A DNA stretch of 64,000 bases from the IMG/VR virus record IMGVR_UViG_3300014838_000016, positions 23,699 to 87,698 of that record, one strand, 5' to 3'. Numbering within the stretch: position 1 is the stretch's first letter; each line of letters begins with the position of its first letter. The stretch is from a virus. The position numbers were made by a program, and so were the translations under genes. Positions 1 to 64,000 of this stretch are shown here, in pieces. The notes under the pieces are model-generated. The model saw nothing but the letters and a program-made list of their open reading frames with translations. It had not been told where the DNA came from and searched no databases.

Positions 1-2
1 CT

Positions 3-116
3 CAGTGCGTGGATCAAATCAAGGTCGTGAAGGATGAAGCTCGCAAATCGAAGCGTCGTTGGTTCACGGCGGGCTTCATACTCGGGTTCATCGCGGAACA
101 CGCCTTGAAACTGTAA
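3..116 (+). CDS. 3' end of a gene entering the window; C-terminal hydrophobic segment (possibly spanin-like)
   Basis: Frame 3 reads QCVDQIKVVKDEARKSKRRWFTAGFILGFIAEHALKL*. Confidence 0.55.
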   Translation, partial: QCVDQIKVVKDEARKSKRRWFTAGFILGFIAEHALKL

Positions 117-155
117 AAATAATCCCTAGTTTTTCGTAAAATCTGGTATTAGGTA

Positions 156-548
156 ATGAGGAGAGCAACAACCATGAAAATCGTATTTCTATTCGACCAA
201 ACCGACGCCGATGGGAAAGTTGTAGCAACTGAAACCATTCCCTTCGTCACAACGCCCGACAAGCTTAACCTGCGGCAGCTTCAGCCCGGGGTATCGTCTC
301 TTGGGGTGCTTTTCGAGCAGAAGGATGAGAAGGGCGAGAACCAGCAATATTTCCGCCAGATCATCAATTTCCCCATCGATTTGAAGAAGCCCGAACCCCC
401 CGTGGTAGCTGCGGTCGGCACCGATGCCCAAGCTCCAGCGGCAACACCTGCGGCAGAGGCTCCAGCAACGCCGACCAACGGCGCGGCCACGGAAGTGACC
501 AAGCCAGTGGTCAAGAAGGCGAAGAAGAGCGCGAAAGTCACACAGTAA
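156..548 (+). CDS. hypothetical protein with Ala/Pro-rich and basic tail
   Basis: ORF; TAATG coupling to the next gene. Confidence 0.75.
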   Translation: MRRATTMKIVFLFDQTDADGKVVATETIPFVTTPDKLNLRQLQPGVSSLGVLFEQKDEKGENQQYFRQIINFPIDLKKPEPPVVAAVGTDAQAPAATPAAEAPATPTNGAATEVTKPVVKKAKKSAKVTQ

Positions 549-760
549 TGAAGCTGGAATTCTGTCCAACCATCGGGGAACGGCTCTACTACCTTGGCGA
601 TGCCGAGGACGAGAACGCCCCGATGTTGGAGCTTCGGTTTCAAAACGAATTTGCGACGGCTTTGACTGGCGATAGAAAGCGTGAAATTGCCAGAAAAACA
701 CTGAATTTCGCACTCACTCTGATGGATCAATCCTCGGTGGACATCGCTACGGAACTGTAA
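548..760 (+). CDS. hypothetical protein
   Basis: Translationally coupled ORF. Confidence 0.7.
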   Translation: MKLEFCPTIGERLYYLGDAEDENAPMLELRFQNEFATALTGDRKREIARKTLNFALTLMDQSSVDIATEL

Positions 761-774
761 GAGTAGGGACACTT

Positions 775-1428
775 ATGAAGGTCGAAAAAACAAACGTACA
801 TCGGCTAAGCGTGGAGCGTGAATGCGGCTGTCGAGCAGTAAGAGAGTTTTCTGACCCGCAATACAAAGACGCCATCGCCGAAGCCGTCTACTCGCCTTGC
901 AAGAAACACAAGGCGAACAAAGACCTCGCCGACATGATGACGATGATTATGGTTGAGGACGTGAACCGTGAAGCCGAGACACAATCGGCTGTGCCCGTTC
1001 ATTTGCACCCCATCCCCGTCGCCACTACGACGACCCTTGACGGCTCGTCTGGTGAAACCGTCACCAGTATACCCATCAGCCGTCCGCGACCTCGTGTACA
1101 AATCGCTGCCGCAGGGGGCAATGGTGGTGGAGCCCAAGCTCCGCAGAACGGTCCACGTCGTGACCCAACGCAAGTTCGCACCATCAACCGTGACCATAAT
1201 GTCGGTCGCCGTGCGGCTGTAACGGGCAGGACGCCTGTCACGGGGGTTACTGTTACGAATCCCGCAGGTCCACGTCGGCCTAACACAGTTCAAGTAGGTG
1301 AAATCGAACTCGAAACTCCGGGTATGGACATCCTCGATATGGACGGTGTTGCAGAAGACCCACGTGTAACACGTCTCACAGAAGATGCCCTTCTGCCAGA
1401 CCTCGAAGACGATCCAAGTCAGGCATAA
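775..1428 (+). CDS. hypothetical protein, N-terminal Cys motif and disordered C-terminus
   Basis: ORF with AGGGA SD-like site. Confidence 0.75.
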   Translation: MKVEKTNVHRLSVERECGCRAVREFSDPQYKDAIAEAVYSPCKKHKANKDLADMMTMIMVEDVNREAETQSAVPVHLHPIPVATTTTLDGSSGETVTSIPISRPRPRVQIAAAGGNGGGAQAPQNGPRRDPTQVRTINRDHNVGRRAAVTGRTPVTGVTVTNPAGPRRPNTVQVGEIELETPGMDILDMDGVAEDPRVTRLTEDALLPDLEDDPSQA

Positions 1429-1435
1429 GGACACC

Positions 1436-1822
1436 ATGCAAACCAACAAGAAATCAATCCGCAAAGACAAGGACGTAAAGCATTCTTCGAACTACGTCAA
1501 CCTCATCTTCGTTATCGCCCCCGACATCCCAACCTCGGAAGTCACGGCCTTGGAATGTCATTACGCGGAAGCACTCAACGATTCGAGATATACCGTCGTC
1601 ACGAACTACGATGTCGCTACGGTGAATATGTGTTGGGATCGAAAAATTGAGTTCCTTTCAATCAACGCCCCCGGCATCCCAACTTCGGAAGTGAAGATGT
1701 TGAAAAAGAAAGTCAAGCGTGCAATCGCACTCGCACACAAGACAAAGAGACCAGCCTTCGTCGTCACGAATTACAATCTCGCACTTGAGACTCGCCCATC
1801 CAACGGCGTAGTCGTTAATTAA
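1436..1822 (+). CDS. hypothetical protein made of two internal repeats
   Basis: AAGGA SD before ATG 1436; APxIPTSEV...VVTNY occurs twice. Confidence 0.75.
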   Translation: MQTNKKSIRKDKDVKHSSNYVNLIFVIAPDIPTSEVTALECHYAEALNDSRYTVVTNYDVATVNMCWDRKIEFLSINAPGIPTSEVKMLKKKVKRAIALAHKTKRPAFVVTNYNLALETRPSNGVVVN

Positions 1823-1830
1823 GGAGCACC

Positions 1831-2358
1831 ATGGCAACATCAATCGTTCCACAGGCAGTCCCCGCAGTTGTCGTGAAGAACCCTGACGGCACATACTCCG
1901 TCCGCGTCCAGCACACGCTGGAAGGCAACGTCACTGAAGTTCAGTTCCACAATCATGTTTTCGGCGAGGCATTGGCTAAGGCTTATGCCGCTTTTCTGAA
2001 TGGCGAAGCGAAGGTTGAAGCTGAGATCGAAAAGGTTCTTCCGAAGGCAAAGACCGACGTAGCCGATGCTAAGGCCGAAGCCAAAAAGATCATCGCTGAC
2101 GCCGAAGCTGAGGCTCAGAAGATCGTTGACGATACCAAAGCGCAGGTCAAGAAGCTCGTCGCCGACGCGAAGACGGAAGCTCAGGTTTGGATTGACGCCA
2201 CCATCGCCGACGCCGCAGTTGTGGCCGATGGGATCAAAGCCGATGCGAAAGCCGAAGCCGCGAAGCTTGTCGCCGATGCCAAGGCAGTCGTGCCCGCTAT
2301 CGAAGCCGACGCAAAGGAAGTTGTTGCTGACGTAAAGGCTGAAGTCGAGAAGCTGTAA
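1831..2358 (+). CDS. coiled-coil protein with ADAKAEA-type ~11-residue repeats
   Basis: AAGGAG SD; Ala/Lys/Asp/Glu repeats. Confidence 0.8.
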   Translation: MATSIVPQAVPAVVVKNPDGTYSVRVQHTLEGNVTEVQFHNHVFGEALAKAYAAFLNGEAKVEAEIEKVLPKAKTDVADAKAEAKKIIADAEAEAQKIVDDTKAQVKKLVADAKTEAQVWIDATIADAAVVADGIKADAKAEAAKLVADAKAVVPAIEADAKEVVADVKAEVEKL

Positions 2359-2564
2359 TGGCGGACGATCTTCCAGAGAGCACTTGTCATTTCAACGAAG
2401 AGTACCCCGTCGATCTCTACGACAAACCCATCGACCTGCGTCCTGTCCCGAAGGACGCCACACCCGAACAAATCCGTGAAGCTGCCATCCATGAATGCAT
2501 TGATTTTCTTCGGCAGAACTGTGATTATTTCGGTGTCACCCTCCTGAACGACCATCTTGGCTAA
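2358..2564 (+). CDS. hypothetical protein, paralogue of 29148..29312
   Basis: Shared DLYDxPIDLxPVPKDxTPEQ...CI...QNCDYFGV. Confidence 0.8.
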   Translation: MADDLPESTCHFNEEYPVDLYDKPIDLRPVPKDATPEQIREAAIHECIDFLRQNCDYFGVTLLNDHLG

Positions 2565-2600
2565 ACTTGGGGTTTTCTGGTATCTTTAGGTAGGGACCCC

Positions 2601-2999
2601 ATGAAGAAGACCAAGAAAATCCTCGAAGCCCACGCTAAAGCAGCCGCCGAAGAGCGGTACAGCATTGTGCTGAACAAAGAAGCTCGCCGCGAGATCGTTC
2701 AGAAAATCCAGACAGGGGAAGCCGACTTCGTATCCCGCACATCCAATAACCGCACACTCTGGAAGGTAGATCACCACGAAACGAGCCTGAACGTTGTTTA
2801 CGACAAGGCACGTCACGCGCTCGCCACAGTGCTGCCGCAGAATGCTTGGGAGTTCCAAACACCGCAGGCGGAAGTCAGTTGCAGTGTCACACCATCCACC
2901 ACTACACCAACCACGCAGCCGACATCAAGTGGCTGCATTGAATGCCCCGATAACCCATGCTCTTGCCCGGGTAATTGGAGCGACTGGAGCGACAAATAA
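2601..2999 (+). CDS. phage hypothetical protein
   Basis: ORF; HAxxxxxERY...VVYD...TVLP pattern. Confidence 0.7.
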   Translation: MKKTKKILEAHAKAAAEERYSIVLNKEARREIVQKIQTGEADFVSRTSNNRTLWKVDHHETSLNVVYDKARHALATVLPQNAWEFQTPQAEVSCSVTPSTTTPTTQPTSSGCIECPDNPCSCPGNWSDWSDK

Positions 3000-3193
3000 T
3001 GTGGGTCGATAGATTAGGACAACGCCGACACGAAGACGAAGACTACGACTCCGTAGAAGCGGACATCAAGAGAAGGTACGCACCTGAGCCATCCGTGTAC
3101 TGCACCAAATGCCATCTGCCGATAGCCGCCAAGTGGGGTATCACGCAACACAAAGTGTGCCCCGAAACAACGTCGAATCAGGACGGGCGATGA
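2999..3193 (+). CDS. small protein with CxxC...HxxC motif
   Basis: Coupled start at TAATG. Confidence 0.6.
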   Translation: MWVDRLGQRRHEDEDYDSVEADIKRRYAPEPSVYCTKCHLPIAAKWGITQHKVCPETTSNQDGR

Positions 3194-3459
3194 AAAAGTT
3201 GAAGCTGCTGATTCGTAAGAACCTCAAGATGAGTGCGAACAAAATAGGTGGGCAGTGCGCCCATGCCGCCATCGGTCTGTACAAGAAAGACCCGCAAGAG
3301 CACCACAAGTGCATCGTACTGGACGCCAGCGACAAGAAGTTCGATGAGGCTAAGGCCGCTCGCAATCCCTCGAAATACTACATCGTGGTGGACGCCGGTT
3401 ACACCGAGGTTCCCGCAGGCAGCGAGACCGTCATGGCTTGGTGGGAAGACGATATTTAG
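3190..3459 (+). CDS. pth2: peptidyl-tRNA hydrolase type 2 (compact)
   Basis: IRKNLKMSANKIGGQCAHAA, VVDAGYTEV and GSETV match the Pth2 motifs; ATGA overlap with the upstream gene. Confidence 0.88.
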   Translation: MKKLKLLIRKNLKMSANKIGGQCAHAAIGLYKKDPQEHHKCIVLDASDKKFDEAKAARNPSKYYIVVDAGYTEVPAGSETVMAWWEDDI

Positions 3460-3728
3460 TAGGGGATGCTCCAGTCGATCATACAGGGAGCAGGTGTGTC
3501 GGCTCCATCCAGTTTCCGCAGGAGCCCGATATGCCACTGCAAGAAGGCGTTGAGTTCTTCGAGGCTCGTGAACCATGGCGTCATGACGAAGCTGACTTCA
3601 TCGGTGCGGGAACCGAGGGCGACCGTGGGTCTGTAGCGAACGTCCCAATTGATCCTGTCGGCAATGGGCTCGATGTCGCACAGGATTTCTACGTCGAATA
3701 GGTTGCAAACTTCATCGATGAATCGCAT
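3456..3728 (-). CDS. hypothetical protein
   Basis: ORF in a short minus-strand operon. Confidence 0.6.
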   Translation of the reverse strand: MRFIDEVCNLFDVEILCDIEPIADRINWDVRYRPTVALGSRTDEVSFVMTPWFTSLEELNAFLQWHIGLLRKLDGADTPAPCMIDWSIPY

Positions 3729-3729
3729 C

Positions 3730-3879
3730 TCACCACGCCCTTTCGTAGGCCACTATCGCCATCACTAGCCACATTCCCTGCGTGCCCGCCTGTAGGTTAA
3801 TCAGGCGAGATACGAGACACGCCGCCATCGCCAACGTTCCGACCCACCACATCAGATCGTTCTTAACAGGAGGAATCAT
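3730..3879 (-). CDS. small membrane protein (not in ORF track)
   Basis: MIPPVKNDLMWWVGTLAMAACLVSRLINLQAGTQGMWLVMAIVAYERAW*; fills the gap in the operon. Confidence 0.6.
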   Translation of the reverse strand: MIPPVKNDLMWWVGTLAMAACLVSRLINLQAGTQGMWLVMAIVAYERAW

Positions 3880-3891
3880 GGTTCTTTCCAG

Positions 3892-4218
3892 TTACTTCGC
3901 GTACTGTGACATCCCGAGGTCTTGCACGGCCCTGCGCGGAATCTGCAACTCGGGGTGGTCGAGATAACGAGTTCCAGCAATCACCAGCATCGCCGTGAAG
4001 CGGTCGCTAACCTTGCGTTTGCCGCCCATCTTCGCCTCAGCTTCCATCATCAACTCGCTCATTTCCACGCCCTTGAAGTAGGGCAGGTTGTTCAACGCCA
4101 TCTTTACCCTGTCGGAGATATGCGGTGCGAGTTGAAGCGTCCCGCCCGCCGCAAACGGCATCCTGTCTTCGGGGGTAACACTACCACTGCTAGCGAATTC
4201 CATTCCATTGTATGTCAT
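3892..4218 (-). CDS. hypothetical protein
   Basis: AGGAGA SD upstream. Confidence 0.75.
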   Translation of the reverse strand: MTYNGMEFASSGSVTPEDRMPFAAGGTLQLAPHISDRVKMALNNLPYFKGVEMSELMMEAEAKMGGKRKVSDRFTAMLVIAGTRYLDHPELQIPRRAVQDLGMSQYAK

Positions 4219-4249
4219 AGTAATCTCCTGTACTGAATTTTGTGATCGA

Positions 4250-5080
4250 TTAACGAGCTTCCATCTCCGCGAGTTCGGCGGGAGTTAGTGGTTGCTTTTT
4301 GTAGCGGCGAAACCAAAACTTGCGAGCCTGCGACTCTTCCATTTCGCCGTCCATCGAGAAGTTCTCGGGGGCGAAGTTGCGGAGAGCGTTGATCATACGA
4401 TTTACATCGGTATCGCTCGGCTCGTTGCTACCAACCTCATGTGCTCCACCGTGCATGGAGATCGGACAACGAACTGCACGACCAGACGCCTGTACCATGT
4501 TATCCATCGCGGTGTAGTTGCTTAGGTCAGCGGGAATCGGTTGCTGTGAGCCGACGATAGGGGCCTGTCCTGCCGCCGCACCGACCTTGGTGATGCACTC
4601 GGGGCCGAAGCCGTTGTGCACCGAGGTCGGAACTGTCAGCTTGCGACCGCACCGAGCGCAGTGTGACGAGGGCCAGAATTCGAGTTTGTCAGGTACGATG
4701 TTGCCGACGAAGTTCGAAAACGCCCATGAGAACGCCTTCACTGAGGGGCTGTCCACGCGGTACCCCGCCTTGGGGCTGAACTTGAAGGTCTTGCGCTCGA
4801 AGATGGTGCCGACGAAACTGAAATTGTCGCTGTTGTCGGGTCCAGTGAGGACCGAGACGAAGAAGACTGGAGGACGGTTGTCGCCCGCCCGCTTTGCGGA
4901 TTCCGAAATCTTGTAGGTGAAACGCTCACCCGATGCCACACTTTGAAGAGTGAACGTGCTCTTGCCGCCGAAGATGTATTGCAGGATGACTTGGGCGTCG
5001 GTGAAAGCCTTTGGCGCATACCGCTCTTGAGCGTCAGCGATTCGGGTTTCAATGTTCTCGGCGTTAAGGTTGTCTTCCAT
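4250..5080 (-). CDS. DUF6011-like zinc-finger protein
   Basis: CARCGRKLTVPTSVHNGFGPEC and FVSVLTGPDN motifs; leaderless promoter. Confidence 0.8.
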   Translation of the reverse strand: MEDNLNAENIETRIADAQERYAPKAFTDAQVILQYIFGGKSTFTLQSVASGERFTYKISESAKRAGDNRPPVFFVSVLTGPDNSDNFSFVGTIFERKTFKFSPKAGYRVDSPSVKAFSWAFSNFVGNIVPDKLEFWPSSHCARCGRKLTVPTSVHNGFGPECITKVGAAAGQAPIVGSQQPIPADLSNYTAMDNMVQASGRAVRCPISMHGGAHEVGSNEPSDTDVNRMINALRNFAPENFSMDGEMEESQARKFWFRRYKKQPLTPAELAEMEAR

Positions 5081-5086
5081 GTGCCT

Positions 5087-5149
5087 ATTATACCCAAAAG
5101 GGAGGCGGAAACGATAGGAATTTTTTACCTATATTTGTTTTGTTTTCAA
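5087..5149 (-). promoter_or_regulatory. conserved phage promoter, leaderless
   Basis: TTGAAAA...TTCCTATCGTTT...TTTTGGGTATAAT, then 6 nt, then ATG. Confidence 0.8.
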
Positions 5150-5214
5150 CACATTATAGATACACGTATGTTTGAGTTTGTCGGGAACTGATTGTCTGGT
5201 ATATAATAGGGTTC

Positions 5215-5940
5215 ATGAGACGCGGCCTGATGCTGTTCGCAGTACTGTCGCTGGTGCCATTCGCTGGTGCCGTGCGGGTCGTCGTCCGCCGCCCACCCGT
5301 CCAAGTTGGCTGGCGGCACAAGCGTAAACCAAAACTCCTTCTTTATCGAGCGTTCCCACCCACCCATGAATCCTTAGTGCTTCAGAACGCCGAGGCGAAC
5401 CGTCTGGGACTCGAACGATACGCCGACAACAAGGCGATGGATGCGGCCATCGAGCGAGAAGAGTTGGTGCCCCTGCCCCTGAGCGTCAGCTTGGCGGTTG
5501 ACAGGCGGCTGGACCCGAAGCGGCGGTATTGCCGCCCGTGGGTCGCCGCGTTTCTGACCGACCTGAGTGACGCTTTCTACCGAGAATACCACCAGCCCCT
5601 TCTTATAGACTCGGCTGTCCGCACGGTGAAAGTCCAGCGGAGCCTATTGCGGTGGAACAAGAACGCTGCCCCCGCGCATGGAGAACTCGAATCGGTTCAC
5701 ATTGCGGGGATTGCCGTGGACATCGCTCGCCGTCCGTTGACCGGCAGCCAGATTCGTTGGTTGGAATGGCGGCTACTTTACTACCATGCATTGGGACTGG
5801 TGATCGCCGAAGAGGAACTCAAGCAGCCGTGCTTCCACATCGTTGTCAGCGGGGATTACCCAAATGGTTCAATTGGTGTACAATTGATTGAGTCGCCCGT
5901 GACGGTCGATACGATACCTGAGGAGGAACTGCCGCAGTGA
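5215..5940 (+). CDS. exported DUF5715-like / M15-type zinc peptidase (cell-wall hydrolase-like)
   Basis: Signal peptide; SAVRT..Q..L...N.NAA, SVHIAGIAVDI and CFHI motifs. Confidence 0.75.
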   Translation: MRRGLMLFAVLSLVPFAGAVRVVVRRPPVQVGWRHKRKPKLLLYRAFPPTHESLVLQNAEANRLGLERYADNKAMDAAIEREELVPLPLSVSLAVDRRLDPKRRYCRPWVAAFLTDLSDAFYREYHQPLLIDSAVRTVKVQRSLLRWNKNAAPAHGELESVHIAGIAVDIARRPLTGSQIRWLEWRLLYYHALGLVIAEEELKQPCFHIVVSGDYPNGSIGVQLIESPVTVDTIPEEELPQ

Positions 5941-6064
5941 AATGGTATTCGATTCTTGTGTTCGCATTAGCAGGTTGTTTGTTGTATGCTTTGTGGACAG
6001 CCAAGTCGGGGCGCGATTGCAGGCCCGACTATAGGCAGCGAGATTCAATGGCGGTAAATTGCAA

Positions 6065-6259
6065 ATGAAAGAGTTATCCGAAGCTGGCAAGGAAGAACTC
6101 GCGTTGGCGCTTCTCCTGTTGAAGGATTTCAAGAGTCAGGGCAAGATGGATTGGGAAGTGAGCATGATGGTGATCGGGCTCGCAGATCATTTGGGCGTGC
6201 GGGCACAGTTCGATAAGTTGATGCCTATCGTTCCGCCAATGAGAATCGAGCCAAGATAA
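6065..6259 (+). CDS. hypothetical protein
   Basis: ORF coupled to the next gene. Confidence 0.6.
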   Translation: MKELSEAGKEELALALLLLKDFKSQGKMDWEVSMMVIGLADHLGVRAQFDKLMPIVPPMRIEPR

Positions 6260-6441
6260 TGCCTATTTGCCCACCAAGACCGAAGGAAGAGCGCAAGAAA
6301 GACCGATGGGAGAACGTCGTCGGCAAGGCCCTTAAGAATTGGGTCACGGCAGTGATGGAGAAACGCGGCGTCACCCGCGAAGTGGCACGCAAGATTGTGC
6401 TGGACGATATCAAGATCATTGCGCTACAGGATGGGGTATGA
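6259..6441 (+). CDS. hypothetical protein
   Basis: Coupled ORF. Confidence 0.6.
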   Translation: MPICPPRPKEERKKDRWENVVGKALKNWVTAVMEKRGVTREVARKIVLDDIKIIALQDGV

Positions 6442-6749
6442 ACTACAAAGACGGAGACGGAACCTACCGCTTGGGCGACGACCGACGTGTCAAGGCGTCC
6501 GAATTAAAGGCGGGAGAAAGCATTGTCGTCGTTAACGGCAACAGTTCGTTGTACACCGTCTACCGTCCGCCGCGTCGGAAGAACGAGAGCCCAATCCAGT
6601 ATTACAAGCGCACGGGCTGCGTTGACAACCGCTACTATTTCAGGCACCAAGGGCGTTACTACTGCAATCCTGCCCACTGCCGTGTGACGTGGAAGGACAA
6701 GAAGAAGCGCGATGAACATCTTGGCATGGCCTATGCAATCCTCAGATAA
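6438..6749 (+). CDS. hypothetical protein
   Basis: ATGA overlap. Confidence 0.6.
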   Translation: MNYKDGDGTYRLGDDRRVKASELKAGESIVVVNGNSSLYTVYRPPRRKNESPIQYYKRTGCVDNRYYFRHQGRYYCNPAHCRVTWKDKKKRDEHLGMAYAILR

Positions 6750-6941
6750 TTTTTGGAAAGAATACGCTGGTGGAGCCTACCTTTCGCCTGAGGGCGTGAT
6801 TCTCCCAGCGTGGATATACATTCGCCCAGAAGATATTAAGCCGCCAAAAAAGCACGCAACGCCTCTGCAAGGAGGATTCCAATGCCTCTCGGCGGGGGTT
6901 AACAGTCGCCATGGAATCATGTAAGCTCAAGGAAGGACCTC

Positions 6942-7277
6942 ATGAACTACGACTCACCAGAAAACAGCATCAGTTTCAACATCAGCCTCGGTCTGCTCCC
7001 AACAGTGATCTTTGCCGTTGCTGTCGTAGCCAGTGCTCTTATGTTGGCCGCTCGTAAGCCCCAGCAGATCACGATACTGCCCGCCCCCGTGGTTTTACAG
7101 CCCATCGAAGTCCAAGTCCACAACCAGACGACTGTCCGCCCGCGTATCACTATCAAGAGGGTGGTTGTTCCCAAGGGAGCCCTGACACCCGATCCTGTGT
7201 TCCTGCACCGCACACCGATTATTCCAGATTCGTTGAAGAAAACGTCGGTCGTCATTGGGTTCGTCAATGCAGGCTGA
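6942..7277 (+). CDS. membrane-anchored hypothetical protein
   Basis: AAGGA SD; one hydrophobic helix. Confidence 0.7.
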   Translation: MNYDSPENSISFNISLGLLPTVIFAVAVVASALMLAARKPQQITILPAPVVLQPIEVQVHNQTTVRPRITIKRVVVPKGALTPDPVFLHRTPIIPDSLKKTSVVIGFVNAG

Positions 7278-7343
7278 GCCTAGCTGTTCTTAACCGTACT
7301 CATTTTGGGTACAGTTGTACCCACTTTGGGTACAGAGGGATTC

Positions 7344-7529
7344 ATGGGAACTAAAAAGCAAGCACGAGCCAAACTCAAAGCGATGAACATGAGGATCAAG
7401 ACGGCACTACATGTCTGGATTAAGAAGGGCGAAGACCTCGAAATCTTGATAGACAAGCGGGATCGTTTTCTCAAGAAATACAAGAAATTCATCGGGTCAG
7501 TCCCGAAACGTGGTATTAAAAAGGTATGA
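7344..7529 (+). CDS. small basic protein
   Basis: GAGGGA SD before ATG 7344. Confidence 0.6.
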   Translation: MGTKKQARAKLKAMNMRIKTALHVWIKKGEDLEILIDKRDRFLKKYKKFIGSVPKRGIKKV

Positions 7530-7906
7530 GGAAAGTTCCGTGCTTTAACCCCGACTGCTGGTCCCGCCGCATACACCATGAACGGCCCGACGAGCCCCGG
7601 GGTCAACGGTTCGTCGAAGTCCCCGATGATTGGGACGGCTCGCACGCATTTTGCTCCATGACGTGTGCAGTTGAATCGGGATTCATGTCACTGGTGCCTG
7701 CCGCTTACGGTCCCTGCAAGAAGTGTTTTGTGGCGGTCAAGGGTGAGGATGTCATTTACCATCATGGGACTTGGAAGTGCGTAAGGCCCGAGGTCACCGA
7801 GGAAGAGTTCCAGCGGCTTTGGATCGAGCGCGAAGAGCGGATGCAGAGATTTCGCGAGAAGTATCCGACTCCGACAGCGGAAGAGAGTCATGGACACGGG
7901 GTTTAA
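7526..7906 (+). CDS. Cys-rich hypothetical protein
   Basis: ATGA overlap; several CxxC-like motifs. Confidence 0.65.
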   Translation: MRKVPCFNPDCWSRRIHHERPDEPRGQRFVEVPDDWDGSHAFCSMTCAVESGFMSLVPAAYGPCKKCFVAVKGEDVIYHHGTWKCVRPEVTEEEFQRLWIEREERMQRFREKYPTPTAEESHGHGV

Positions 7907-7908
7907 CT

Positions 7909-8112
7909 ATGAGAGAATGGGGGGCTAGCATGAGTGTTATTTGCGGATCGCCGCACCCAAAGACGGGTGCTCTTTGCATAAAAGAAGAAGGTCACATCAA
8001 TGACCAAGACGCTCGGGTACAGCAGCATTTAGCGGCAGGCAACCTGAAGTGGCCTACGCTGCACGAACTCGACCCGAATGAAGGCTTTAACGACTACGTA
8101 ACCCGTCTGTAA
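7909..8112 (+). CDS. hypothetical protein
   Basis: ORF follows directly on the previous gene. Confidence 0.5.
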   Translation: MREWGASMSVICGSPHPKTGALCIKEEGHINDQDARVQQHLAAGNLKWPTLHELDPNEGFNDYVTRL

Positions 8113-8392
8113 CCCTTTCTCGTCTTCCCGTCCCTCTAGTAGGTGTGGGTCGGGAGGACGATCTTGTCTCAGAGGCTTGTACTGGAAATCCACCAAAAGT
8201 GCGAAGTCATCATTGAAGCCGTTGGGCGAGATCATGTCCGAATCCGTATCACAGAAACCAACCCTGAATTACTCTCTCCGACCGATTTTGAAATAGAGGG
8301 TGACCCGTGCCACATTTGGGAGGTCTTCACTTCTGCCGCGCTTGTCCTTGCCAATCTCGAAGAAATTTCACGGAGTAACCCCAGCTAAGTTT

Positions 8393-8653
8393 ATGCTCAG
8401 GACCTTCTGCTGCTTTTACTGCGGTCGCGAGTTAAGTAGGAAGAAGAAGACCCGTGACCATAAACAGCCCAAGAGCCGCAACGGTTCGGGTGGTAACGGT
8501 AACATCGTTGACGCCTGCCGTCCTTGCAATCAATTGAAGGGTTGTCTTTCTCTTGAAGAATTCCGTTTGGTGATCGCGTATCAACGCGGACTCGTCAAAC
8601 CTTCGACGATGCTCTTTCCCGGCGAAGAAAAACGTAAAGCCGCGAACGCTTAA
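8393..8653 (+). CDS. small HNH endonuclease
   Basis: CFYCG...TRDHKQPKSRNG...NIVDACRPCNQLKG. Confidence 0.8.
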   Translation: MLRTFCCFYCGRELSRKKKTRDHKQPKSRNGSGGNGNIVDACRPCNQLKGCLSLEEFRLVIAYQRGLVKPSTMLFPGEEKRKAANA

Positions 8654-8658
8654 GTGTT

Positions 8659-9354
8659 TTACCCCTGCATGAATGGCGGCATTTGCCACCAGCCAGAACC
8701 AGCGTTGCCTGCTGTTGGGGCGTAAAACGCCATTCCCATGCAGTGCCAAGAGGACTGGTTTTGGGTAAAGTCGGCACTGACTGCACCGTTGACGTTCAAC
8801 TGATATTCGCTCATGTCGCCGTTTTGGATGCCGCCCGGAGCGCCCGTCCAACCTCCCAATGTGCCGCCTGCGGTTGGAGCGGTGATGGTTCCGCCTGAAC
8901 CTGCCGCCATATAGACAAGGGAATTGGCGAAGTTGGGCGTGATGGTTGGCCCGTTAACGGTTGTGCTGCCCGGGCTGGCAAGCTGCTGTGCGGCGTCTTG
9001 GTCAAATTGCCACGCACCATCGGCGTGAAACTCATCAACGTACATGACCAAGTTCGAACCCGTCGTCCAAGACGCCGTTACGGTCGAACCCGACGTTGAG
9101 GCTGCATTGAGGTTGTAGAGCAAATAGGTACTCGCCGTGAAGCCCGTGAGAACCGTGGGGGAATGGGGTGTGAGGACGTAACTGAAGCTGCTACCGTCTG
9201 TTACGGTCAATGCAGTCACAGCTAACGCCATCTGAATCGCGACGAGGACAAGGTTGCCAGCGGTGATGGCACTGCCCAGCGTGACGGACATGGTTGTGAC
9301 CGTCGCAGGAGCTACGTTGAAGTTGCCCCCGCCCTGTACGTGATTCATCGCCAT
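8659..9354 (-). CDS. putative virion-associated beta-rich protein
   Basis: Thr/Ser/Gly-rich; last gene of the fibre island; coupled to the upstream gene. Confidence 0.7.
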   Translation of the reverse strand: MAMNHVQGGGNFNVAPATVTTMSVTLGSAITAGNLVLVAIQMALAVTALTVTDGSSFSYVLTPHSPTVLTGFTASTYLLYNLNAASTSGSTVTASWTTGSNLVMYVDEFHADGAWQFDQDAAQQLASPGSTTVNGPTITPNFANSLVYMAAGSGGTITAPTAGGTLGGWTGAPGGIQNGDMSEYQLNVNGAVSADFTQNQSSWHCMGMAFYAPTAGNAGSGWWQMPPFMQG

Positions 9355-12300
9355 TAGCTGTTATCCTCTTCCCACTCGTAACTTACGGTAACAGTCTGGG
9401 TTGCGATGACGGCTCCAAGGTTGATGCAAAGCTGCTGAGCTACACCACGCAGGACGATGCAAGCAGCCCCACCGCGAGTACCGAAGTCCCAAAGCCATGT
9501 GTTGGCACCCGTCGTCGCGTTGGAATCGTCGAAGAACTGGATACCGCGAATTGTGCCAACGGCGGTGCCCAAGGTCGGAGCAGCCGTGTAACGGAGCGGG
9601 GCGGCTGAGGCGGCGGCATAGGCGCTGTCGTGAGGTACTGCGGTCATCGCTGCGGAAGTTCCACCCGTGTCCGCCGCTGAACGCTTGACCAACGTAACCG
9701 CTTCCACGCCAGCCGTGCCACTGGTGCTCATGGAGACTTCCACGCGGGTGATACGGATGGTCTTCGAGGCTGAACCCGGAAGCACGGCGATGTCGCCAGC
9801 GACAGGGGTGAAAGTGGCGAAGCAAGAATAGGTTTGCTTACGACCTTCGATGTTGACATAGAGTGCGCCCGTGGTGTCAGACTGTAACGCCCCGGCCTGC
9901 CCTGCTGTAAGAACAAGTGGCGTGGTGTTGTACTCTGCGGATGTGAGGAGAGCATTCGTTGGAGCAGTTGCACCACCAGCGGCGGAATCCACCGAAGCTC
10001 CAGTGCCGCCTGAGATGCCGACCTTCTGGACGCCAGCGGATGCGGCGACCGCAGCTACCGTGCCGATGAACAGGGAAGAGTTGACGCTTCCAGCGATCAC
10101 TGCTCCCGGAGTTGTACCGAAGTTTGCGGGTGCGCCGAGGGCAGTGCCAGCCCATGCTTGCACGTCACTATTCAAAGCACCATGCAAATCTGTAACAGGC
10201 AGAACTTGGTCACCAGTTGTGTAGGTGATGGTGCTGTACGCGGTTTCAGCGACGGCGGGTAATACGCCTACGTTGAAAGCGTTTGGAGCGGCGTTGTTAT
10301 TTGTGAGGTTGCCTTGGAACGACCACGGAGCCCCACCTTGCTGTACGGTCCACGTACCAGACTGAGTGACGGCTACAGTTCCAGTGATGGTTGTAGAGGC
10401 GAGCGAGACTACCCATGGAGACGTGGATTGGGTGACAGCGACCGTGCCGCTGACTGTGACCGCAGGGGAGTTAGTGATGAAAGCGTTGACAGCGGGGACA
10501 GGTACCGCCGCAGGCGAGCCGCCGTAATTGACAACAGCGGTTGCGCCCAATGCCGTACCAGCCACAGCTTGTAAATCTTGGTTAAGAGCACCATGCAAAT
10601 CGGTGACAGGCAATACCATGTCGCCAGTTGCATAGGTGACGGTGCTGTATGCAGTCTCAGCAATCGCAGGGAGGACGCCAAGGAGTGTCGCCGTGGGAGC
10701 CGCATTGTTGTTGGTAAGCGCACCGTCCACGGCAACCGTACCCGTGATCGTGGTAGACGCTAGCGAAACAACCCATGGGCTCGTGCTCTGGGTGACGGCC
10801 ACTGTTCCAGTGATGGCTGTAGATGCAAGTGAAACGACCCAAGGAGATGTGCCTTGGAAACAGTAGGCATTGACACCAATGACTTCTTCACCCGTTGGAG
10901 CGGTTGCCCAAATTGTCGGACCACCAAGAGCCGTACCAGCAAGAGCTTGCAAATCAGTGTTGACAGCGCCGTGCAGGTCAGTGACAGCCAAAACTTGGTT
11001 GCCCGTGGTGTAGGTGTTGGTCGTGTATGCAGTCGCGGCGAGGTAGCCGAGGCTGCCTTGGTTGTTGGCGGCAGGCGCAGCGGTGTTGTTCGATAGGTTT
11101 CCGCCGGGGAATCCAGTGACGTTGACGTTCAACGCACCACCCGTATTCGTCAAGGCGGTCGTACCAGAGAACAAGGAAGCATTGACTGCTGGAACGTTGA
11201 CGGCAGCGGGTGCCGTGCCGAAAGCAGTTACAGCCGTTGCACCAAGCTGAACTCCAGCAACAGCTTGTAAGTCTTGGTTCAAAGCGCCGTGCAAGTCTGT
11301 AACGGGCAATACCATGTCGCCCGTGGTGTAGGTGACAGTGTTGTACGCAGTCTCGGCAATTGCGGGGAGGACACCCAACAGTGTTGCAGTTGGAGCCGCG
11401 TTGTTATTGCTCAATGCGCCGTCAACGGCCACTGTGCCCGTGATAGTTGTAGACGCGAGAGACACAACCCAAGGGGACGTACTCTGGGTGACAGCGACCG
11501 TGCCTGTGATGCCAAAAGTCGTCGGGAAGTTCGTTACGTCAACGTAAATTGGGTTGCCTAAAGCATTCGCCGCAGTGGTAGCGGAGATCGGCACAGGTGC
11601 CGTACCCGATACAGCGTTCTGACCAACGAAGAGTTCCGCGTTGACCGCAGGAACCAGAACGGACGTTGCAGGAGCGGTACCCCAATCAGTAGGTGCTGCG
11701 ATGGTTGCGGTTACAGTACCGCTCACTACCCAAGGAGAAGTCGATTGCGTTACGGCTACAGTGCCAGTGATTGTTGTTGAAGCCATCGTCACAGGCACAG
11801 TGTTAGTGATGAAAGCGTTGACCGCAGGCACATTTACGGCGGCAGGCGTGGAACCATAACCTACGACGGCTGTGGCACCTAATGCGACTCCAGCAACAGC
11901 CGCCAAATCGCTGAACAGAGCACCGTGAAGGTCGGTTGCGGGTAGAACTTGGTCGCCAGTCGTATAGGTAAGGTTTGTGTACGCGGACTCAGCGATGGCT
12001 GGTAGGACGCCGACGTTTGTGGTGTTGGGAGCGGCATTGTTGTTGGTGAGTGTTCCAACGAATGACCATGGTGCCCCACCCTGCTGTACGGTCCACGTAC
12101 CACTTTGAGCAGCTTGTACGGCGAAGGTTCCCGCGTTGGTGACAGCGATAGTTTGACCAGCCGAAATCCCGACTGTCCAAGCGCCCGACTGCGTGACGGC
12201 GACCGTCCCAGATACGGCTACGGTCCCGCTTACGACCCATGGCGAAGTTCCTTGGAAGCAGTAGGCGTTGACGCCTTGAACTTCCTCACCAGTTGGGGCA

Positions 12301-13241
12301 GTCGCCCAAATCGTAGGACCACCGAGTGCCGCACCAGCTAGTGCTTGCCAATCGACGTTCATGGCACCATGAAGATCGGTGACGGGGAGGACTTGATCGC
12401 CCGTCGTGTAGGTGACGGTTGCATACGCAGTCTCAGCGATTGCTGGCAATACGCCGAGGTTGAAGGCGTTCGGTGCTGCGTTGTTATTGGTGAGGTTTCC
12501 AGCGACCGTGCTGCTCGTTGGATTGACCACGTTGACGTAGATTGGATTGCCAGCGTTGTTTGCCGCAGTTGTAGCCGAGACAGGAACAGGCGATGCCCCA
12601 GACACGGCGTTCTGACCCACAAACATTTCGGCATTGACGGCTGGAACCAACACATTTGTGGCCGGTGCAGTACCCCAATCTGTGGGTGTGGGAATAGTTA
12701 CGGACCACGGAGCCCCACCTTGCTGTACGGTCCATGTTCCAGATTGAGTTGCGGCTACAGTCCAAGCGCCTGATTGAGTGACAGCAACAGTTCCCGTTAC
12801 CCCTACTGACCAAGCCCCACTTTGGATGGCGTTTACAGTCCAAGTTCCGCCCTGATCGGCGACAATCGTGCCGCTTACGACCCATGGCGATGTGCATTGA
12901 GTGACACATATCGAGGCGTTGCTGATGGCGACGGTGCCGCTTACAACCCATGGCGAGGTAGCTTGCGTGACGGGAAGCGAGGACTCAGTGAAGGTGACGG
13001 TCAGCGGATTGACCACGTTGACGTTTAATGCCTCAACTGGCGGGCTTCCAGCCAGTGTTGCGGTGAGGGCTGTGCACGATCCAACGAAGAGCGAGGCATT
13101 GACGGGGATTGCGGCTGTAACGCTGGAGCAGCAACCTACGTCGGGGCAGGTGCCAAACGCGCTCGGAGGGCTGAGTGGGGTGTTATCCCACTGCGTTATG
13201 TTGCCCGAAAACGATAGACCAAATGGGTTTTGAACTGGAAT
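9354..13241 (-). CDS. long repeat-built fibre protein (~1295 aa) with probable ATT start
   Basis: Six NN[NT]AAP...TDLHG modules and many VTQxTSPWVVS spacers; frame is open upstream of 13016 to 13274; AAGGGAGAG precedes ATT at 13241. Confidence 0.8.
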   Translation of the reverse strand: MPVQNPFGLSFSGNITQWDNTPLSPPSAFGTCPDVGCCSSVTAAIPVNASLFVGSCTALTATLAGSPPVEALNVNVVNPLTVTFTESSLPVTQATSPWVVSGTVAISNASICVTQCTSPWVVSGTIVADQGGTWTVNAIQSGAWSVGVTGTVAVTQSGAWTVAATQSGTWTVQQGGAPWSVTIPTPTDWGTAPATNVLVPAVNAEMFVGQNAVSGASPVPVSATTAANNAGNPIYVNVVNPTSSTVAGNLTNNNAAPNAFNLGVLPAIAETAYATVTYTTGDQVLPVTDLHGAMNVDWQALAGAALGGPTIWATAPTGEEVQGVNAYCFQGTSPWVVSGTVAVSGTVAVTQSGAWTVGISAGQTIAVTNAGTFAVQAAQSGTWTVQQGGAPWSFVGTLTNNNAAPNTTNVGVLPAIAESAYTNLTYTTGDQVLPATDLHGALFSDLAAVAGVALGATAVVGYGSTPAAVNVPAVNAFITNTVPVTMASTTITGTVAVTQSTSPWVVSGTVTATIAAPTDWGTAPATSVLVPAVNAELFVGQNAVSGTAPVPISATTAANALGNPIYVDVTNFPTTFGITGTVAVTQSTSPWVVSLASTTITGTVAVDGALSNNNAAPTATLLGVLPAIAETAYNTVTYTTGDMVLPVTDLHGALNQDLQAVAGVQLGATAVTAFGTAPAAVNVPAVNASLFSGTTALTNTGGALNVNVTGFPGGNLSNNTAAPAANNQGSLGYLAATAYTTNTYTTGNQVLAVTDLHGAVNTDLQALAGTALGGPTIWATAPTGEEVIGVNAYCFQGTSPWVVSLASTAITGTVAVTQSTSPWVVSLASTTITGTVAVDGALTNNNAAPTATLLGVLPAIAETAYSTVTYATGDMVLPVTDLHGALNQDLQAVAGTALGATAVVNYGGSPAAVPVPAVNAFITNSPAVTVSGTVAVTQSTSPWVVSLASTTITGTVAVTQSGTWTVQQGGAPWSFQGNLTNNNAAPNAFNVGVLPAVAETAYSTITYTTGDQVLPVTDLHGALNSDVQAWAGTALGAPANFGTTPGAVIAGSVNSSLFIGTVAAVAASAGVQKVGISGGTGASVDSAAGGATAPTNALLTSAEYNTTPLVLTAGQAGALQSDTTGALYVNIEGRKQTYSCFATFTPVAGDIAVLPGSASKTIRITRVEVSMSTSGTAGVEAVTLVKRSAADTGGTSAAMTAVPHDSAYAAASAAPLRYTAAPTLGTAVGTIRGIQFFDDSNATTGANTWLWDFGTRGGAACIVLRGVAQQLCINLGAVIATQTVTVSYEWEEDNS

Positions 13242-13381
13242 TAGAGTCTCTCCCTTTGAGCCGCTCGTCTTGCTTCAGACCACGGCTTTCCTTTTGCCCT
13301 GAGTAAGTAAATTATCATGTTCAGTTTGTTCCCATGGTGTGGGACATCAAAACGCTCTCTTATTAGGGATTACATAGTCTT

Positions 13382-14164
13382 TTACTGGAATTCCTGAATG
13401 CTCAACAGCGCACAAAAAGTGGGCGGACTACCGCAACAATTATCGGTGTACGAAAGCCCACTATCGGCTATGGCGTTCACCGCAGCGGTCGTGAAATCAC
13501 TACTATCCATCCAAAACGTGCCTCCGGGTGCCAGCGTGATCCCAGCAAAGAGGATGGCTGGATTGCTACCAAAAGCAATGCTCATCGTGACGTAAGACAT
13601 ATTCGTCAAATTCAGCCCCTTTCTTGAGGGGTTCGACGCCAATATAACCGTCGATGATGTGTTCACGCATATAGATTCAGGTGCATTGGCGACAGTGGCG
13701 GTCTGCGGGCAACAGGGGGGTGCGGTGGTGACGAACGAATCCGCCGAGTAACCGAAGACCACCGAACCGCAGACGGGCGGGCTTCCACAGGCTGTTCCCG
13801 TGATCGGACTGAGGAGGATGACCTGAAAATACGGTATGGCGGTGAGGTTGAATTCAGCCGCTAGAAAGGTATTAGCTTGGAGATCGTAAACTGGGCCGAC
13901 CGCCCCGCCGATTCCCGGCACATAACCCGTGAGGGGGAACCAGTTCACGCCATCGGTGCTGCCTTGGAACTGAACCGCTCCACCAGTGATGCAGCCTTGA
14001 TCTAGGGTGACGATTAGGGTGTTGTACGAGTAGTCGTTGTTTACTATTGTGGCCGTCGTACTGACTGGCGTGGCGCATTCCCATGGCGGAAATGTCGCAC
14101 CACATTGAGTGTTTTCGCCGACACTCAGAACTGCGGAAATACTGTATTGTGACTCGACGTGCAT
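13382..14164 (-). CDS. Cys-rich putative virion protein with two beta domains
   Basis: FQGSTDGVNWFP and ASNPSRKGLNLTN motifs; CGSPP occurs twice. Confidence 0.7.
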   Translation of the reverse strand: MHVESQYSISAVLSVGENTQCGATFPPWECATPVSTTATIVNNDYSYNTLIVTLDQGCITGGAVQFQGSTDGVNWFPLTGYVPGIGGAVGPVYDLQANTFLAAEFNLTAIPYFQVILLSPITGTACGSPPVCGSVVFGYSADSFVTTAPPCCPQTATVANAPESICVNTSSTVILASNPSRKGLNLTNMSYVTMSIAFGSNPAILFAGITLAPGGTFWMDSSDFTTAAVNAIADSGLSYTDNCCGSPPTFCALLSIQEFQ

Positions 14165-14244
14165 TCTAATCCCCTATAAATGGGCGGCAAAGCTTAAAAA
14201 CGTGCGAACCGTCAAAATCCTAATTTTATTGAGAAAATGAGAGC

Positions 14245-14394
14245 TTACCTCATGCAGTTGCACAATTTTTCCTTGCGCTTGGTGGTCGCTTTACGGGCAT
14301 CCGCACACGTGTTACAGTGATAGGTCACACTGCCATCTTGGTTGTAGACACGCCATTGAGCTTGTTGACCGCACGAACATATTACTTTTGCCAT
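14245..14394 (-). CDS. small zinc-ribbon protein
   Basis: MAKVICSCG...HCNTC...CNC; overlaps the GT2 stop. Confidence 0.55.
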   Translation of the reverse strand: MAKVICSCGQQAQWRVYNQDGSVTYHCNTCADARKATTKRKEKLCNCMR

Positions 14395-15035
14395 AGCTTT
14401 TGAATTGTCTCCCATGATTCGGGTTTGTAGTCCTTGCTCAGGTGCTTCCTGCAAGCATTGGCCGTATGGATCGCCGCTACGACCAAGGCAGGATCGTTCA
14501 GATCGTACCTCGCTGCAACAGGCGTCTTCTTTTGAAAATTGTAGTCGGCTCCCGAGTTGATGTTGTCGAACTTGTTTTTCTCCCAAGCGGATTTGCGTAT
14601 CGCGATAGATGCCATCCATCCGATCCCTTTTGGACTCGTGTATCGGTACGCCAACGCGCTGCCGTGCTGGTAGTAGTAGAGGGTGCTCGTCCCCGAGACG
14701 TGCAGTGCGGGGTTCTCAATGAGCGGTGTGATCTGGCGGGTGATTCGATTCGCTGGGTACCAGTCATCGTCATCCCAAATAATTCCGAATTCCCCGCTCG
14801 ATAGCTCAAAGCACCTATTTATTTTCGCCCCATGATGTTTTTTCGGGCTTTCATGGAAATATTTGACCCTCGGGTCGGCGGGCAGGAGGTCTTGAATTGG
14901 TTCCGCACCGTCATCCAATATGATTAGTTCGAGGTTGGGGTAGTCCTGAGAAAGAAAACACTCTATGGCCCGAGGAAAGAATGCCCTACGGTTGAAGGTT
15001 GGCGTCAGTGCGCTTACGAGGGGAAAATCAGACAT
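14382..15035 (-). CDS. glycosyltransferase family 2 (GT-A fold)
   Basis: VSALTPTFNR, SQDYPNLELIILDDG and WDDDDWY motifs. Confidence 0.92.
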   Translation of the reverse strand: MSDFPLVSALTPTFNRRAFFPRAIECFLSQDYPNLELIILDDGAEPIQDLLPADPRVKYFHESPKKHHGAKINRCFELSSGEFGIIWDDDDWYPANRITRQITPLIENPALHVSGTSTLYYYQHGSALAYRYTSPKGIGWMASIAIRKSAWEKNKFDNINSGADYNFQKKTPVAARYDLNDPALVVAAIHTANACRKHLSKDYKPESWETIQKLWQK

Positions 15036-15867
15036 GGCATAACCTACAATTTGGGTTGATTATCCCACGCCTGACATGCCAACGAATATGACTAGCGGCT
15101 CGTCCGCCTAAGACCGTAATACGAGCTAAGTGTCCATTTTCAATGTTCTTTCGTCCTTGAGCACGTCCTAAAGATTGTATATGCCCATTTTCGACATTCT
15201 TACAGCCTTGAATACGCCCAAGCTCTTGTATGTGCCCGCTTTCAACATTCTTGCGTCCCTGAATAGGGCCACTAATTCGTCCGCCAATACTGCCGCCGAC
15301 ATGACCGAACTTGGACCGTTGTTCTGGTGTAAGCGAAAGGGCGGCTAGTCGGCGTATCCTATCCAAGTGTCCACTTTCCACATTCTTGCGATGTAGAGCT
15401 TGCATGTGCCCGCTTTCAACATTCTTGCGTCCTTGGATGCGCCCGTTTTCAGCGTTCTTGCGCCCTAAGGCTTGTATTTGCCCGCTCTCAGCGTTTTTGC
15501 GCCCTAACGCTCTAGTTTTCTCAACTAATTTCACCCTGCCCCTTTCATAGATTTCGGCGTAGCGAGGCAACTCATCCACGGCTACCTGATAAACACTTTT
15601 CCTGTTCGCCATGAGATAGAACACCTTCTCAAATTCTGAAGCACACATCGCCAACCAGTAGTGAGCCCTGAAATGGTCCGCAGGCGATACCCGCATGATG
15701 TTGCTTGTATCCCTAGTTAATTCAGGGAATTCTTTCCTCGGGAGGATGTGGTGCTTGTGCCCTACGCTTGCTTTCGACAAAGACTCGATGAATGTAAAGT
15801 ATAATGTGAAGTCCACGTCGGGGAAACGGACGGACAAAATTTCACGAAGATGTATGGGAACGGTCAC
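15028..15867 (-). CDS. HNH-like homing endonuclease with seven GRKNVESGH-type repeats
   Basis: HKHHILPR...N....S..DHFRAH; C-terminal HxRWH...CRLC. Confidence 0.75.
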   Translation of the reverse strand: MTVPIHLREILSVRFPDVDFTLYFTFIESLSKASVGHKHHILPRKEFPELTRDTSNIMRVSPADHFRAHYWLAMCASEFEKVFYLMANRKSVYQVAVDELPRYAEIYERGRVKLVEKTRALGRKNAESGQIQALGRKNAENGRIQGRKNVESGHMQALHRKNVESGHLDRIRRLAALSLTPEQRSKFGHVGGSIGGRISGPIQGRKNVESGHIQELGRIQGCKNVENGHIQSLGRAQGRKNIENGHLARITVLGGRAASHIRWHVRRGIINPNCRLCHV

Positions 15868-15868
15868 G

Positions 15869-16162
15869 TTAGTCCTCTATGCACTTCTTCATTATAGCCG
15901 CCACGACTTGAGAAAGCATAACGACCACAAACACTCGTACAATGTAGTCGGCAACGCTGTGGCACAAGGATTTGCGGTATATTAACACCAAAATCATTGC
16001 TACCCAGTGCGAAACGCACCATGTACATGACAATAATTCGTCTAAAAATGGGAATTTTGATGCCAGCCAGTCGTGGGGTTTGGCAAAAATCTTCCCCTTG
16101 GCTACGACCAAACTGAGCGCCCCGCACGCAACGCCGAGTTCCAGCAAGACAGCAAGAATCAT
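15869..16162 (-). CDS. DUF1360-like membrane protein
   Basis: LLSCTWCVSHWVA motif; three hydrophobic segments. Confidence 0.65.
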   Translation of the reverse strand: MILAVLLELGVACGALSLVVAKGKIFAKPHDWLASKFPFLDELLSCTWCVSHWVAMILVLIYRKSLCHSVADYIVRVFVVVMLSQVVAAIMKKCIED

Positions 16163-16176
16163 ATTGGATAATACTC

Positions 16177-16212
16177 AAAAAGAAAGGGATGCTGGGCAGC
16201 ATCCCCTTTTGT
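16177..16212 (-). terminator. intrinsic terminator, probably bidirectional
   Basis: GGGATGCT/AGCATCCC stem with A and T tracts on both sides, just downstream of the 844-aa gene. Confidence 0.75.
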
Positions 16213-16227
16213 TTTCAACCGTTAAAA

Positions 16228-18762
16228 TTAGCCGCAGATCGAAGTCTGTTCGCTCCATCTACATTGTGCAACGGCCTTGGCGCATCCCCTGAAGCTCTTG
16301 CCGGCAATCGTGTAAGTCTTGCCGTTCAAGCAGTCCATGAGACCGTCGTAGTTGCGTGGGAAAGCTGCCGCGTAGCCAGCCCAGACGATGGTGCCGCCCG
16401 TGACGCCAGTTGATGCGGTATCCACATTGACGTTGCCCGGACCAGCCGCGAATGCGGAACCAGTGAGCGTCCCGCCTTCGATAAGCTGGAACAGAACCGT
16501 GGAGCCGTCCGTGAAGACCTGAATTTCGCGGAGTAGCTGTACAAGAGCCGCCGTGCCATTGCCTTGAATCGACCACAGCGGGACGAACGCAGTCGTCATG
16601 ACCTGAGTGTCGAACGCCGCACCGCTGTCGTAGGAGTAGTACTGGATCGAGCAAGCAAACTGCTCGTCCGCAGGGATGGTGACGAGTGCGCCCGATGGTG
16701 AGAGCGACAAGTCCTGATTCGAGCCGAGCGGGAAGGTGTTCGGCCCGCAAATGACCGTTGCCAGTTCGAGCACTGGGGTTGGCATACCACCCGTGATAAA
16801 GACGTTGAGAGATGTCTCAGCGGGGCTGCCCATGGTCGTGTAGGTGTTGCCGCATACGTTGAGACAGGTGTTGGTAATATCAACGAAGAGCGGGGTGTCA
16901 ATGGTGTTGGTGACAGTGACGGTGCCCGTGACGGTGACCGTACCAGTGACGCTTACGGTGCCGCCTGTGATATCGACATAGATCGGAGTGTCGAAGGTGT
17001 TTGCAACGTTGACGTTAAGGAAAGACTCTGCTGGGCTGCCGAGCGTTGTGAAAGTCGCCCCGCATACGTTGAGGCAAGCGTTGGTAACGTCAACGTAGAT
17101 CGGAGTGTCGGGTGTGTTTGAGTTGAGGGTGACATCACCGCCAGTAACGAAAACGTTGAGTGAAGACTCCGCTGGGCTACCTGAAGCTGTGAACGTCGCA
17201 CCAGTGAGGCCGACCGTCCAAGTACCCGCCTGATTTACGAACCAATCGCCGCACTGTGTAGCGCATACCGTGCCGCCAACGCTGAAGACGTTGAGTCCTG
17301 TTTCCGCAGGGCTTCCAACAGTCGTCGTGCCGACGCCCGTGATGTTGATCGTGCCGCCCGTAACATCGACATAAATCGGGGTATCGATGGTGTTCGAGAC
17401 GGTAATGTCGCCGCCCGTAACAAAGGTGTTGAGGGAGGATACCGCAGGACTACCAACCTCCGAGAAGGTTGCTCCGCACACATTGATGCAAGCGTTGGTG
17501 ATGTTTACATCGACCGTGTTGCCGATGTCAACGGTGCCAGTGACGGTGATGGCTCCACCCGGCCCCGTACCAGTGACGGTTACGACGCCAGTGATGGTAT
17601 CAATCGTGCCGCCCTCAACGAAGACGTTGAGTGAGGATACCGCTGGGCTACCAGCGACCGTGAAGGTTTGTCCGCATACGTCGATGCAGGCATTGGTTAT
17701 GTCAACGTAGATCGGGGTTTCTGGCGTGTTCGAGTTGAGGGTAACATCGCCGCCGAGGACGAAAACGTTAAGACCTGCTTCGGCTGGGCTGCCTACGAGA
17801 GTCGTTCCAATAGGAACGCCGCCAATTTCAGTGATGTTGGTGACCCACGGGGATGTGCACTGGGTGACGCAAATCTCGCCGCCAGTTACAAATGTGTTGA
17901 GGCCGCATACCTGAACAGTAGCGCAATCGGGAGTGGTGACGATTTCCGCAGCCGAGATTGTGACCGCACCATTGTTGGCGAGTGCACGACCAGTAAGTGT
18001 ACCGCCGCCGAGAGTGATGCTTGCAACGGCGAGGATGGTGCCTTCAGTGATTGCACCCGGCCCGATGGATGTCCAAGAACTTCCAGCGACCCAAACGATG
18101 TTGCACGCCTGTGCTCCGTTAGCCAAGAGGATCGTGCCAGCAATCTGCTGAGTGATGCCACTGCCAGCGAGGAACACGAACACTGCATCAGGGTTGCCCT
18201 GTGCATCAAGAGTAATCGGTGTGTTGATGGCGAGGGTTGAGCCGCTCGAATAAACGCCCGGGTAGTAAGTCCCAACGGGGGCACCGATGGAGTTCTGCGT
18301 GCCCATGTCCGCCGTGGTGAGTACCGTTCCCGGCCCCAGACCTTGGTAATAAGCGATGGCGTTTGCTACAGCCGTCTGATCTCCAGCCGTGGCGGTGACA
18401 ATCGCCGCAGGAGCGACAACTACGCCCGGTGGGAATCCGATAATTGAATTTGTTGGGTACGAACCGACATTATCGCCCGAGATGACCGAGGAGCCCGAGT
18501 TCGTTACGCCGCTGGAGCCGAGGAGGGCGTAGTTTGCTGCTGAGCCGAGGTGAGAAAGTGTAGGGGAGATTCCACCCGTGCAAGTTGTTCCCACCCCTTG
18601 GATGGTGACTTCTGGGATGTTGATGACGCCGACATTGATCGAGGCGACAGCGGGGCTGCCCGAGACTGTAATGAGGGGACAACCCGTAGTATCGTCGTAG
18701 ATACCAAAGACGGAGATTCCCGTGTACAGCCCGCCCGCACAAGATGAACAATTTTCTGGCAT
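16228..18762 (-). CDS. fibre/decoration protein containing an ice-binding-type DUF3494 domain
   Basis: LGSAANYALLG..GVTN, PGVY, ITLDAQGNPDAVFVF, LANGAQACNIVW, GTILA..SITL..GRALA; followed by GSPA repeats. Confidence 0.85.
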   Translation of the reverse strand: MPENCSSCAGGLYTGISVFGIYDDTTGCPLITVSGSPAVASINVGVINIPEVTIQGVGTTCTGGISPTLSHLGSAANYALLGSSGVTNSGSSVISGDNVGSYPTNSIIGFPPGVVVAPAAIVTATAGDQTAVANAIAYYQGLGPGTVLTTADMGTQNSIGAPVGTYYPGVYSSGSTLAINTPITLDAQGNPDAVFVFLAGSGITQQIAGTILLANGAQACNIVWVAGSSWTSIGPGAITEGTILAVASITLGGGTLTGRALANNGAVTISAAEIVTTPDCATVQVCGLNTFVTGGEICVTQCTSPWVTNITEIGGVPIGTTLVGSPAEAGLNVFVLGGDVTLNSNTPETPIYVDITNACIDVCGQTFTVAGSPAVSSLNVFVEGGTIDTITGVVTVTGTGPGGAITVTGTVDIGNTVDVNITNACINVCGATFSEVGSPAVSSLNTFVTGGDITVSNTIDTPIYVDVTGGTINITGVGTTTVGSPAETGLNVFSVGGTVCATQCGDWFVNQAGTWTVGLTGATFTASGSPAESSLNVFVTGGDVTLNSNTPDTPIYVDVTNACLNVCGATFTTLGSPAESFLNVNVANTFDTPIYVDITGGTVSVTGTVTVTGTVTVTNTIDTPLFVDITNTCLNVCGNTYTTMGSPAETSLNVFITGGMPTPVLELATVICGPNTFPLGSNQDLSLSPSGALVTIPADEQFACSIQYYSYDSGAAFDTQVMTTAFVPLWSIQGNGTAALVQLLREIQVFTDGSTVLFQLIEGGTLTGSAFAAGPGNVNVDTASTGVTGGTIVWAGYAAAFPRNYDGLMDCLNGKTYTIAGKSFRGCAKAVAQCRWSEQTSICG

Positions 18763-18866
18763 GATGATTTCCTTATGAATCTAGTTTTGTATTTGGCGGG
18801 CGTACCCACCCCAGAAAACTTTCCTTACTTTAGAAAACGGAAGTTTGAAAATATCCAAACCCCCAA

Positions 18867-19667
18867 CTAAAACGGTTCCGTCCATTGTATTGAAGCACTT
18901 ACACAATTTGCCAGCGATCCCATCTGAGTGACCACTAGAGTGTATCGGCTGCCGACTAGAACCGGGGGACTTCCTACCTCCACAAAAGCGTATGGAAAAT
19001 ATAATCCTGACTGTAGCGTCACCTCATTAAGTTGCATATAGCCGCTGTTCACAACACGGCCTCCAGAGATTGCCGAGGCTGATGTGTCGTAAACCATAAC
19101 GGACTCCGAGTCAACGCTCTTGAAAGTCGCGCCGATCAATGTTCCGTCTAGCACTATTTGCCAAAGCACCCTTGACCCGTTTCCAGCTAGGTTGAAACCG
19201 CCGAGCAGGGGGAAGTTTAGGGTAATCAATGCAGTGTCGGGCTGGAGAGAGATCAAGGGGACTGGGGTAAGACTGGGTATGATGGTCGGGGTTGTCCCCG
19301 TGTTCACCGAAAATGGATTTCCAGTCAAACCTGCCTGAATAACGGTCGTCGCTAATATGGGGCTGTTGCTGGTCGCGGCTGCGCTGACGTAAACCAACTG
19401 TATGTCGAACGCTTGGATGACTCCAGCAGCTATAGGCGTGAACAGTGTGAGCGTAAAATTGCTGTTGGCATCTACTGTGGCGGTTCCAGCAGGCGACCCC
19501 ATTGATGAGATATTTATCGCAGTTGGCGGGACGTAACCCTGATTTGATAGGAGGGTGACCGATCCTGTTCCGACTTGCAAAATATCGGAAAGCGGGAAGG
19601 TGAATACGGTTGAAACACCGTCGCCCTGCAACAAGAGTGTGATCGGGACTATTTGTTGTAGTGGCAT
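18867..19667 (-). CDS. putative virion protein; C-terminal domain paralogous to the 844-aa protein
   Basis: VPLISLQ...GTLIGATF...DTSASAISGG...SGY...WTE aligns with VPLWSIQ...GTLTGSAF...DTASTGVTGG...AGY...WSE. Confidence 0.75.
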   Translation of the reverse strand: MPLQQIVPITLLLQGDGVSTVFTFPLSDILQVGTGSVTLLSNQGYVPPTAINISSMGSPAGTATVDANSNFTLTLFTPIAAGVIQAFDIQLVYVSAAATSNSPILATTVIQAGLTGNPFSVNTGTTPTIIPSLTPVPLISLQPDTALITLNFPLLGGFNLAGNGSRVLWQIVLDGTLIGATFKSVDSESVMVYDTSASAISGGRVVNSGYMQLNEVTLQSGLYFPYAFVEVGSPPVLVGSRYTLVVTQMGSLANCVSASIQWTEPF

Positions 19668-19668
19668 C

Positions 19669-20907
19669 TTATTCCTCTGTCCATGTAATTCTGACGGTCA
19701 TTAGCGAACCCGCTATCGCAAGATTAGAAACGCTGATACCTACAAAGTCGTTTACGCCCCTGAGCGTAATCGCTTGAACACTGTTCACACCGAAATTAAG
19801 TTCAATAGGGGTAGGTCCCACCAACGTGCTCGTGTTGGTGATCCATTGCATAGCCTCGGCTCCTATAACGCCCGCGTTGTAAGTCGTTGTCGTCGGTAGC
19901 GTCGTCCACTGACTCACTATTGCTGTGACTGTTGGGTTCACTGGATCGTCAGGTACAGAAACCACGGTGGTGAATGTTCCTCCAGTGATGGCTGTGAAGC
20001 GGTTTATGACTATCACGCTAGGTCCAGAATTGCCTGTGCTGCAAGCCCAAGAAATTTTCATGTGGCGAATCCTGATTACCTTTGTTGCGGAACCCTGAAT
20101 CGTGAAAAACGGCTTGATGGGATCAGCTACGGGTACGAAGTTAATTTGACACGCACGATACGTTGCTTTACGTCCCGTGTCATCCACATACAACGCACCC
20201 GTTGAATCTAAAGTCAATGGCAAAACCGTTCCCGCAGCATAATCGGGTACGGAAATGGACTCCACGACGCCGCCGACTTCCACAGTCAGTGGATTGACAA
20301 CATTTACATCAAGCGCGAACGTTGCTGGGCTACCAGAGTAGCTTCCTTGCAGCCATTGAAGATCGCCATTCGGGTCCTGTATGCCGATACCGATGGGTTG
20401 CTGGCATGTTGGCGGGGCGTAAGCTGGTGCGGGACAAATGGGACTTCCCGCTGGATACAGACCTTGCACTTGTGGATCAGCCCAAACCGCGCTAGTATTT
20501 CCGGGTTGGGAGATGAGAAGCTGACCAGCATGTGTTGGATGGCTGAGGTCTACTTCTACTTTTGTTCCAACTTCGTCAGTGCAGAGATACGCCGCACTCC
20601 CGCACGCCACAATGCCTGTGGCGTCGAAGATGTAGCCACAGTCTGGACTGTAGGTGATGTTGATGCCAGTACCGGGGATGAAGTTGAGGATGTCTTGACA
20701 CGGCGACGGAACGCCGTTGATTTCTATTACGACCCCCGTTGATAACGGCAAAAGGCATGGGTCAATTTTGCAGTCAGGTCCAAGCAGAACGATAGCGCCG
20801 GGTTCCGCAGGGCAGCAGCCGCTTACCATAGGTATGCGGTACTCCGTCCAGAACTGCTGGTTCGCTTTGTCCTTACGATCTGCGATTACACTATATATCG
20901 TGGACAT
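19669..20907 (-). CDS. Cys-rich putative virion protein; C-terminal domain paralogous to 9354..13241
   Basis: TGALYV...GRKxTY...GSAxKxIRI...LRGV...WxE shared with the long fibre. Confidence 0.75.
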   Translation of the reverse strand: MSTIYSVIADRKDKANQQFWTEYRIPMVSGCCPAEPGAIVLLGPDCKIDPCLLPLSTGVVIEINGVPSPCQDILNFIPGTGINITYSPDCGYIFDATGIVACGSAAYLCTDEVGTKVEVDLSHPTHAGQLLISQPGNTSAVWADPQVQGLYPAGSPICPAPAYAPPTCQQPIGIGIQDPNGDLQWLQGSYSGSPATFALDVNVVNPLTVEVGGVVESISVPDYAAGTVLPLTLDSTGALYVDDTGRKATYRACQINFVPVADPIKPFFTIQGSATKVIRIRHMKISWACSTGNSGPSVIVINRFTAITGGTFTTVVSVPDDPVNPTVTAIVSQWTTLPTTTTYNAGVIGAEAMQWITNTSTLVGPTPIELNFGVNSVQAITLRGVNDFVGISVSNLAIAGSLMTVRITWTEE

Positions 20908-20915
20908 TATTCCTC

Positions 20916-23900
20916 TTAGTTCGGGTTTCCCGTGACCATACAGTTAAATGTTTGTGCCCCGCTCGTGGCGTAGGTGATGGTAAAGCCGCTGTTGCTTGAC
21001 GCCGATATATAGAAAGCGCCCGCGTTCGTTGTCGGCGTCACTACGACGATAGGCGTACTGGTGTAGTTCACCGCGTACGTCTTGCTCACGGTCGTGCCCG
21101 ACCCCGAGGTTATGACGCCTGCGGTGTCCCCGTTTGCCGCCGACACGTTGCCGTGACCCGCCTGCATGACGTTGCCCTTGTTGTCAACACTGAACACTTC
21201 GGTCGTCCCCGCCGCACCTGCAAAACAGTCGATCAATTTGTTCGCAGTGCCGAGCAACGCAGTCTCAGTGACGGCGACCTTTAGAGCCGTGTAAGAGCCC
21301 GATGCCGTAAGGGTCTGGTTGATGGTGGGGGCGATTTGCATGGCAGTGAAGGTGCCAGCACCAGCCGTGGGTGCCCAGTTCAGATGCACGGAGTTGTTCC
21401 CGCCGAGGCTAACCTCTGCGCCGACGTTGATGCCTATGTATGGACCTGCCCCAGTTGTTGCCCATGTTGATCCACCATGCCCCAAGCTAACAAGAGGTTT
21501 TCCACCCGTGTAAGTAGCTGATGGAGACTGGGCGCTGCCAATCTCGGCGGTCCCCAACGCCAATTGATTGTACAAACCAAAGCTAACGCTTGTGCTTTGC
21601 GACGTTATGCTGCCTTGATTAGTACCTCCTTGATAGCCACGCATTATGTCCACACTGCCAGCAATCGTAGCCACTAAGAGTGGGAAACTAGCATTGCCCC
21701 CAATGCTAATTCCGCAAGTAGCTCCCGCTGGACCGATGATCTGTGGATCGGTAACGCCGTAGCTTAGCGGCGTCGGTAACTGAATCTGCGCTGCACCTGT
21801 CGTTCCTGTGTGTGCGATGGTCAAGGTGCTGATGGCGTTCGTGCCCGCTGTCATCACCGAGCCTATCGTCCATTGATCGTTGGCTGACGCGCCGTTCCAG
21901 TACTGTGCAGAAAATCCATGCAGCGGCGATGCGTTGGTCGTGATCGCCGATGCAGTGGTTGTATTCTCCCAATCCCAAAGCACGGCTGAAGTCTGGTTAA
22001 ATGTCGTCGTGAAGCCAGCGTTGGCAAGCGTGAGGTTCCCCGTGGCGTTGGTCAGCGCAGACCATGCGTTGGTGATGGTTGGAGTGCCGCTCAACGCGGC
22101 GTATGCGATGGAGCCCGCAGCAAAGGAAGTCGTGCCACTGACGGTGATGTTGGCAAAAGCTGCGGTGCCAGTGAATGTGGGAGAAGCTAATGGAGCAGCG
22201 CCTGTGACTTGAGCCACAGTGTAATCGCCTGATGTTGCTACGACTGCACCAGTACGACCGAAGACGCTGGTTACAGGAGCGGTCAAAGCTGTGATATAGC
22301 CTTGAGCTTGCACGTATGCTGTTGTTGCAATTTTTGTGCTGTTATCCGCCGTTGCAGGAGTGGTTGATGTTGGCACTCCAGTGAAAGCAACGTTGCCTGT
22401 GAGGGTAGGAGCACCGGCCCACGATCCGCTTATGGTGCCGCCGCTGGAAGTTAATGTGCCAGAGACAGTTTCCGTGCCAGACATCGTGTAGGCACCGCTC
22501 ATGGTTCCTGTAAACGCCCATGTGCCTGTAGTTGCGAAGGCTGTTACAACTAAGGAGCCAGCCGCAAAAGCTGCCGTGCCTGATACTGCGATGTTATTTG
22601 CGAACGTCACTGTACCACTGAAAGTCGGAGATGCAAGAGGTGCAAGCAAAGCTTCGGCGGCTATAGCACGTCCTCTTTCAACTGAAACTGCGGAGTCCGC
22701 GTAAGCTGTAGTTGCAATCTGAGTGTTGGCTGTTAGCGGTGATGCAGTTGGTGCGGTTGGAATTCCAGTGAACGCGGGGGATACCAACGGTGCCGCGCCA
22801 GTAACTTGAGCTACAGTGTAGTCACCACTTACCGCTATGACCGCACCAGTGCGACCAAAGACCGAAGTGACGAGGCTGCTGGCTGCCGTCAAATACCCCT
22901 GTGCTTGCACGTAGGCTGTCGTCGCAATCCTCGTGCTGTTGTCGCTGGTCAAGGGCGTGGTAGACAACGGTGTTCCAGTGAACGTTGGGGATACTAGGGA
23001 CGCTGCACCCGTAACCATGGCGACGGTGTAGTCGCCGCTTACGGCGATAACTACGCCAGTTCTCCCGAAGACCGATTGCACTGGTGCTCCGGCCGAAGTA
23101 ATATAGCCCTGCGCCTGCACGTAAGCAGTTGTCGCTATTTTTGTGGAGTTGTCCACTGTTGCTGGCGTAGAGGATGTCGGTGCTCCTGTGAAGTTCACGT
23201 TGCCATTTAACGTGGTGATTGTCGCCGTAGTGATAGCAGCGGTCGGAATTGTCACCGTCCCAATGAAAGTCGGAGACGCCAGATATGCGAGCGACGTGTA
23301 ATCACTCAGGTCGGTTGATGCGGGCTGAGTCGCCGTGAACAGCCCTGTGATCGCGGAGTAGGAGTTCAGCCACTCATGCGTGATGGCACCAAAAGTCGAG
23401 GGTAACACAGTGGTGTTTGATAGAGCGTCGGTGATGCCGTACCCAGCAAGCGTAGTCGGATGAGACGACAAGTCCGTGAATGCCAAATCCACCACGCCAA
23501 TAAATCCGTTGACGCTTGTGACGGCGGCTGGGGGAAACAGGAGTTCCACCCAATTGCTGAGCACAGAAGCAGGTGTAGCAGCAAGAATGAACGTTTCGTT
23601 GACATCCGTCCGTACAGCAACTTCCCCCTGAGTATCGGGCAAGGCAAGCATTGCGGCTTGGCTCGCAACTACGTAAGTATTGGTGAGCGGGATAACAGGA
23701 AGCTGCGACGTGGGAACCAATCCGCCAGCGTCCAATGACGCATAGCCGTTCGGTTGCCCCTTCTGTGACAAAGGTTGGAGTAACGTTTCGGCGGCTTCCG
23801 CTCGTGAAGTTTCAACCCCTACCGCTGAATCAACATAGGCTGTCGTCGCGATCTGGTTGTTGTCTGTTAGAGGAGCGGCTGTCGGTGCAACAGGAATTCC

Positions 23901-25424
23901 TGTAAATACAGGGGAAGCCAAGGGTGCTGCGCCCGTAACTTGAGCTACGGTATAGTCACCTGTTGCGGCAACGACCGCGCCTACTCTTCCGAAGACCGAG
24001 GCGACGGGGACAGATGATACAGTGATGAAACCTTGCGACAGGACAAAGGCTGTCGTGGCTATTTGACCCGTGCTGGTTCCGGGCGCGGCGGTTGGTGCCG
24101 TGGGGATACCCGTGAACGCGGGCGAGGCGAGTATTGCCACACTTGCTAGTGAGACGTTGGAGTCCTGCACATTGCCGAACCCGTCCGACGAGATGATGTC
24201 GCCCGCTGGCGCGGTGGACACGTTTGGTAGAGTAGTTGCCGCGACAAAAGTGTTGCCCGATCCAAGCACGGTGATCGAACCTGTGGATGTTACCGTGCCC
24301 GTGGCGATGCCCGCGCCTGATATGGAGATCACCCCAGTAGGAGGCGGTGCCGCCCAGATCGTGATACCCGTTCCGTCCGTTTGCAATACCTGCCCTAACG
24401 ATCCAGCGTTCGTGGGCAGGGTGAGGGTCCACGTGCCTGCGTTCGCTTGTTCGCTGATCGTGACGCCGCCGCTTACCGACCCCTTGAGAATCAATTGCCC
24501 TGATACCGGACCACCAAGCGTTATGGTACCGTTAGAGTAGTAAGCTTCGGGGGTGCCACTTACCATTGTTCCTGTCGTAGCATAATAAGCAAGCTGTCCC
24601 GCTAGGCCGTTGCTTACAAATCCACTGGACCCAGCCCCACTCTGTGAGGCACCCATTCCCGCCCAGAGAGCCTCCATGTCGTTGAGGAACGCCTGCGCGG
24701 GAGCGCCTTTGAGGATGTAAGCTCGCTCGGAAGTGCTGACATTGGTTTCGGCGTAGTAAAGCCAAACTGTTCGGCTGGATGTATCGGACGCTGCTCCTGA
24801 ATCTGCTGTGCTGTAACCATCCGTGTTGAGTACGGCTACGCCGCTGTCGTTCCCATCACCACAGCCAGCCGTACCGTAGTCGGCGTGGTTGAAATCTGCC
24901 GTAAAACTGGCAAAACCTGAGGGGCTGGCAAAATCGGTGGAGACACTTGTGATGGTCACGGTCTGACCATTAAGGAATGTGGCGTTTACCAAATTCGGGA
25001 AGGTTACGGTCATGCCGACCGTAAAGGTGTTGTTCGCGGTCACCGTCAACACGTTCCCAAGGATTTGAATTCGTGATATTTCGGCGGAAATCGGCGGCAT
25101 GGTCGCCGTGAACTGTGCGGGGGTTGCGGTTCGCACATGGACGATCAAGCCATTGAGGAACGTGGCGTTTCCCAACCCGCTGAGAGCCGCGTTCATGCCA
25201 GATTTGAAGGAGTTGTTGCCAGTTACGGTGAGGGTGCCGCCCGAAATCGCTATGCCAGTGATGCCGGGCATCAGGTTGGCAGGTTGATTGGATTCAAGGT
25301 ATTGGAGGTCGTTTAGATTGACCATGACCTCTTTGGCGATTGGGTCAAAGAGTGGGTCTGGTTTCCAAATCCAGAAAGCAGCGTGAATTGTAGTGTTGCT
25401 TTGGAACCCAAAACGATTAGCCAT
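20916..25424 (-). CDS. large tail-fibre-like protein (~1502 aa)
   Basis: Four SVFGRxG..GDYTVA.VTGAA.L.SP.FTG repeats and six IATTA[YF] repeats; GGAG SD before ATG 25424 (MANRFG). Confidence 0.85.
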   Translation of the reverse strand: MANRFGFQSNTTIHAAFWIWKPDPLFDPIAKEVMVNLNDLQYLESNQPANLMPGITGIAISGGTLTVTGNNSFKSGMNAALSGLGNATFLNGLIVHVRTATPAQFTATMPPISAEISRIQILGNVLTVTANNTFTVGMTVTFPNLVNATFLNGQTVTITSVSTDFASPSGFASFTADFNHADYGTAGCGDGNDSGVAVLNTDGYSTADSGAASDTSSRTVWLYYAETNVSTSERAYILKGAPAQAFLNDMEALWAGMGASQSGAGSSGFVSNGLAGQLAYYATTGTMVSGTPEAYYSNGTITLGGPVSGQLILKGSVSGGVTISEQANAGTWTLTLPTNAGSLGQVLQTDGTGITIWAAPPPTGVISISGAGIATGTVTSTGSITVLGSGNTFVAATTLPNVSTAPAGDIISSDGFGNVQDSNVSLASVAILASPAFTGIPTAPTAAPGTSTGQIATTAFVLSQGFITVSSVPVASVFGRVGAVVAATGDYTVAQVTGAAPLASPVFTGIPVAPTAAPLTDNNQIATTAYVDSAVGVETSRAEAAETLLQPLSQKGQPNGYASLDAGGLVPTSQLPVIPLTNTYVVASQAAMLALPDTQGEVAVRTDVNETFILAATPASVLSNWVELLFPPAAVTSVNGFIGVVDLAFTDLSSHPTTLAGYGITDALSNTTVLPSTFGAITHEWLNSYSAITGLFTATQPASTDLSDYTSLAYLASPTFIGTVTIPTAAITTATITTLNGNVNFTGAPTSSTPATVDNSTKIATTAYVQAQGYITSAGAPVQSVFGRTGVVIAVSGDYTVAMVTGAASLVSPTFTGTPLSTTPLTSDNSTRIATTAYVQAQGYLTAASSLVTSVFGRTGAVIAVSGDYTVAQVTGAAPLVSPAFTGIPTAPTASPLTANTQIATTAYADSAVSVERGRAIAAEALLAPLASPTFSGTVTFANNIAVSGTAAFAAGSLVVTAFATTGTWAFTGTMSGAYTMSGTETVSGTLTSSGGTISGSWAGAPTLTGNVAFTGVPTSTTPATADNSTKIATTAYVQAQGYITALTAPVTSVFGRTGAVVATSGDYTVAQVTGAAPLASPTFTGTAAFANITVSGTTSFAAGSIAYAALSGTPTITNAWSALTNATGNLTLANAGFTTTFNQTSAVLWDWENTTTASAITTNASPLHGFSAQYWNGASANDQWTIGSVMTAGTNAISTLTIAHTGTTGAAQIQLPTPLSYGVTDPQIIGPAGATCGISIGGNASFPLLVATIAGSVDIMRGYQGGTNQGSITSQSTSVSFGLYNQLALGTAEIGSAQSPSATYTGGKPLVSLGHGGSTWATTGAGPYIGINVGAEVSLGGNNSVHLNWAPTAGAGTFTAMQIAPTINQTLTASGSYTALKVAVTETALLGTANKLIDCFAGAAGTTEVFSVDNKGNVMQAGHGNVSAANGDTAGVITSGSGTTVSKTYAVNYTSTPIVVVTPTTNAGAFYISASSNSGFTITYATSGAQTFNCMVTGNPN

Positions 25425-25610
25425 TTTGCTCCGAGTTAGCTGAATGCAGACGGACGCCGACGTAAGCGCACTACGACCGCTGTTCATGCTTAGAAACGGC
25501 CTTGTGGTTGGGGTTCCGCCTCTATCTATGTGTCTGAAAAACTGGTTTTCGTTTCGCGGACAAAATTGGGAAAATCGTTGTCTGGTTCGAAGTCCATATA
25601 CTGTAACCCG

Positions 25611-25673
25611 TTGAAAATAAGCCGTAAAAACTCACCAAAAACCTATCGGTTTTGCCATTTTTCTTGGTATAAT
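25611..25673 (+). promoter_or_regulatory. conserved phage promoter, leaderless
   Basis: TTGAAAA 25611, CCTA 25642, TATAAT 25668, ATG 25680. Confidence 0.8.
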
Positions 25674-25679
25674 AGCCAC

Positions 25680-26039
25680 ATGATGGATAACGTCATCCTA
25701 GATGTCATTCGAGCGATTCCTCAGCAGGCTCAGCGGCAGTATGGCACCGACGAACAGCTTCGCCTAGCAATGGCGGCTGCCAACAAGCTTGGCCTTTACG
25801 ACGCCGCCGACGTGATCCGCCGTCTGGCGGGGGACGACGAACTGGCGAACGCGGCGGAACGGCACGCGGGGCATGTGTGCACTTCCCCTTGTGAGCCGTG
25901 TTGCGAGAAAGACCCCGAATACGACATGGAGTTGCACGCGACTCAGCCGAAGAAGGATTGGCCGACCGTGAAGGCAGAAGCCAAGTTACGCGAAGACTGG
26001 CGTGACCGCAGGGCAGCACGAGATTTTCAGAGAGACTAA
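25680..26039 (+). CDS. hypothetical early protein
   Basis: Leaderless start 6 nt after TATAAT. Confidence 0.7.
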   Translation: MMDNVILDVIRAIPQQAQRQYGTDEQLRLAMAAANKLGLYDAADVIRRLAGDDELANAAERHAGHVCTSPCEPCCEKDPEYDMELHATQPKKDWPTVKAEAKLREDWRDRRAARDFQRD

Positions 26040-26056
26040 TTCAAGGGGGTATCACT

Positions 26057-26410
26057 ATGGCACGAATTTGCTCAATTCCAGCAGAAGTTGGTCCTCAACC
26101 CAAGTTCCATGATTGCGACGGTGACTTCAAAAAGTACACCACCGCGACCGACAAGTGGATCAAGACGGTCGTCGAGTACGCCAAGAAGAACGGTTCTGGC
26201 GAACTTGCTGGCGAGATCGTTCGCTTCCACGTGGCTGACGGCCACGCTCAGTACGTGGTGTTTTCGTCCAAGCCGCTGCAACTGATTCACCTGCCCGTCT
26301 ACGATGCGTGGCACTTCCAGTACGCCAACCGTCTGACGGTCAAGGACATCAAGGAAGAAGTTCGGCGTAACAAATCACTCAAGGCGATGTTCGCCTCGAA
26401 GGGGCAATAA
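26057..26410 (+). CDS. phage hypothetical protein
   Basis: GEIVRFHVADGHAQYVV...LIHL..YDAW. Confidence 0.75.
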   Translation: MARICSIPAEVGPQPKFHDCDGDFKKYTTATDKWIKTVVEYAKKNGSGELAGEIVRFHVADGHAQYVVFSSKPLQLIHLPVYDAWHFQYANRLTVKDIKEEVRRNKSLKAMFASKGQ

Positions 26411-26507
26411 TGGCAACCGATTACCTAGAATGCAAAGGCGGCAACGGGCGAAGCTGCTCTCAAGAGGCACTTGTAAGCGAAATCTCGGGGAAAAGGATAA
26501 CTAAATC

Positions 26508-26876
26508 ATGAACTTAGATAGCGTTCGCATTCAATTCCAATCGCAGAACCCACACAACACCCTGTTCCTGAAAGTGTGGGCCGACGTTAACAACGAGCCG
26601 ACCGAAATGTACGCGGCTTTGAACAAGGTCGGCTTTGCCGATGACGGTTGCCCGATGCCGCCGATTCCCGCCGAACATTGCTACGCGGCTGGCTACGCCA
26701 AGGGCGATCAGACGCAGATCGTCGAGCGAAGCTTTGTGAAGGGCGGTTCGGGCCTGTTCAACGGCTGGACGCCCGAAGAGAAGAAAGCGAACGTGCCTGC
26801 GGTTCGTAATGCGCTCCGCAAATTCGGCTTCGTCCGCATCGACCACCGCAAACTCAGACTTGAGGACATGCTGTGA
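26508..26876 (+). CDS. hypothetical protein
   Basis: ORF with AAGGA SD. Confidence 0.7.
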   Translation: MNLDSVRIQFQSQNPHNTLFLKVWADVNNEPTEMYAALNKVGFADDGCPMPPIPAEHCYAAGYAKGDQTQIVERSFVKGGSGLFNGWTPEEKKANVPAVRNALRKFGFVRIDHRKLRLEDML

Positions 26877-27060
26877 TTGCAAAGTGCCAAGACTGTAAGC
26901 GACAAAGCATTAGCTCTCAGGTCACCTGCCCTGTATGCGGGGGAGCTATGGAGCAGCTTTGCGAGAACTGCAACGAACGTGTACGGTTGCCTCACAGCCT
27001 CCTGTGCGGCGATTGCGAAGAGACTAAAATCGTGGTATGATGTTTGAGGAGCAAACATAT

Positions 27061-27978
27061 ATGCGTAGAGGCAGCAATCCCGTATTTATCCACGTCGCCG
27101 AAGATGGGCTGATTCTCGCCCCAGACAAGCGCAATCGCGAGCAGAGTGCGGTTGTGGGGCTCGATCCGAGCACTCGCACCCTTGCCGTCAATCTCGGTGC
27201 CGACTACTGTGCGGAGCATGAGTGGGGCATCAAAAAACTGTACGAGGCTTTCGGCGTCAAGTACGAGACCGGCACCTACGGCCTCAAGAAACGCAAGATC
27301 AGCAAGGTGCCCAAATCCCTCGTTTGGGTGAAGATGCCCGAGAAAGATGGGCGGCAGGGCTTCGCGTACCGAGATTTCTGGTTCAGGTCAGTGGAAGACT
27401 ATTTCATTGACGACAGCGATCTCAAGTCGTATGAGATATACGACCGCGAGAAGCGCAAGATGAAGGCCAACCCCGTTCAGTTGTGCTGTGCGTGGAGCGA
27501 TGACGATTTCGCCTGCCTGTCCAAAGACCCCACCGACATCAAGTATCTCCGCGAGATTTTCGACCAGTTCCAAAAGAAAAACATTATCTTCACGTTCTCG
27601 AACGCCCTCCCCGCTTTTGAAAACCCGGGTCTCATCATCGCCATCGCGAATAGGATGCCGAAGGAAGCCGTCGAGATGCTCACGAAGGCGGACAAGGAAA
27701 ACCACGAGATCGAGAAATTCGTGGTCAAGAGCAAGGTTCGTGAACTGCTCAAGGAAAAGGGCAAAGGGTATTACGCTCTGTCTCCGAAGCGTTGGGAGGA
27801 CGGCTCGATCAAGTTCTGGCTGAACCCTTACGACCAGCACAAGGTCAACTACGGTTGGTTCACGCTGGAGCAAGTCCGCCAATGGGCGGATGACAAGGGT
27901 CCGATTCCGATGTCACCTGCTCAGGTGATCGATTACCATGAGGCGCGTTCGGGCAAGAAAGTGAAGGCTATCCAGTGA
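27061..27978 (+). CDS. phage hypothetical protein
   Basis: TGGTATGAT -10 box and GAGGA SD; DYCAEHEWGI and FWLNP...NYGWF motifs. Confidence 0.8.
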   Translation: MRRGSNPVFIHVAEDGLILAPDKRNREQSAVVGLDPSTRTLAVNLGADYCAEHEWGIKKLYEAFGVKYETGTYGLKKRKISKVPKSLVWVKMPEKDGRQGFAYRDFWFRSVEDYFIDDSDLKSYEIYDREKRKMKANPVQLCCAWSDDDFACLSKDPTDIKYLREIFDQFQKKNIIFTFSNALPAFENPGLIIAIANRMPKEAVEMLTKADKENHEIEKFVVKSKVRELLKEKGKGYYALSPKRWEDGSIKFWLNPYDQHKVNYGWFTLEQVRQWADDKGPIPMSPAQVIDYHEARSGKKVKAIQ

Positions 27979-28460
27979 TAATCACCATCTTGGCGTACAA
28001 GTCGGACGGCGTGGATGTCTGCCATGGCTGTGTTATGGCACACTATTCCTCGGACTTTCAATGGAAATCCTCTATGGATCGAGGAGAGATCGCCGAGTTC
28101 CTCGCGGGTCTCATGTTCGACAACAAGCATCTCGACACGAACGAGGGCGGGTACGAATTCACGTTCCTCTTCAACGGCGAAGAGTATAATGGTGAATGGG
28201 ATATGGCCGTCCTCAGAAGTGAGATAGAGGAGAAAGCCACGGCGCTTTACAATCTCAAGGAGATCGACTTCCAACGGAAGGACGCCGAATCCAAGAAGCG
28301 ATCCGCCGACAAACAGCGGAAGGACATCGAGGAGCGCGAGCGCCAGCAGTTGGCTCAGCTTCAAGTCAAGTATGGAACCACGACCACCGTCGAGAACGGG
28401 GTTCGGAAGACCGTAGAGGTCACACCAGCAGGCACCCTGACAACGACCAAGCTGATTTAA
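27975..28460 (+). CDS. hypothetical protein
   Basis: GTGA overlap. Confidence 0.7.
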   Translation: MIITILAYKSDGVDVCHGCVMAHYSSDFQWKSSMDRGEIAEFLAGLMFDNKHLDTNEGGYEFTFLFNGEEYNGEWDMAVLRSEIEEKATALYNLKEIDFQRKDAESKKRSADKQRKDIEERERQQLAQLQVKYGTTTTVENGVRKTVEVTPAGTLTTTKLI

Positions 28461-28468
28461 GGAGCACT

Positions 28469-28759
28469 ATGCCAGCCAAGCAAATCCCGCTGACCGCTGA
28501 GCTTCTCGCACTCGCGGAGAAGTCTTACGATGAGTACAACACCGTCCTAACCGAGATCGTGACTCGCCTGCCGCTTGATGTGCAGGTGCGGACTTTCCAG
28601 CGGGTTCTAGGGGAGGAACTGTCTCTGACGACCGCCCGCCGAGCCTACCGTACCGCTATTCGGGTAGCCATGGGGGAGGAAAATGTTCCCCGCGAGTACA
28701 GCCCGAAGCCCGTAAAGCCGAGGAAGAAGCCCGCTAAAAGAATACCGTCGATACGATAG
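28469..28759 (+). CDS. hypothetical protein
   Basis: AAGGAG SD. Confidence 0.7.
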   Translation: MPAKQIPLTAELLALAEKSYDEYNTVLTEIVTRLPLDVQVRTFQRVLGEELSLTTARRAYRTAIRVAMGEENVPREYSPKPVKPRKKPAKRIPSIR

Positions 28760-28854
28760 GGATACGGGAAGTCAAACGAGAGAGCCAGAAAAAGTGGTTG
28801 CTAAAATTTCCTGAATACGAGTATTGTATTTAGAGAAGCTTTACGAAAACAAAA

Positions 28855-29135
28855 ATTTTACAAGCTTAAGGTCGGGCTCCCCCGTGAGCACGCACCCGAT
28901 GTACGGAGCCGAAGCAGCGTGGAACGGGGAGATAACGCTCCGATTAAGTTTGCAAGAAGGACCTCGCGGATGAGTTGTAGCGTTTAGCTGCTACGACTGG
29001 AGAGCTATGAGCACTGCGCCCGCCCATTGGGACCTACATCGCTGTAACTGGAAAACCGGTGCTGCTGGCGTTCAATGGTTTTGTCGAGGGAATCACCATA
29101 GGTCCGCCGATTGCGAGTGGGAACTCGCCACTGGA
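28855..29135 (+). ncRNA. candidate structured non-coding RNA (unassigned family)
   Basis: GC-rich intergenic block after an AT-rich promoter-like stretch; stems 28858-69/28944-55, 28973-81/28990-98, 29030-36/29099-105 and 29113-18/29123-28. Confidence 0.55.
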
Positions 29136-29147
29136 AATTTGGAAACG

Positions 29148-29312
29148 ATGAAATCCATCGACCTTTACGATATGCCGATTGACCTGCAACCTGTTCCCAA
29201 AGATTTAACTCCCGAGCAGGTTCGCAGGGAAGTCATCCAAGACTGCATCAAAACCCTCCAACAAAACTGCGATTATTTCGGTGTCTCGCTCCTCCGCGAT
29301 CTACTTGGCTAA
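29148..29312 (+). CDS. hypothetical protein, paralogue of 2358..2564
   Basis: Near-collinear alignment to 2358..2564. Confidence 0.75.
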   Translation: MKSIDLYDMPIDLQPVPKDLTPEQVRREVIQDCIKTLQQNCDYFGVSLLRDLLG

Positions 29313-29326
29313 ATTGAGGGTTTCTG

Positions 29327-29352
29327 GTTGCATTTTCCCGTTGCATTTTCCC
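29327..29352 (+). repeat. 13-bp tandem duplication overlapping a -35-like TTGCAT
   Basis: GTTGCATTTTCCC twice, upstream of TGGTATTAT and ATG 29376. Confidence 0.85.
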
Positions 29353-29375
29353 GTAGATGTGGTATTATCTTTTAT

Positions 29376-29567
29376 ATGCCTAAGCTTATAAAACGGAAGA
29401 TTAAGAAAAACGGAAAAGCCGTCACGATCAAGATTTGGAAAGACGGAGCGGACGGCACGGGTGTAACGCTGCCGTACACATGCGGTTTCTGTAGCGGGCC
29501 TAACAACGAGGTTCACTTCCGATCCCGCCGTCAGCGTAACGACCATACGCAACATTGTCCTAAATAG
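29376..29567 (+). CDS. small basic zinc-finger-like protein, leaderless
   Basis: CGFC...H...HC; ATG 7 nt after TATTAT. Confidence 0.6.
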   Translation: MPKLIKRKIKKNGKAVTIKIWKDGADGTGVTLPYTCGFCSGPNNEVHFRSRRQRNDHTQHCPK

Positions 29568-29715
29568 CGTGGCTAGACTATAAACCCTGACTATGTGTCC
29601 ATGCTGAGTCTAAGGTTGGGGGCCACAATAAATTAGTGCGGGTGGTGATAGGGTCATCGGATACTTCTTTCATTGCAGAGAGTGCCCGAAAGGGCTACCC
29701 CGATCCCGCTTGTTC
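29568..29715 (+). ncRNA. candidate structured RNA or cis-regulatory element(s)
   Basis: GTGGC/GCCAC, TAGACT/AGTCTA, GCGGG/CCCGC stems and a GCCC-GAAA-GGGC hairpin. Confidence 0.4.
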
Positions 29716-29740
29716 CCCCGCCGTAATTTCTGGAGCTTCG

Positions 29741-29968
29741 ATGAAGCCATTGAGTATTGACGCCGCCATCGATCAGATCGAAACAGCCCTATTCGACCAA
29801 GGCGAGCCCGGGTGTGTGGATACGGAGTGGGGCGAATTGGTCATCAACTCCATTGGTCGCATTCGCCTGAAAGCGATCCTCAAACGCCTCCGTGTGGGGT
29901 ACATCAAGCATACCCCCATCGAAGACATGGACCCCAGAGCCGTCGCCCTCCGACGTAAAAAGCGATGA
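29741..29968 (+). CDS. hypothetical protein
   Basis: GGAG SD before ATG 29741. Confidence 0.65.
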   Translation: MKPLSIDAAIDQIETALFDQGEPGCVDTEWGELVINSIGRIRLKAILKRLRVGYIKHTPIEDMDPRAVALRRKKR

Positions 29969-30399
29969 GAACGCTAAAGCTAGGATTCACTGGCACTAGC
30001 AGAGGAATGACCTCTGGGCAAAAGGTCAGAGTTAAAGAACTCCTGTCACAAATCAAACTAGATCATCCTTCTGCAATCCTCGAATTTCATTTTGGACTTT
30101 GTATAGGGGCTGATGAGCAGGCCGCTAAAATTGCAAAGGGTCTGGGGTTTTATATCATAGCCCATCCGGGTTACAGTCCTCGTAACCGCGAAGGTAGGAT
30201 GTTTCGATCTGAATTTGATGGAAATGACGAAGTTCGTGAAGAAAAGCCGTTCTTAAAACGTGATGAAGATATCGTGAACGAGGTCGATGAGATGATTGCT
30301 ACACCAGTGTCCAAAGAAGAGGAGATCAGATCAGGAACTTGGACGACGATAAGATTTGCTAGGCGTAGAAACAGGCCCATAGAAATCGTGTACCCATAG
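29965..30399 (+). CDS. SLOG-fold (DprA/YspA-like) nucleotide-binding protein
   Basis: LGFTGTSRG, GLCIGADE, KRDEDIV and RSGTWTTIRFA motifs. Confidence 0.75.
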   Translation: MRTLKLGFTGTSRGMTSGQKVRVKELLSQIKLDHPSAILEFHFGLCIGADEQAAKIAKGLGFYIIAHPGYSPRNREGRMFRSEFDGNDEVREEKPFLKRDEDIVNEVDEMIATPVSKEEEIRSGTWTTIRFARRRNRPIEIVYP

Positions 30400-30458
30400 T
30401 TAGTTGATTTTACGATGTACCCAAAACCGTTTAGTCATATCAAAGTCGATTCCATCTA

Positions 30459-31055
30459 ATGGAGCTTAAGTACAATCCGAAAGAGCCCACCAGCAAGAAG
30501 GGGACGCCCCGCGAGATGTTCATGAATTGGGCCGGCTGGTTCCCGCACCCTGAGCTTGATCGGGACATTCAACTTCATCCACGGGCTTTGACTGAAACCG
30601 AGCAAAAAACCGTCCAATCCCTACCTCCGATACCCCCTGCCGATAAGTATTTCATTCCAAACGGCATTTCCCTAGCCGAATTCCACCGCCATCGGGTAGA
30701 ATGTAGTGGGGGATCAATACTGGAAGCTCTCATAGGACACGTGACCCGCGATCAACTTATTCAGGTCGGAGCTACCGACAACGGCAAGGCATTAGCCCGC
30801 AGGAAGCCACTGGACGGCATCATCGCCTTCATCTGGCGGTACGCTCAGTATCACAGCGGGCAGGCCGCAGGCATCCCTGTGACGGCATTTTGGGATTTGG
30901 ACGACGGTATCAGCCGCTTGACGGGTGGTCTGGGCGGGGTAAGTGAGGAAGTGGTTGAGTTTCTGGAACAGAAGGCTCATGAGCTTGTGGAGATTACAGG
31001 CGGCGAGAAGAACGTCGCCGCACTTCGCTGGGCTCGTACCATGGGGAGGGTTTAG
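30459..31055 (+). CDS. hypothetical protein
   Basis: 198-aa ORF. Confidence 0.7.
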   Translation: MELKYNPKEPTSKKGTPREMFMNWAGWFPHPELDRDIQLHPRALTETEQKTVQSLPPIPPADKYFIPNGISLAEFHRHRVECSGGSILEALIGHVTRDQLIQVGATDNGKALARRKPLDGIIAFIWRYAQYHSGQAAGIPVTAFWDLDDGISRLTGGLGGVSEEVVEFLEQKAHELVEITGGEKNVAALRWARTMGRV

Positions 31056-31303
31056 TGATCGTTAAAGTCTATCCGACGCATGATAATCGATGGGGGCTCT
31101 TCCTCATTGACGAAGACAAAATGTTTTTGGTGGGCGTGTCGAAGCACAGCTTCGATGTCGATCTAGCGGCTGAGCGGTTGGGGAAAGTCCTGCGAGGAAT
31201 GAGCGAGGACCCGAGTCAAATCGTAGTTGACCACGCCGCCGCAGATCGTGCGGAGATTATGGCGTACCATGAAGCCGCCAAGAAAGAAGGGAAAAAGAAA
31301 TGA
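31055..31303 (+). CDS. hypothetical protein
   Basis: Coupled ORF. Confidence 0.65.
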   Translation: MIVKVYPTHDNRWGLFLIDEDKMFLVGVSKHSFDVDLAAERLGKVLRGMSEDPSQIVVDHAAADRAEIMAYHEAAKKEGKKK

Positions 31304-31770
31304 GATACGCAACGAACTTCGTTGATGACGCACAGAAAATACAACGTGAATACTATCTCGGAAATATTCAACACGACACGGCCATTGTGATGATGAGCGA
31401 ACTCATGCGACATCACGGGGTCATCGCCGAAAATGAAGTTTTGGTGGAGATTCCCGAGTGCTTCCGCTCCGCACCGCAGACGGGGTTCGTCGGAGAGTTT
31501 ACGGTTCGCCAGAAAGATTCCCCCTACACGTGGAAGCGTAGTTTCGCTCGCAACATGCCGATACCGCAACATATTCGTATTAAAGAAATTTCTTCTACGG
31601 ATGTTGAATTGATTCGTCGTTCGTATACTTCCCCCGCACTTCGGAAATTTGCAGCCTCGCCCCCGTTATCGGAAGAACAACGGAAGTTTTTCTGTGCTTA
31701 CGAAAAACAACTATCGGTACCATCTGTAGACGAAGGGGAGTCTACAGATGAGGAATTCAAAACAAAATAA
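31300..31770 (+). CDS. hypothetical protein
   Basis: ATGA overlap. Confidence 0.6.
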   Translation: MRYATNFVDDAQKIQREYYLGNIQHDTAIVMMSELMRHHGVIAENEVLVEIPECFRSAPQTGFVGEFTVRQKDSPYTWKRSFARNMPIPQHIRIKEISSTDVELIRRSYTSPALRKFAASPPLSEEQRKFFCAYEKQLSVPSVDEGESTDEEFKTK

Positions 31771-32299
31771 CTCGAAATATTACGCCGTCCATCGTGAGGA
31801 AATACTTGCTAAAGGGCGGGCGCGGTACCACGCTAATCATGAAAAATCTCTTGCGAGGAATAAGAAAAATCGCGAGGAGAACAGAGAGTATTTTCGTGAG
31901 TACGGTCGAACGTCGAGGGTCAAGCTTAGAAAGCAGTGTATTGAGCATTACGGTGGTAAATGTGTTTGCTGCGGCGAAACGACCTACGAGTTTTTAGCAT
32001 TCGATCATAAGAACAACGACGGCAATAAACAACGAGAAGAGACTAAGGTTTTGGGTTCTGGGTTTGTACGTTGGTTAATAGACAACAATTTCCCCGATGA
32101 TATTCAAATTTTGTGTCATAATTGCAATTGTGCGAGGGGATGGTACGGAACGTGCCCCCATCAACGAGTGAGGTCAAATGAAAACAATCATGATGATTCG
32201 CTGCTACAAGCAGAACGGGCACAAAGCATGGATCGCACTTCGCAACGTGGGCGATCATTACGACATCCTGATGGGAGTGATCCAGATCAACGAGGCTGA
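31748..32299 (+). CDS. HNH-type homing endonuclease
   Basis: YGGKCVCCGE...LAFDHKNNDG...QILCHNCN...CPH; AT-richer DNA. Confidence 0.8.
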   Translation: MRNSKQNNSKYYAVHREEILAKGRARYHANHEKSLARNKKNREENREYFREYGRTSRVKLRKQCIEHYGGKCVCCGETTYEFLAFDHKNNDGNKQREETKVLGSGFVRWLIDNNFPDDIQILCHNCNCARGWYGTCPHQRVRSNENNHDDSLLQAERAQSMDRTSQRGRSLRHPDGSDPDQRG

Positions 32300-32450
32300 T
32301 CCTCAGGTCAGCATCAAACCTAACGGCAAAACCATCACGACGCTGGTGGAAGCCCTCGTGGACTTCAAGGCTCGCTGCAATTTCTACGTCGAGAGTGGCT
32401 GGCAGGCCGACTCCATATTCCAGAAACTCATGGACGGGTTAATCTCATGA
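32178..32450 (+). CDS. hypothetical protein
   Basis: GAGG SD; overlapped by the HNH C-terminal tail. Confidence 0.65.
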   Translation: MKTIMMIRCYKQNGHKAWIALRNVGDHYDILMGVIQINEADPQVSIKPNGKTITTLVEALVDFKARCNFYVESGWQADSIFQKLMDGLIS

Positions 32451-32680
32451 AGTTCATTGTTGACAATGGTCCGTGGGTAATCGCTGCTGTCGTTTGGCTT
32501 TTCATGCTGGGCATCATCGAGGCTCCGACCCCTAAGCTCCTCAGGATAAAACGCATCGTCGGCTACACCGTTATCACCCTGTGGATATGGGGAGCGATGA
32601 TTTCGGGGCTATACGTCAACCAGCAACCCCCCGTTATTCAACAACATATCGACCCTCCCGCTCGCTGGTGGAAGGGCTGA
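32447..32680 (+). CDS. small two-helix membrane protein
   Basis: Two hydrophobic segments. Confidence 0.65.
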   Translation: MKFIVDNGPWVIAAVVWLFMLGIIEAPTPKLLRIKRIVGYTVITLWIWGAMISGLYVNQQPPVIQQHIDPPARWWKG

Positions 32681-32684
32681 AATT

Positions 32685-32716
32685 CCTAGCGATTTTCCCA
32701 GTTTTCTTGGTATAAT
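32685..32716 (+). promoter_or_regulatory. conserved phage promoter (leadered copy) heading the def-pnk-rnl run
   Basis: CCTA 32685, TATAAT 32711, GGAGG SD, ATG 32733. Confidence 0.75.
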
Positions 32717-32732
32717 AGGGCTGGAGGGACCT

Positions 32733-33077
32733 ATGTACACAGGGAAAATTATCAACGATGGCGTCATTAAGGACGTTGACCGCGTGGTCACCAACGGCAA
32801 GGGTAAAAGGCTTGATCTATACGCGAGCCTCAAAATGGTGAACCACTCCCCCACTGGGTTTTGTTGGGGCTACGGCGGCAGCGGTCCCGCTCAGCTTGCT
32901 CTCGCGATCCTGCTCGATCACTTTGACGGTGACAAGGAACGCGCTTTGTCCCTATATCAGGATTTCAAGTCCAAGGTCATCGCCGATCTGCCGATGGACA
33001 GCGATTTCGTTCTGACGGATGAACAGATCGAGAGTGCCATCAGTGAGATCGACGTGGAACGGATGAAAATCGCGTAA
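32733..33077 (+). CDS. DUF6166-like protein
   Basis: NHSPTGFCWGYGGSGPAQLALAILL. Confidence 0.8.
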   Translation: MYTGKIINDGVIKDVDRVVTNGKGKRLDLYASLKMVNHSPTGFCWGYGGSGPAQLALAILLDHFDGDKERALSLYQDFKSKVIADLPMDSDFVLTDEQIESAISEIDVERMKIA

Positions 33078-33478
33078 TGCCCGTCAAATTGCCATTGGCG
33101 AAAGTAGTGGCGTTGCGGAATCCGTACTCCGACTGTCCATGGGGACATTCCCCGATTCGCCCGTGGGAGATACGGAAGGCGATAGCGGAAAAGAGGCTCC
33201 GAGCCAAGCTAACGGATGGCTGGAGTGGTAACTTTTCGAGGAAAGAAAACATCGAGCGGATCGCTTACTTCGCAGTGCGAGGTTGGCGTACCGCAGTCGC
33301 GATTGATGTGGGGGTGCCCGGATTGAGTTTCTTCGAGCCGGGCCTAACTGACGGATACCATCGATTGTCGGCGGCGATGTTTCGGAAGGATTCTCATATT
33401 CGAGCAATCGTGGATGGCGACTTAAACTTCGCCTTCGAATTGTTCGGGGTTAACTGCGAGGAAAAGCATGGCCGATAA
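33077..33478 (+). CDS. ParB/Srx-like domain protein
   Basis: LTDGYHRLSAA motif. Confidence 0.65.
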   Translation: MPVKLPLAKVVALRNPYSDCPWGHSPIRPWEIRKAIAEKRLRAKLTDGWSGNFSRKENIERIAYFAVRGWRTAVAIDVGVPGLSFFEPGLTDGYHRLSAAMFRKDSHIRAIVDGDLNFAFELFGVNCEEKHGR

Positions 33479-34058
33479 ATTGATCGTGCGGTATTGGGAT
33501 GATCCAGTCCTGTCCACCCTTTGCGATGCGGTGGACGATAGCGAGTTCGGCCCGCAGTTGGGCGAGTTCGCAGTCTCGTTGCTGACAGCAATGGGCGATA
33601 GAAATGGTGTTGGTCTGGCGGCTCCGCAGGTGGGCATCACTAAGCGTATTTTTGCCATGTGTTTCCCTGACGACGAAGAAGTCAATCGTCGGTGGTCCGT
33701 CGCCGGACTACCAGCTAAAGTGAGGAAGGCAATCGTCGTGTGCAATCCGACGCTGGTATTTGAGGGCAAAACGGTGTATGCTCGTGAAGGTTGCCTATCG
33801 TTACCCGGGATTCATGAACAGGTCTCCCGAGCCCAGACCGTAACGATGCAGTATCAGCAGACGGATGGCGTAGCGAAAGAAATCGTACTGACGGACATCA
33901 ATGCCCGAGTCGCACAGCATGAGTTCGATCACTTGAACGGCATCATGTTCTTCAACTACACGGACAAGCGTCCGCAGTACGGGACACGGATGTCAAAGCA
34001 GGTGAGCAAGCAAGTCCTGCGGGATTGGGAAAAGGAAAGATCGAAACGGGGTATCTAA
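33468..34058 (+). CDS. def: peptide deformylase
   Basis: GVGLAAPQVG, EGCLS and QHEFDHLNG motifs. Confidence 0.96.
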   Translation: MADKLIVRYWDDPVLSTLCDAVDDSEFGPQLGEFAVSLLTAMGDRNGVGLAAPQVGITKRIFAMCFPDDEEVNRRWSVAGLPAKVRKAIVVCNPTLVFEGKTVYAREGCLSLPGIHEQVSRAQTVTMQYQQTDGVAKEIVLTDINARVAQHEFDHLNGIMFFNYTDKRPQYGTRMSKQVSKQVLRDWEKERSKRGI

Positions 34059-34059
34059 C

Positions 34060-34284
34060 ATGGGTAGGTACGACTACTGGGGACAGGAAAACAGTCTGGA
34101 TTTCGATCACCCGCATCTGACGCTGTTCGTAGGTGATGGCGTGGCGGTGATCGTGGGTAGCAAGACGTATCGCGGTACGCTGATGTTTGACGTAGATCGT
34201 TGGTATGTCAAGATCGCTGGCGTTGAGCCGGGAGAACCCGATGAGGTTGTGATCGTCGGCGGCAGAGGAATTGCAAAGCTCTAA
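34060..34284 (+). CDS. hypothetical protein
   Basis: ORF within the operon. Confidence 0.6.
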   Translation: MGRYDYWGQENSLDFDHPHLTLFVGDGVAVIVGSKTYRGTLMFDVDRWYVKIAGVEPGEPDEVVIVGGRGIAKL

Positions 34285-34293
34285 AGGGATAAT

Positions 34294-34506
34294 ATGATAC
34301 TGCCTTGTGGATGCCCGCCGCCAGCCCCAGAGACATTCTGGACGCTGTTTCATGATTTAGCTCATTGGGAGTTCGAAATATTCCTGATGCTGATATTCGA
34401 CGGCATCATCGGTGCGGGCGTTATCGGCTTCTGTTGGCCGCGTGTCAAGAAGCACTGGAAGCATCATCTCGAAAGAGATAAAGAAGAGGGAAAGAATGGG
34501 CACTAA
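34294..34506 (+). CDS. small membrane protein
   Basis: AHWEFEIFLMLIFDGIIG hydrophobic segment. Confidence 0.65.
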   Translation: MILPCGCPPPAPETFWTLFHDLAHWEFEIFLMLIFDGIIGAGVIGFCWPRVKKHWKHHLERDKEEGKNGH

Positions 34507-35191
34507 GATTGAAATGCGGGTGAGAGATGCAGAGATAACGATCCTCCACGCTGAGGGGTTTGCATCTCGGCATATCGCCGATAAACTGGGGCTTGCCCTG
34601 CATATTATTCAGCAGCGATTAAAAGTTTTGGGATTAAATTCTAACCCGTACCACCATCAAATTATCATCAAGGATGATGGTTCGGTGGATTGCTCAAAGT
34701 GTGGTAAAAATTTACGTCTCGTAGACTTACCTATGCAGGTCCGCAAGAAGCATAGCTATAGATTGTCATACTGCCGAGATTGTCGCACCAATCAGACCAA
34801 GGCGGTTTTGGCGGGTGGTTTTGATTCGTGGGCGGCACAAAAATTCAGTAACGTTAAAAGTAGTGCTAAGCGGAGAGGAATTCCGTTCACGATTACCAAG
34901 GAAGAGATTTATCGTTTGTTTGAAAAGCAATCTGGAAAGTGCTTTTACACTGGCGTAGAGATGACGCTGCACGTCCAACGCGGGTGGAGCCCAGCCGCAC
35001 TCTCATGGGATCGCGTGCGTTCAGTAGAAGGGTATGTAAGCGGAAACGTGGTGCTCTGCACAGCGCGAGCTAATGCCATTAAGCGTGATATGACGTTAGA
35101 AGAAATGCGGGAATGGATGCCCCATTGGTACGCTAGGGTCGTACAGTTCATGGAGGAAGGCGATGGGCGATTTTACAGAGCAACGGTTTGA
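34496..35191 (+). CDS. HTH + Zn-finger + HNH-like endonuclease (paralogue of 38550..39167)
   Basis: KQSGKCFYTG...SWDRV....GYVSGNVVLC....N..K. Confidence 0.8.
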   Translation: MGTKIEMRVRDAEITILHAEGFASRHIADKLGLALHIIQQRLKVLGLNSNPYHHQIIIKDDGSVDCSKCGKNLRLVDLPMQVRKKHSYRLSYCRDCRTNQTKAVLAGGFDSWAAQKFSNVKSSAKRRGIPFTITKEEIYRLFEKQSGKCFYTGVEMTLHVQRGWSPAALSWDRVRSVEGYVSGNVVLCTARANAIKRDMTLEEMREWMPHWYARVVQFMEEGDGRFYRATV

Positions 35192-36251
35192 TTATTCCGC
35201 TGGGCGTAAAGATGCCCCCGAGTTAGTCATCATGGTTGGCATTAGTGGATCAGGTAAATCCACGATTGCCAATAGCCGAGTGAATAGGGGGCGGGGTAAT
35301 GTTGTGCGCCTGAACAGGGATAGTTTACGTGCTATGCTTTACGCCGATGTTCCATGGAGTTCCAAGCTCGAAACCTTGACTCGTACTTTAGAGCGGGAAG
35401 CCGCTAGGCTGGCTTTGCAAATGGGAAAGGATTGTGTAATTGATGACACCAATTGTCATCGAAATGTTCGCCAGAAATGGGAAGAGTTTGCGGTCGAGCA
35501 GAAGGTCAAGTTGTGTTTCTTGGTGATGGATGTTCCGTTGAAGGAGTGTGTTGAGCGGGACATTGCACGTGGAGTTCCTTGCCCAACCTGCGGGACACCG
35601 AAGGGTGTTATGGTTGGTGAAGTAATCATCCGCCGCCAGTACAAGGATTTGACGAGTTTCAATATGAGCAATCGAGACAACACGCCGCCGACCGCACCAA
35701 CCCGAGCTTGGATGGAGCGGCAGGCCCTATTGAAGGGTGGGTTCGTACCCCGTCTCGTGGGGCGTCCATGGGTGCTCGTGGATGTTGATGGGACACTTGC
35801 CGACCATACGGGGGTGAGAGGGCCATTTGAAGAACATAAAGTCCTGCTCGATAATCCTTACTCCGTAGTCGTTGAGTGGGTCAGGGCTTTATACCCATCC
35901 CATAATGTTTGCGTGGTTTCTGGGAGGCATGACTTTTGCGGGGATGATACGGTGGAATGGCTGGAGGGACACGCCGTTCCTTTTGACCATATACTCATGC
36001 GACACAATGGCGATAATCGTTCTGACGTAATTGTCAAACAGGAGATTCTTGATGAGCTTGCAGCAGTGATCGGCAAAGAAAATATTGCCTTCGCCATTGA
36101 CGATAGACCCCGTGTCGTGACTATGTGGAGGAACAACGGGGTCAAAGTATATCCCGTGCGCGGCACCACGGAACATTCGTCAAGCTGTACCCCCGACTAC
36201 GACTCGAAGCTACGGGTCTGTGTAAACTGTGGGGCTTTAGCGGATTTTTAG
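35163..36251 (+). CDS. pseT: polynucleotide 5'-kinase / 3'-phosphatase (T4 PseT-like Pnkp)
   Basis: GISGSGKST, NRDSLR and IDDTN kinase motifs; DVDGTLA, SGR, K and DDR HAD motifs. Confidence 0.93.
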   Translation: MGDFTEQRFDYSAGRKDAPELVIMVGISGSGKSTIANSRVNRGRGNVVRLNRDSLRAMLYADVPWSSKLETLTRTLEREAARLALQMGKDCVIDDTNCHRNVRQKWEEFAVEQKVKLCFLVMDVPLKECVERDIARGVPCPTCGTPKGVMVGEVIIRRQYKDLTSFNMSNRDNTPPTAPTRAWMERQALLKGGFVPRLVGRPWVLVDVDGTLADHTGVRGPFEEHKVLLDNPYSVVVEWVRALYPSHNVCVVSGRHDFCGDDTVEWLEGHAVPFDHILMRHNGDNRSDVIVKQEILDELAAVIGKENIAFAIDDRPRVVTMWRNNGVKVYPVRGTTEHSSSCTPDYDSKLRVCVNCGALADF

Positions 36252-36263
36252 ACGGAGGACACA

Positions 36264-36500
36264 ATGAAACACATGGCTGCTAATCTTATGGTGGATATGT
36301 CGCATCGCAACCGTTCGGAGAACACAATGAAACCTGCAATAGCTGAACTCGTGGCTGATCTCAGAAAAGAGTTCGATGAGTTGGTCGAAGTGCTCGAAGG
36401 CGACGGCTTCTGCACGAAGCGGGAGTGCATGTGCGATCATGCGAAGCCCGTGGTGAAGATGAACGATCTCATCACGAAGCTGGAGCAGGAGGCAAACTGA
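36264..36500 (+). CDS. hypothetical protein with two in-frame duplicated start sites
   Basis: CGGAG(G/A)ACACAATGAAAC at 36253 and 36316. Confidence 0.6.
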   Translation: MKHMAANLMVDMSHRNRSENTMKPAIAELVADLRKEFDELVEVLEGDGFCTKRECMCDHAKPVVKMNDLITKLEQEAN

Positions 36501-36892
36501 TGGGGTACATGATCCTCAAGCTGAATGACGGTAAGCGGGATTTCTACATCGAATGGTCAACGCACACTGATGCCCCGCGAACCTTCGGCATGACGCTGAA
36601 TGAGTTCACCGCGTTCTACCGTGACGAGTACGGTCGCAGTAGCATGTTGGAGTTTCAGGAGCGGATGGAACGGGTCGAAGCGAAAGGGACTTCCGACTAC
36701 TGCGAGGAGTCTGTGGATGAGACTATCGCCCGCAATCATGCAGGCAAGGATGGCACCTGCCTGACGAAGGAACAGATCATCAAGGTTTACTGCCACGAAC
36801 GTCAGAAGCCCGTAACGGAAGAGGGTGTTGACCCGTGGGCTGAGGAAAAGGCCGCAGAAGCGGCAATGGAAGCACGCAGAGGAGTAATCTGA
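36500..36892 (+). CDS. phage hypothetical protein
   Basis: YIEWST..DAP...RMERVEAKGTS...N.AG motif; coupled. Confidence 0.7.
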   Translation: MGYMILKLNDGKRDFYIEWSTHTDAPRTFGMTLNEFTAFYRDEYGRSSMLEFQERMERVEAKGTSDYCEESVDETIARNHAGKDGTCLTKEQIIKVYCHERQKPVTEEGVDPWAEEKAAEAAMEARRGVI

Positions 36893-37191
36893 TGTTGTGT
36901 TGGGGTGGTAATTCCAAGGAAACGTCGATCACTGTCGCGATGCAGCCGAACCTGTTTCAGCGAGGCGATAAGATTCGGGTCAGCGGGTTTGTGAACAGTA
37001 ATAACGGTTTGTTCGTAGTCAGGCGTGCGATGGGCACGAGCTACATCGTGCAGCCTGCCGATTGGTGGGATTATCTCACGCATTACGCCTCGAAGTTCTG
37101 GAACGAAGTGCAGTGGAAGTTTTGGGGCGTGGTCAACAATCTGGAGGATGTATGGAACCGACTGCTGGAAAAACTAAAGCGATTACGCTGA
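36892..37191 (+). CDS. hypothetical protein
   Basis: Coupled ORF. Confidence 0.6.
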   Translation: MLCWGGNSKETSITVAMQPNLFQRGDKIRVSGFVNSNNGLFVVRRAMGTSYIVQPADWWDYLTHYASKFWNEVQWKFWGVVNNLEDVWNRLLEKLKRLR

Positions 37192-37406
37192 TCGTTCTCG
37201 CATTTTCGATGCTGCTCATGACGGGGTGCCAGATGAACTCTGCACCAAGGGGGTTGAAGGGCGGCGACATCACATATTTTCGTGACAGCCGAACGGACTT
37301 GTGTTTCGCGGCAATCAACAGCAATGCTTCGGGGTACAACGTCACCAGCATCACGAACGTGCCCTGCACTGATTTGGTCAACAAGGCAATAGCTGGAGGA
37401 TCGTAA
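37152..37406 (+). CDS. small lipoprotein
   Basis: GGAGG SD; signal peptide with LMTG-C lipobox. Confidence 0.7.
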   Translation: MEPTAGKTKAITLIVLAFSMLLMTGCQMNSAPRGLKGGDITYFRDSRTDLCFAAINSNASGYNVTSITNVPCTDLVNKAIAGGS

Positions 37407-38560
37407 TGCCTGTTTACTTGAAGGACGTTTTGCCTGTCGATCTGCTGCTCAAGCACATCGAGGACGGCGTAATCCGTAAGCAGGTCCATCCCGACTATCC
37501 CGATCAGCTTTACATCCTGAATTACTCCGAGCAGGCTCAGTTCGGTCGCATCTGGGATGCGGCGACCAATGTGTGCCGTGGGTTGATCTGTGCCGTTCAG
37601 CCCGAGGGCGATATTGTGATCGCTCGCGGCTTCAACAAGTTCCACAACTACAACACGGAGTTCGTGCCCGAGACGTTGGACGCGAACCTGCCGAGCATCA
37701 CGCCGCTGGCGACCCAGAAGTTGGATGGGTCGATGGGACTGCCGTATCGCTGGGATGGTAAGTGGTGGGTTGCAACTCGTGGCTCGTTTGCTTCGGATCA
37801 GGCGAAGTGGGCGACGGAGTGGCTCCGTCGCAGCTACCCGTCCTTCCATACGGGCACGCTTTCAACGCCCGTGTGCGAAGTAATCTACAAGGAAAACCGC
37901 ATTGTCGTTGACTACGACTTTGAGGGACTCGTATTGCTCGGCTTCGTGGACAAAGCGACGGGCTACGAACTCAGTCGGCTGTTCTGTGAGGACTGGGCAT
38001 TCTCGCAATCTTTCCCTATCGTCAAGAAGTTCAACAAGACGTTGACGGAATGTGCTGCCGAGAACAACCTGAATGAAGAGGGCTACGTCTTGACTTACAC
38101 GACCCTTGCTGATGTACCGCCCCTGAAGATCAAGGTGAAGTTCGCGGACTATGTGCGCCTGCACCGCATCTTGACTGGCTTGAATCCCAAGGCGATCTGG
38201 GAAATGCTGGAGGCCGGGCAGAACGAGGCAATCGACACCATCATCGCCGACCCGACGATGCCCGCTCAATTCATCGAGTGGTTCGCTGGGTGGGTGGGGC
38301 AGTTGCGTGCTCGGTACGCTGAACTTGAGCGTAAAGCACTGGACGTGTTTAGCCTGCGGCCTTTCAAGGGTCCGTGGGCCTCGGAACCATCGAAGGAAGC
38401 CGTAGCGATGGTTCGTAAGGCGACGGCGTTGTACTTCCAGAAGACGCCCGAATTGTGCTCGATCCTGTTCGCGATGCTGGATAAAAAAGACTACGGAAGC
38501 ATTATATGGGGTAAGATCAAACCACGTGCCGATGCAACTTTCAAAAAAGATGGAGAGTGA
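37406..38560 (+). CDS. rnlA: RNA ligase, T4 Rnl1 family
   Basis: CRGLI, KFHN, KLDGS (motif I), ATRGSF, EGYV and KIKVK..DY motifs. Confidence 0.93.
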   Translation: MPVYLKDVLPVDLLLKHIEDGVIRKQVHPDYPDQLYILNYSEQAQFGRIWDAATNVCRGLICAVQPEGDIVIARGFNKFHNYNTEFVPETLDANLPSITPLATQKLDGSMGLPYRWDGKWWVATRGSFASDQAKWATEWLRRSYPSFHTGTLSTPVCEVIYKENRIVVDYDFEGLVLLGFVDKATGYELSRLFCEDWAFSQSFPIVKKFNKTLTECAAENNLNEEGYVLTYTTLADVPPLKIKVKFADYVRLHRILTGLNPKAIWEMLEAGQNEAIDTIIADPTMPAQFIEWFAGWVGQLRARYAELERKALDVFSLRPFKGPWASEPSKEAVAMVRKATALYFQKTPELCSILFAMLDKKDYGSIIWGKIKPRADATFKKDGE

Positions 38561-39167
38561 GGTTCTAGAATTTCACGCAGGGGGTCTTTGGTCTCATGAG
38601 ATTGCCCGTCGTACAGGTGTGTCTTACGGGGGAGTACAATACATACTGTCTCGTGCTGGGCTACAGCCTAATCCTAAAAATTACAAAGTTGAACGTAAAG
38701 GAAGCCTGATTGTATGCGGGACATGCCATAAACCGAAACTGGCGAAAGCATTCTATGCAAGATCAGGTTATAAACGATGCCGAAAATGCCTCAAACAGCA
38801 TAGGATTGATCGGCTCAACTCCGACCCCGTATGGTTTTTTCGAGAACGATGCGTTGCAATTCGTAAGCGGGCGAGGACGAAGGTTGGTATCACCCCTGAG
38901 TTTTTGATGGGACTGTTCACAAAACAAGGGGGTAAATGTTTTTATACCGATGTCGATATGGTTTGTTTAGCGGGCCGAGGAAAAAATCAAGCAGCTACGT
39001 CGGTAGATCGGATTAGATCGAACAAAGGCTACACCAAAAATAATGTGGTGCTCTGCACCCTTAAAGCCAATACCGTTAAGAGTAATCTGACTCTCGCGGA
39101 GTTGCAAAGCTGGCTCCCCGACTGGTTTCAGCGGTTAGTAGATGCGGGGTTAGTTTCAAATACTTGA
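38550..39167 (+). CDS. HTH + Zn-finger + HNH-like endonuclease (paralogue of 34496..35191)
   Basis: KQGGKCFYT...SVDRI....GYTKNNVVLC....N..K. Confidence 0.8.
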   Translation: MESEVLEFHAGGLWSHEIARRTGVSYGGVQYILSRAGLQPNPKNYKVERKGSLIVCGTCHKPKLAKAFYARSGYKRCRKCLKQHRIDRLNSDPVWFFRERCVAIRKRARTKVGITPEFLMGLFTKQGGKCFYTDVDMVCLAGRGKNQAATSVDRIRSNKGYTKNNVVLCTLKANTVKSNLTLAELQSWLPDWFQRLVDAGLVSNT

Positions 39168-39215
39168 AACCAAAGGGGTTATTCCTGAAGTTTTCACCGG
39201 TTTCCTTGGTATAAT
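39164..39215 (+). promoter_or_regulatory. conserved phage promoter, leaderless, heading the cca operon
   Basis: TTGAAA 39164, CCTG 39184, TATAAT 39210, ATG 39222. Confidence 0.75.
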
Positions 39216-39221
39216 ATGGGT

Positions 39222-39488
39222 ATGACACTCATCAAATCGCTGTTATCAATTTTGGGTCGTTGCACCCACAGACGGCATTCATGGCCCCAGACGATCAAGA
39301 TAGGCGACGATAAAAAGACCACGGTCGCTTGTTTGGATTGTGGCAAAAGGGTGCCGTACGATTGGGCGGGATTAGGTAAGGAAGGGAAGATCAATCCGCC
39401 CCGACTTACAGCCCCGCGCCGAACGATTTTGGACAAGCCGGGGAAATACGATCTCAGCAGTACCGCCGCAGCAGGAGCCGAAAAATGA
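39222..39488 (+). CDS. small zinc-ribbon protein
   Basis: CTH...SWPQT...CLDCGKRVPYDW. Confidence 0.7.
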   Translation: MTLIKSLLSILGRCTHRRHSWPQTIKIGDDKKTTVACLDCGKRVPYDWAGLGKEGKINPPRLTAPRRTILDKPGKYDLSSTAAAGAEK

Positions 39489-40792
39489 ACAGAGACGCGG
39501 CACTGACAGCCATCCGAAAGCTACAGGCGAACGGCTTCGAAGCGTTCCTCGTCGGCGGCTGTGTGCGCGACATGATTCTCGGCAACGAGCCGAAAGATTT
39601 CGACGTGACCACCAACGCTCTTCCACAGGACGTACAGGACATCTTCGAGAAGACCCTGCCCGTGGGTGCCAGCTTCGGCGTTGTCATCGTGGTTCTCGAC
39701 GGACACCAGATTGAGGTTGCTACTTACCGCACAGACGGTCTGTACTCGGACGGTCGCCGCCCTGACACAGTTGAGTTCGGTAAGACCGCAAAGGAAGACG
39801 TGGAACGTCGCGATTTCACCATGAACGGCTTGCTCCTGACAACGCCGATGGATTTCCCTGTCAAGGGCGTTACTGTCGAGGACCACGACATGTTCGACGG
39901 CTACGGCATCGTTGACTTCGTAGGCGGGCGGGAGGACATCAAGGCCCGACTTATCCGCTGCATCGGCGATCCCAACAAGCGGTTCACGGAGGACGCCCTG
40001 CGTATGATGCGGGCGATGCGCTTCGCCGCGAAGCTTGGCTTCGACATCGAACCTGAGACATTGAAGGCGATCACCGTCAATGCATCGAAGATGATGAACA
40101 TCAGCCGCGAGCGAGTGGCGATGGAACTGTTCAAGCTGCTGACGGCCCCGTTCCCTCTCAAGGGGCTCGTACCCCTGTTCGCCTCGGGGTTGGCGGCACA
40201 CGTGTTCCCGAAGGAATTCATGGACAACGTTCTGCTAGGCCGCACGTTACGGCGGTTTACGGAATTCCCTACGCCGAATCCAACGCTGGCGATGGCGATG
40301 TTTCTCACCGATACGTCGAACCCCAAGACGCCAATGACGATGGCCCAGAGTTTGAAGCTGAGCAACGACGAGAAGACCCAGATTGTGACGGCGCTGCTGT
40401 ACGTCAGTGCGATCCCGAAGGCGCGGGAGTACGCCAGCACGCCAGCCCACTTCATCCGAACAATGCGGGTGCCGGGAATCCAGTTGGGTCTGGAGATCGC
40501 TATCCAGAATGAAATGCTCGGCATCACGAACGTCGGCAACGAAGCCCTGATGTCCATTGTCAACGACTACAGGGGTTTGACGCCCGAGGAAATCTACCCG
40601 AAGCCGTTGGTGACGGGGGATGACCTGATCGCGGCTGGCTATACGCCGGGTCCGCGTTTCCGCGAAGTCCTGTACGCCATTGAGACGGAACAGTTGGACG
40701 GCAAGCTGACTACTCGTGAGCAGGCTCTCCAGCGGGCTATCGTGCTCATGACTGGTGTATGCACCGAACGTGTCGGCGAGGCGGGGGCGTGA
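39485..40792 (+). CDS. cca: class II tRNA nucleotidyltransferase (CCA-adding enzyme)
   Basis: VGGCVRD, DFD, EVATYR, full-length loop YSDGRRP, RRDFTMN and EDALRMMRAMRF. Confidence 0.93.
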   Translation: MNRDAALTAIRKLQANGFEAFLVGGCVRDMILGNEPKDFDVTTNALPQDVQDIFEKTLPVGASFGVVIVVLDGHQIEVATYRTDGLYSDGRRPDTVEFGKTAKEDVERRDFTMNGLLLTTPMDFPVKGVTVEDHDMFDGYGIVDFVGGREDIKARLIRCIGDPNKRFTEDALRMMRAMRFAAKLGFDIEPETLKAITVNASKMMNISRERVAMELFKLLTAPFPLKGLVPLFASGLAAHVFPKEFMDNVLLGRTLRRFTEFPTPNPTLAMAMFLTDTSNPKTPMTMAQSLKLSNDEKTQIVTALLYVSAIPKAREYASTPAHFIRTMRVPGIQLGLEIAIQNEMLGITNVGNEALMSIVNDYRGLTPEEIYPKPLVTGDDLIAAGYTPGPRFREVLYAIETEQLDGKLTTREQALQRAIVLMTGVCTERVGEAGA

Positions 40793-41433
40793 GTACCGCC
40801 CCCATCTTCTTGACGGGCACCCCTCCCTCCCGTTTCAGGATGGTCTACTTCCTGCTCGACCCAACCAGCTACAAGGAAACTAACAAGCTGGAGCAGATAG
40901 TCAGGCCGACTTTCCCCCACGTCAGATTTCTGGAATTGTGGCTTCCGCCGTATGGAGTATGCCATATCGAGAGGTACGGGACTTACGAGAAACAGGTGGA
41001 AATCTGGGCGTCCAACCTGCTTCCACTCCTGATGCCGAACACCCTGCTGGTAGGCATAGGGCGTGCGGGCACCGCCGCCTGCTGGCTGCAAGAGCATTTC
41101 CCCGACCTGAATCTGTCAGTCATGGCAGTGAACGCTCCTACCGAGTTCGGCACCAAGAGTGACTTCACCGTCGAACGCAGCCACAAGAATCGAGTGGCTT
41201 TGTTTTCCAGCAGCTACGCGCCAATCAAGGGCTACACCGAGAATTGGTCGTGGATGGCTGAGAATTCATTTGACGTGGGCTGGCTCCAGCATGGTATTCT
41301 CTCTGAGAGCGGTGCGAATCTGTGCAAGTATTCGGTGCTGTACTTCATCACCGCGTACCTCATGCTGCCTGACATAAGGGAAAAATGTTCCCGAGTCATT
41401 GGGGACGGAGAGTACGAGTCATTCCTGCCATGA
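40789..41433 (+). CDS. alpha/beta-hydrolase-like protein, probably degenerate
   Basis: TLLVGIGRAGTAA resembles a nucleophile elbow without Ser. Confidence 0.5.
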   Translation: MSTAPIFLTGTPPSRFRMVYFLLDPTSYKETNKLEQIVRPTFPHVRFLELWLPPYGVCHIERYGTYEKQVEIWASNLLPLLMPNTLLVGIGRAGTAACWLQEHFPDLNLSVMAVNAPTEFGTKSDFTVERSHKNRVALFSSSYAPIKGYTENWSWMAENSFDVGWLQHGILSESGANLCKYSVLYFITAYLMLPDIREKCSRVIGDGEYESFLP

Positions 41434-41672
41434 GACAATCTCTGTTCATCACCAAGAAGTCGTGGGCCTATTACGAACGACACTGCCGAGGCAAGATCAA
41501 GCACGTAGCCATTCATCAGGCCCAGACCCATGTCGATGACCTCAAGAAAAAGAAGCCTGCCGAAGATTTCAACTTCTACGCCTGTCGTTTCTGTTTGAAG
41601 CTGCACGTGGGGCATGTCAAGACCAACCCCACCGTCAAGGAACAGGCGCAGGCGGCGGGAGCGGGAGCTTAA
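41430..41672 (+). CDS. small zinc-binding phage protein
   Basis: CRGK...YACRFC...HVGH. Confidence 0.7.
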   Translation: MRQSLFITKKSWAYYERHCRGKIKHVAIHQAQTHVDDLKKKKPAEDFNFYACRFCLKLHVGHVKTNPTVKEQAQAAGAGA

Positions 41673-41875
41673 TGAGTCTCTGTCCGAACTGGTGCGAATG
41701 TCGTACCTGTAAACACGGTGTGAAGGTCTGCGAGGAGTGCGGCACGGGTTGTGAAGAATGCCAAGCCGAACGGGAACGACGCGAACATCAAACTGAGCAC
41801 GAAGCCAGCGTAAAACGTCAACGAGCAAAGATCAAGAGGGCACCATGGTATCAGCCGCCATCATCCGAGGCTTAA
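41672..41875 (+). CDS. small Cys-rich protein
   Basis: Four CxxC-like pairs. Confidence 0.6.
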   Translation: MSLCPNWCECRTCKHGVKVCEECGTGCEECQAERERREHQTEHEASVKRQRAKIKRAPWYQPPSSEA

Positions 41876-42066
41876 AGATCACGGGCATCATCGCGGTAAT
41901 AGCCTTTTGCGAGTTGTTGGTGATAATCGGCTGCCTCATGTTTGTCCTCGGGGCAATCAACGACCAGCCCGACGCTTCGATCTATGGCTTTGTCATTGCC
42001 GCATTCTGTGGCTACCTGATATGGTGCCTTATAGACCCTCTCATGAAGGTGATTGATGGAAAATAA
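41845..42066 (+). CDS. small two-helix membrane protein
   Basis: Two hydrophobic segments. Confidence 0.65.
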   Translation: MVSAAIIRGLKITGIIAVIAFCELLVIIGCLMFVLGAINDQPDASIYGFVIAAFCGYLIWCLIDPLMKVIDGK

Positions 42067-42796
42067 ATGGCCCAACGAGCTTCTGCTGATACGCCACGGC
42101 GAGTCCGAGGCTAACGTCCGCAAAAACGCCGCTAAAGCTAGGGGCGAGGAACCCGCGTGGACAGGCGTCATTCGGGATATGGATTCCCCGCTGACAGGAT
42201 TGGGGCTGCGGCAGGCTTACTCCCTCGGGTTGGAGCTTCGTCGCCGATACCCGTCACTGAGACCTACAAGCATCATCCAGTCTGCAAGGGGTGGGATGCT
42301 GGAATACATCATCACGTCGCCTTATCTCCGTTCACGGCAGACCACGGCTGAGATCATTAGAGGACTGGAATACTCGCCAAAAGTTGTGGTTGACGAGCGC
42401 CTTCGTGAAATTGACTTCGGGATCATGGACGGCATCGACCGCAAGCGGTTCCGCGAGCTTTTCCCGTCCGAGGCCGACCGACGCGAACGCGACGGCAAAT
42501 ACTGGTATCGCCCGCCCGGGGGCGAGAATCGTCCCGACTGCCGCCTGCGGGCGCACAGTGTTCTCGATACGTTGAATCGCGACTACGTGGACACCAAGAC
42601 CTTGATCTCGTGCCATAGTGTCATTGTGCTGGCTTTCCGTAGCTTGCTTGAACGGTGGGGTGAGGCCGAGTACATGCAGGTGGACAAGGAAGACGACGTT
42701 AAGAACTGCGGGTTGACTGTCTACAAGCGACAGAATTTTCGGCGACTCAAGTTGCAGGAATACAATACCGTGGCACTGCCAATGGGGGACTACTGA
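42056..42796 (+). CDS. histidine phosphatase superfamily protein
   Basis: RHGES, SPYLRSRQT, LREIDFG and CHS motifs. Confidence 0.92.
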   Translation: MENKWPNELLLIRHGESEANVRKNAAKARGEEPAWTGVIRDMDSPLTGLGLRQAYSLGLELRRRYPSLRPTSIIQSARGGMLEYIITSPYLRSRQTTAEIIRGLEYSPKVVVDERLREIDFGIMDGIDRKRFRELFPSEADRRERDGKYWYRPPGGENRPDCRLRAHSVLDTLNRDYVDTKTLISCHSVIVLAFRSLLERWGEAEYMQVDKEDDVKNCGLTVYKRQNFRRLKLQEYNTVALPMGDY

Positions 42797-43176
42797 TGAA
42801 GAAAGCTGAAACGACCGTACCAGTGATGGCGAACCAACGTCCGTGGAACGAACTTGTTTTACAGGGACGCCGCAAATTCAAAACCCTCAGCTTCGATTGG
42901 AAGCACCGAGGGCCGATCCTTCTTTACAACTCGCTGAAGGTCGATCTCGAAGGTTGCGAAGAGTACGAGGTCCCCGTTGAGACCGCTAAGAAGCAGCCCG
43001 TCAAGACGATTGTGGGCTTCGTGACGGTTACCGACGTGATCGACGACGGCTGGATGTACGAGGTTCTCTTGAGCAATCCGAAGAGGTTCAAAAAGCCGAT
43101 ACCGTTCGCCAAGCCAGCGGGTGCTGTGCGCGTGTTCCGAGCCCCAGCCAAACTGCTCAAGAGAGCGACCGTATGA
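42796..43176 (+). CDS. ASCH/PUA-like RNA-binding protein
   Basis: QRPWNELVLQG.......DWKHRGPILL...IVGFVTVTDV...LSNPKRF..PIP. Confidence 0.7.
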   Translation: MKKAETTVPVMANQRPWNELVLQGRRKFKTLSFDWKHRGPILLYNSLKVDLEGCEEYEVPVETAKKQPVKTIVGFVTVTDVIDDGWMYEVLLSNPKRFKKPIPFAKPAGAVRVFRAPAKLLKRATV

Positions 43177-43361
43177 AACTCATAATTTTCTGTACTGGCG
43201 AGACGCCCTTCGAGTTCGAAGTTGCCGACTACAAGGCGGTTGAGCGCAAGTGTCGGAATACCCGTGGATTATCTGGTGACGCCAAATGGGTCACCTTCAA
43301 GGAAGATGGAACCGTGAAGAGTTGTGGGCAAGTGGATGAGATGGGAGGGGTCAAAGCGTGA
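43173..43361 (+). CDS. hypothetical protein
   Basis: ATGA overlap. Confidence 0.55.
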   Translation: MKLIIFCTGETPFEFEVADYKAVERKCRNTRGLSGDAKWVTFKEDGTVKSCGQVDEMGGVKA

Positions 43362-43720
43362 AGATTTTCCTAATTTGTCCCGTTCGCAACGTGACGCCCG
43401 AGGAGACCAAGGCGATTCAAGCTTATGTCGCCGATTTGGAAGTCAAAGGGCATCAGGTCTATTGGCCTGCCCGAGACACCAATCAAGACGACCCGATAGG
43501 TCTGCGGATTTGTAAAGACAACCGCATGGCGATACTGCAAGCCGATGGCGTGCACGTTTGGTGGAATCCAGCGTCCACGGGCTCCATGTTCGATCTAGGC
43601 ATGGCATTCATGGCCCACAAATGGGTCGTTTTGGTCAACGGAGTCGAGCCGACTGTAGGCAAAAGCTTCAATAACTTTCTTCTGAAACTGCAAGAAATAG
43701 AGGAAGTTGAAAAAGCATGA
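43358..43720 (+). CDS. nucleoside 2-deoxyribosyltransferase-like protein
   Basis: KIFLICPVR, VYWPARD, AILQAD and STGSMFDLGMAF motifs. Confidence 0.7.
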   Translation: MKIFLICPVRNVTPEETKAIQAYVADLEVKGHQVYWPARDTNQDDPIGLRICKDNRMAILQADGVHVWWNPASTGSMFDLGMAFMAHKWVVLVNGVEPTVGKSFNNFLLKLQEIEEVEKA

Positions 43721-43974
43721 ACCCGTCTTTGATGGAGCCGCCGCTTACCATGGCAAAGCTGAAAGAGATTCCCACGGTGCTCGAAGCATACGATTGCAAC
43801 GACAGCCGTTCGATTCCGCCCGGGGTCCTCATGATCTTCGCCAATGGACCTGAACTCAACGACCTGATTCGGGGGATGCTCCCTGTCGGTGCCTGTGCGG
43901 AAATCATCACGTGGAGCTTTCAGCCAACTGTAGTTGGGAACTTGACCCCGATCAAAACGACAATGGAAAACTAA
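43717..43974 (+). CDS. hypothetical protein
   Basis: ATGA overlap. Confidence 0.55.
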   Translation: MNPSLMEPPLTMAKLKEIPTVLEAYDCNDSRSIPPGVLMIFANGPELNDLIRGMLPVGACAEIITWSFQPTVVGNLTPIKTTMEN

Positions 43975-44016
43975 CCAAAATTCGGATTTCTTTGGTAGAA
44001 TGGTTTAAGGGATTTC

Positions 44017-44181
44017 ATGTTTCGGGTAGACGTAGAGTCGCTTCTGATGATAGTCGCTCTGCTGGGGCTGTTTTGCATTCCAATTTTCGCAATTGTATAC
44101 GCGGCACATGCCAGCGAGTTCAAAGAGCCTTCATCCCCAACTCTCGAAGAAATGTACCCCGATGAACACCTGTTTATTTGA
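44017..44181 (+). CDS. small membrane protein (not in ORF track)
   Basis: MFRVDVESLLMIVALLGLFCIPIFAIVYAAHASEF...; follows TGGTAGAAT and AAGGGA. Confidence 0.6.
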   Translation: MFRVDVESLLMIVALLGLFCIPIFAIVYAAHASEFKEPSSPTLEEMYPDEHLFI

Positions 44182-44192
44182 AATGAGGCCAA

Positions 44193-44483
44193 ATGCGTAG
44201 CTTCAGTGTAAAAATCGACGACGGCGGGGCTTTCGGCATCGAGGAAACTTTCAGCCTGTTCGCTTCGGACATCGTAGAAGCGGCAATCAAGGCTCTCGAC
44301 ATCCTGAATGCTTTACACGAGAACATCCGCAAGACCGAGTTCGAGCTTGAACCCGAAATCCTCCGCATCGCCTACATATCGGATGAGGGCGTACTGACAG
44401 GTGGTGAAACCGCCCCAAGCGATACGTGGGTTCAGGAATTTGCCGATCAGATGATGGCGAGAATCAAAAAATTTCTATGCTAG
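44193..44483 (+). CDS. hypothetical protein
   Basis: GAGG SD. Confidence 0.65.
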   Translation: MRSFSVKIDDGGAFGIEETFSLFASDIVEAAIKALDILNALHENIRKTEFELEPEILRIAYISDEGVLTGGETAPSDTWVQEFADQMMARIKKFLC

Positions 44484-44785
44484 ACACCACCGACATCAGC
44501 CTCGTCGTTCCTTGCCATTACTACTCGCATGGCGGCTACCACTGCGTTGAAGGACATCTCTTCAAGTATGTCCACCCAGACCATAGCATGGACTTAGAGG
44601 GTGAAAAGGCGGGCGTGATTGCCGAGGTTGTCAGGGAAGAGGGCGTTCCCATCCAGTGTCCCGCCTGCGAAGGTAAGGGCGTCCTTCTGACAAGGCTTGG
44701 TCGCCAGACGATTCAGTTTTTACAAACCTACGCCTACCCGATGCTTCGGGGAATGGTGCAGAATATCATGGAGGAGAAACTGTAG
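44477..44785 (+). CDS. protein with CPACEGKG zinc motif
   Basis: DnaJ-type CxxCxGxG repeat. Confidence 0.65.
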   Translation: MLDTTDISLVVPCHYYSHGGYHCVEGHLFKYVHPDHSMDLEGEKAGVIAEVVREEGVPIQCPACEGKGVLLTRLGRQTIQFLQTYAYPMLRGMVQNIMEEKL

Positions 44786-45063
44786 TGAGCTACGAATTGG
44801 ATAAGTTCGAAGATTATCCGCAGGATGATTTCGAGGACGTGGAAGAGTCCGAAGTCGTGGACGACTTGGACGACGAGTTGCCCGGGATTGATGTGTACGA
44901 CGACGAGGCGTACTACTACGATCCCTACGAGGGGTACGAGGAAGACGAAAAGCTTGAAGAGGCCGAAGCCGACACCGTTTGTACGAAGTGCGACGGTACT
45001 GGCGAGTTTCCCGAGGACCGCCTGTGCAAAGCGTGTAGGGGTCTCGGCTACATTGGTGAGTAA
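44785..45063 (+). CDS. highly acidic protein with C-terminal CxxCxGxG zinc finger
   Basis: Asp/Glu/Tyr-rich N-terminus; CTKCDGTG...CKACRGLG. Confidence 0.7.
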   Translation: MSYELDKFEDYPQDDFEDVEESEVVDDLDDELPGIDVYDDEAYYYDPYEGYEEDEKLEEAEADTVCTKCDGTGEFPEDRLCKACRGLGYIGE

Positions 45064-45316
45064 AGAGATCACCATTACGCCTGACGGCAAGGCTGTAGTG
45101 ACCCAGACCATGAACCTTGACGGCAGCGGTCAGGTGTACTTCCGTTCGTTGCTCGGAACATGCGGCCCGATCTGCGGCAAAGCTGGGCACGACGACAACG
45201 ACAAGCCCCACGTCCGCAACGAGGCGTGCTGGAACTGGAAGTCTGAGTTCCTCCATCTGGGCGAGGTCCGCGTGCTGTCGGTCGCTTTCAAACCCACCAC
45301 CGAATACCCCCTGTAA
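45056..45316 (+). CDS. hypothetical protein
   Basis: GTG start overlapping the upstream gene. Confidence 0.5.
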   Translation: MSKEITITPDGKAVVTQTMNLDGSGQVYFRSLLGTCGPICGKAGHDDNDKPHVRNEACWNWKSEFLHLGEVRVLSVAFKPTTEYPL

Positions 45317-45320
45317 GGTG

Positions 45321-45372
45321 TTGAAAACAAAGACATAAATCCTATAGTTTTCCCCCTCTTTTTGGGTATAAT
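45321..45372 (+). promoter_or_regulatory. conserved phage promoter, leaderless
   Basis: TTGAAAA 45321, CCTA 45341, TATAAT 45367, ATG 45379. Confidence 0.8.
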
Positions 45373-45378
45373 AGGCAC

Positions 45379-45897
45379 ATGAGCGCAGAACAAGAGCAGA
45401 ACTTCTTAGCCGCCGAACGAGCCGAAGGAATCTCCGAATTCTCCCGCGAAGAAGCCGCCCAGACGCCGCACGACATTCTCTACAACAAAGTGATGGCTCT
45501 CAAGGCTGACCTGCCCCGCCTGACATTTGGCTACATCGGCAATTACGAGTACGGCCAAGATCACACCACATGGTACATTTTCCTCCCGCATTTTGGTCGT
45601 GTCGGCACCTATAGCGACAGCGTTTACGTCGGCGAAGGCCGCGACACGGACAAATTCACCAAGGCGCTCGCGAATTGGGACAAGCTAGAAGTCGTCGTAC
45701 GCCGCCAGTACGCCGCCGACCCGGACCGCATCGAACGCCTGACCCTCCGCGACGGGCGGTTGTATCATTCCAATGGGACCCTCTCCAAGTACAGCACCCC
45801 CAACAATCAATTCTACTCATTCAAGCCGTTTGCCAACGAAGCCGAAGCCGAGGCGTGGCTAGACAGCTACCAGTATCCCGCGACGGTGAAGGTGTAA
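45379..45897 (+). CDS. hypothetical early protein
   Basis: Leaderless ORF. Confidence 0.75.
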   Translation: MSAEQEQNFLAAERAEGISEFSREEAAQTPHDILYNKVMALKADLPRLTFGYIGNYEYGQDHTTWYIFLPHFGRVGTYSDSVYVGEGRDTDKFTKALANWDKLEVVVRRQYAADPDRIERLTLRDGRLYHSNGTLSKYSTPNNQFYSFKPFANEAEAEAWLDSYQYPATVKV

Positions 45898-46151
45898 TGA
45901 GCAAACAAGAACAGGCCGCAATATTCGTGGATATCGTTGTCGCCGAAATACGGCGTCGGACGACCATGGATCAGAAACGAGCCAAGGCCCTGATCGAAGA
46001 AATGTGGAGCGAGGGATACACGCTGGCGTCGGCTGGCAGCCAGAAAATGTGGCACTGGTTCTGCTACGAGACCGAGCGCAGTCCGTCCTCGGACTGGTGG
46101 TACAAACGAATTGAGAACGCCGTGCTGCGGCGGACAGGATGGGCAAACTAA
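45897..46151 (+). CDS. hypothetical protein
   Basis: TAATG coupling. Confidence 0.65.
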   Translation: MSKQEQAAIFVDIVVAEIRRRTTMDQKRAKALIEEMWSEGYTLASAGSQKMWHWFCYETERSPSSDWWYKRIENAVLRRTGWAN

Positions 46152-46546
46152 TGAGCACGCTACGCATCACATTGGCGGAACTCCGCAAACTCGAACAGGA
46201 CGGTACTGTTGAACTCATTCGCTACAGCAATGAGGTTGGACGCCTCGGTGCCGAAGTAAAGACGATTCTCGTTTTGGAGAAACCCGCGAATATTGCTACA
46301 GGCGCAGAGATCAAAGACTTCTGGGACAACGGTTGGGACGGGAACTATTACCACGACGATTGGGACGAGCCCGTTCAGGACGAACAGGGCAAATGGATTT
46401 TGGAAGACGGCAAACTGTATAATCTCGACAGGCTCGGCTATTGCTGCTGGCAGGGTCCGAGCAGCGGGGTGGGTGCGCGGCGGTACGATCAGCTCGCTAC
46501 CATACCGTTCGTCGAAGCATTTCTCGCATGGAAGGGGAAACGATGA
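46151..46546 (+). CDS. hypothetical protein
   Basis: TAATG coupling. Confidence 0.65.
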   Translation: MSTLRITLAELRKLEQDGTVELIRYSNEVGRLGAEVKTILVLEKPANIATGAEIKDFWDNGWDGNYYHDDWDEPVQDEQGKWILEDGKLYNLDRLGYCCWQGPSSGVGARRYDQLATIPFVEAFLAWKGKR

Positions 46547-46926
46547 TGACAGCAACAGGGGTAGCGAAAGTGCGTATCGAGATCGGCGGTTCGTATGTCT
46601 TCGACGAATCCACGCTTGTTTACGAACTGACTCCAGAGCAAGCCAATGTTTACCAGACGGCTCAGTTCGCCTTCGAGAGAGCACGTACCGCCCGCGACAA
46701 GGCTCTGGGTGCACCCATCAGGTTTCCGAAGGGCGTCTGCAATTTCTGGCTCCAGAATGTCCGCCTGACGGTTGACGGCAATCAGTTCATCAAGGCAGGC
46801 ACCACGGGCGACATGAACGTGATCGAGTGCAGCCATGACCGCCGCGTGCTGAAGGCTCTGTTCCATCCCACGGGTTCGCCGGGATTCGGCGAAGTGACGT
46901 GGCCTCAGTACGAGAATATCGGATAA
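46543..46926 (+). CDS. hypothetical protein
   Basis: ATGA overlap. Confidence 0.65.
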   Translation: MMTATGVAKVRIEIGGSYVFDESTLVYELTPEQANVYQTAQFAFERARTARDKALGAPIRFPKGVCNFWLQNVRLTVDGNQFIKAGTTGDMNVIECSHDRRVLKALFHPTGSPGFGEVTWPQYENIG

Positions 46927-46929
46927 CCT

Positions 46930-47310
46930 ATGAGCCATCAATGCATAGCGGATGCGTTCGCCCCTGCCATAGCGCAGTACAGGGCAGAGATGCAGAAAGA
47001 AACGTGGGGGCACCTTGCTCCGTCGCGGAACAAGAAGTACCACGGCTCCTTGACGTTCGCTCTGGGCATCTTCGGCTCCGACGATCTCAACCCGACCGCG
47101 ATCTCCTGCGAGTTCAAAACCCGCAAGGGTGAGACGCTGGAGAGTTCGCCGTGGTTCTACGATGCGATGATGGATTTCATGCAGTCGCTTGAGTGCGAAG
47201 CAGGCGGCGTGTACCGCTTCGAGGGCTATTTCCGAAATTACGAGTTTTGTGGTACGATCCGCAAGGTGAACTTGGAACCACAGTTGGTGGATCGGCAACT
47301 TTGGGTTTAA
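46930..47310 (+). CDS. hypothetical protein
   Basis: TWGHLAP...SSPWFYD motifs. Confidence 0.7.
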   Translation: MSHQCIADAFAPAIAQYRAEMQKETWGHLAPSRNKKYHGSLTFALGIFGSDDLNPTAISCEFKTRKGETLESSPWFYDAMMDFMQSLECEAGGVYRFEGYFRNYEFCGTIRKVNLEPQLVDRQLWV

Positions 47311-47363
47311 CGTGGCACCTGCCAGAGCAGCCACAGGTCCAACGGGAATTGGGGAGGATAATT

Positions 47364-47686
47364 ATGCCAATAGTAGAAGGAATCATGACAATCACGCCCG
47401 AAGATATCCAGATCAAAAGGCACCTGTTCGACGCCTTCGGTCACTACGAGACCGAAATTTCCGCTCAGTGGCTCATCCGCTTTGCCCAACAGCGAGGCAA
47501 GGGGTGGAAGGCTTTCACGTACGCCCGCGTGATCGGGTGCAACAAGTTCATCCCAAGTGCGTATGCACCGCCGTCTATTGGAACGGACGACGAGAGGGGT
47601 TTGTCGTCTCCCTGAACGGAAAAACTATCGCCTCGGCGACCCAAGCGTATCAGGCGTGGCTGTTAGCGGAAGCGAAACTACTATAG
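47364..47686 (+). pseudogene. out-of-frame join of two coding fragments
   Basis: GGAGG SD and ORF to ...KAFTY; protein-like sequence resumes in another frame with no start of its own. Confidence 0.45.
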
Positions 47687-47695
47687 GAGCAAATT

Positions 47696-47884
47696 ATGGC
47701 TAAAAAGAAAGCAGTTGAGTACCCTGAGGATATCATCGTCGAAGCCAGACTTCGGCGTATGAAACCCGCCGACTACTTGCACCAGATGTCGGAGTGCAGC
47801 ATGGCTGACCAGCGGATGGACGAGATCGACCGCAAGAAGCTGGCTGAGATGCGGCCCGAGAGCATTGAAGCCGTAAGTAACTGA
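47696..47884 (+). CDS. hypothetical protein
   Basis: AGGAG SD. Confidence 0.65.
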   Translation: MAKKKAVEYPEDIIVEARLRRMKPADYLHQMSECSMADQRMDEIDRKKLAEMRPESIEAVSN

Positions 47885-47942
47885 AAATACGGCAAATGCC
47901 GCCAGACATTCCTATCGTTTCCGACCCATTTTTGGGTATAAT
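47881..47942 (+). promoter_or_regulatory. conserved phage promoter, leaderless
   Basis: CTGAAAA 47881, CCTA 47911, TATAAT 47937, ATG 47948. Confidence 0.8.
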
Positions 47943-47947
47943 AGGGC

Positions 47948-48289
47948 ATGGACAAACAGACAACGGACATGACGGTAGCGCAGACAATCCTTGAGCAGCT
48001 TGGCGGTAATCGGTTCAAGGTGATGACGGGCGCGAAGAACTTCATCGGCCATAATGACGGACTGTCTTTTCGGCTCCCCGGCGCGGGCGGCTTCTGCAAA
48101 AACGGAATCAACTACGTGTTCATTAAGTTGGAACCGTCCGACACCTACACCGTGACCTTCTCCCGCATCCGTGGCATGAAGAGCACGCAGGTAGCGCAGC
48201 ACAACGACATCTATTTTGACGCCCTCAAAGACTGCATCAGCCGCGAGACAGGTCTTGCGCTCAGCATGGGAAAGGTGGTTTTCGTATAA
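47948..48289 (+). CDS. conserved phage early hypothetical protein
   Basis: TILEQLGGNRFKVMTGAKNF...DTYTVTF...TGL. Confidence 0.8.
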   Translation: MDKQTTDMTVAQTILEQLGGNRFKVMTGAKNFIGHNDGLSFRLPGAGGFCKNGINYVFIKLEPSDTYTVTFSRIRGMKSTQVAQHNDIYFDALKDCISRETGLALSMGKVVFV

Positions 48290-48378
48290 ACGCACAAGAA
48301 AAATTCCCGAGCCCAAGAAGCAGCGGGGTTTGGCGGACTGTAGAATTTGAGCTATGCTTTTGTTAAGAGAGGGCATTT

Positions 48379-48729
48379 ATGGCGACGAGTAGATTCGGGG
48401 TGAGAGGCTCAGCCAACCGATATCAATTTCGTGTAAACGGTTTGATAATCCCCCATATCGACGTGCGGCACGCTTTGGTGAATGGCGTCCCCTGCGGCGA
48501 GTGGCAGATTGCCATTAAAGACCCTGTTCTCGGCTGGATAACCCTAGACGACAACGATAACTTGTGGGATAATGATCTGCCTCAATTCGTACTAGAGGTT
48601 AGAGACGTGACAATTCCTGCTGCCGACCACTTTTTTCTACCGAACCAAGACGGCTGGTATTCGACCACCATCGCAGGTTTGTTAGAACTTTTTGAATCTA
48701 CAGGGGTCATAATTAGGGAGACCCTCTAG
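48379..48729 (+). CDS. hypothetical protein
   Basis: GAGGG SD; AT-richer DNA. Confidence 0.6.
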   Translation: MATSRFGVRGSANRYQFRVNGLIIPHIDVRHALVNGVPCGEWQIAIKDPVLGWITLDDNDNLWDNDLPQFVLEVRDVTIPAADHFFLPNQDGWYSTTIAGLLELFESTGVIIRETL

Positions 48730-48735
48730 GGCATC

Positions 48736-48990
48736 ATGGGATTTTTCGACGACTACACCGAAAACGAAGAGCGCCCACGTCGCAAGACTCGACGGGGATT
48801 AGGTGACTCCGACAGGCTTGACTGGCAGGGCATGGCCGAAGAGATCGACGAACCTGAGGACGAGCCGAACGAGGAACTCGAAGAGGACGAGGACACGATC
48901 CAAGAACTTGAGATCGACGAGCACGGCAGGATGCGCCGTTCGAGCAGGGACGAGATCGACCCCGACTTTTGGAACCAAGACGACGAGTAG
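48736..48990 (+). CDS. small highly acidic protein
   Basis: Asp/Glu-rich. Confidence 0.7.
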   Translation: MGFFDDYTENEERPRRKTRRGLGDSDRLDWQGMAEEIDEPEDEPNEELEEDEDTIQELEIDEHGRMRRSSRDEIDPDFWNQDDE

Positions 48991-48999
48991 TCCAAACTT

Positions 49000-49269
49000 A
49001 TGAAACAAGCGATTAGAGTAGCGTTACTCTGCGTTGTGATTGGGTTTGCGTTAGGCTATCTCGGCCTGTCCATCCACAGTATCTTGGCGGAAGCGAACGT
49101 GGCTCCAAAGGTTCAGGTTCAGGCGGCAAAGCCCTCCCCCTTTCACATCTACATCGGCGGAAAGTTGTCGGCAAAAAAGCCTAAGGCAGTCCACCCACTT
49201 CCACCGCCAATGGCGTGTGGCGTGAGCGAAACCGACCCCTGCCGCCTACGCGAGGTCAGGTTTATATGA
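49000..49269 (+). CDS. exported or membrane-anchored small protein
   Basis: N-terminal hydrophobic helix. Confidence 0.65.
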   Translation: MKQAIRVALLCVVIGFALGYLGLSIHSILAEANVAPKVQVQAAKPSPFHIYIGGKLSAKKPKAVHPLPPPMACGVSETDPCRLREVRFI

Positions 49270-49556
49270 TCGCATCGACCGCAATGACGCTTGAGGCGTA
49301 CACCGCAATCCACCCAGAGATCAAAGAGCCCGCTTTGAGGCTGCTAGCCTCGTTATTGGAGCCTGTAGCTCCAGAGATACGTGCGGACTATGCCAAGGAC
49401 CCGCAGAATTGGTGGAAATGGGGACACTTCCATTTCGGCCTTGCCGTCCGCAACCAGCTTCGCCGCAAGGGGTATGACGCCAGCTACTTCGGTGTCAGCG
49501 ACTTGGATGACATTTATGTTCAATTGGTGGAGGAAAGCCTCGGATTGAAGTATTAG
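49266..49556 (+). CDS. hypothetical protein
   Basis: HFHFGLAVRNQLR...DDIY motif. Confidence 0.7.
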   Translation: MIASTAMTLEAYTAIHPEIKEPALRLLASLLEPVAPEIRADYAKDPQNWWKWGHFHFGLAVRNQLRRKGYDASYFGVSDLDDIYVQLVEESLGLKY

Positions 49557-49561
49557 GTAGT

Positions 49562-50161
49562 ATGCCCAGTGGTGTCTATCCCCGAAATAAAATCCCACAA
49601 TATTGTTCCTATTGCGGCAAACTCATTGAGGGAAAGCGTTTCCGACGAGAAAGAAAGAAGTATTTTTGTGGTGTGGACTGTAGGGTTGCATCTCAAGTTA
49701 TTCCCGCCAATACTATCCTTCCGCAAGTTCGATTGTGCCCCGGCCCATGCGACGTTGAAAAACCCATCGGTGAATTCTCGGTGCTCGGTCATACCAAAAA
49801 CAGCATCCCGTACTATGGCTGGTGTAAGCCGTGTCTCACCCAACGAGTCAAAGACCGAAGGTTATTTCGTCTTTTCAATTTGACCGTAGTGGATTATGAG
49901 AAGCTGTTGGCGTATCAAGGTGGTGTATGCGCTGTTTGTAAAAGACCATCTGAGGAAGGAAAACGACTGGCGGTTGACCATGACCATAAAACAGGCTTGA
50001 TACGGGGGCTATTGTGTCACGTCTGCAACCAGATTGTGGGGTATTTTCAAGACAATACACAGGGCTTTGAGAACGCCATCATCTATTTACAGACTATCCC
50101 CGCCGTGCTTGCTTTAGGTGCTCCTCGTTATGGAAAAATTGGTCCGCTCAAACTTCGCTAA
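49562..50161 (+). CDS. endonuclease VII-family homing endonuclease
   Basis: QGGVCAVC...LAVDHDHKTGLIRGLLCHVCN..VG. Confidence 0.88.
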   Translation: MPSGVYPRNKIPQYCSYCGKLIEGKRFRRERKKYFCGVDCRVASQVIPANTILPQVRLCPGPCDVEKPIGEFSVLGHTKNSIPYYGWCKPCLTQRVKDRRLFRLFNLTVVDYEKLLAYQGGVCAVCKRPSEEGKRLAVDHDHKTGLIRGLLCHVCNQIVGYFQDNTQGFENAIIYLQTIPAVLALGAPRYGKIGPLKLR

Positions 50162-50179
50162 ACGTGGTATCATATCCGT

Positions 50180-50437
50180 ATGAGCCACAATGATTACCAC
50201 GACACACGCGCAAAGATTCTCCTCGAAGCCGCAAAGCATTTAACCACTTACGCAAAGGAACACAGCGGTCCAGTCATTCATTTCGTCAATTTTTCTAATG
50301 ATGCCGTAAGCGGCATCATTGAAGCCGCCGCAGAGCTTCGCCGTATGGCCTCGGTCGCACGCCGCGAACACGGCAAGGTGCTCGACCGTAAACGTCGGGC
50401 AGGGCGAAAGGTTAACCCGGAGTTGGTTGGGGTCTAA
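50180..50437 (+). CDS. hypothetical protein, leaderless
   Basis: TGGTATCAT, then 6 nt, then ATG. Confidence 0.65.
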   Translation: MSHNDYHDTRAKILLEAAKHLTTYAKEHSGPVIHFVNFSNDAVSGIIEAAAELRRMASVARREHGKVLDRKRRAGRKVNPELVGV

Positions 50438-50438
50438 C

Positions 50439-50903
50439 ATGGCAAAAACTCAACTCGAACTGGAAATCGAACAGCAGGAATTGGACGCGCAGAAGAAAGC
50501 CGCTGCTAAGGAAAAGAAGGACGCGGCGGACGCCGAGAGCAATCGCCTTTATTGCCGCAATAAATTCCGCGAAGTCACCGCGCCTCTGGTTGAATGGGCT
50601 GGTGCCGAGTATTTTGCTGACCAAGCCCTCAAGTTCACCTTCCGTGACACGGAGTATCAGGTCTCGGTTGACCACCACTACAGCAACAGCCGCATGGCTG
50701 ATGATTGCCCCGAGATTGGTTGGACCTCCGCATGGTTCCTCCACGGCAAGGGCAAAAAAGAGTACATTGCGGGGGATTGGGCAAATTTCTTCCCTGACAG
50801 GGACGGCAGGTATGGTTACGGTCGTGGCCCGATCAAAGAACAGGTCGTTAAAGGCATCAAAGACATTGACGAACAGATTGAACGTGATAGGCACCGGAGA
50901 TAA
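50439..50903 (+). CDS. hypothetical protein
   Basis: ATG 1 nt after the upstream stop. Confidence 0.7.
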   Translation: MAKTQLELEIEQQELDAQKKAAAKEKKDAADAESNRLYCRNKFREVTAPLVEWAGAEYFADQALKFTFRDTEYQVSVDHHYSNSRMADDCPEIGWTSAWFLHGKGKKEYIAGDWANFFPDRDGRYGYGRGPIKEQVVKGIKDIDEQIERDRHRR

Positions 50904-50906
50904 AGC

Positions 50907-51422
50907 ATGAAAGCCGCTCAAGCACGATCCAAAGCAGTATCCATCGCACAAAAAGAAGCGGCTGATAAATCGGCGGCACTCCAGAAACGTCGTGCGGCAC
51001 TCAAGGAGTCCGTCCCGCGTCTTCGCACCGAACGCATCAAGCAGATTGAGGAAAAGTTTCGCAAACGCATCCAGTACGCCGTAGAAGACGGCGAGACGAA
51101 AACCACCATCACCCTCTCCTCCGACCACCACGACATCCTGCGTGGAGAGTATAAATACCTGCCTCAGCGTGTCGAACACCACTATGACGGGGATCGGCAA
51201 AGTTACTACCACGCATGGGGTGAAGGCTATCTCAAACATGCTCCATGGGGTAAGTATGTCAAACTGGTGCTCGCCAAACTAAAGCGCGATGGTTACAAAT
51301 GCATCGTGACGGGTGAGACCACTGGACATGACGATTCCGCCGCATACATGAACAGCGGCGGCGAGTGTGGCTCCGAGGAGACGTACTACACACGCGACAC
51401 AATCCTGACGATCAAGTGGTGA
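50907..51422 (+). CDS. hypothetical protein, tandem paralogue of the next gene
   Basis: MxAxxA...I..A...G..KT...LSS...GY...I.W pattern. Confidence 0.75.
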   Translation: MKAAQARSKAVSIAQKEAADKSAALQKRRAALKESVPRLRTERIKQIEEKFRKRIQYAVEDGETKTTITLSSDHHDILRGEYKYLPQRVEHHYDGDRQSYYHAWGEGYLKHAPWGKYVKLVLAKLKRDGYKCIVTGETTGHDDSAAYMNSGGECGSEETYYTRDTILTIKW

Positions 51423-51425
51423 AAC

Positions 51426-51848
51426 ATGAACGCCAAAGAAGCTAAACTTACCGCCCAGAAAATGGCCGAAGAACTGAAGAACGAACGCGAAGCCGCCGAG
51501 CAGAAAAGCGCCAATGAGCACGCCAAAAAATGGCGCAAGGAACGAGCCGACTGGTACACGAATCACATATCGTGGATCGAAGAATCCATCAAAGAAGCGA
51601 TTGACAAGGGGAAGGACAAGACCAATGTCTGGCTGTCGTCCTCCGATGAACCTGAGAAAGCGAAGGAAGAAGTTTTCTGGAAACGATTCGCTTTCGAGCC
51701 AGAGTTGAAGAAGGTCATCGCCCATTTCGAGGATTTGGGATACCAAATCAAGTTCCGTGTCAAGACAGAGGAACACGTCGATCTTTCCGACCTGAGTCCT
51801 CGCAACAACTGGTTCACCTACGAGACTCTCTTGGATATAAACTGGTGA
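51426..51848 (+). CDS. hypothetical protein, tandem paralogue of the previous gene
   Basis: Same pattern; terminal Trp. Confidence 0.75.
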   Translation: MNAKEAKLTAQKMAEELKNEREAAEQKSANEHAKKWRKERADWYTNHISWIEESIKEAIDKGKDKTNVWLSSSDEPEKAKEEVFWKRFAFEPELKKVIAHFEDLGYQIKFRVKTEEHVDLSDLSPRNNWFTYETLLDINW

Positions 51849-52114
51849 GCCTCGAAGAGCAGGTCGGCATCTACCTGTCGGACGTGGCTGGGCACCTACT
51901 CAGCGTGAAGATCAGCCCTGTCCGCGTCTCCTGCATCTCCTGCTCGGAAACCTGCAACATGTCGGACTTCAAGGGCAAGCGAGAGGCCGAACCAGCAGCC
52001 AAAGCTTTCATGGCGAAGCACGGAGCATTAGACCGCAAAATTGCCGATAGCATCAATGAGATTGTTGAGAAGTTTCTGGGTTTAATTGATGAGGGCAGTA
52101 CCCGTAAACCCTAA
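51845..52114 (+). CDS. hypothetical protein with CxxC
   Basis: GTGA overlap. Confidence 0.6.
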   Translation: MSLEEQVGIYLSDVAGHLLSVKISPVRVSCISCSETCNMSDFKGKREAEPAAKAFMAKHGALDRKIADSINEIVEKFLGLIDEGSTRKP

Positions 52115-52134
52115 TCGGTTGGAGTCCCATTAGT

Positions 52135-52290
52135 TCACCTTCGTCGTAGCACAACTGCGGAGTTGTCTTTCTTTCGATGTTTAGCCCCATTCCCGTCAGC
52201 GTGGTCTATGGCTAAAATTCGTACCTGCTCTCCCCGCAGCATTCGCATTTCCCACCATAATGAGCCAGACAACGTTCCCGATTTTCGTGT
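52135..52290 (-). pseudogene. decayed HNH endonuclease fragment homologous to 31748..32299
   Basis: RERCLAHYGGKCECCGESRYEF, 1-nt deletion, LAIDHADGNGAKHR, then early stop. Confidence 0.8.
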
Positions 52291-52341
52291 TTGGAAATTT
52301 TTCTAAATGAAATTCCTGTTGCTTAACTAGAGGGACTTCCA

Positions 52342-52647
52342 TTGTACGAACTCTTTCTGTTCCCAAACGAGATCGAACATCAAGGCACCCGAGAATTGGT
52401 CCGCCACAATTTCCCGCTGGCGGAACTCTGCGATGTTGTAGACCCCCCGCATATTTGCATGGACTTCCATTACGACATCAGGCTGGGGTTGTTCCTTCGT
52501 TGGGCAATGGAAACCACGGACGCCGGCAATCGGGTGATGCATTATTGCTACAACCTGTCCATGGCTTTAACCGAAATTCCCATGCCTCATTGGTTGGTAA
52601 ACGAGCTTCGCACCCAGCCCGATCTCTTCGATTCCCTGTCCCGCTAA
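52342..52647 (+). CDS. hypothetical protein (TTG start)
   Basis: GAGGGA SD. Confidence 0.6.
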   Translation: MYELFLFPNEIEHQGTRELVRHNFPLAELCDVVDPPHICMDFHYDIRLGLFLRWAMETTDAGNRVMHYCYNLSMALTEIPMPHWLVNELRTQPDLFDSLSR

Positions 52648-52740
52648 GAAATTTCCCGACTTTCAGTATTACTCTACAGTGGGCTAAATGCCCTAGTGCA
52701 GTTAAATTCAAACGAAGTACCAGTACAGTGAGGTAATCGC

Positions 52741-53661
52741 ATGACCGCAACTCTGTCCGCCGAAGTATCCAAACTCGCCCCTAAACTCTCGGGCAATCTC
52801 AAAGTCAACCAGAAAAAGCAAGCCGTCAACAACTTGGTCGCAACCTTGTTCAACACCGTTCGCATGAGCGATTGGGAGTTTGACCACGCTGAAGTTGCCT
52901 ACAAGTTCCCCCTTAACAAGAAGTTAGCTCTGTGGCTGACCACAACATCCGTCGAAGTCCGCAAGGGTATCCGTAAGTTCCCCATCGGGAACGGCAAGGA
53001 CGCCGCTCGTCTCTTCACCAACATCCAACACGCTCAAGCTGTGATTGCCAAGTCTGTCGCCGAACAGGACAAACAGGTGACGGCCTTCATGGAAGCTTTC
53101 GACATCGACGCCGAACTCGCTGGTGACGATGTGGTGAGCGCCAACTCCGAGAAGGTGGACATCAAGATCAAGTCCGCCCCAGCATCGGTCGCACCCGCCG
53201 AAACATCGGTGGAATCCGAGACCGTTGCAGCCCTACTCGCCGATGAGGACAAAGAAGATGTTCTGTCCAAAATCGCCAGTGTCGAGACTACTCTCAAGGA
53301 GTTGCAGGCCGAGGTTGACGAGGATGACCCAACCGAAAGCGACATTTTCGCCGACGTTCTGGGTTCTTCGGAAGCCAAGGCTGCTAACGACGCAAAGGTC
53401 TATGGCGATCCCGGAACCGATGTCGTAGCCGCCTTCACGGAAAAACCGACCTACCCGTCGTATCTCGTTGATAGGGCTTACGCCCGCTCTGATGCAAAGA
53501 GCAGCCTCAAATCCCTGCAAGGTCGCGTATTAGGTATTGTGGAGGCTTCCTTTTCCGACAAGGAACAGCGTGCCGCCGTCAAGACCCTCATCAACAAGGA
53601 GTTTCGCCGCGAGATGGACAAATTCGGCGGGACGAATGGGGTGGTGTCTGATGAAAACTAA
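52741..53661 (+). CDS. hypothetical protein with acidic linker
   Basis: GAGGT SD; LQGRVLGIVEASFSDKEQRAAVKTLI C-terminal domain. Confidence 0.8.
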   Translation: MTATLSAEVSKLAPKLSGNLKVNQKKQAVNNLVATLFNTVRMSDWEFDHAEVAYKFPLNKKLALWLTTTSVEVRKGIRKFPIGNGKDAARLFTNIQHAQAVIAKSVAEQDKQVTAFMEAFDIDAELAGDDVVSANSEKVDIKIKSAPASVAPAETSVESETVAALLADEDKEDVLSKIASVETTLKELQAEVDEDDPTESDIFADVLGSSEAKAANDAKVYGDPGTDVVAAFTEKPTYPSYLVDRAYARSDAKSSLKSLQGRVLGIVEASFSDKEQRAAVKTLINKEFRREMDKFGGTNGVVSDEN

Positions 53662-53848
53662 TAGGATCAGCGAGATCGTCCAGCTTGTTCGCAACGAGGA
53701 CGGCACCATGGACATCCTTTTCAACGAGGAGTCCAAGGCCCGTTCTGCAACCCTGACCACCGACTACGGGGCAACCATCAAATTGAAGCGTCCCCGCTGT
53801 TCGTACCAGATTAGCGACAGGATCGTGAACATCTCCATACGTGCTTAA
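53651..53848 (+). CDS. hypothetical protein
   Basis: Overlapping start. Confidence 0.55.
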   Translation: MKTNRISEIVQLVRNEDGTMDILFNEESKARSATLTTDYGATIKLKRPRCSYQISDRIVNISIRA

Positions 53849-54573
53849 TGAGCGAAGAGCTTGAAATTCGATTACAGGGGGTGGAGTTGACAGAACAAGC
53901 CAGCTTTGCTCCCGCTTCGTGCGGCATTTATGGGATTTTCAATTTTATAGACAATGCCTTCTACGTGGGTTCTTCCCTAAGCGTCCGTAGACGTTTGAAA
54001 GACCATCTTTCAAAATTACGAAATACTAAACATCGCAATCGGGACCTTCAAACTCGTTGGGGTAACACCGAAGAATCGAATTGGTGTTTTGTGCTATTTG
54101 AGCTTTGCACCCCCGAAGAACGTTTTGTTAAAGAACAGTGGTTTATAGATGTCCGTTTATCTCATTTCGAGGGATATAATCTCTCGGGTAAGGCGGGGCA
54201 TCCAGCAACCTATCAATGGACTCCCGAACAACGAGAACGACATTCCAAAGCTCAGTTACGTCGTTTTCAAGAACAGCCCCTCACTATCGTTGAAAAGCGA
54301 CGGTTACAAACGCTTAATTTAGGAAGAAAACTACCGCAAGAAGAAAAGGACAGAATATCTCAAAAGCTAGAAGGGCGGACGTTTTCGCCCGAAACTATAC
54401 GACGTATGTCCGAGGGGCATCGTAGGCAATTCGCATTAAATCCCGTCTCATTAAAAACCCGACAGAAAATGTCCGAGTCGGGAAAGAAGAAAATCTTTAC
54501 GGAGGAGCACAAGAAGAACATTGGTGGTGGGCAACAGAAACGTTGGGCGCGAGAAAGAGCGGCCCATGTCTGA
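53848..54573 (+). CDS. GIY-YIG homing endonuclease with NUMOD3-like repeats
   Basis: GIYGI...FYVGSS..VRRR..H, HRNRDLQ, EQWFI, GYN; FSPETIRRMSE and KTRQKMSES repeats. Confidence 0.9.
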   Translation: MSEELEIRLQGVELTEQASFAPASCGIYGIFNFIDNAFYVGSSLSVRRRLKDHLSKLRNTKHRNRDLQTRWGNTEESNWCFVLFELCTPEERFVKEQWFIDVRLSHFEGYNLSGKAGHPATYQWTPEQRERHSKAQLRRFQEQPLTIVEKRRLQTLNLGRKLPQEEKDRISQKLEGRTFSPETIRRMSEGHRRQFALNPVSLKTRQKMSESGKKKIFTEEHKKNIGGGQQKRWARERAAHV

Positions 54574-56551
54574 TTGCCCACTTGTAACTCCATATACTGT
54601 AGCCTCTGGTATTTCGTCTGAAATGCTGGAAAAACTTTTTGCCATCCGTCATTGGGACATTGAAACAATGGGGCCAATTCCCTTCAACTGGCCTTCGTTG
54701 TTGCGGAAAACGATTTGGGATGTTTCAAAGCAATGTGACACGCAAGAACTCTTAAATTTACGCCAATATCAAGTTCAAATGGTTACTCACCTAACCCGTA
54801 TGCCCCGCTTCATCTGCGGGGATGCGGTGGGGCTGGGAAAGACCCTCGACGCCATAGCCGCCGCCTGCTGGCTTAAAGAGCGATTCGACAATGCCAAAGT
54901 TGTAGTCGTCACCACCAAATCCACCACCTATCAATGGGAAGAAGAGGTCATGCGGTACAGCCGCCTGCGCCCGTATGTAATGCGGGATGACTACCGAGGG
55001 CTTACCTCGTCCGACGCCCGCTATTCCCAGATGATGCAGTTCCTTGAGGGAAAGAAAAAAGATGTCATGATCGCCAAGTATTCGTCGATGATCGGGCAGC
55101 GCAAGGAGATTGAGGGGGAATTCGATGCTGACGGGCTCCCCACGATGGGGGATAAAAAAGAACATCTCTCCGAAGAGATACGCACTTTCTCACGAATCTT
55201 CAGAGAGCACCGCGAGAACATCATACTGGTCTTCGACGAATGCCACAAGTTCAAGACCATGCACTCTTCGACTCGGAACCTCGTCTTCAACCTGAGCAAG
55301 TACGCAGGCCGCGTCTGGGCTCTGACCGCCACGGTCATCAAGAACGGTCTGGAGGAGTTCTACAACATCGCTACGGGCATCAGGGTTGAGCCTGTGGGCC
55401 TCATAGGAGACTTCAGGGAAGAGTTCTGCATCTACCACGAGCAATGGACTGGGCGGGGCGGCAATAAGAAGATTCTCGACGGCTACAAGAACGTCGCTCA
55501 CTTCAAGAAGCAGATGCGCCCTTTCTTCCTTGGCCGCTCCCAGAAGCAGGTCGGCGAACCATTGCCCGAACTGACGACTATTTACCACCCGATTGAACTG
55601 GACGCCCGCCAAACCCAAATCCTGACCGACGAATTGCCCAATGGGACGATAGTATTGCCTCCGTCTATTATCAAGGTCGCAGGAGAGATTTACGAGAAGG
55701 AGCGCAGTCCAGACAATATCATGACCCAATTGAGCGTCCAGCAATTGGTCACGAACCACTGGTGCCTGCTGGATAAGACGAACGAGAAGGACTACCACAC
55801 CAAGACCCTGAGCCCCAAGGAAGAGGCATTGCTGGACATGCTGGATGGCGATTACCGTGGGGAGAAGGTCATCGTCTACACCAAGTACAAGACTTGGATT
55901 GACCGCCTTGAGTGGCTGACGAAAAATAAGCACTTCACGGAGCGGAAGTTTCTTCGCATTACGGGCAATGAGAACGAGAAGCAGCGTAATGAGAACAAGA
56001 AGCTGTTTCAGGACCCCAATAGTGGCTACGATTTAATTGTCATCAATGCCGCTGGTATGGAGGGTATTAACCTACAGCAGGCAGCCCACATGATCCTTTT
56101 AGATTGTCCTTGGAGTTGGGGTGATCTGATTCAGTTGGTGGGCCGAATGGTCCGTATGGCGAGCCCGCACTCGGCCTGTACTTTGCACGTGATGGTAGCC
56201 CGTGGTACAATTGATGAGTACACCATCGACACTCTCAAAGGTAAGAAGGGTGTCTTCGAGAAAATTCTGGGTGAGTCCCACTCCGCAGGTATTTTGGATG
56301 ACAAGGACTTCCTCGACATGGAATCGGGTATGGAGCACTGCGGCACCGAGGAAGAGTTCAAGGAACTCCTCAGGGCTCACGTCAAGACTTCTTCAATGCG
56401 TTCGTTTCTTATCGGTGACCTGATTACCGATGCCAAAGGGAACACGGACTACAAGATGTCGTTTGAGAAGAAGGGCAGCAAGAAGCACCGCCGCACGAAG
56501 AAAGATACCACTAAGAGCGACGAGGCACTGGAGTCACGATGGCTGATGTAG
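54566..56551 (+). CDS. SNF2-family (SF2) helicase/ATPase
   Basis: DAVGLGKT, DECH, ALTAT, EGINLQ and QLVGRMVR motifs. Confidence 0.92.
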   Translation: MSDCPLVTPYTVASGISSEMLEKLFAIRHWDIETMGPIPFNWPSLLRKTIWDVSKQCDTQELLNLRQYQVQMVTHLTRMPRFICGDAVGLGKTLDAIAAACWLKERFDNAKVVVVTTKSTTYQWEEEVMRYSRLRPYVMRDDYRGLTSSDARYSQMMQFLEGKKKDVMIAKYSSMIGQRKEIEGEFDADGLPTMGDKKEHLSEEIRTFSRIFREHRENIILVFDECHKFKTMHSSTRNLVFNLSKYAGRVWALTATVIKNGLEEFYNIATGIRVEPVGLIGDFREEFCIYHEQWTGRGGNKKILDGYKNVAHFKKQMRPFFLGRSQKQVGEPLPELTTIYHPIELDARQTQILTDELPNGTIVLPPSIIKVAGEIYEKERSPDNIMTQLSVQQLVTNHWCLLDKTNEKDYHTKTLSPKEEALLDMLDGDYRGEKVIVYTKYKTWIDRLEWLTKNKHFTERKFLRITGNENEKQRNENKKLFQDPNSGYDLIVINAAGMEGINLQQAAHMILLDCPWSWGDLIQLVGRMVRMASPHSACTLHVMVARGTIDEYTIDTLKGKKGVFEKILGESHSAGILDDKDFLDMESGMEHCGTEEEFKELLRAHVKTSSMRSFLIGDLITDAKGNTDYKMSFEKKGSKKHRRTKKDTTKSDEALESRWLM

Positions 56552-56874
56552 AAGAATTCTGTACTTGCCCAGACTGGGAACCATGCGGTTGCGGTAACCA
56601 GCAAGACGGCCCGCACTGCATGTATTGTGTTCAGCCGCTCTCGCCCGCGCAGATTGCCGCGTTTGATTTCAACACGGATGAGCACATTCCGCCCCGTCCA
56701 AGGGGTCTACCGATCCAAATCTCCTGCGGTGCGTGCCAAGTCACCATCGACAACCCTACGCAAGAACAGATTGATTTCCACTTTAGCGATGAGCACATCG
56801 GTATGAATCAGACTCGTCGTTCCGCACAATTCTTTCCCGAGGAATACAATGGACCTACAAAAACTGAAGACTAA
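56539..56874 (+). CDS. Cys-rich hypothetical protein
   Basis: Several CxC and CxxC motifs. Confidence 0.6.
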   Translation: MADVEEFCTCPDWEPCGCGNQQDGPHCMYCVQPLSPAQIAAFDFNTDEHIPPRPRGLPIQISCGACQVTIDNPTQEQIDFHFSDEHIGMNQTRRSAQFFPEEYNGPTKTED

Positions 56875-57442
56875 GTTGCACAACGCAATCATCCGTGTCC
56901 GACAGTTTTTCGGTCATGAGGCTGCGTGTTGCGGTTATTTCAAGAACCCAGATGGGCGTCTCGTCGATTGCGATGAGTGGTGGGGTTATCAGGAGTGCAT
57001 GTTCCCGGGATGTGGGCACTACCAGATCGAGCACAGCGATGGCACCCCCAACAAGATCATCTACTCCAAGGACAATCCCGAGCTTGTCGGCACCTTGGTC
57101 GTCGATCCAGTTGGCTGCCTGAACGCTGGTTGCGAGGATTGTCCCAAATTCTGGACGAAAGAGGACTTGCACAATTTCATGCAACAATTGGCACGGGCTC
57201 GTCACCACGCATCTCACGATATGTTCCGCGATGGGAGTCAGTACGACCCAAATGTCAAGCACGTGGACACAAGCGTCAGCGTCGTCGTGCAGGTGACGAC
57301 CTCGGTAGCCTCCCGCGACCACGACGCCCTGAACAAGGTCTTTGAGCGAGAGGGAAAGCTTCGGGATAAGTTCCCAGACATTCTGTTCAACTTCGATGTG
57401 AGGTTTGAGCCGCAGGAAGTAAAAACCAGTATTAGTAAGTGA
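56849..57442 (+). CDS. Cys-rich hypothetical protein
   Basis: GAGG SD. Confidence 0.65.
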   Translation: MDLQKLKTKLHNAIIRVRQFFGHEAACCGYFKNPDGRLVDCDEWWGYQECMFPGCGHYQIEHSDGTPNKIIYSKDNPELVGTLVVDPVGCLNAGCEDCPKFWTKEDLHNFMQQLARARHHASHDMFRDGSQYDPNVKHVDTSVSVVVQVTTSVASRDHDALNKVFEREGKLRDKFPDILFNFDVRFEPQEVKTSISK

Positions 57443-57562
57443 TGCCTGTGCCCCGTCAAAGGGGAGAGCTAAGCGGTTCTCGCAGCCACGAGGCAGGGCT
57501 GGGGGCGGGGGTGATCCACCCGTTCTTGGGTTACGGCCAGTCCGTCCGCTCTCAGCGTTTTT
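57441..57562 (+). ncRNA. candidate structured leader or small RNA
   Basis: After GTATTAG: CCCC/GGGG, GCGG/CCGC, CTCG/CGAG, GGGCTGG/CCAGTCC and GGCGGG/CCCGTT stems; T-tract before the SD. Confidence 0.45.
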
Positions 57563-57574
57563 CAAGGAGACGAT

Positions 57575-57877
57575 ATGTGGGTATTGCAACTCAATCCGAT
57601 GACCGCTAACGCTGAGCGTGTGGTGCCCGTGGCGTGCGCTGAGACTCTGGAGCAACTACAAGCTTTCATGAATGAGCAGACCGTGGAACCCTATCAGGAT
57701 GGGCAGTGGGGTAAGGTCTTCCGTCAAGGCAGCACGCTAGAGTGGTACAATCCGCCTTTTGGCGATCAGGCTTTCATTGATGTACCCGCCTTCGTGGATA
57801 TCGGCACGGAGGAAGACTGGGCACGGCAAGCGGCTGAGCGGTATCGCCATTTTCTCATGGAAGTCTACCACGTTTAG
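57575..57877 (+). CDS. phage hypothetical protein
   Basis: AAGGAG SD; KVFRQGSTLEWYNPP. Confidence 0.75.
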   Translation: MWVLQLNPMTANAERVVPVACAETLEQLQAFMNEQTVEPYQDGQWGKVFRQGSTLEWYNPPFGDQAFIDVPAFVDIGTEEDWARQAAERYRHFLMEVYHV

Positions 57878-57890
57878 GGTATTAGGGATT

Positions 57891-58196
57891 ATGAGCAAAG
57901 CTGGCGTAACAGGGGTGACCGTTAGCGTAGAGTTCGGCGACACGACCTATGGGGCGGGCTCGAAGAGTTTCACCAACCTACAGGCCAAGTTCTCCGAACC
58001 CACCGAAGAACTGGATGATGTGGTCGATCAGGGACTCGATCTGTATTTCAGTGCTTGGAAAACTCTGCTCGCTGGTCGCTGGGCAACGGGAGTTATTGAC
58101 ACGGAAACCTTCAAAGCTCAGCTTGCCGCCACGACGGAAAAAATCGAGAAAGCCCGCAAGTTCTTGAGAAGGAAGGCGAATGAGCAACAACAGTAA
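57891..58196 (+). CDS. hypothetical protein
   Basis: GTATTAG, then 5 nt, then ATG. Confidence 0.7.
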   Translation: MSKAGVTGVTVSVEFGDTTYGAGSKSFTNLQAKFSEPTEELDDVVDQGLDLYFSAWKTLLAGRWATGVIDTETFKAQLAATTEKIEKARKFLRRKANEQQQ

Positions 58197-59244
58197 CGAC
58201 ATTCTTTCAGGGTTCGCGGCAGAAACATTGCTGGGGTCCGACGCTCACGTAATCAAGGAAATCATCGCCCTTCGCGATGATCTGCGGTATTCCTCCAAGG
58301 GGAACGAAATCTCGTTGGATGACGCTTTCATGCAGTTGCAGCAAGCAGTCGATTCGCTGCCCAGCATCGTGCTGGATATGGATGTTCCTCCGGGGACGGA
58401 AAACGAATACCTCATCCGCCTATCTACCGCCCAAGAGAAGGTTCTGGACGATTGTGATCGTGTTTTACGGCGGATTCTGGAGTACCAATCCAAGCTCAAG
58501 AACGCGGAACGCTCCATCAAGAAATATAAATCCGACTTTATGGCGTGGTACATTCTGGCTGCGTCTTACGTGGTTGCCCAGCATAAAGTCAAATTTGGGA
58601 TGCCGCAAATCAAGCAGCTTGCCGAGGCGGAATTCACCCGCCTGATCGATGATGTGGATGTGCAGGTGGATAATCTGATTAGCTCCGTGGAGCACCTGAC
58701 CGAGGAAGCCCGCCAGCACAAGAAAATTCAATCCGAAAAACACGGTCTCGGCAAGGATCAGGCCAACGCAAGCTGGACAAGTAATCTAGGGAACCCCAAC
58801 GGAATTGCCCCCAACCGTGCGGATGATATGGCGCAAGTTGAAGAGGATGAAGAGGAAGACGAGGTTCCAGCGTTCGTTAGCCGTTCCCCACAGGTTGGGT
58901 CTGCGTCCGCCGTTTGTGGAGACGCCGAAGCAGTCATTGCCAGCATCCCCGAAGTCGTAAAGAACACGAAGATCGTCACGTCAAATCAAGACCTGCTGGA
59001 CGAAGCGGAACCCGGGGACACCGTGATGCTTCAGTTCCAAGATAAAGTGCACGTGACGGAAACCATTCGGGATACCGTGAAGATCACGGGACCAGCCACA
59101 CTGCCGCCCGCCACACCAGAGCAAGTGGCGGACTTCCTCAACGAGGATGATGCTCCCAAGCAGGCCGCTGTAATGGCGGCTGGTGCCTCAACGCTGAAAT
59201 CCCGCAAACGCCTGATCCTAACGGAAGACGAGGAGTTGATGTAA
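58180..59244 (+). CDS. coiled-coil hypothetical protein with acidic C-terminal half
   Basis: 354-aa ORF. Confidence 0.75.
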   Translation: MSNNSNDILSGFAAETLLGSDAHVIKEIIALRDDLRYSSKGNEISLDDAFMQLQQAVDSLPSIVLDMDVPPGTENEYLIRLSTAQEKVLDDCDRVLRRILEYQSKLKNAERSIKKYKSDFMAWYILAASYVVAQHKVKFGMPQIKQLAEAEFTRLIDDVDVQVDNLISSVEHLTEEARQHKKIQSEKHGLGKDQANASWTSNLGNPNGIAPNRADDMAQVEEDEEEDEVPAFVSRSPQVGSASAVCGDAEAVIASIPEVVKNTKIVTSNQDLLDEAEPGDTVMLQFQDKVHVTETIRDTVKITGPATLPPATPEQVADFLNEDDAPKQAAVMAAGASTLKSRKRLILTEDEELM

Positions 59245-59471
59245 TGGGTGAATACAATCACAATTACACTGAGGAAGAAGTCAAGGAACTGCGGGCATGG
59301 AAAGAGTCCGCGATAGTGCAGTTCCGTAAGTCCGAAAAGCTCCACGAGTACGTTCGGCGGCACGGTAGCTATCTGGGCTGGGACCTGTACGACGCGGCTA
59401 TCGATCTTCTCACAAAGAATTGCCCGTGCTGTGGTTATCCGAATTGCGGGCATACACACCCAACACCATGA
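59244..59471 (+). CDS. hypothetical protein
   Basis: TAATG coupling. Confidence 0.6.
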   Translation: MGEYNHNYTEEEVKELRAWKESAIVQFRKSEKLHEYVRRHGSYLGWDLYDAAIDLLTKNCPCCGYPNCGHTHPTP

Positions 59472-59968
59472 CTTTCTGCGGCACACTCGAACATAATCGC
59501 GGAGCGGGGTTCCTCACCCTTGCTCTGCAATGCGTTGTGCTTTACGATCCTCTTCTCAAGATAATGGACGAACGATATGAGTCCAAGAGCGAGAAAGGAC
59601 AACTGGAGATGTTCCCGCTGACCACCAAGCAGCGGAAAGAGTACGCGAGCCTCGTGAAGACCCTGCGTTATTTCCTCGGTACGTATCGGCGAGAGAGGCT
59701 CAAGACCCTGCCGAAAAAGAAAGACCCGTGGGCCTTCCTTGATGAGACCCACAACTTGGAATACTGCGACTACGAATTCTACGATTTTTGGTACGGCTTC
59801 ATCAGCGGCTTCAAAAATGACTTGGAGTTCGAGAAGCAAGTTGATATACTGGATCAGATAGCTCAAGGTGAATCGCTGAAAGATTACGAGCCCGCCATCA
59901 AGTTCCTGTCCAAATTGAACAGCGTGGCTTTGGGACGGCACAATAGTTATCGCAGAGGGTGCTTCTAA
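59468..59968 (+). CDS. hypothetical protein (start 59468 or 59564)
   Basis: ORF; start ambiguous. Confidence 0.6.
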   Translation: MTFCGTLEHNRGAGFLTLALQCVVLYDPLLKIMDERYESKSEKGQLEMFPLTTKQRKEYASLVKTLRYFLGTYRRERLKTLPKKKDPWAFLDETHNLEYCDYEFYDFWYGFISGFKNDLEFEKQVDILDQIAQGESLKDYEPAIKFLSKLNSVALGRHNSYRRGCF

Positions 59969-61132
59969 ATGCCTCCACTAAAAGATAAGGCAGGTAATAA
60001 GTACGGGCTGCTTCTTGTTTTGCGGCGTATCGGAAAAACAGGGCACACGGCTTTGTGGGAATGCCAGTGTGACTGTGGAAATACAGTTACGGTTTCCGAC
60101 AGGAATCTGGGGGTAACCTCCCGTACAACCAAGAGTTGCGGTTGCTTAAAACGGACGCATGAAAAATCAAAAACCCCTGAATACACCGCCTACTCTGGTG
60201 CAAAGAATCGATGTACAAACCTTAAAGCGGATAAGTATGAGTATTATGGCGGGCGAGGCATTCGCTTCCTTTACGAAAGTTTCGAAGAATTCTGGTTAGA
60301 CGTGGGACCGAGACCGTCCCCTAAGTACACCTTAGAGCGAATAAACAATAACGGCAATTATGAGCGGGGAAATTGCAAGTGGGCAACTAGGGCCGAACAA
60401 CTCAAGAATCGCAGAAAAACCTTAAGGATCGAGCAGTTTTCAGATAAAGAACTGATTTTTGAGTGCCAGCGCCGGGGGCTGTTTGTACCTAATGACGAGT
60501 ATTTAGGGTGGGATGATCTGTTACACCTAATTTCAAACTCCAGTCTAAAGAGGTTATACGAAGACCACACGGAGCGAATCGCGGCTGCTCCCGGTTCAAG
60601 TCATAACCATCAAGCGTGGGTAGGTGGGTACCGAGACCACGTTGTTGAGTGCATGAATATTGCGCGTATTTTGTACGTCAATAGTCCACGAATTTTTCCT
60701 TTTACTTTATCGGACGCCTTACTTGTTATGGCACTCCATGATTTGGAAAAACCGTGGAAGCATCTTCCAGTCCCTAACAACGTGTGTTTGTGCAGTCACG
60801 TCTATGCCGACCATGATCGCACCAATCCGTGGTCAGATGCCGCTTGCAACTACTGCACTGGCGTGCCCCGTAACTGTAACATGTTTCGCCACGTGGAGTT
60901 GAAGACAAAGGAAGATCGTAGGGCTTTCCGCGACGGCATGATTGAAGAGTACGGCATCCTGCTCAGCGACGACCAGAAGAATGCCCTCAAGTACGTGGAA
61001 GGTATCCCCGACAAGGAGTACAAGCCGGGAGACCGTATCATGGGTGAACTCGCGGCTTTTTGTCATAGCTGCGACATCCTGAGCGCACGGTTATGGTATG
61101 ATTGGGGAAAGGAACATTCATGGACACGCTAA
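59969..61132 (+). CDS. HNH homing endonuclease fused in frame to an HD-domain phosphohydrolase
   Basis: WECQCDCG, YGGRGI, TLERINNNGNY..GNCKWAT..EQ..NRR; then HQAWVGGYRDH...LHDLEK...HSCDILSA. Confidence 0.85.
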   Translation: MPPLKDKAGNKYGLLLVLRRIGKTGHTALWECQCDCGNTVTVSDRNLGVTSRTTKSCGCLKRTHEKSKTPEYTAYSGAKNRCTNLKADKYEYYGGRGIRFLYESFEEFWLDVGPRPSPKYTLERINNNGNYERGNCKWATRAEQLKNRRKTLRIEQFSDKELIFECQRRGLFVPNDEYLGWDDLLHLISNSSLKRLYEDHTERIAAAPGSSHNHQAWVGGYRDHVVECMNIARILYVNSPRIFPFTLSDALLVMALHDLEKPWKHLPVPNNVCLCSHVYADHDRTNPWSDAACNYCTGVPRNCNMFRHVELKTKEDRRAFRDGMIEEYGILLSDDQKNALKYVEGIPDKEYKPGDRIMGELAAFCHSCDILSARLWYDWGKEHSWTR

Positions 61133-61404
61133 AACTTCGTACAGTGAAACGACAAGAAGCTGACAGCACGCTTACTGTCGTTGATTTCTTGGACTTGAAG
61201 AGGGGCGATAAATTTCGCCTTTATGAGCCTGAGGGGACTGATCCTCTCCGTAGTATTGAGAACGGCGAAATCTTGTATTTGGCTGTGGATGACGCTTATC
61301 CATTGAAGGGTTCTTACGCGGGTATTCAAACGGAGAGTATTCAAACGGAGCCTTTCACTGATGCCGTGACTCGGGATCACCGCGTGGTGTGGAATCGGGA
61401 GTAA
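61120..61404 (+). CDS. hypothetical protein
   Basis: AAGGA SD. Confidence 0.6.
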   Translation: MDTLKLRTVKRQEADSTLTVVDFLDLKRGDKFRLYEPEGTDPLRSIENGEILYLAVDDAYPLKGSYAGIQTESIQTEPFTDAVTRDHRVVWNRE

Positions 61405-61573
61405 CATGTACCTGAACCTACAACTCGGCAATTTTCACGTTATTCTTGGCAAATTAGCAGAGCAAGCGGCGAAAGAAAAACCCGTCAGCAGCCGCATAAA
61501 CATTGAGGATTCGGAGCAAGAAGAATTTTCTCTTGACGATGAATCCCAACTCCGCTACCGAAGTTATTAGAGT

Positions 61574-62044
61574 ATGATTCAAATTGTCATTGATCCGCAG
61601 TACAAGGGGCCGACAATTCTCGATTGGGGAACCGCCTCCCGTGATGTTGAGGATGAATTTGTCGAAGTGTGTTGGGGCAACACCAAGTCCGAATTGACCC
61701 AGCTAGAACGTCTGTCTGACTGCAATTTCCGCCTGTTCGTTTCTGACGCTGCCGCTCAAGAACGTGCCGCTACTTCCCTCGGAGATGATATTCAACTGGA
61801 TCAGGCAATCATTTTAACCGCCAAACTCGCCCTGAACACACGTAAGACATACGATTGGCGTAACTTCCTCATCGGCAAACCCATTTCCCTTACCCGCAGT
61901 ATCCTCACGAAGATGAGCGCCGATGCTCTTCGCAAAGGACGACCATCCGCTCTCGCCGATCTTGTAGGTGATTTTGCCTCTGAAAATGGAATAAACCCGA
62001 TTGATGCCGACGTTCTGCTTAGGCTTCGAGTATTAAGAAGGTAA
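61574..62044 (+). CDS. hypothetical protein
   Basis: TATTAG, then 3 nt, then ATG. Confidence 0.65.
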   Translation: MIQIVIDPQYKGPTILDWGTASRDVEDEFVEVCWGNTKSELTQLERLSDCNFRLFVSDAAAQERAATSLGDDIQLDQAIILTAKLALNTRKTYDWRNFLIGKPISLTRSILTKMSADALRKGRPSALADLVGDFASENGINPIDADVLLRLRVLRR

Positions 62045-62054
62045 GGAGTCCATA

Positions 62055-62279
62055 ATGGGCAAGATAAACGTGCAGCAACCCGAACCCCCCATCCCTGCCG
62101 AAGTCATGGCGCAGGCGATCATCGACATCTCCGATGGGATGAAAAAGCTTAGCAATTCTGGCTTAAAGCGCAAGGCCGTAGTTGCGCTCATCCATGACCA
62201 AAGCAAGATCAGCAAACGTCACATCGAGATCGTGCTCAACAACCTCGAATGCCTACGACAAGACTGGTGTACTCGATGA
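62055..62279 (+). CDS. hypothetical protein
   Basis: AAGGAG SD. Confidence 0.75.
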   Translation: MGKINVQQPEPPIPAEVMAQAIIDISDGMKKLSNSGLKRKAVVALIHDQSKISKRHIEIVLNNLECLRQDWCTR

Positions 62280-62806
62280 CCACCACAATCCTTAAAGATT
62301 ACACTCTCGCCCGCGTCAATCATTATCGCTGTGACCAGCCCGCAGGCAAGTGGGGGACTTCAACCTACGTCTGGGTTCCTAAAACCATGACCACGGAAGA
62401 GTTTGAAGCCCTGTGCGAAAAGGCTCGGAAGGCGTACTTCGACGCAGAGGATGCGGCCAAAAAGTTAATGGGAACCCCCGCTCCGGGTTACAGCCCTCGA
62501 TACGATCAATACCCCGACAAAACAGTAGCCGAGGTTAAGGCAATTTACGCCGCCGAGGTCGAAGAGTGGAACAAGCGCAGCACGGCGGTTCAAGCCGAGC
62601 AACGTACCTTCGCACAACTCCTGAAGGATGTTAGTGACGGTGTGGTGCTGGGTTTTTGGGACATCGAATTCCCAATCGATGTGGAAGTTCATTGGGGACA
62701 TCACCATGGCGTGGATATCGCCTATGGCGAAACTAAGATTACCAGCCCCGCGCCTGCAACGATGACATTCGACGGGCAACCCGACATGGAAGTGGATGGT
62801 CTGTGA
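62276..62806 (+). CDS. hypothetical protein
   Basis: ATGA overlap. Confidence 0.7.
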   Translation: MTTTILKDYTLARVNHYRCDQPAGKWGTSTYVWVPKTMTTEEFEALCEKARKAYFDAEDAAKKLMGTPAPGYSPRYDQYPDKTVAEVKAIYAAEVEEWNKRSTAVQAEQRTFAQLLKDVSDGVVLGFWDIEFPIDVEVHWGHHHGVDIAYGETKITSPAPATMTFDGQPDMEVDGL

Positions 62807-63072
62807 GCAAGTTCGATGTCTTCCGAGCCTTGCTTTCTGAACCCCACCTAAGGACGTGTATGAAAAAGCCTAAGAAATCGTGGAAAATAACGGGGCAGCA
62901 GGTCGCTCCCATGCCCTACAACGCTATGGGTCAGGAGTTGACGTTCTACCTCGAACAGATACCCGAGTCCAGCCAGCCGACCATATTCATCTCGGCGTAT
63001 TGTCACGACAAGGGTGACGCGGCGTTTATCGAAAAGACCGCCAAAGAAATTGAGCGGCGACTGAATGTTTGA
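62803..63072 (+). CDS. hypothetical protein
   Basis: GTGA overlap. Confidence 0.6.
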   Translation: MSKFDVFRALLSEPHLRTCMKKPKKSWKITGQQVAPMPYNAMGQELTFYLEQIPESSQPTIFISAYCHDKGDAAFIEKTAKEIERRLNV

Positions 63073-63337
63073 CGAAGAGAGCTTCGAGTTTCCGCGAAAA
63101 TGGTTTGACAAGAAGCAGTACGCGAGGGTGGACCCGAAGACGGGGGAGCCTCAACTGGTTCGTGTGGACCCGCACATCACGGACGCCAATGAATTCGTGC
63201 CCAACGTTGTCGATATCACCATCGATGATGGTGTTACAATGGTGATGGACCGCGATGCGGCGGAAGAGTATCTTGAAAACACCTGCTGCGTGCCGATGGC
63301 TATTTTTGCGAAGTACAAGCAGGGAAAGACCAACTGA
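63065..63337 (+). CDS. hypothetical protein
   Basis: Overlapping start. Confidence 0.6.
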   Translation: MFDEESFEFPRKWFDKKQYARVDPKTGEPQLVRVDPHITDANEFVPNVVDITIDDGVTMVMDRDAAEEYLENTCCVPMAIFAKYKQGKTN

Positions 63338-63531
63338 TGAACAACGATTGGAACCCCAAGCATTTCGACGAGAACGGCAACGAGTATGAACTCGACGAAT
63401 ACGGTACTCGCAGACCGCCGATGCAAGCCGAGCCTAAGAAATCTAGCAGTGGCTTTACCCACTACGATACCAGCCAAAGTCACTGTGGTTTGTGTGGCAG
63501 CTTGACCTGCAATGGGAGTTGTTTCAAATGA
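63337..63531 (+). CDS. small protein with C-terminal Cys cluster
   Basis: HCGLCGSLTCNGSCFK. Confidence 0.65.
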   Translation: MNNDWNPKHFDENGNEYELDEYGTRRPPMQAEPKKSSSGFTHYDTSQSHCGLCGSLTCNGSCFK

Positions 63532-63893
63532 AAAGACCTAAAGACGTTCCCAAAGGGTCACAACCCGTTCAGCTTGTCGGTACGGGCAAGAGCAATAAAA
63601 GCGGTAAAGATACCATCCTTTGGGTCGGCCCAAACCACGGCAAGCTGGGTGTGCTCGTGCTCAACCCCGATGGTATCAAACGTCTCACCGTGAAGGGGCA
63701 GTTCAAAAGGCATGAATGGGTGCCCGTTAACACGCTGCTTTCCACGGAGACGGCGACCTATAAAGTGTGCAAGCGTTGCGGCTATGTGCAGAATGACCTG
63801 AACAAGGACAAGGAATGCAAGCCGCGCAAGAACACTAAGGGTATCTGGGGTATATTGAGGAAACATGGCAATATCAAAAGTGACTCGCGATGA
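63528..63893 (+). CDS. hypothetical protein with CxxC
   Basis: ATGA overlap. Confidence 0.6.
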   Translation: MKRPKDVPKGSQPVQLVGTGKSNKSGKDTILWVGPNHGKLGVLVLNPDGIKRLTVKGQFKRHEWVPVNTLLSTETATYKVCKRCGYVQNDLNKDKECKPRKNTKGIWGILRKHGNIKSDSR

Positions 63894-64000
63894 TGTTGAA
63901 GTCAAGCGTTTAATTTGTCACCAGTTGGAGATCGGGGCAGCGGCGATGCTGTCGGACTTTGCTCGGAAAAACCCACAGTTTGGGGGCTATGCCCGTAACG

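Follow-up and report, generated by a model that had tools for sequence, protein, structure and literature searches.

The window, a 64,000-nucleotide stretch of DNA, comes from an 87.7-kb jumbo-phage record (G000) that represents a 26% fragment; near-complete records of the same clade span 265–463 kb, and CheckV estimates lead to ~340 kb for most of its phages. Members of this clade that bear the motif described below are giant soil phages, jumbo myovirus-like. The island of interest lies entirely on the minus strand. In the direction of reading, a 1523-aa tail fibre matching PHROG tail-fibre families (20916..25487) is followed by a 412-aa fibre protein, p412 (19669..20907), with a fibre-type C-terminal domain, a 266-aa virion structural protein (phrog_1645; 18867..19667) and an 844-aa virion protein with 25 Cys residues, p844 (16228..18762). 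Directly 3' of the p844 gene is a terminator-like hairpin with an 11-bp stem and a T run (16183..16208), ahead of a run that comprises a 97-aa DUF1360-like membrane protein (15869..16162), a 217-aa soluble family 2 glycosyltransferase, GT2 (14382..15035), a 260-aa protein with two beta-sandwich domains, p260 (13382..14164), and a long fibre of probably 1295 aa (9354..13241). A 49-aa Cys-rich small ORF (CxC...CxxC; 14245..14394) between GT2 and p260 is kept in a relative, and a 231-aa protein downstream of the long fibre (8659..9354), free of the motif, is syntenic in L001, the closest relative, whose gene order matches that of the island. The gene for a 279-aa HNH homing endonuclease (15028..15867), not mentioned in the first-pass annotation, is located between the DUF1360-like gene and GT2 and is absent from L001.

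Both the GT2 and the CxxC membrane protein that had been recognized inside the island are confirmed by profile searches. The 217-aa protein belongs to PF00535 (73.6 bits, cut-off 23.3, residues 8–121) and is the sole match to this profile within the genome record. It has a GT-A fold, with PDB profile matches at 2.5e-16 to 6e-12, and its DDDDW motif is part of IWDDDDWY, a DxD-type metal/nucleotide-sugar motif kept in six of six aligned subfamily members. Its nearest named relatives, WcaA, PglI, SpsA and the chondroitin and heparosan synthases, are of the type that uses lipid-linked or saccharide acceptors, as GT2 enzymes usually do. None of the named GT2 equivalogs considered (WcaA, PglI, TuaG, EpsE, PgaC) fits, the best reaching 48.4 bits against NCBIfam cut-offs of 382–500; these matches span only the first ~100–140 residues. 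Although the GT-A N-terminal domain with its DxD motif is common to WcaA, PglI, SpsA, K4CP, heparosan synthase and the window enzyme, the latter falls into a subfamily of small phage GT2s that are shorter than the polysaccharide enzymes (205–230 aa), have their own conserved C-terminal half and reside in virion gene modules. In many phages, members of this subfamily occupy structural modules or glycan islands, being encoded downstream of the gene for the major capsid protein, ahead of that for the major tail protein (tail tube) or among fibres. The window GT2 lies between fibre genes, an arrangement syntenic in L001, G006 and G007, and in G000, G008, G006 and G007 the small GT2 is within ~2 kb of fibre genes with GSPA-type repeats.

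The membrane protein, which carries CTWC in a hydrophobic segment, matches PF07098 (DUF1360) with 26.6 bits in the window and 23.9 bits in L001 (cut-off 21), the match being confined to the C-terminal half of the profile. The L001 version is 69% identical, and more distant relatives gave no counterpart. No thioredoxin, DsbA, DsbB or VKOR family was detected for it, the Pfam matches at E<=1 being DUF1360 and a sub-threshold DUF2427, with none in NCBIfam. The proposal that this protein takes part in disulfide formation was thus not upheld: DUF1360 is its sole family match, and its conservation does not reach beyond the closest relative.

The tetrapeptide GSP[AP], that is, Gly-Ser-Pro-Ala/Pro, is spread over five virion genes of the island with a total of 15 copies, and every copy listed in the first-pass annotation exists (positions below refer to the first base of the Gly codon). 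p844 carries eight GSPA copies (18660, 17793, 17652, 17454, 17316, 17181, 17040 and 16830). It consists of an ice-binding-like DUF3494 domain (residues 81–274), fibre repeats and a C-terminal beta-sandwich domain; there are seven FTxxGSPAxxxLNVFV repeats plus one degenerate N-terminal copy. A single GSPATFALDVNVVNPLT module (20334), with the copy SGSPAT, is present in p412, and the L001 orthologue has three GSPATFALDVNVVNPLT modules. In the long fibre, AGSPPVE (13049) belongs to a module of LNV repeat type at the N terminus; because the first canonical start (GTG 13016) comes after it, this copy counts only if translation begins at ATT 13241–13239, exactly where the L001 orthologue has ATG. 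The second fibre copy, GGSPAA (10520), represents chance variation in another repeat, [FY]G[GST][STA]P[AG]A; the C-terminal domain of this fibre is common to p412. The 1523-aa tail fibre has zero copies, so the motif is not universal in fibres.

In p260, the first copy, CGSPPVC (GSPP at residue 127; 13786), lies within an 8-residue insertion, and the second, CCGSPPTFC (residue 245; 13432), within one of ~14 residues that precedes the last strand. Both are bracketed by Cys, as had been noticed, and both are insertions, missing in 14 homologues for the first copy and in ~50 for the second; an AF2 model (pLDDT 85) places them in loops between strands (for the fibre repeat, pLDDT reached only 36, too low for a usable model). 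The 266-aa protein has MGSPAG (19499) and VGSPPV (18974), and its C-terminal domain is a paralogue of that of p844. VGSPPV had been described as an insertion relative to the paralogue, which holds only weakly, the loop being just 2 residues longer than in the p844 domain; the L001 orthologue, 34% identical, carries GSPA in that loop. Of the 15 copies, ten derive from one old fibre repeat, FTxxGSPAxxxLNV[FY]V, and hence are inherited rather than independently acquired. Among the repeat copies the Ser position alternates between AGY and TCN codons, and the motif is retained between orthologues that are only 34–63% identical, both of which point to selection on the Ser. The idea of repeated acquisition is supported by p260, by the tail sheath and by indels in relatives, but does not extend to the copies of the shared repeat or to GGSPAA.

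The composition model predicts ~0.45 copies for the island genes, or 0.03–0.12 per protein. With the long fibre counted from its first canonical start, the island virion proteins contain 14 copies in 4756 aa (0.44 expected). The genome's other region for a large DUF3494 virion protein has four (0.15 expected), and the remaining proteins of the genome have two in 20,427 aa (0.49 expected). The comparison of structural with non-structural proteins that had been proposed as a check therefore gives ~2.9 versus 0.1 copies per 1000 aa, in line with a motif specific to virion proteins. Moreover, A or P follows in 14 of the 15 GSP tripeptides of the island. A breadth test on exact 4-mers alone gave no significance after family-wise correction, whereas the count-based and cross-genome tests are significant.

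To place these counts in context, related records were compared, several of them incomplete; G021 is a 71% record, G019 (463 kb) and G002 are complete, and G003, G004 and G013 are complete phages of ~100 kb without glycosyltransferases (GTs). GSP[AP] is 4.7–18-fold over-represented in G000 (20 observed/1.10 expected, Poisson P 9e-19), G007 (22/2.19, 3e-15), G006 (21/3.38, 1e-10), G021 (16/3.26, 4e-07) and G011 (14/2.95, 3e-06), all of which have a GT or glycan-synthesis island. By contrast, G012 (2/2.77) and G019 (7/6.36), which share 58 and 66 ORFs, respectively, with G011 and belong to the same clade, are at chance level, and in both the flanking orthologues abut at the site of the 12-kb GT/glycan island of G011. 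Chance-level loads are likewise found in G003, G004, G013 and 55 control loci, the composition model predicting 15.5 copies in controls where 16 are observed. The signal is specific to the tetrapeptide: G000, G006, G007 and G011 together have 77 copies against seven in G012, G003, G004 and G013, whereas G/S/P permutations, the reversed motif, GTP[AP], GAP[AP] and GSP followed by residues other than A or P are at similar levels in both genome sets, and xSP[AP] without Gly stays at an observed/expected ratio of 0.7–1.3 in all genomes.

Carriers of the motif in the clade are fibres, the tail sheath, the baseplate wedge and a number of very large proteins without assigned names. In orthologues from island-less clade genomes the motif loops are deleted: the motif is missing at 11 of 11 alignable sites in G012 and at five of five sites of a 1024-aa protein in G020. 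In relatives, insertions or deletions of 3–8 residues account for the tail-sheath copy and for further copies, as illustrated by the sheath loop, which reads DGGGSPPGNQT in G011, AAAGSPPTVGS in G006 and SGG------NT in G012. For the anticipated co-occurrence of the motif with the GT2, the picture is mixed. Load follows the GT island, but G021 is enriched although the small GT2 subfamily is absent from its 71% record, other GTs (homologues of the G011 GT31, GT11, GT6-like and second GT2 enzymes) being present at the syntenic island, and G002 encodes a 32%-identical small-GT2 member in a glycan cluster yet has zero GSP[AP] in 35,209 aa. GT2 homologues at 39–53% identity are also located in loci lacking motif enrichment. 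Motif load is tied to a GT island, and a link to the window GT2 in particular is not proven. Furthermore, given that these genomes share ancestry and form a trifurcation in the sheath tree, a single gain or loss of the GT island may lie behind the co-variation.

On these data GSP[AP] is a genuine motif of four residues, under selection and displayed on loops of virion proteins. We consider it a candidate, with a little under an even chance of being correct, that its Ser is an O-glycosylation acceptor, or the tetrapeptide a recognition tag, read by phage GTs; we infer as most likely a sugar as the modification, Ser as the site and the identity of the enzyme that reads the motif. Most window copies were inherited through the old repeat F-T-x-x-G-S-P-A-x-x-x-L-N-V-F/Y-V, and the others are small lineage-specific loop insertions, closed by cysteines in p260. 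Virion proteins would be O-glycosylated in the cytoplasm, prior to assembly, by the phage's own glycosyltransferases, with the 217-aa GT2 among the fibre genes as the candidate for initiation; further enzymes of relatives might then extend the glycan, namely GT2, GT6, GT11, GT31, GMD, a DegT aminotransferase and methyltransferases. In its broader form, which we advance tentatively, GSP[AP] could be a portable O-glycosylation tag for a cytoplasmic phage GT system, gained and lost in loop insertions of 4–14 residues so that glycans coat sheath, baseplate and fibres, and with loss of the island followed by tag decay and loop deletion.

The most serious competing explanation, although on balance an unlikely one, is that GSP[AP] forms an unmodified structural or adhesive turn of the SPXX beta-turn type, the GT2 and the glycan islands acting on host envelope glycans or on phage DNA and the co-variation reflecting shared ancestry or host. 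That two thirds of the window copies belong to a single repeat and fall between predicted strands agrees with this, as do the polysaccharide or lipid-linked acceptors of the GT2 relatives, the motif-free G002 with its glycan cluster and the possible non-independence of the genome contrasts. GT clusters of phages are also known to hypermodify DNA (bioRxiv 10.1101/2023.12.21.572611). However, a generic turn should persist in homologues from island-less clade members, which instead have lost the loops and contain the motif at chance level, and permuted or Gly-less variants are not enriched. A search of five genomes for Tet/JBP genes was negative, with a ThyA-like gene only in G006, and the GT2 gene has the same orientation as the late fibre genes that surround it.

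Proline-directed kinases need no more than Ser-Pro as a site, and the motif might serve Ser phosphorylation/dephosphorylation. Alternatively, it could be a site of prolyl hydroxylation or proteolytic processing, or one at which an assembly chaperone or a decoration protein docks. Genes for a PP2C phosphatase and for a GNAT acetyltransferase occur in G006 and G011 and are absent from G012, G003, G004 and G013. Nevertheless, neither a kinase nor a hydroxylase was identified, PP2C may be missing from G012 because that record is incomplete, whereas synteny demonstrates the lack of the GT island in G012 and G019, and in the window fragment it is the GT2 alone that stands beside motif-rich genes; we regard such processes as improbable. 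Equally doubtful is glycosylation of the motif by another island transferase (a second GT2 or a GT31-type enzyme), with the 217-aa GT2 extending the glycan or serving another acceptor. The enrichment in G021 without a small GT2 speaks for it, and since G000 is only 26% complete, further GTs may lie off its record; against it, the small GT2 is the sole GT of the ~88-kb record and a close neighbor of GSPA-repeat fibre genes in four genomes, and metagenome contigs whose lengths match suggest further co-location. Finally, chance or amino-acid composition, for which only the exact 4-mer breadth test speaks, is effectively refuted by Poisson P values of 9e-19 to 3e-06 in the five enriched genomes and by the fit of the composition model to the controls and G019.

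The glycosylation reading has counterparts in known systems. In mycobacteriophages, including Che8, Corndog and Myrna, phage-encoded transferases glycosylate the capsid and the tail tube (Freeman et al. 2023, as cited in PMC12619734 and PMC12363180). As far as these citing papers describe them, several GT genes can cooperate and act in the cytoplasm before release, which resembles the candidate system proposed here; the glycans are reported at the C-termini of capsid and tail tube subunits, with no internal tetrapeptide tag described there. In the jumbo myovirus-like phages the candidate targets are instead fibres, sheath and baseplate, with a putative role for a small GT2. Chlorovirus PBCV-1 encodes GMD, an epimerase/reductase and several transferases of GT-A type, and its acceptor site is non-canonical; the G011 island too has GMD and an epimerase/reductase, plus DegT and GT6/GT11/GT31/GT2, but the PBCV-1 glycans are N-linked to Asn in a virus of a eukaryotic alga. 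The cytoplasmic AAH/TibC autotransporter heptosyltransferases transfer sugars onto Ser at turns of the repetitive beta-rich adhesins AIDA-I/TibA; they differ in enzyme family and sugar and are bacterial rather than phage-encoded. Bacterial O-glycosylation sequons, such as D-S/T-A/I/L/V/M/T of Bacteroidota and the Ser in Ala/Pro-rich stretches of PglL-type systems, are similarly short, place Ser beside small residues or Pro and mark exposed acceptors on many unrelated proteins. Those systems, however, attach preassembled glycans in the periplasm by oligosaccharyltransferases, whereas virion assembly is cytoplasmic and no such transferase is present here.

To our knowledge, experimental proof of phage-encoded virion glycosylation so far concerns a few mycobacteriophages, and we know of no recognition motif; a full-text literature search returned no description of a phage O-glycosylation sequon. 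If this reading is correct, GSP[AP] would become the first sequon defined for virion glycosylation in phages and would provide a compact tag and small soluble transferase pair for protein glycoengineering. Motif, candidate enzymes and natural pairs with and without the island (G011 and G021 versus G012 and G019; G006 versus G020) together make the question directly testable. Even if the motif is unmodified, a lineage-specific tetrapeptide that vanishes along with a 12-kb glycan island still needs explaining. If glycosylation is confirmed, glycan coats on tails and fibres would be widespread in giant environmental phages and would account for a class of small indels in their structural proteins.

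The GSP[AP] motif is concentrated in the virion proteins of the virus record under study, G000. All copies listed in the first-pass annotation were found in the window, and the enrichment in virion over other proteins holds for the entire record. With expectations derived from composition (0.03–0.12 copies per island protein), the virion proteins of the minus-strand gene island total 4756 aa and carry 14 copies (0.44 expected) when the long fibre is counted from its first canonical start codon. A further four occur in 1684 aa of the other large DUF3494 protein region (0.15 expected). The remaining ~130 ORFs have two in 20,427 aa (0.49 expected), one of which is on a doubtful antisense ORF. Within the island, GSP is followed by A or P in 14 out of 15 tripeptides. 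A breadth statistic on exact 4-mers was not significant after correction.

G000 is a linear IMG/VR record of 87,698 bp with CheckV completeness of 26%, of which the window covers bases 23699–87698. Since related records extend to 265 kb (G006, 78% complete) and 463 kb (G019, 100%), it represents a fragment of a jumbo phage. No close relative is present among 50,697 deposited phage genomes; in INPHARED phages, the island has no nucleotide match, the 412-aa protein (p412) no protein match and the GT2 glycosyltransferase only distant matches. Every gene of interest in the window lies on the minus strand, beginning with a 1523-aa tail fibre (20916–25487), p412 (19669–20907), p266 (18867–19667) and p844 (16228–18762). 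These are followed by the 97-aa DUF1360-like protein (15869–16162), an HNH homing endonuclease (phrog_655, 15028–15867), the 217-aa GT2 (14382–15035), a 49-aa Cys-rich ORF (14245–14394), p260 (13382–14164), the long fibre (9354–13241) and p231 (8659–9354). The p844 gene is bracketed by two strong terminator-like hairpins on the same strand (18838–18865 and, following the gene, 16183–16208), so that the run from the DUF1360-like gene through GT2 and p260 to the fibre may form a separate late transcription unit or require read-through. The HNH gene has internal GRKNVESGH-type repeats and separates the DUF1360-like gene from GT2, in the part of the island where GC is lowest (0.49); it is missing in L001, the closest syntenic locus. 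Another HNH endonuclease ORF (8300–8653, PF01844, 4.9e-07) is encoded on the plus strand just outside the island. The 49-aa ORF is zinc-ribbon-like (CxC...CxxC), overlaps the last codons of GT2 and is kept in L001/L064 (68 bits).

The first-pass annotation viewed the motif as repeatedly acquired. This does not apply to 10 of the 15 window copies, which share a single repeat, F-T-x-x-G-S-P-[AP]-x-x-x-[LI]-[ND]-V-x-V (eight copies in p844 and one each in p412 and at the N-terminus of the long fibre). The repeat is abundant in metagenomic homologues, with more than 10 in one protein (P0010), indicating that these copies were inherited rather than independently acquired. The Ser codon alternates between AGY and TCN, and synonymous positions vary throughout the copies, implying that the residue is kept by selection and ruling out recent gene conversion as the origin of the copies. 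A degenerate DNA pattern search for the repeat matched just four IMG/VR contigs, a PDB profile search with the p844 repeats gave no match, and the AF2 model of these repeats with the C-terminal domain had a pLDDT of 36. The second long-fibre copy, GGSPAA, is a variant of a separate repeat, [FY]G[GST][STA]P[AG]A, the sister copies of which read GSTPAA and GTAPAA in the window fibre and GTSPGA and GSAPAA in G002. The N-terminal long-fibre copy, AGSPPVE, is located upstream of the first ATG/GTG/TTG in the fibre frame, which stays open for 86 further codons. In the syntenic L001 orthologue, ATG is found at the position of the window's ATT (13241–13239), after AAGGGAGAG, a Shine–Dalgarno-like run. 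The ATT is probably the fibre start, or else reflects a start-codon mutation or sequencing error. The interval from the p260 stop to the putative fibre start (13239–13382, minus strand) contains ~105 additional bases in the window, among them an 8-codon mini-ORF.

The p260 copies are of another kind: both are, as had been noted, bracketed by Cys and represent insertions missing in homologues. AF2 models the protein as two beta-sandwich domains (mean pLDDT 85), with weak Foldseek resemblance to XepA/YomS, and both insertions are placed between strands. The N-domain has ITGTACGSPPVCG in the window, L001 and the metagenome protein P0006 in place of the family's ITGT-G, an insertion of 8 residues that 14 homologues lack. 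The C-domain has NAIADSGLSYTDNCCGSPPTFCALLSIQEF where ~50 homologues read NAIAS...SNLAIQEF. This C-terminal sandwich of ~85 residues (13382–13870) is very widespread (890 representative proteins, E<=0.001) and mostly forms the C-terminal end of proteins that vary greatly in length, and the N-domain heads many fibre-like proteins of 500–1400 aa; such a distribution is modular shuffling. In p266, the second copy, VGSPPV, had been described as an insertion relative to the paralogue; the loop is indeed longer than in the p844 C-terminal domain, but by 2 residues only. The L001 orthologue, although just 34% identical, retains GSPA in this loop.

The window GT2 is a generic GT-A enzyme (PF00535, 73.6 bits) with a DDDDW motif. 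Its PDB profile matches include K4CP, heparosan synthase, SpsA and PglI, and it falls below every NCBIfam equivalog cut-off. The enzyme is a member of a compact subfamily of phage proteins (205–230 aa) that align over their full length (38 IMG/VR loci, 53 metagenome clusters). In siphovirus-like contigs, the subfamily GT2 directly follows the major capsid gene or directly precedes the major tail protein, and in the closest relatives it adjoins fibre genes. L001, part of G008, encodes a GT2 with 85% identity in the same gene order, except that the HNH gene is missing. The G006 enzyme (57%) has a TylF-like O-methyltransferase upstream, and in G007 (54%) the next genes encode another GT2, a DXD transferase and GT11. 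For the metagenome homologues (P0003–P0010 and P0161–P0213), we infer co-location of GT2 and fibre only from the equal lengths of their contigs. Three siphovirus-like contigs (L060 4676–5101, L061 5842–6267 and L062 8414–8839) have the subfamily GT2 immediately before a gene for a 141-aa major-tail-protein-like product, which carries GSPA near the N-terminus and a Thr-rich end, LTTxITTTP; related tail proteins have NSPF or SSPP at the GSPA site. A 2×2 test on GT2-adjacent major tail proteins was dropped, as it comprised five loci only and the site is generally x-S-P-x in this family. The neighboring CxxC protein matches DUF1360 as its sole family, with the CxxC falling in a hydrophobic segment. 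It is kept only in L001, which is likewise Cys-rich, and a literature search found nothing on DUF1360 function. The earlier suggestion that it takes part in disulfide formation is speculation.

The observation is confirmed beyond G000 and generalises to a phage clade. In whole records, observed versus composition-expected counts are 20/1.10 in G000, 22/2.19 in G007, 21/3.38 in G006, 14/2.95 in G011 and 16/3.26 in G021, all of which have glycosyltransferase genes; G010, a 33% fragment close to G011, has 8/1.67. In jumbo-clade genomes without the island, the counts are 2/2.77 (G012) and 7/6.36 (G019, complete, 463 kb). G020, a 26% fragment ending just before the syntenic island position, has 1/0.97. 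Genomes of ~100 kb (95% complete; G003, 1/1.50; G004, 2/1.22) and ~110 kb (complete; G013, 2/1.36) without the subfamily GT2 are similar. As controls, 55 unrelated DUF3494 loci gave 26 copies against 16.3 expected; after removal of two loci found to be clade members, they gave 16 against 15.5, showing that the null model is sound. The motif numbers 77 copies in G000, G006, G007 and G011 versus 7 in G012, G003, G004 and G013, whereas its permutations, the reversed motif, GTP[AP], GAP[AP] and GSP followed by other residues are flat between the same sets. Furthermore, xSP[AP] lacking Gly is enriched in no genome compared. Of the 85 sites in the enriched genomes, 60 are not part of the fibre repeat; most of these read GSPP, and their flanking sequences are unrelated. 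In G006, the proteins that carry them are the tail sheath (phrog_2839), a baseplate wedge protein (phrog_6), fibres and large unannotated proteins. GSPPGYLGH in a Clp/Hsp100-like ATPase (G006 212580–213752; G011 178646–179848) is that family's own conserved motif and a false positive.

Closely related genomes with and without the island allow a finer comparison. At 52–54% identity, 58 ORFs of G011 are found in G012 and 66 in G019. Its glycan island is a 12-kb block at 108.5–120.2 kb (L155) encoding GT6-like, two GT31-like and GT11 transferases, GDP-mannose 4,6-dehydratase, a second epimerase/reductase, DegT aminotransferase, a methyltransferase, the small GT2 and a second GT2. The flanking orthologues abut in G012 (gap of ~250 bp, 58.4–58.6 kb) and G019 (~170 bp, 172.2–172.4 kb); neither genome has homologues of the island genes, and the subfamily GT2 is found nowhere in the complete G019. 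G012 lacks the motif at 11 out of 11 alignable orthologous positions, mostly through 3–8-residue gaps, with the tail sheath as the clearest case. The sheath site (L201–L222, aa ~175–190) forms a graded series from GSPP through A/V/Y-SPP and a shorter A/TPS loop to full deletion in G012. Enriched and non-enriched genomes are interleaved in the sheath tree, although owing to a trifurcation a single island gain or loss is possible; in G020, sister to G006 in this tree, a 1024-aa protein is devoid of all five GSPP sites. Within the jumbo clade, motif load follows the glycosyltransferase island; for this particular GT2 the link is less firm. G021 is enriched, yet its 71% record lacks the small-subfamily GT2 and has other transferases in a differently composed island at the same syntenic site. 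G002 (complete, 111 kb) has a 32%-identical subfamily GT2 within a glycan cluster that includes two GT31-like genes and one GT10-like gene as well as DegT and an epimerase, yet zero GSP[AP]. Finally, the more distant GT2 loci show no motif enrichment.

The main competing explanation is a structural or adhesive turn that is specific to the lineage and carries no modification; we consider it less likely than a modified motif. Other genes also share the phyletic pattern of the motif, among them those for a PP2C Ser/Thr phosphatase and a GNAT acetyltransferase. Both occur in G006 (at 238515–239306, L147:18515–19306, and 119294–119794, respectively) and in G011, with homologues missing from G012, G003, G004 and G013; for G012, synteny does not back this absence. 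The transferases might instead serve DNA glycosylation, but the five genomes searched gave no consistent hydroxymethyl-pyrimidine pathway: a Tet/JBP gene was not found and a ThyA-like gene occurs in G006 only. The mechanism put forward in the first-pass annotation, Ser O-glycosylation or binding at the motif, is partly supported: motif load tracks the glycosyltransferase island, though the link is not proven for this enzyme. Collectively, we tentatively regard GSP[AP] as a candidate acceptor or tag that may serve phage-encoded O-glycosylation of virions.
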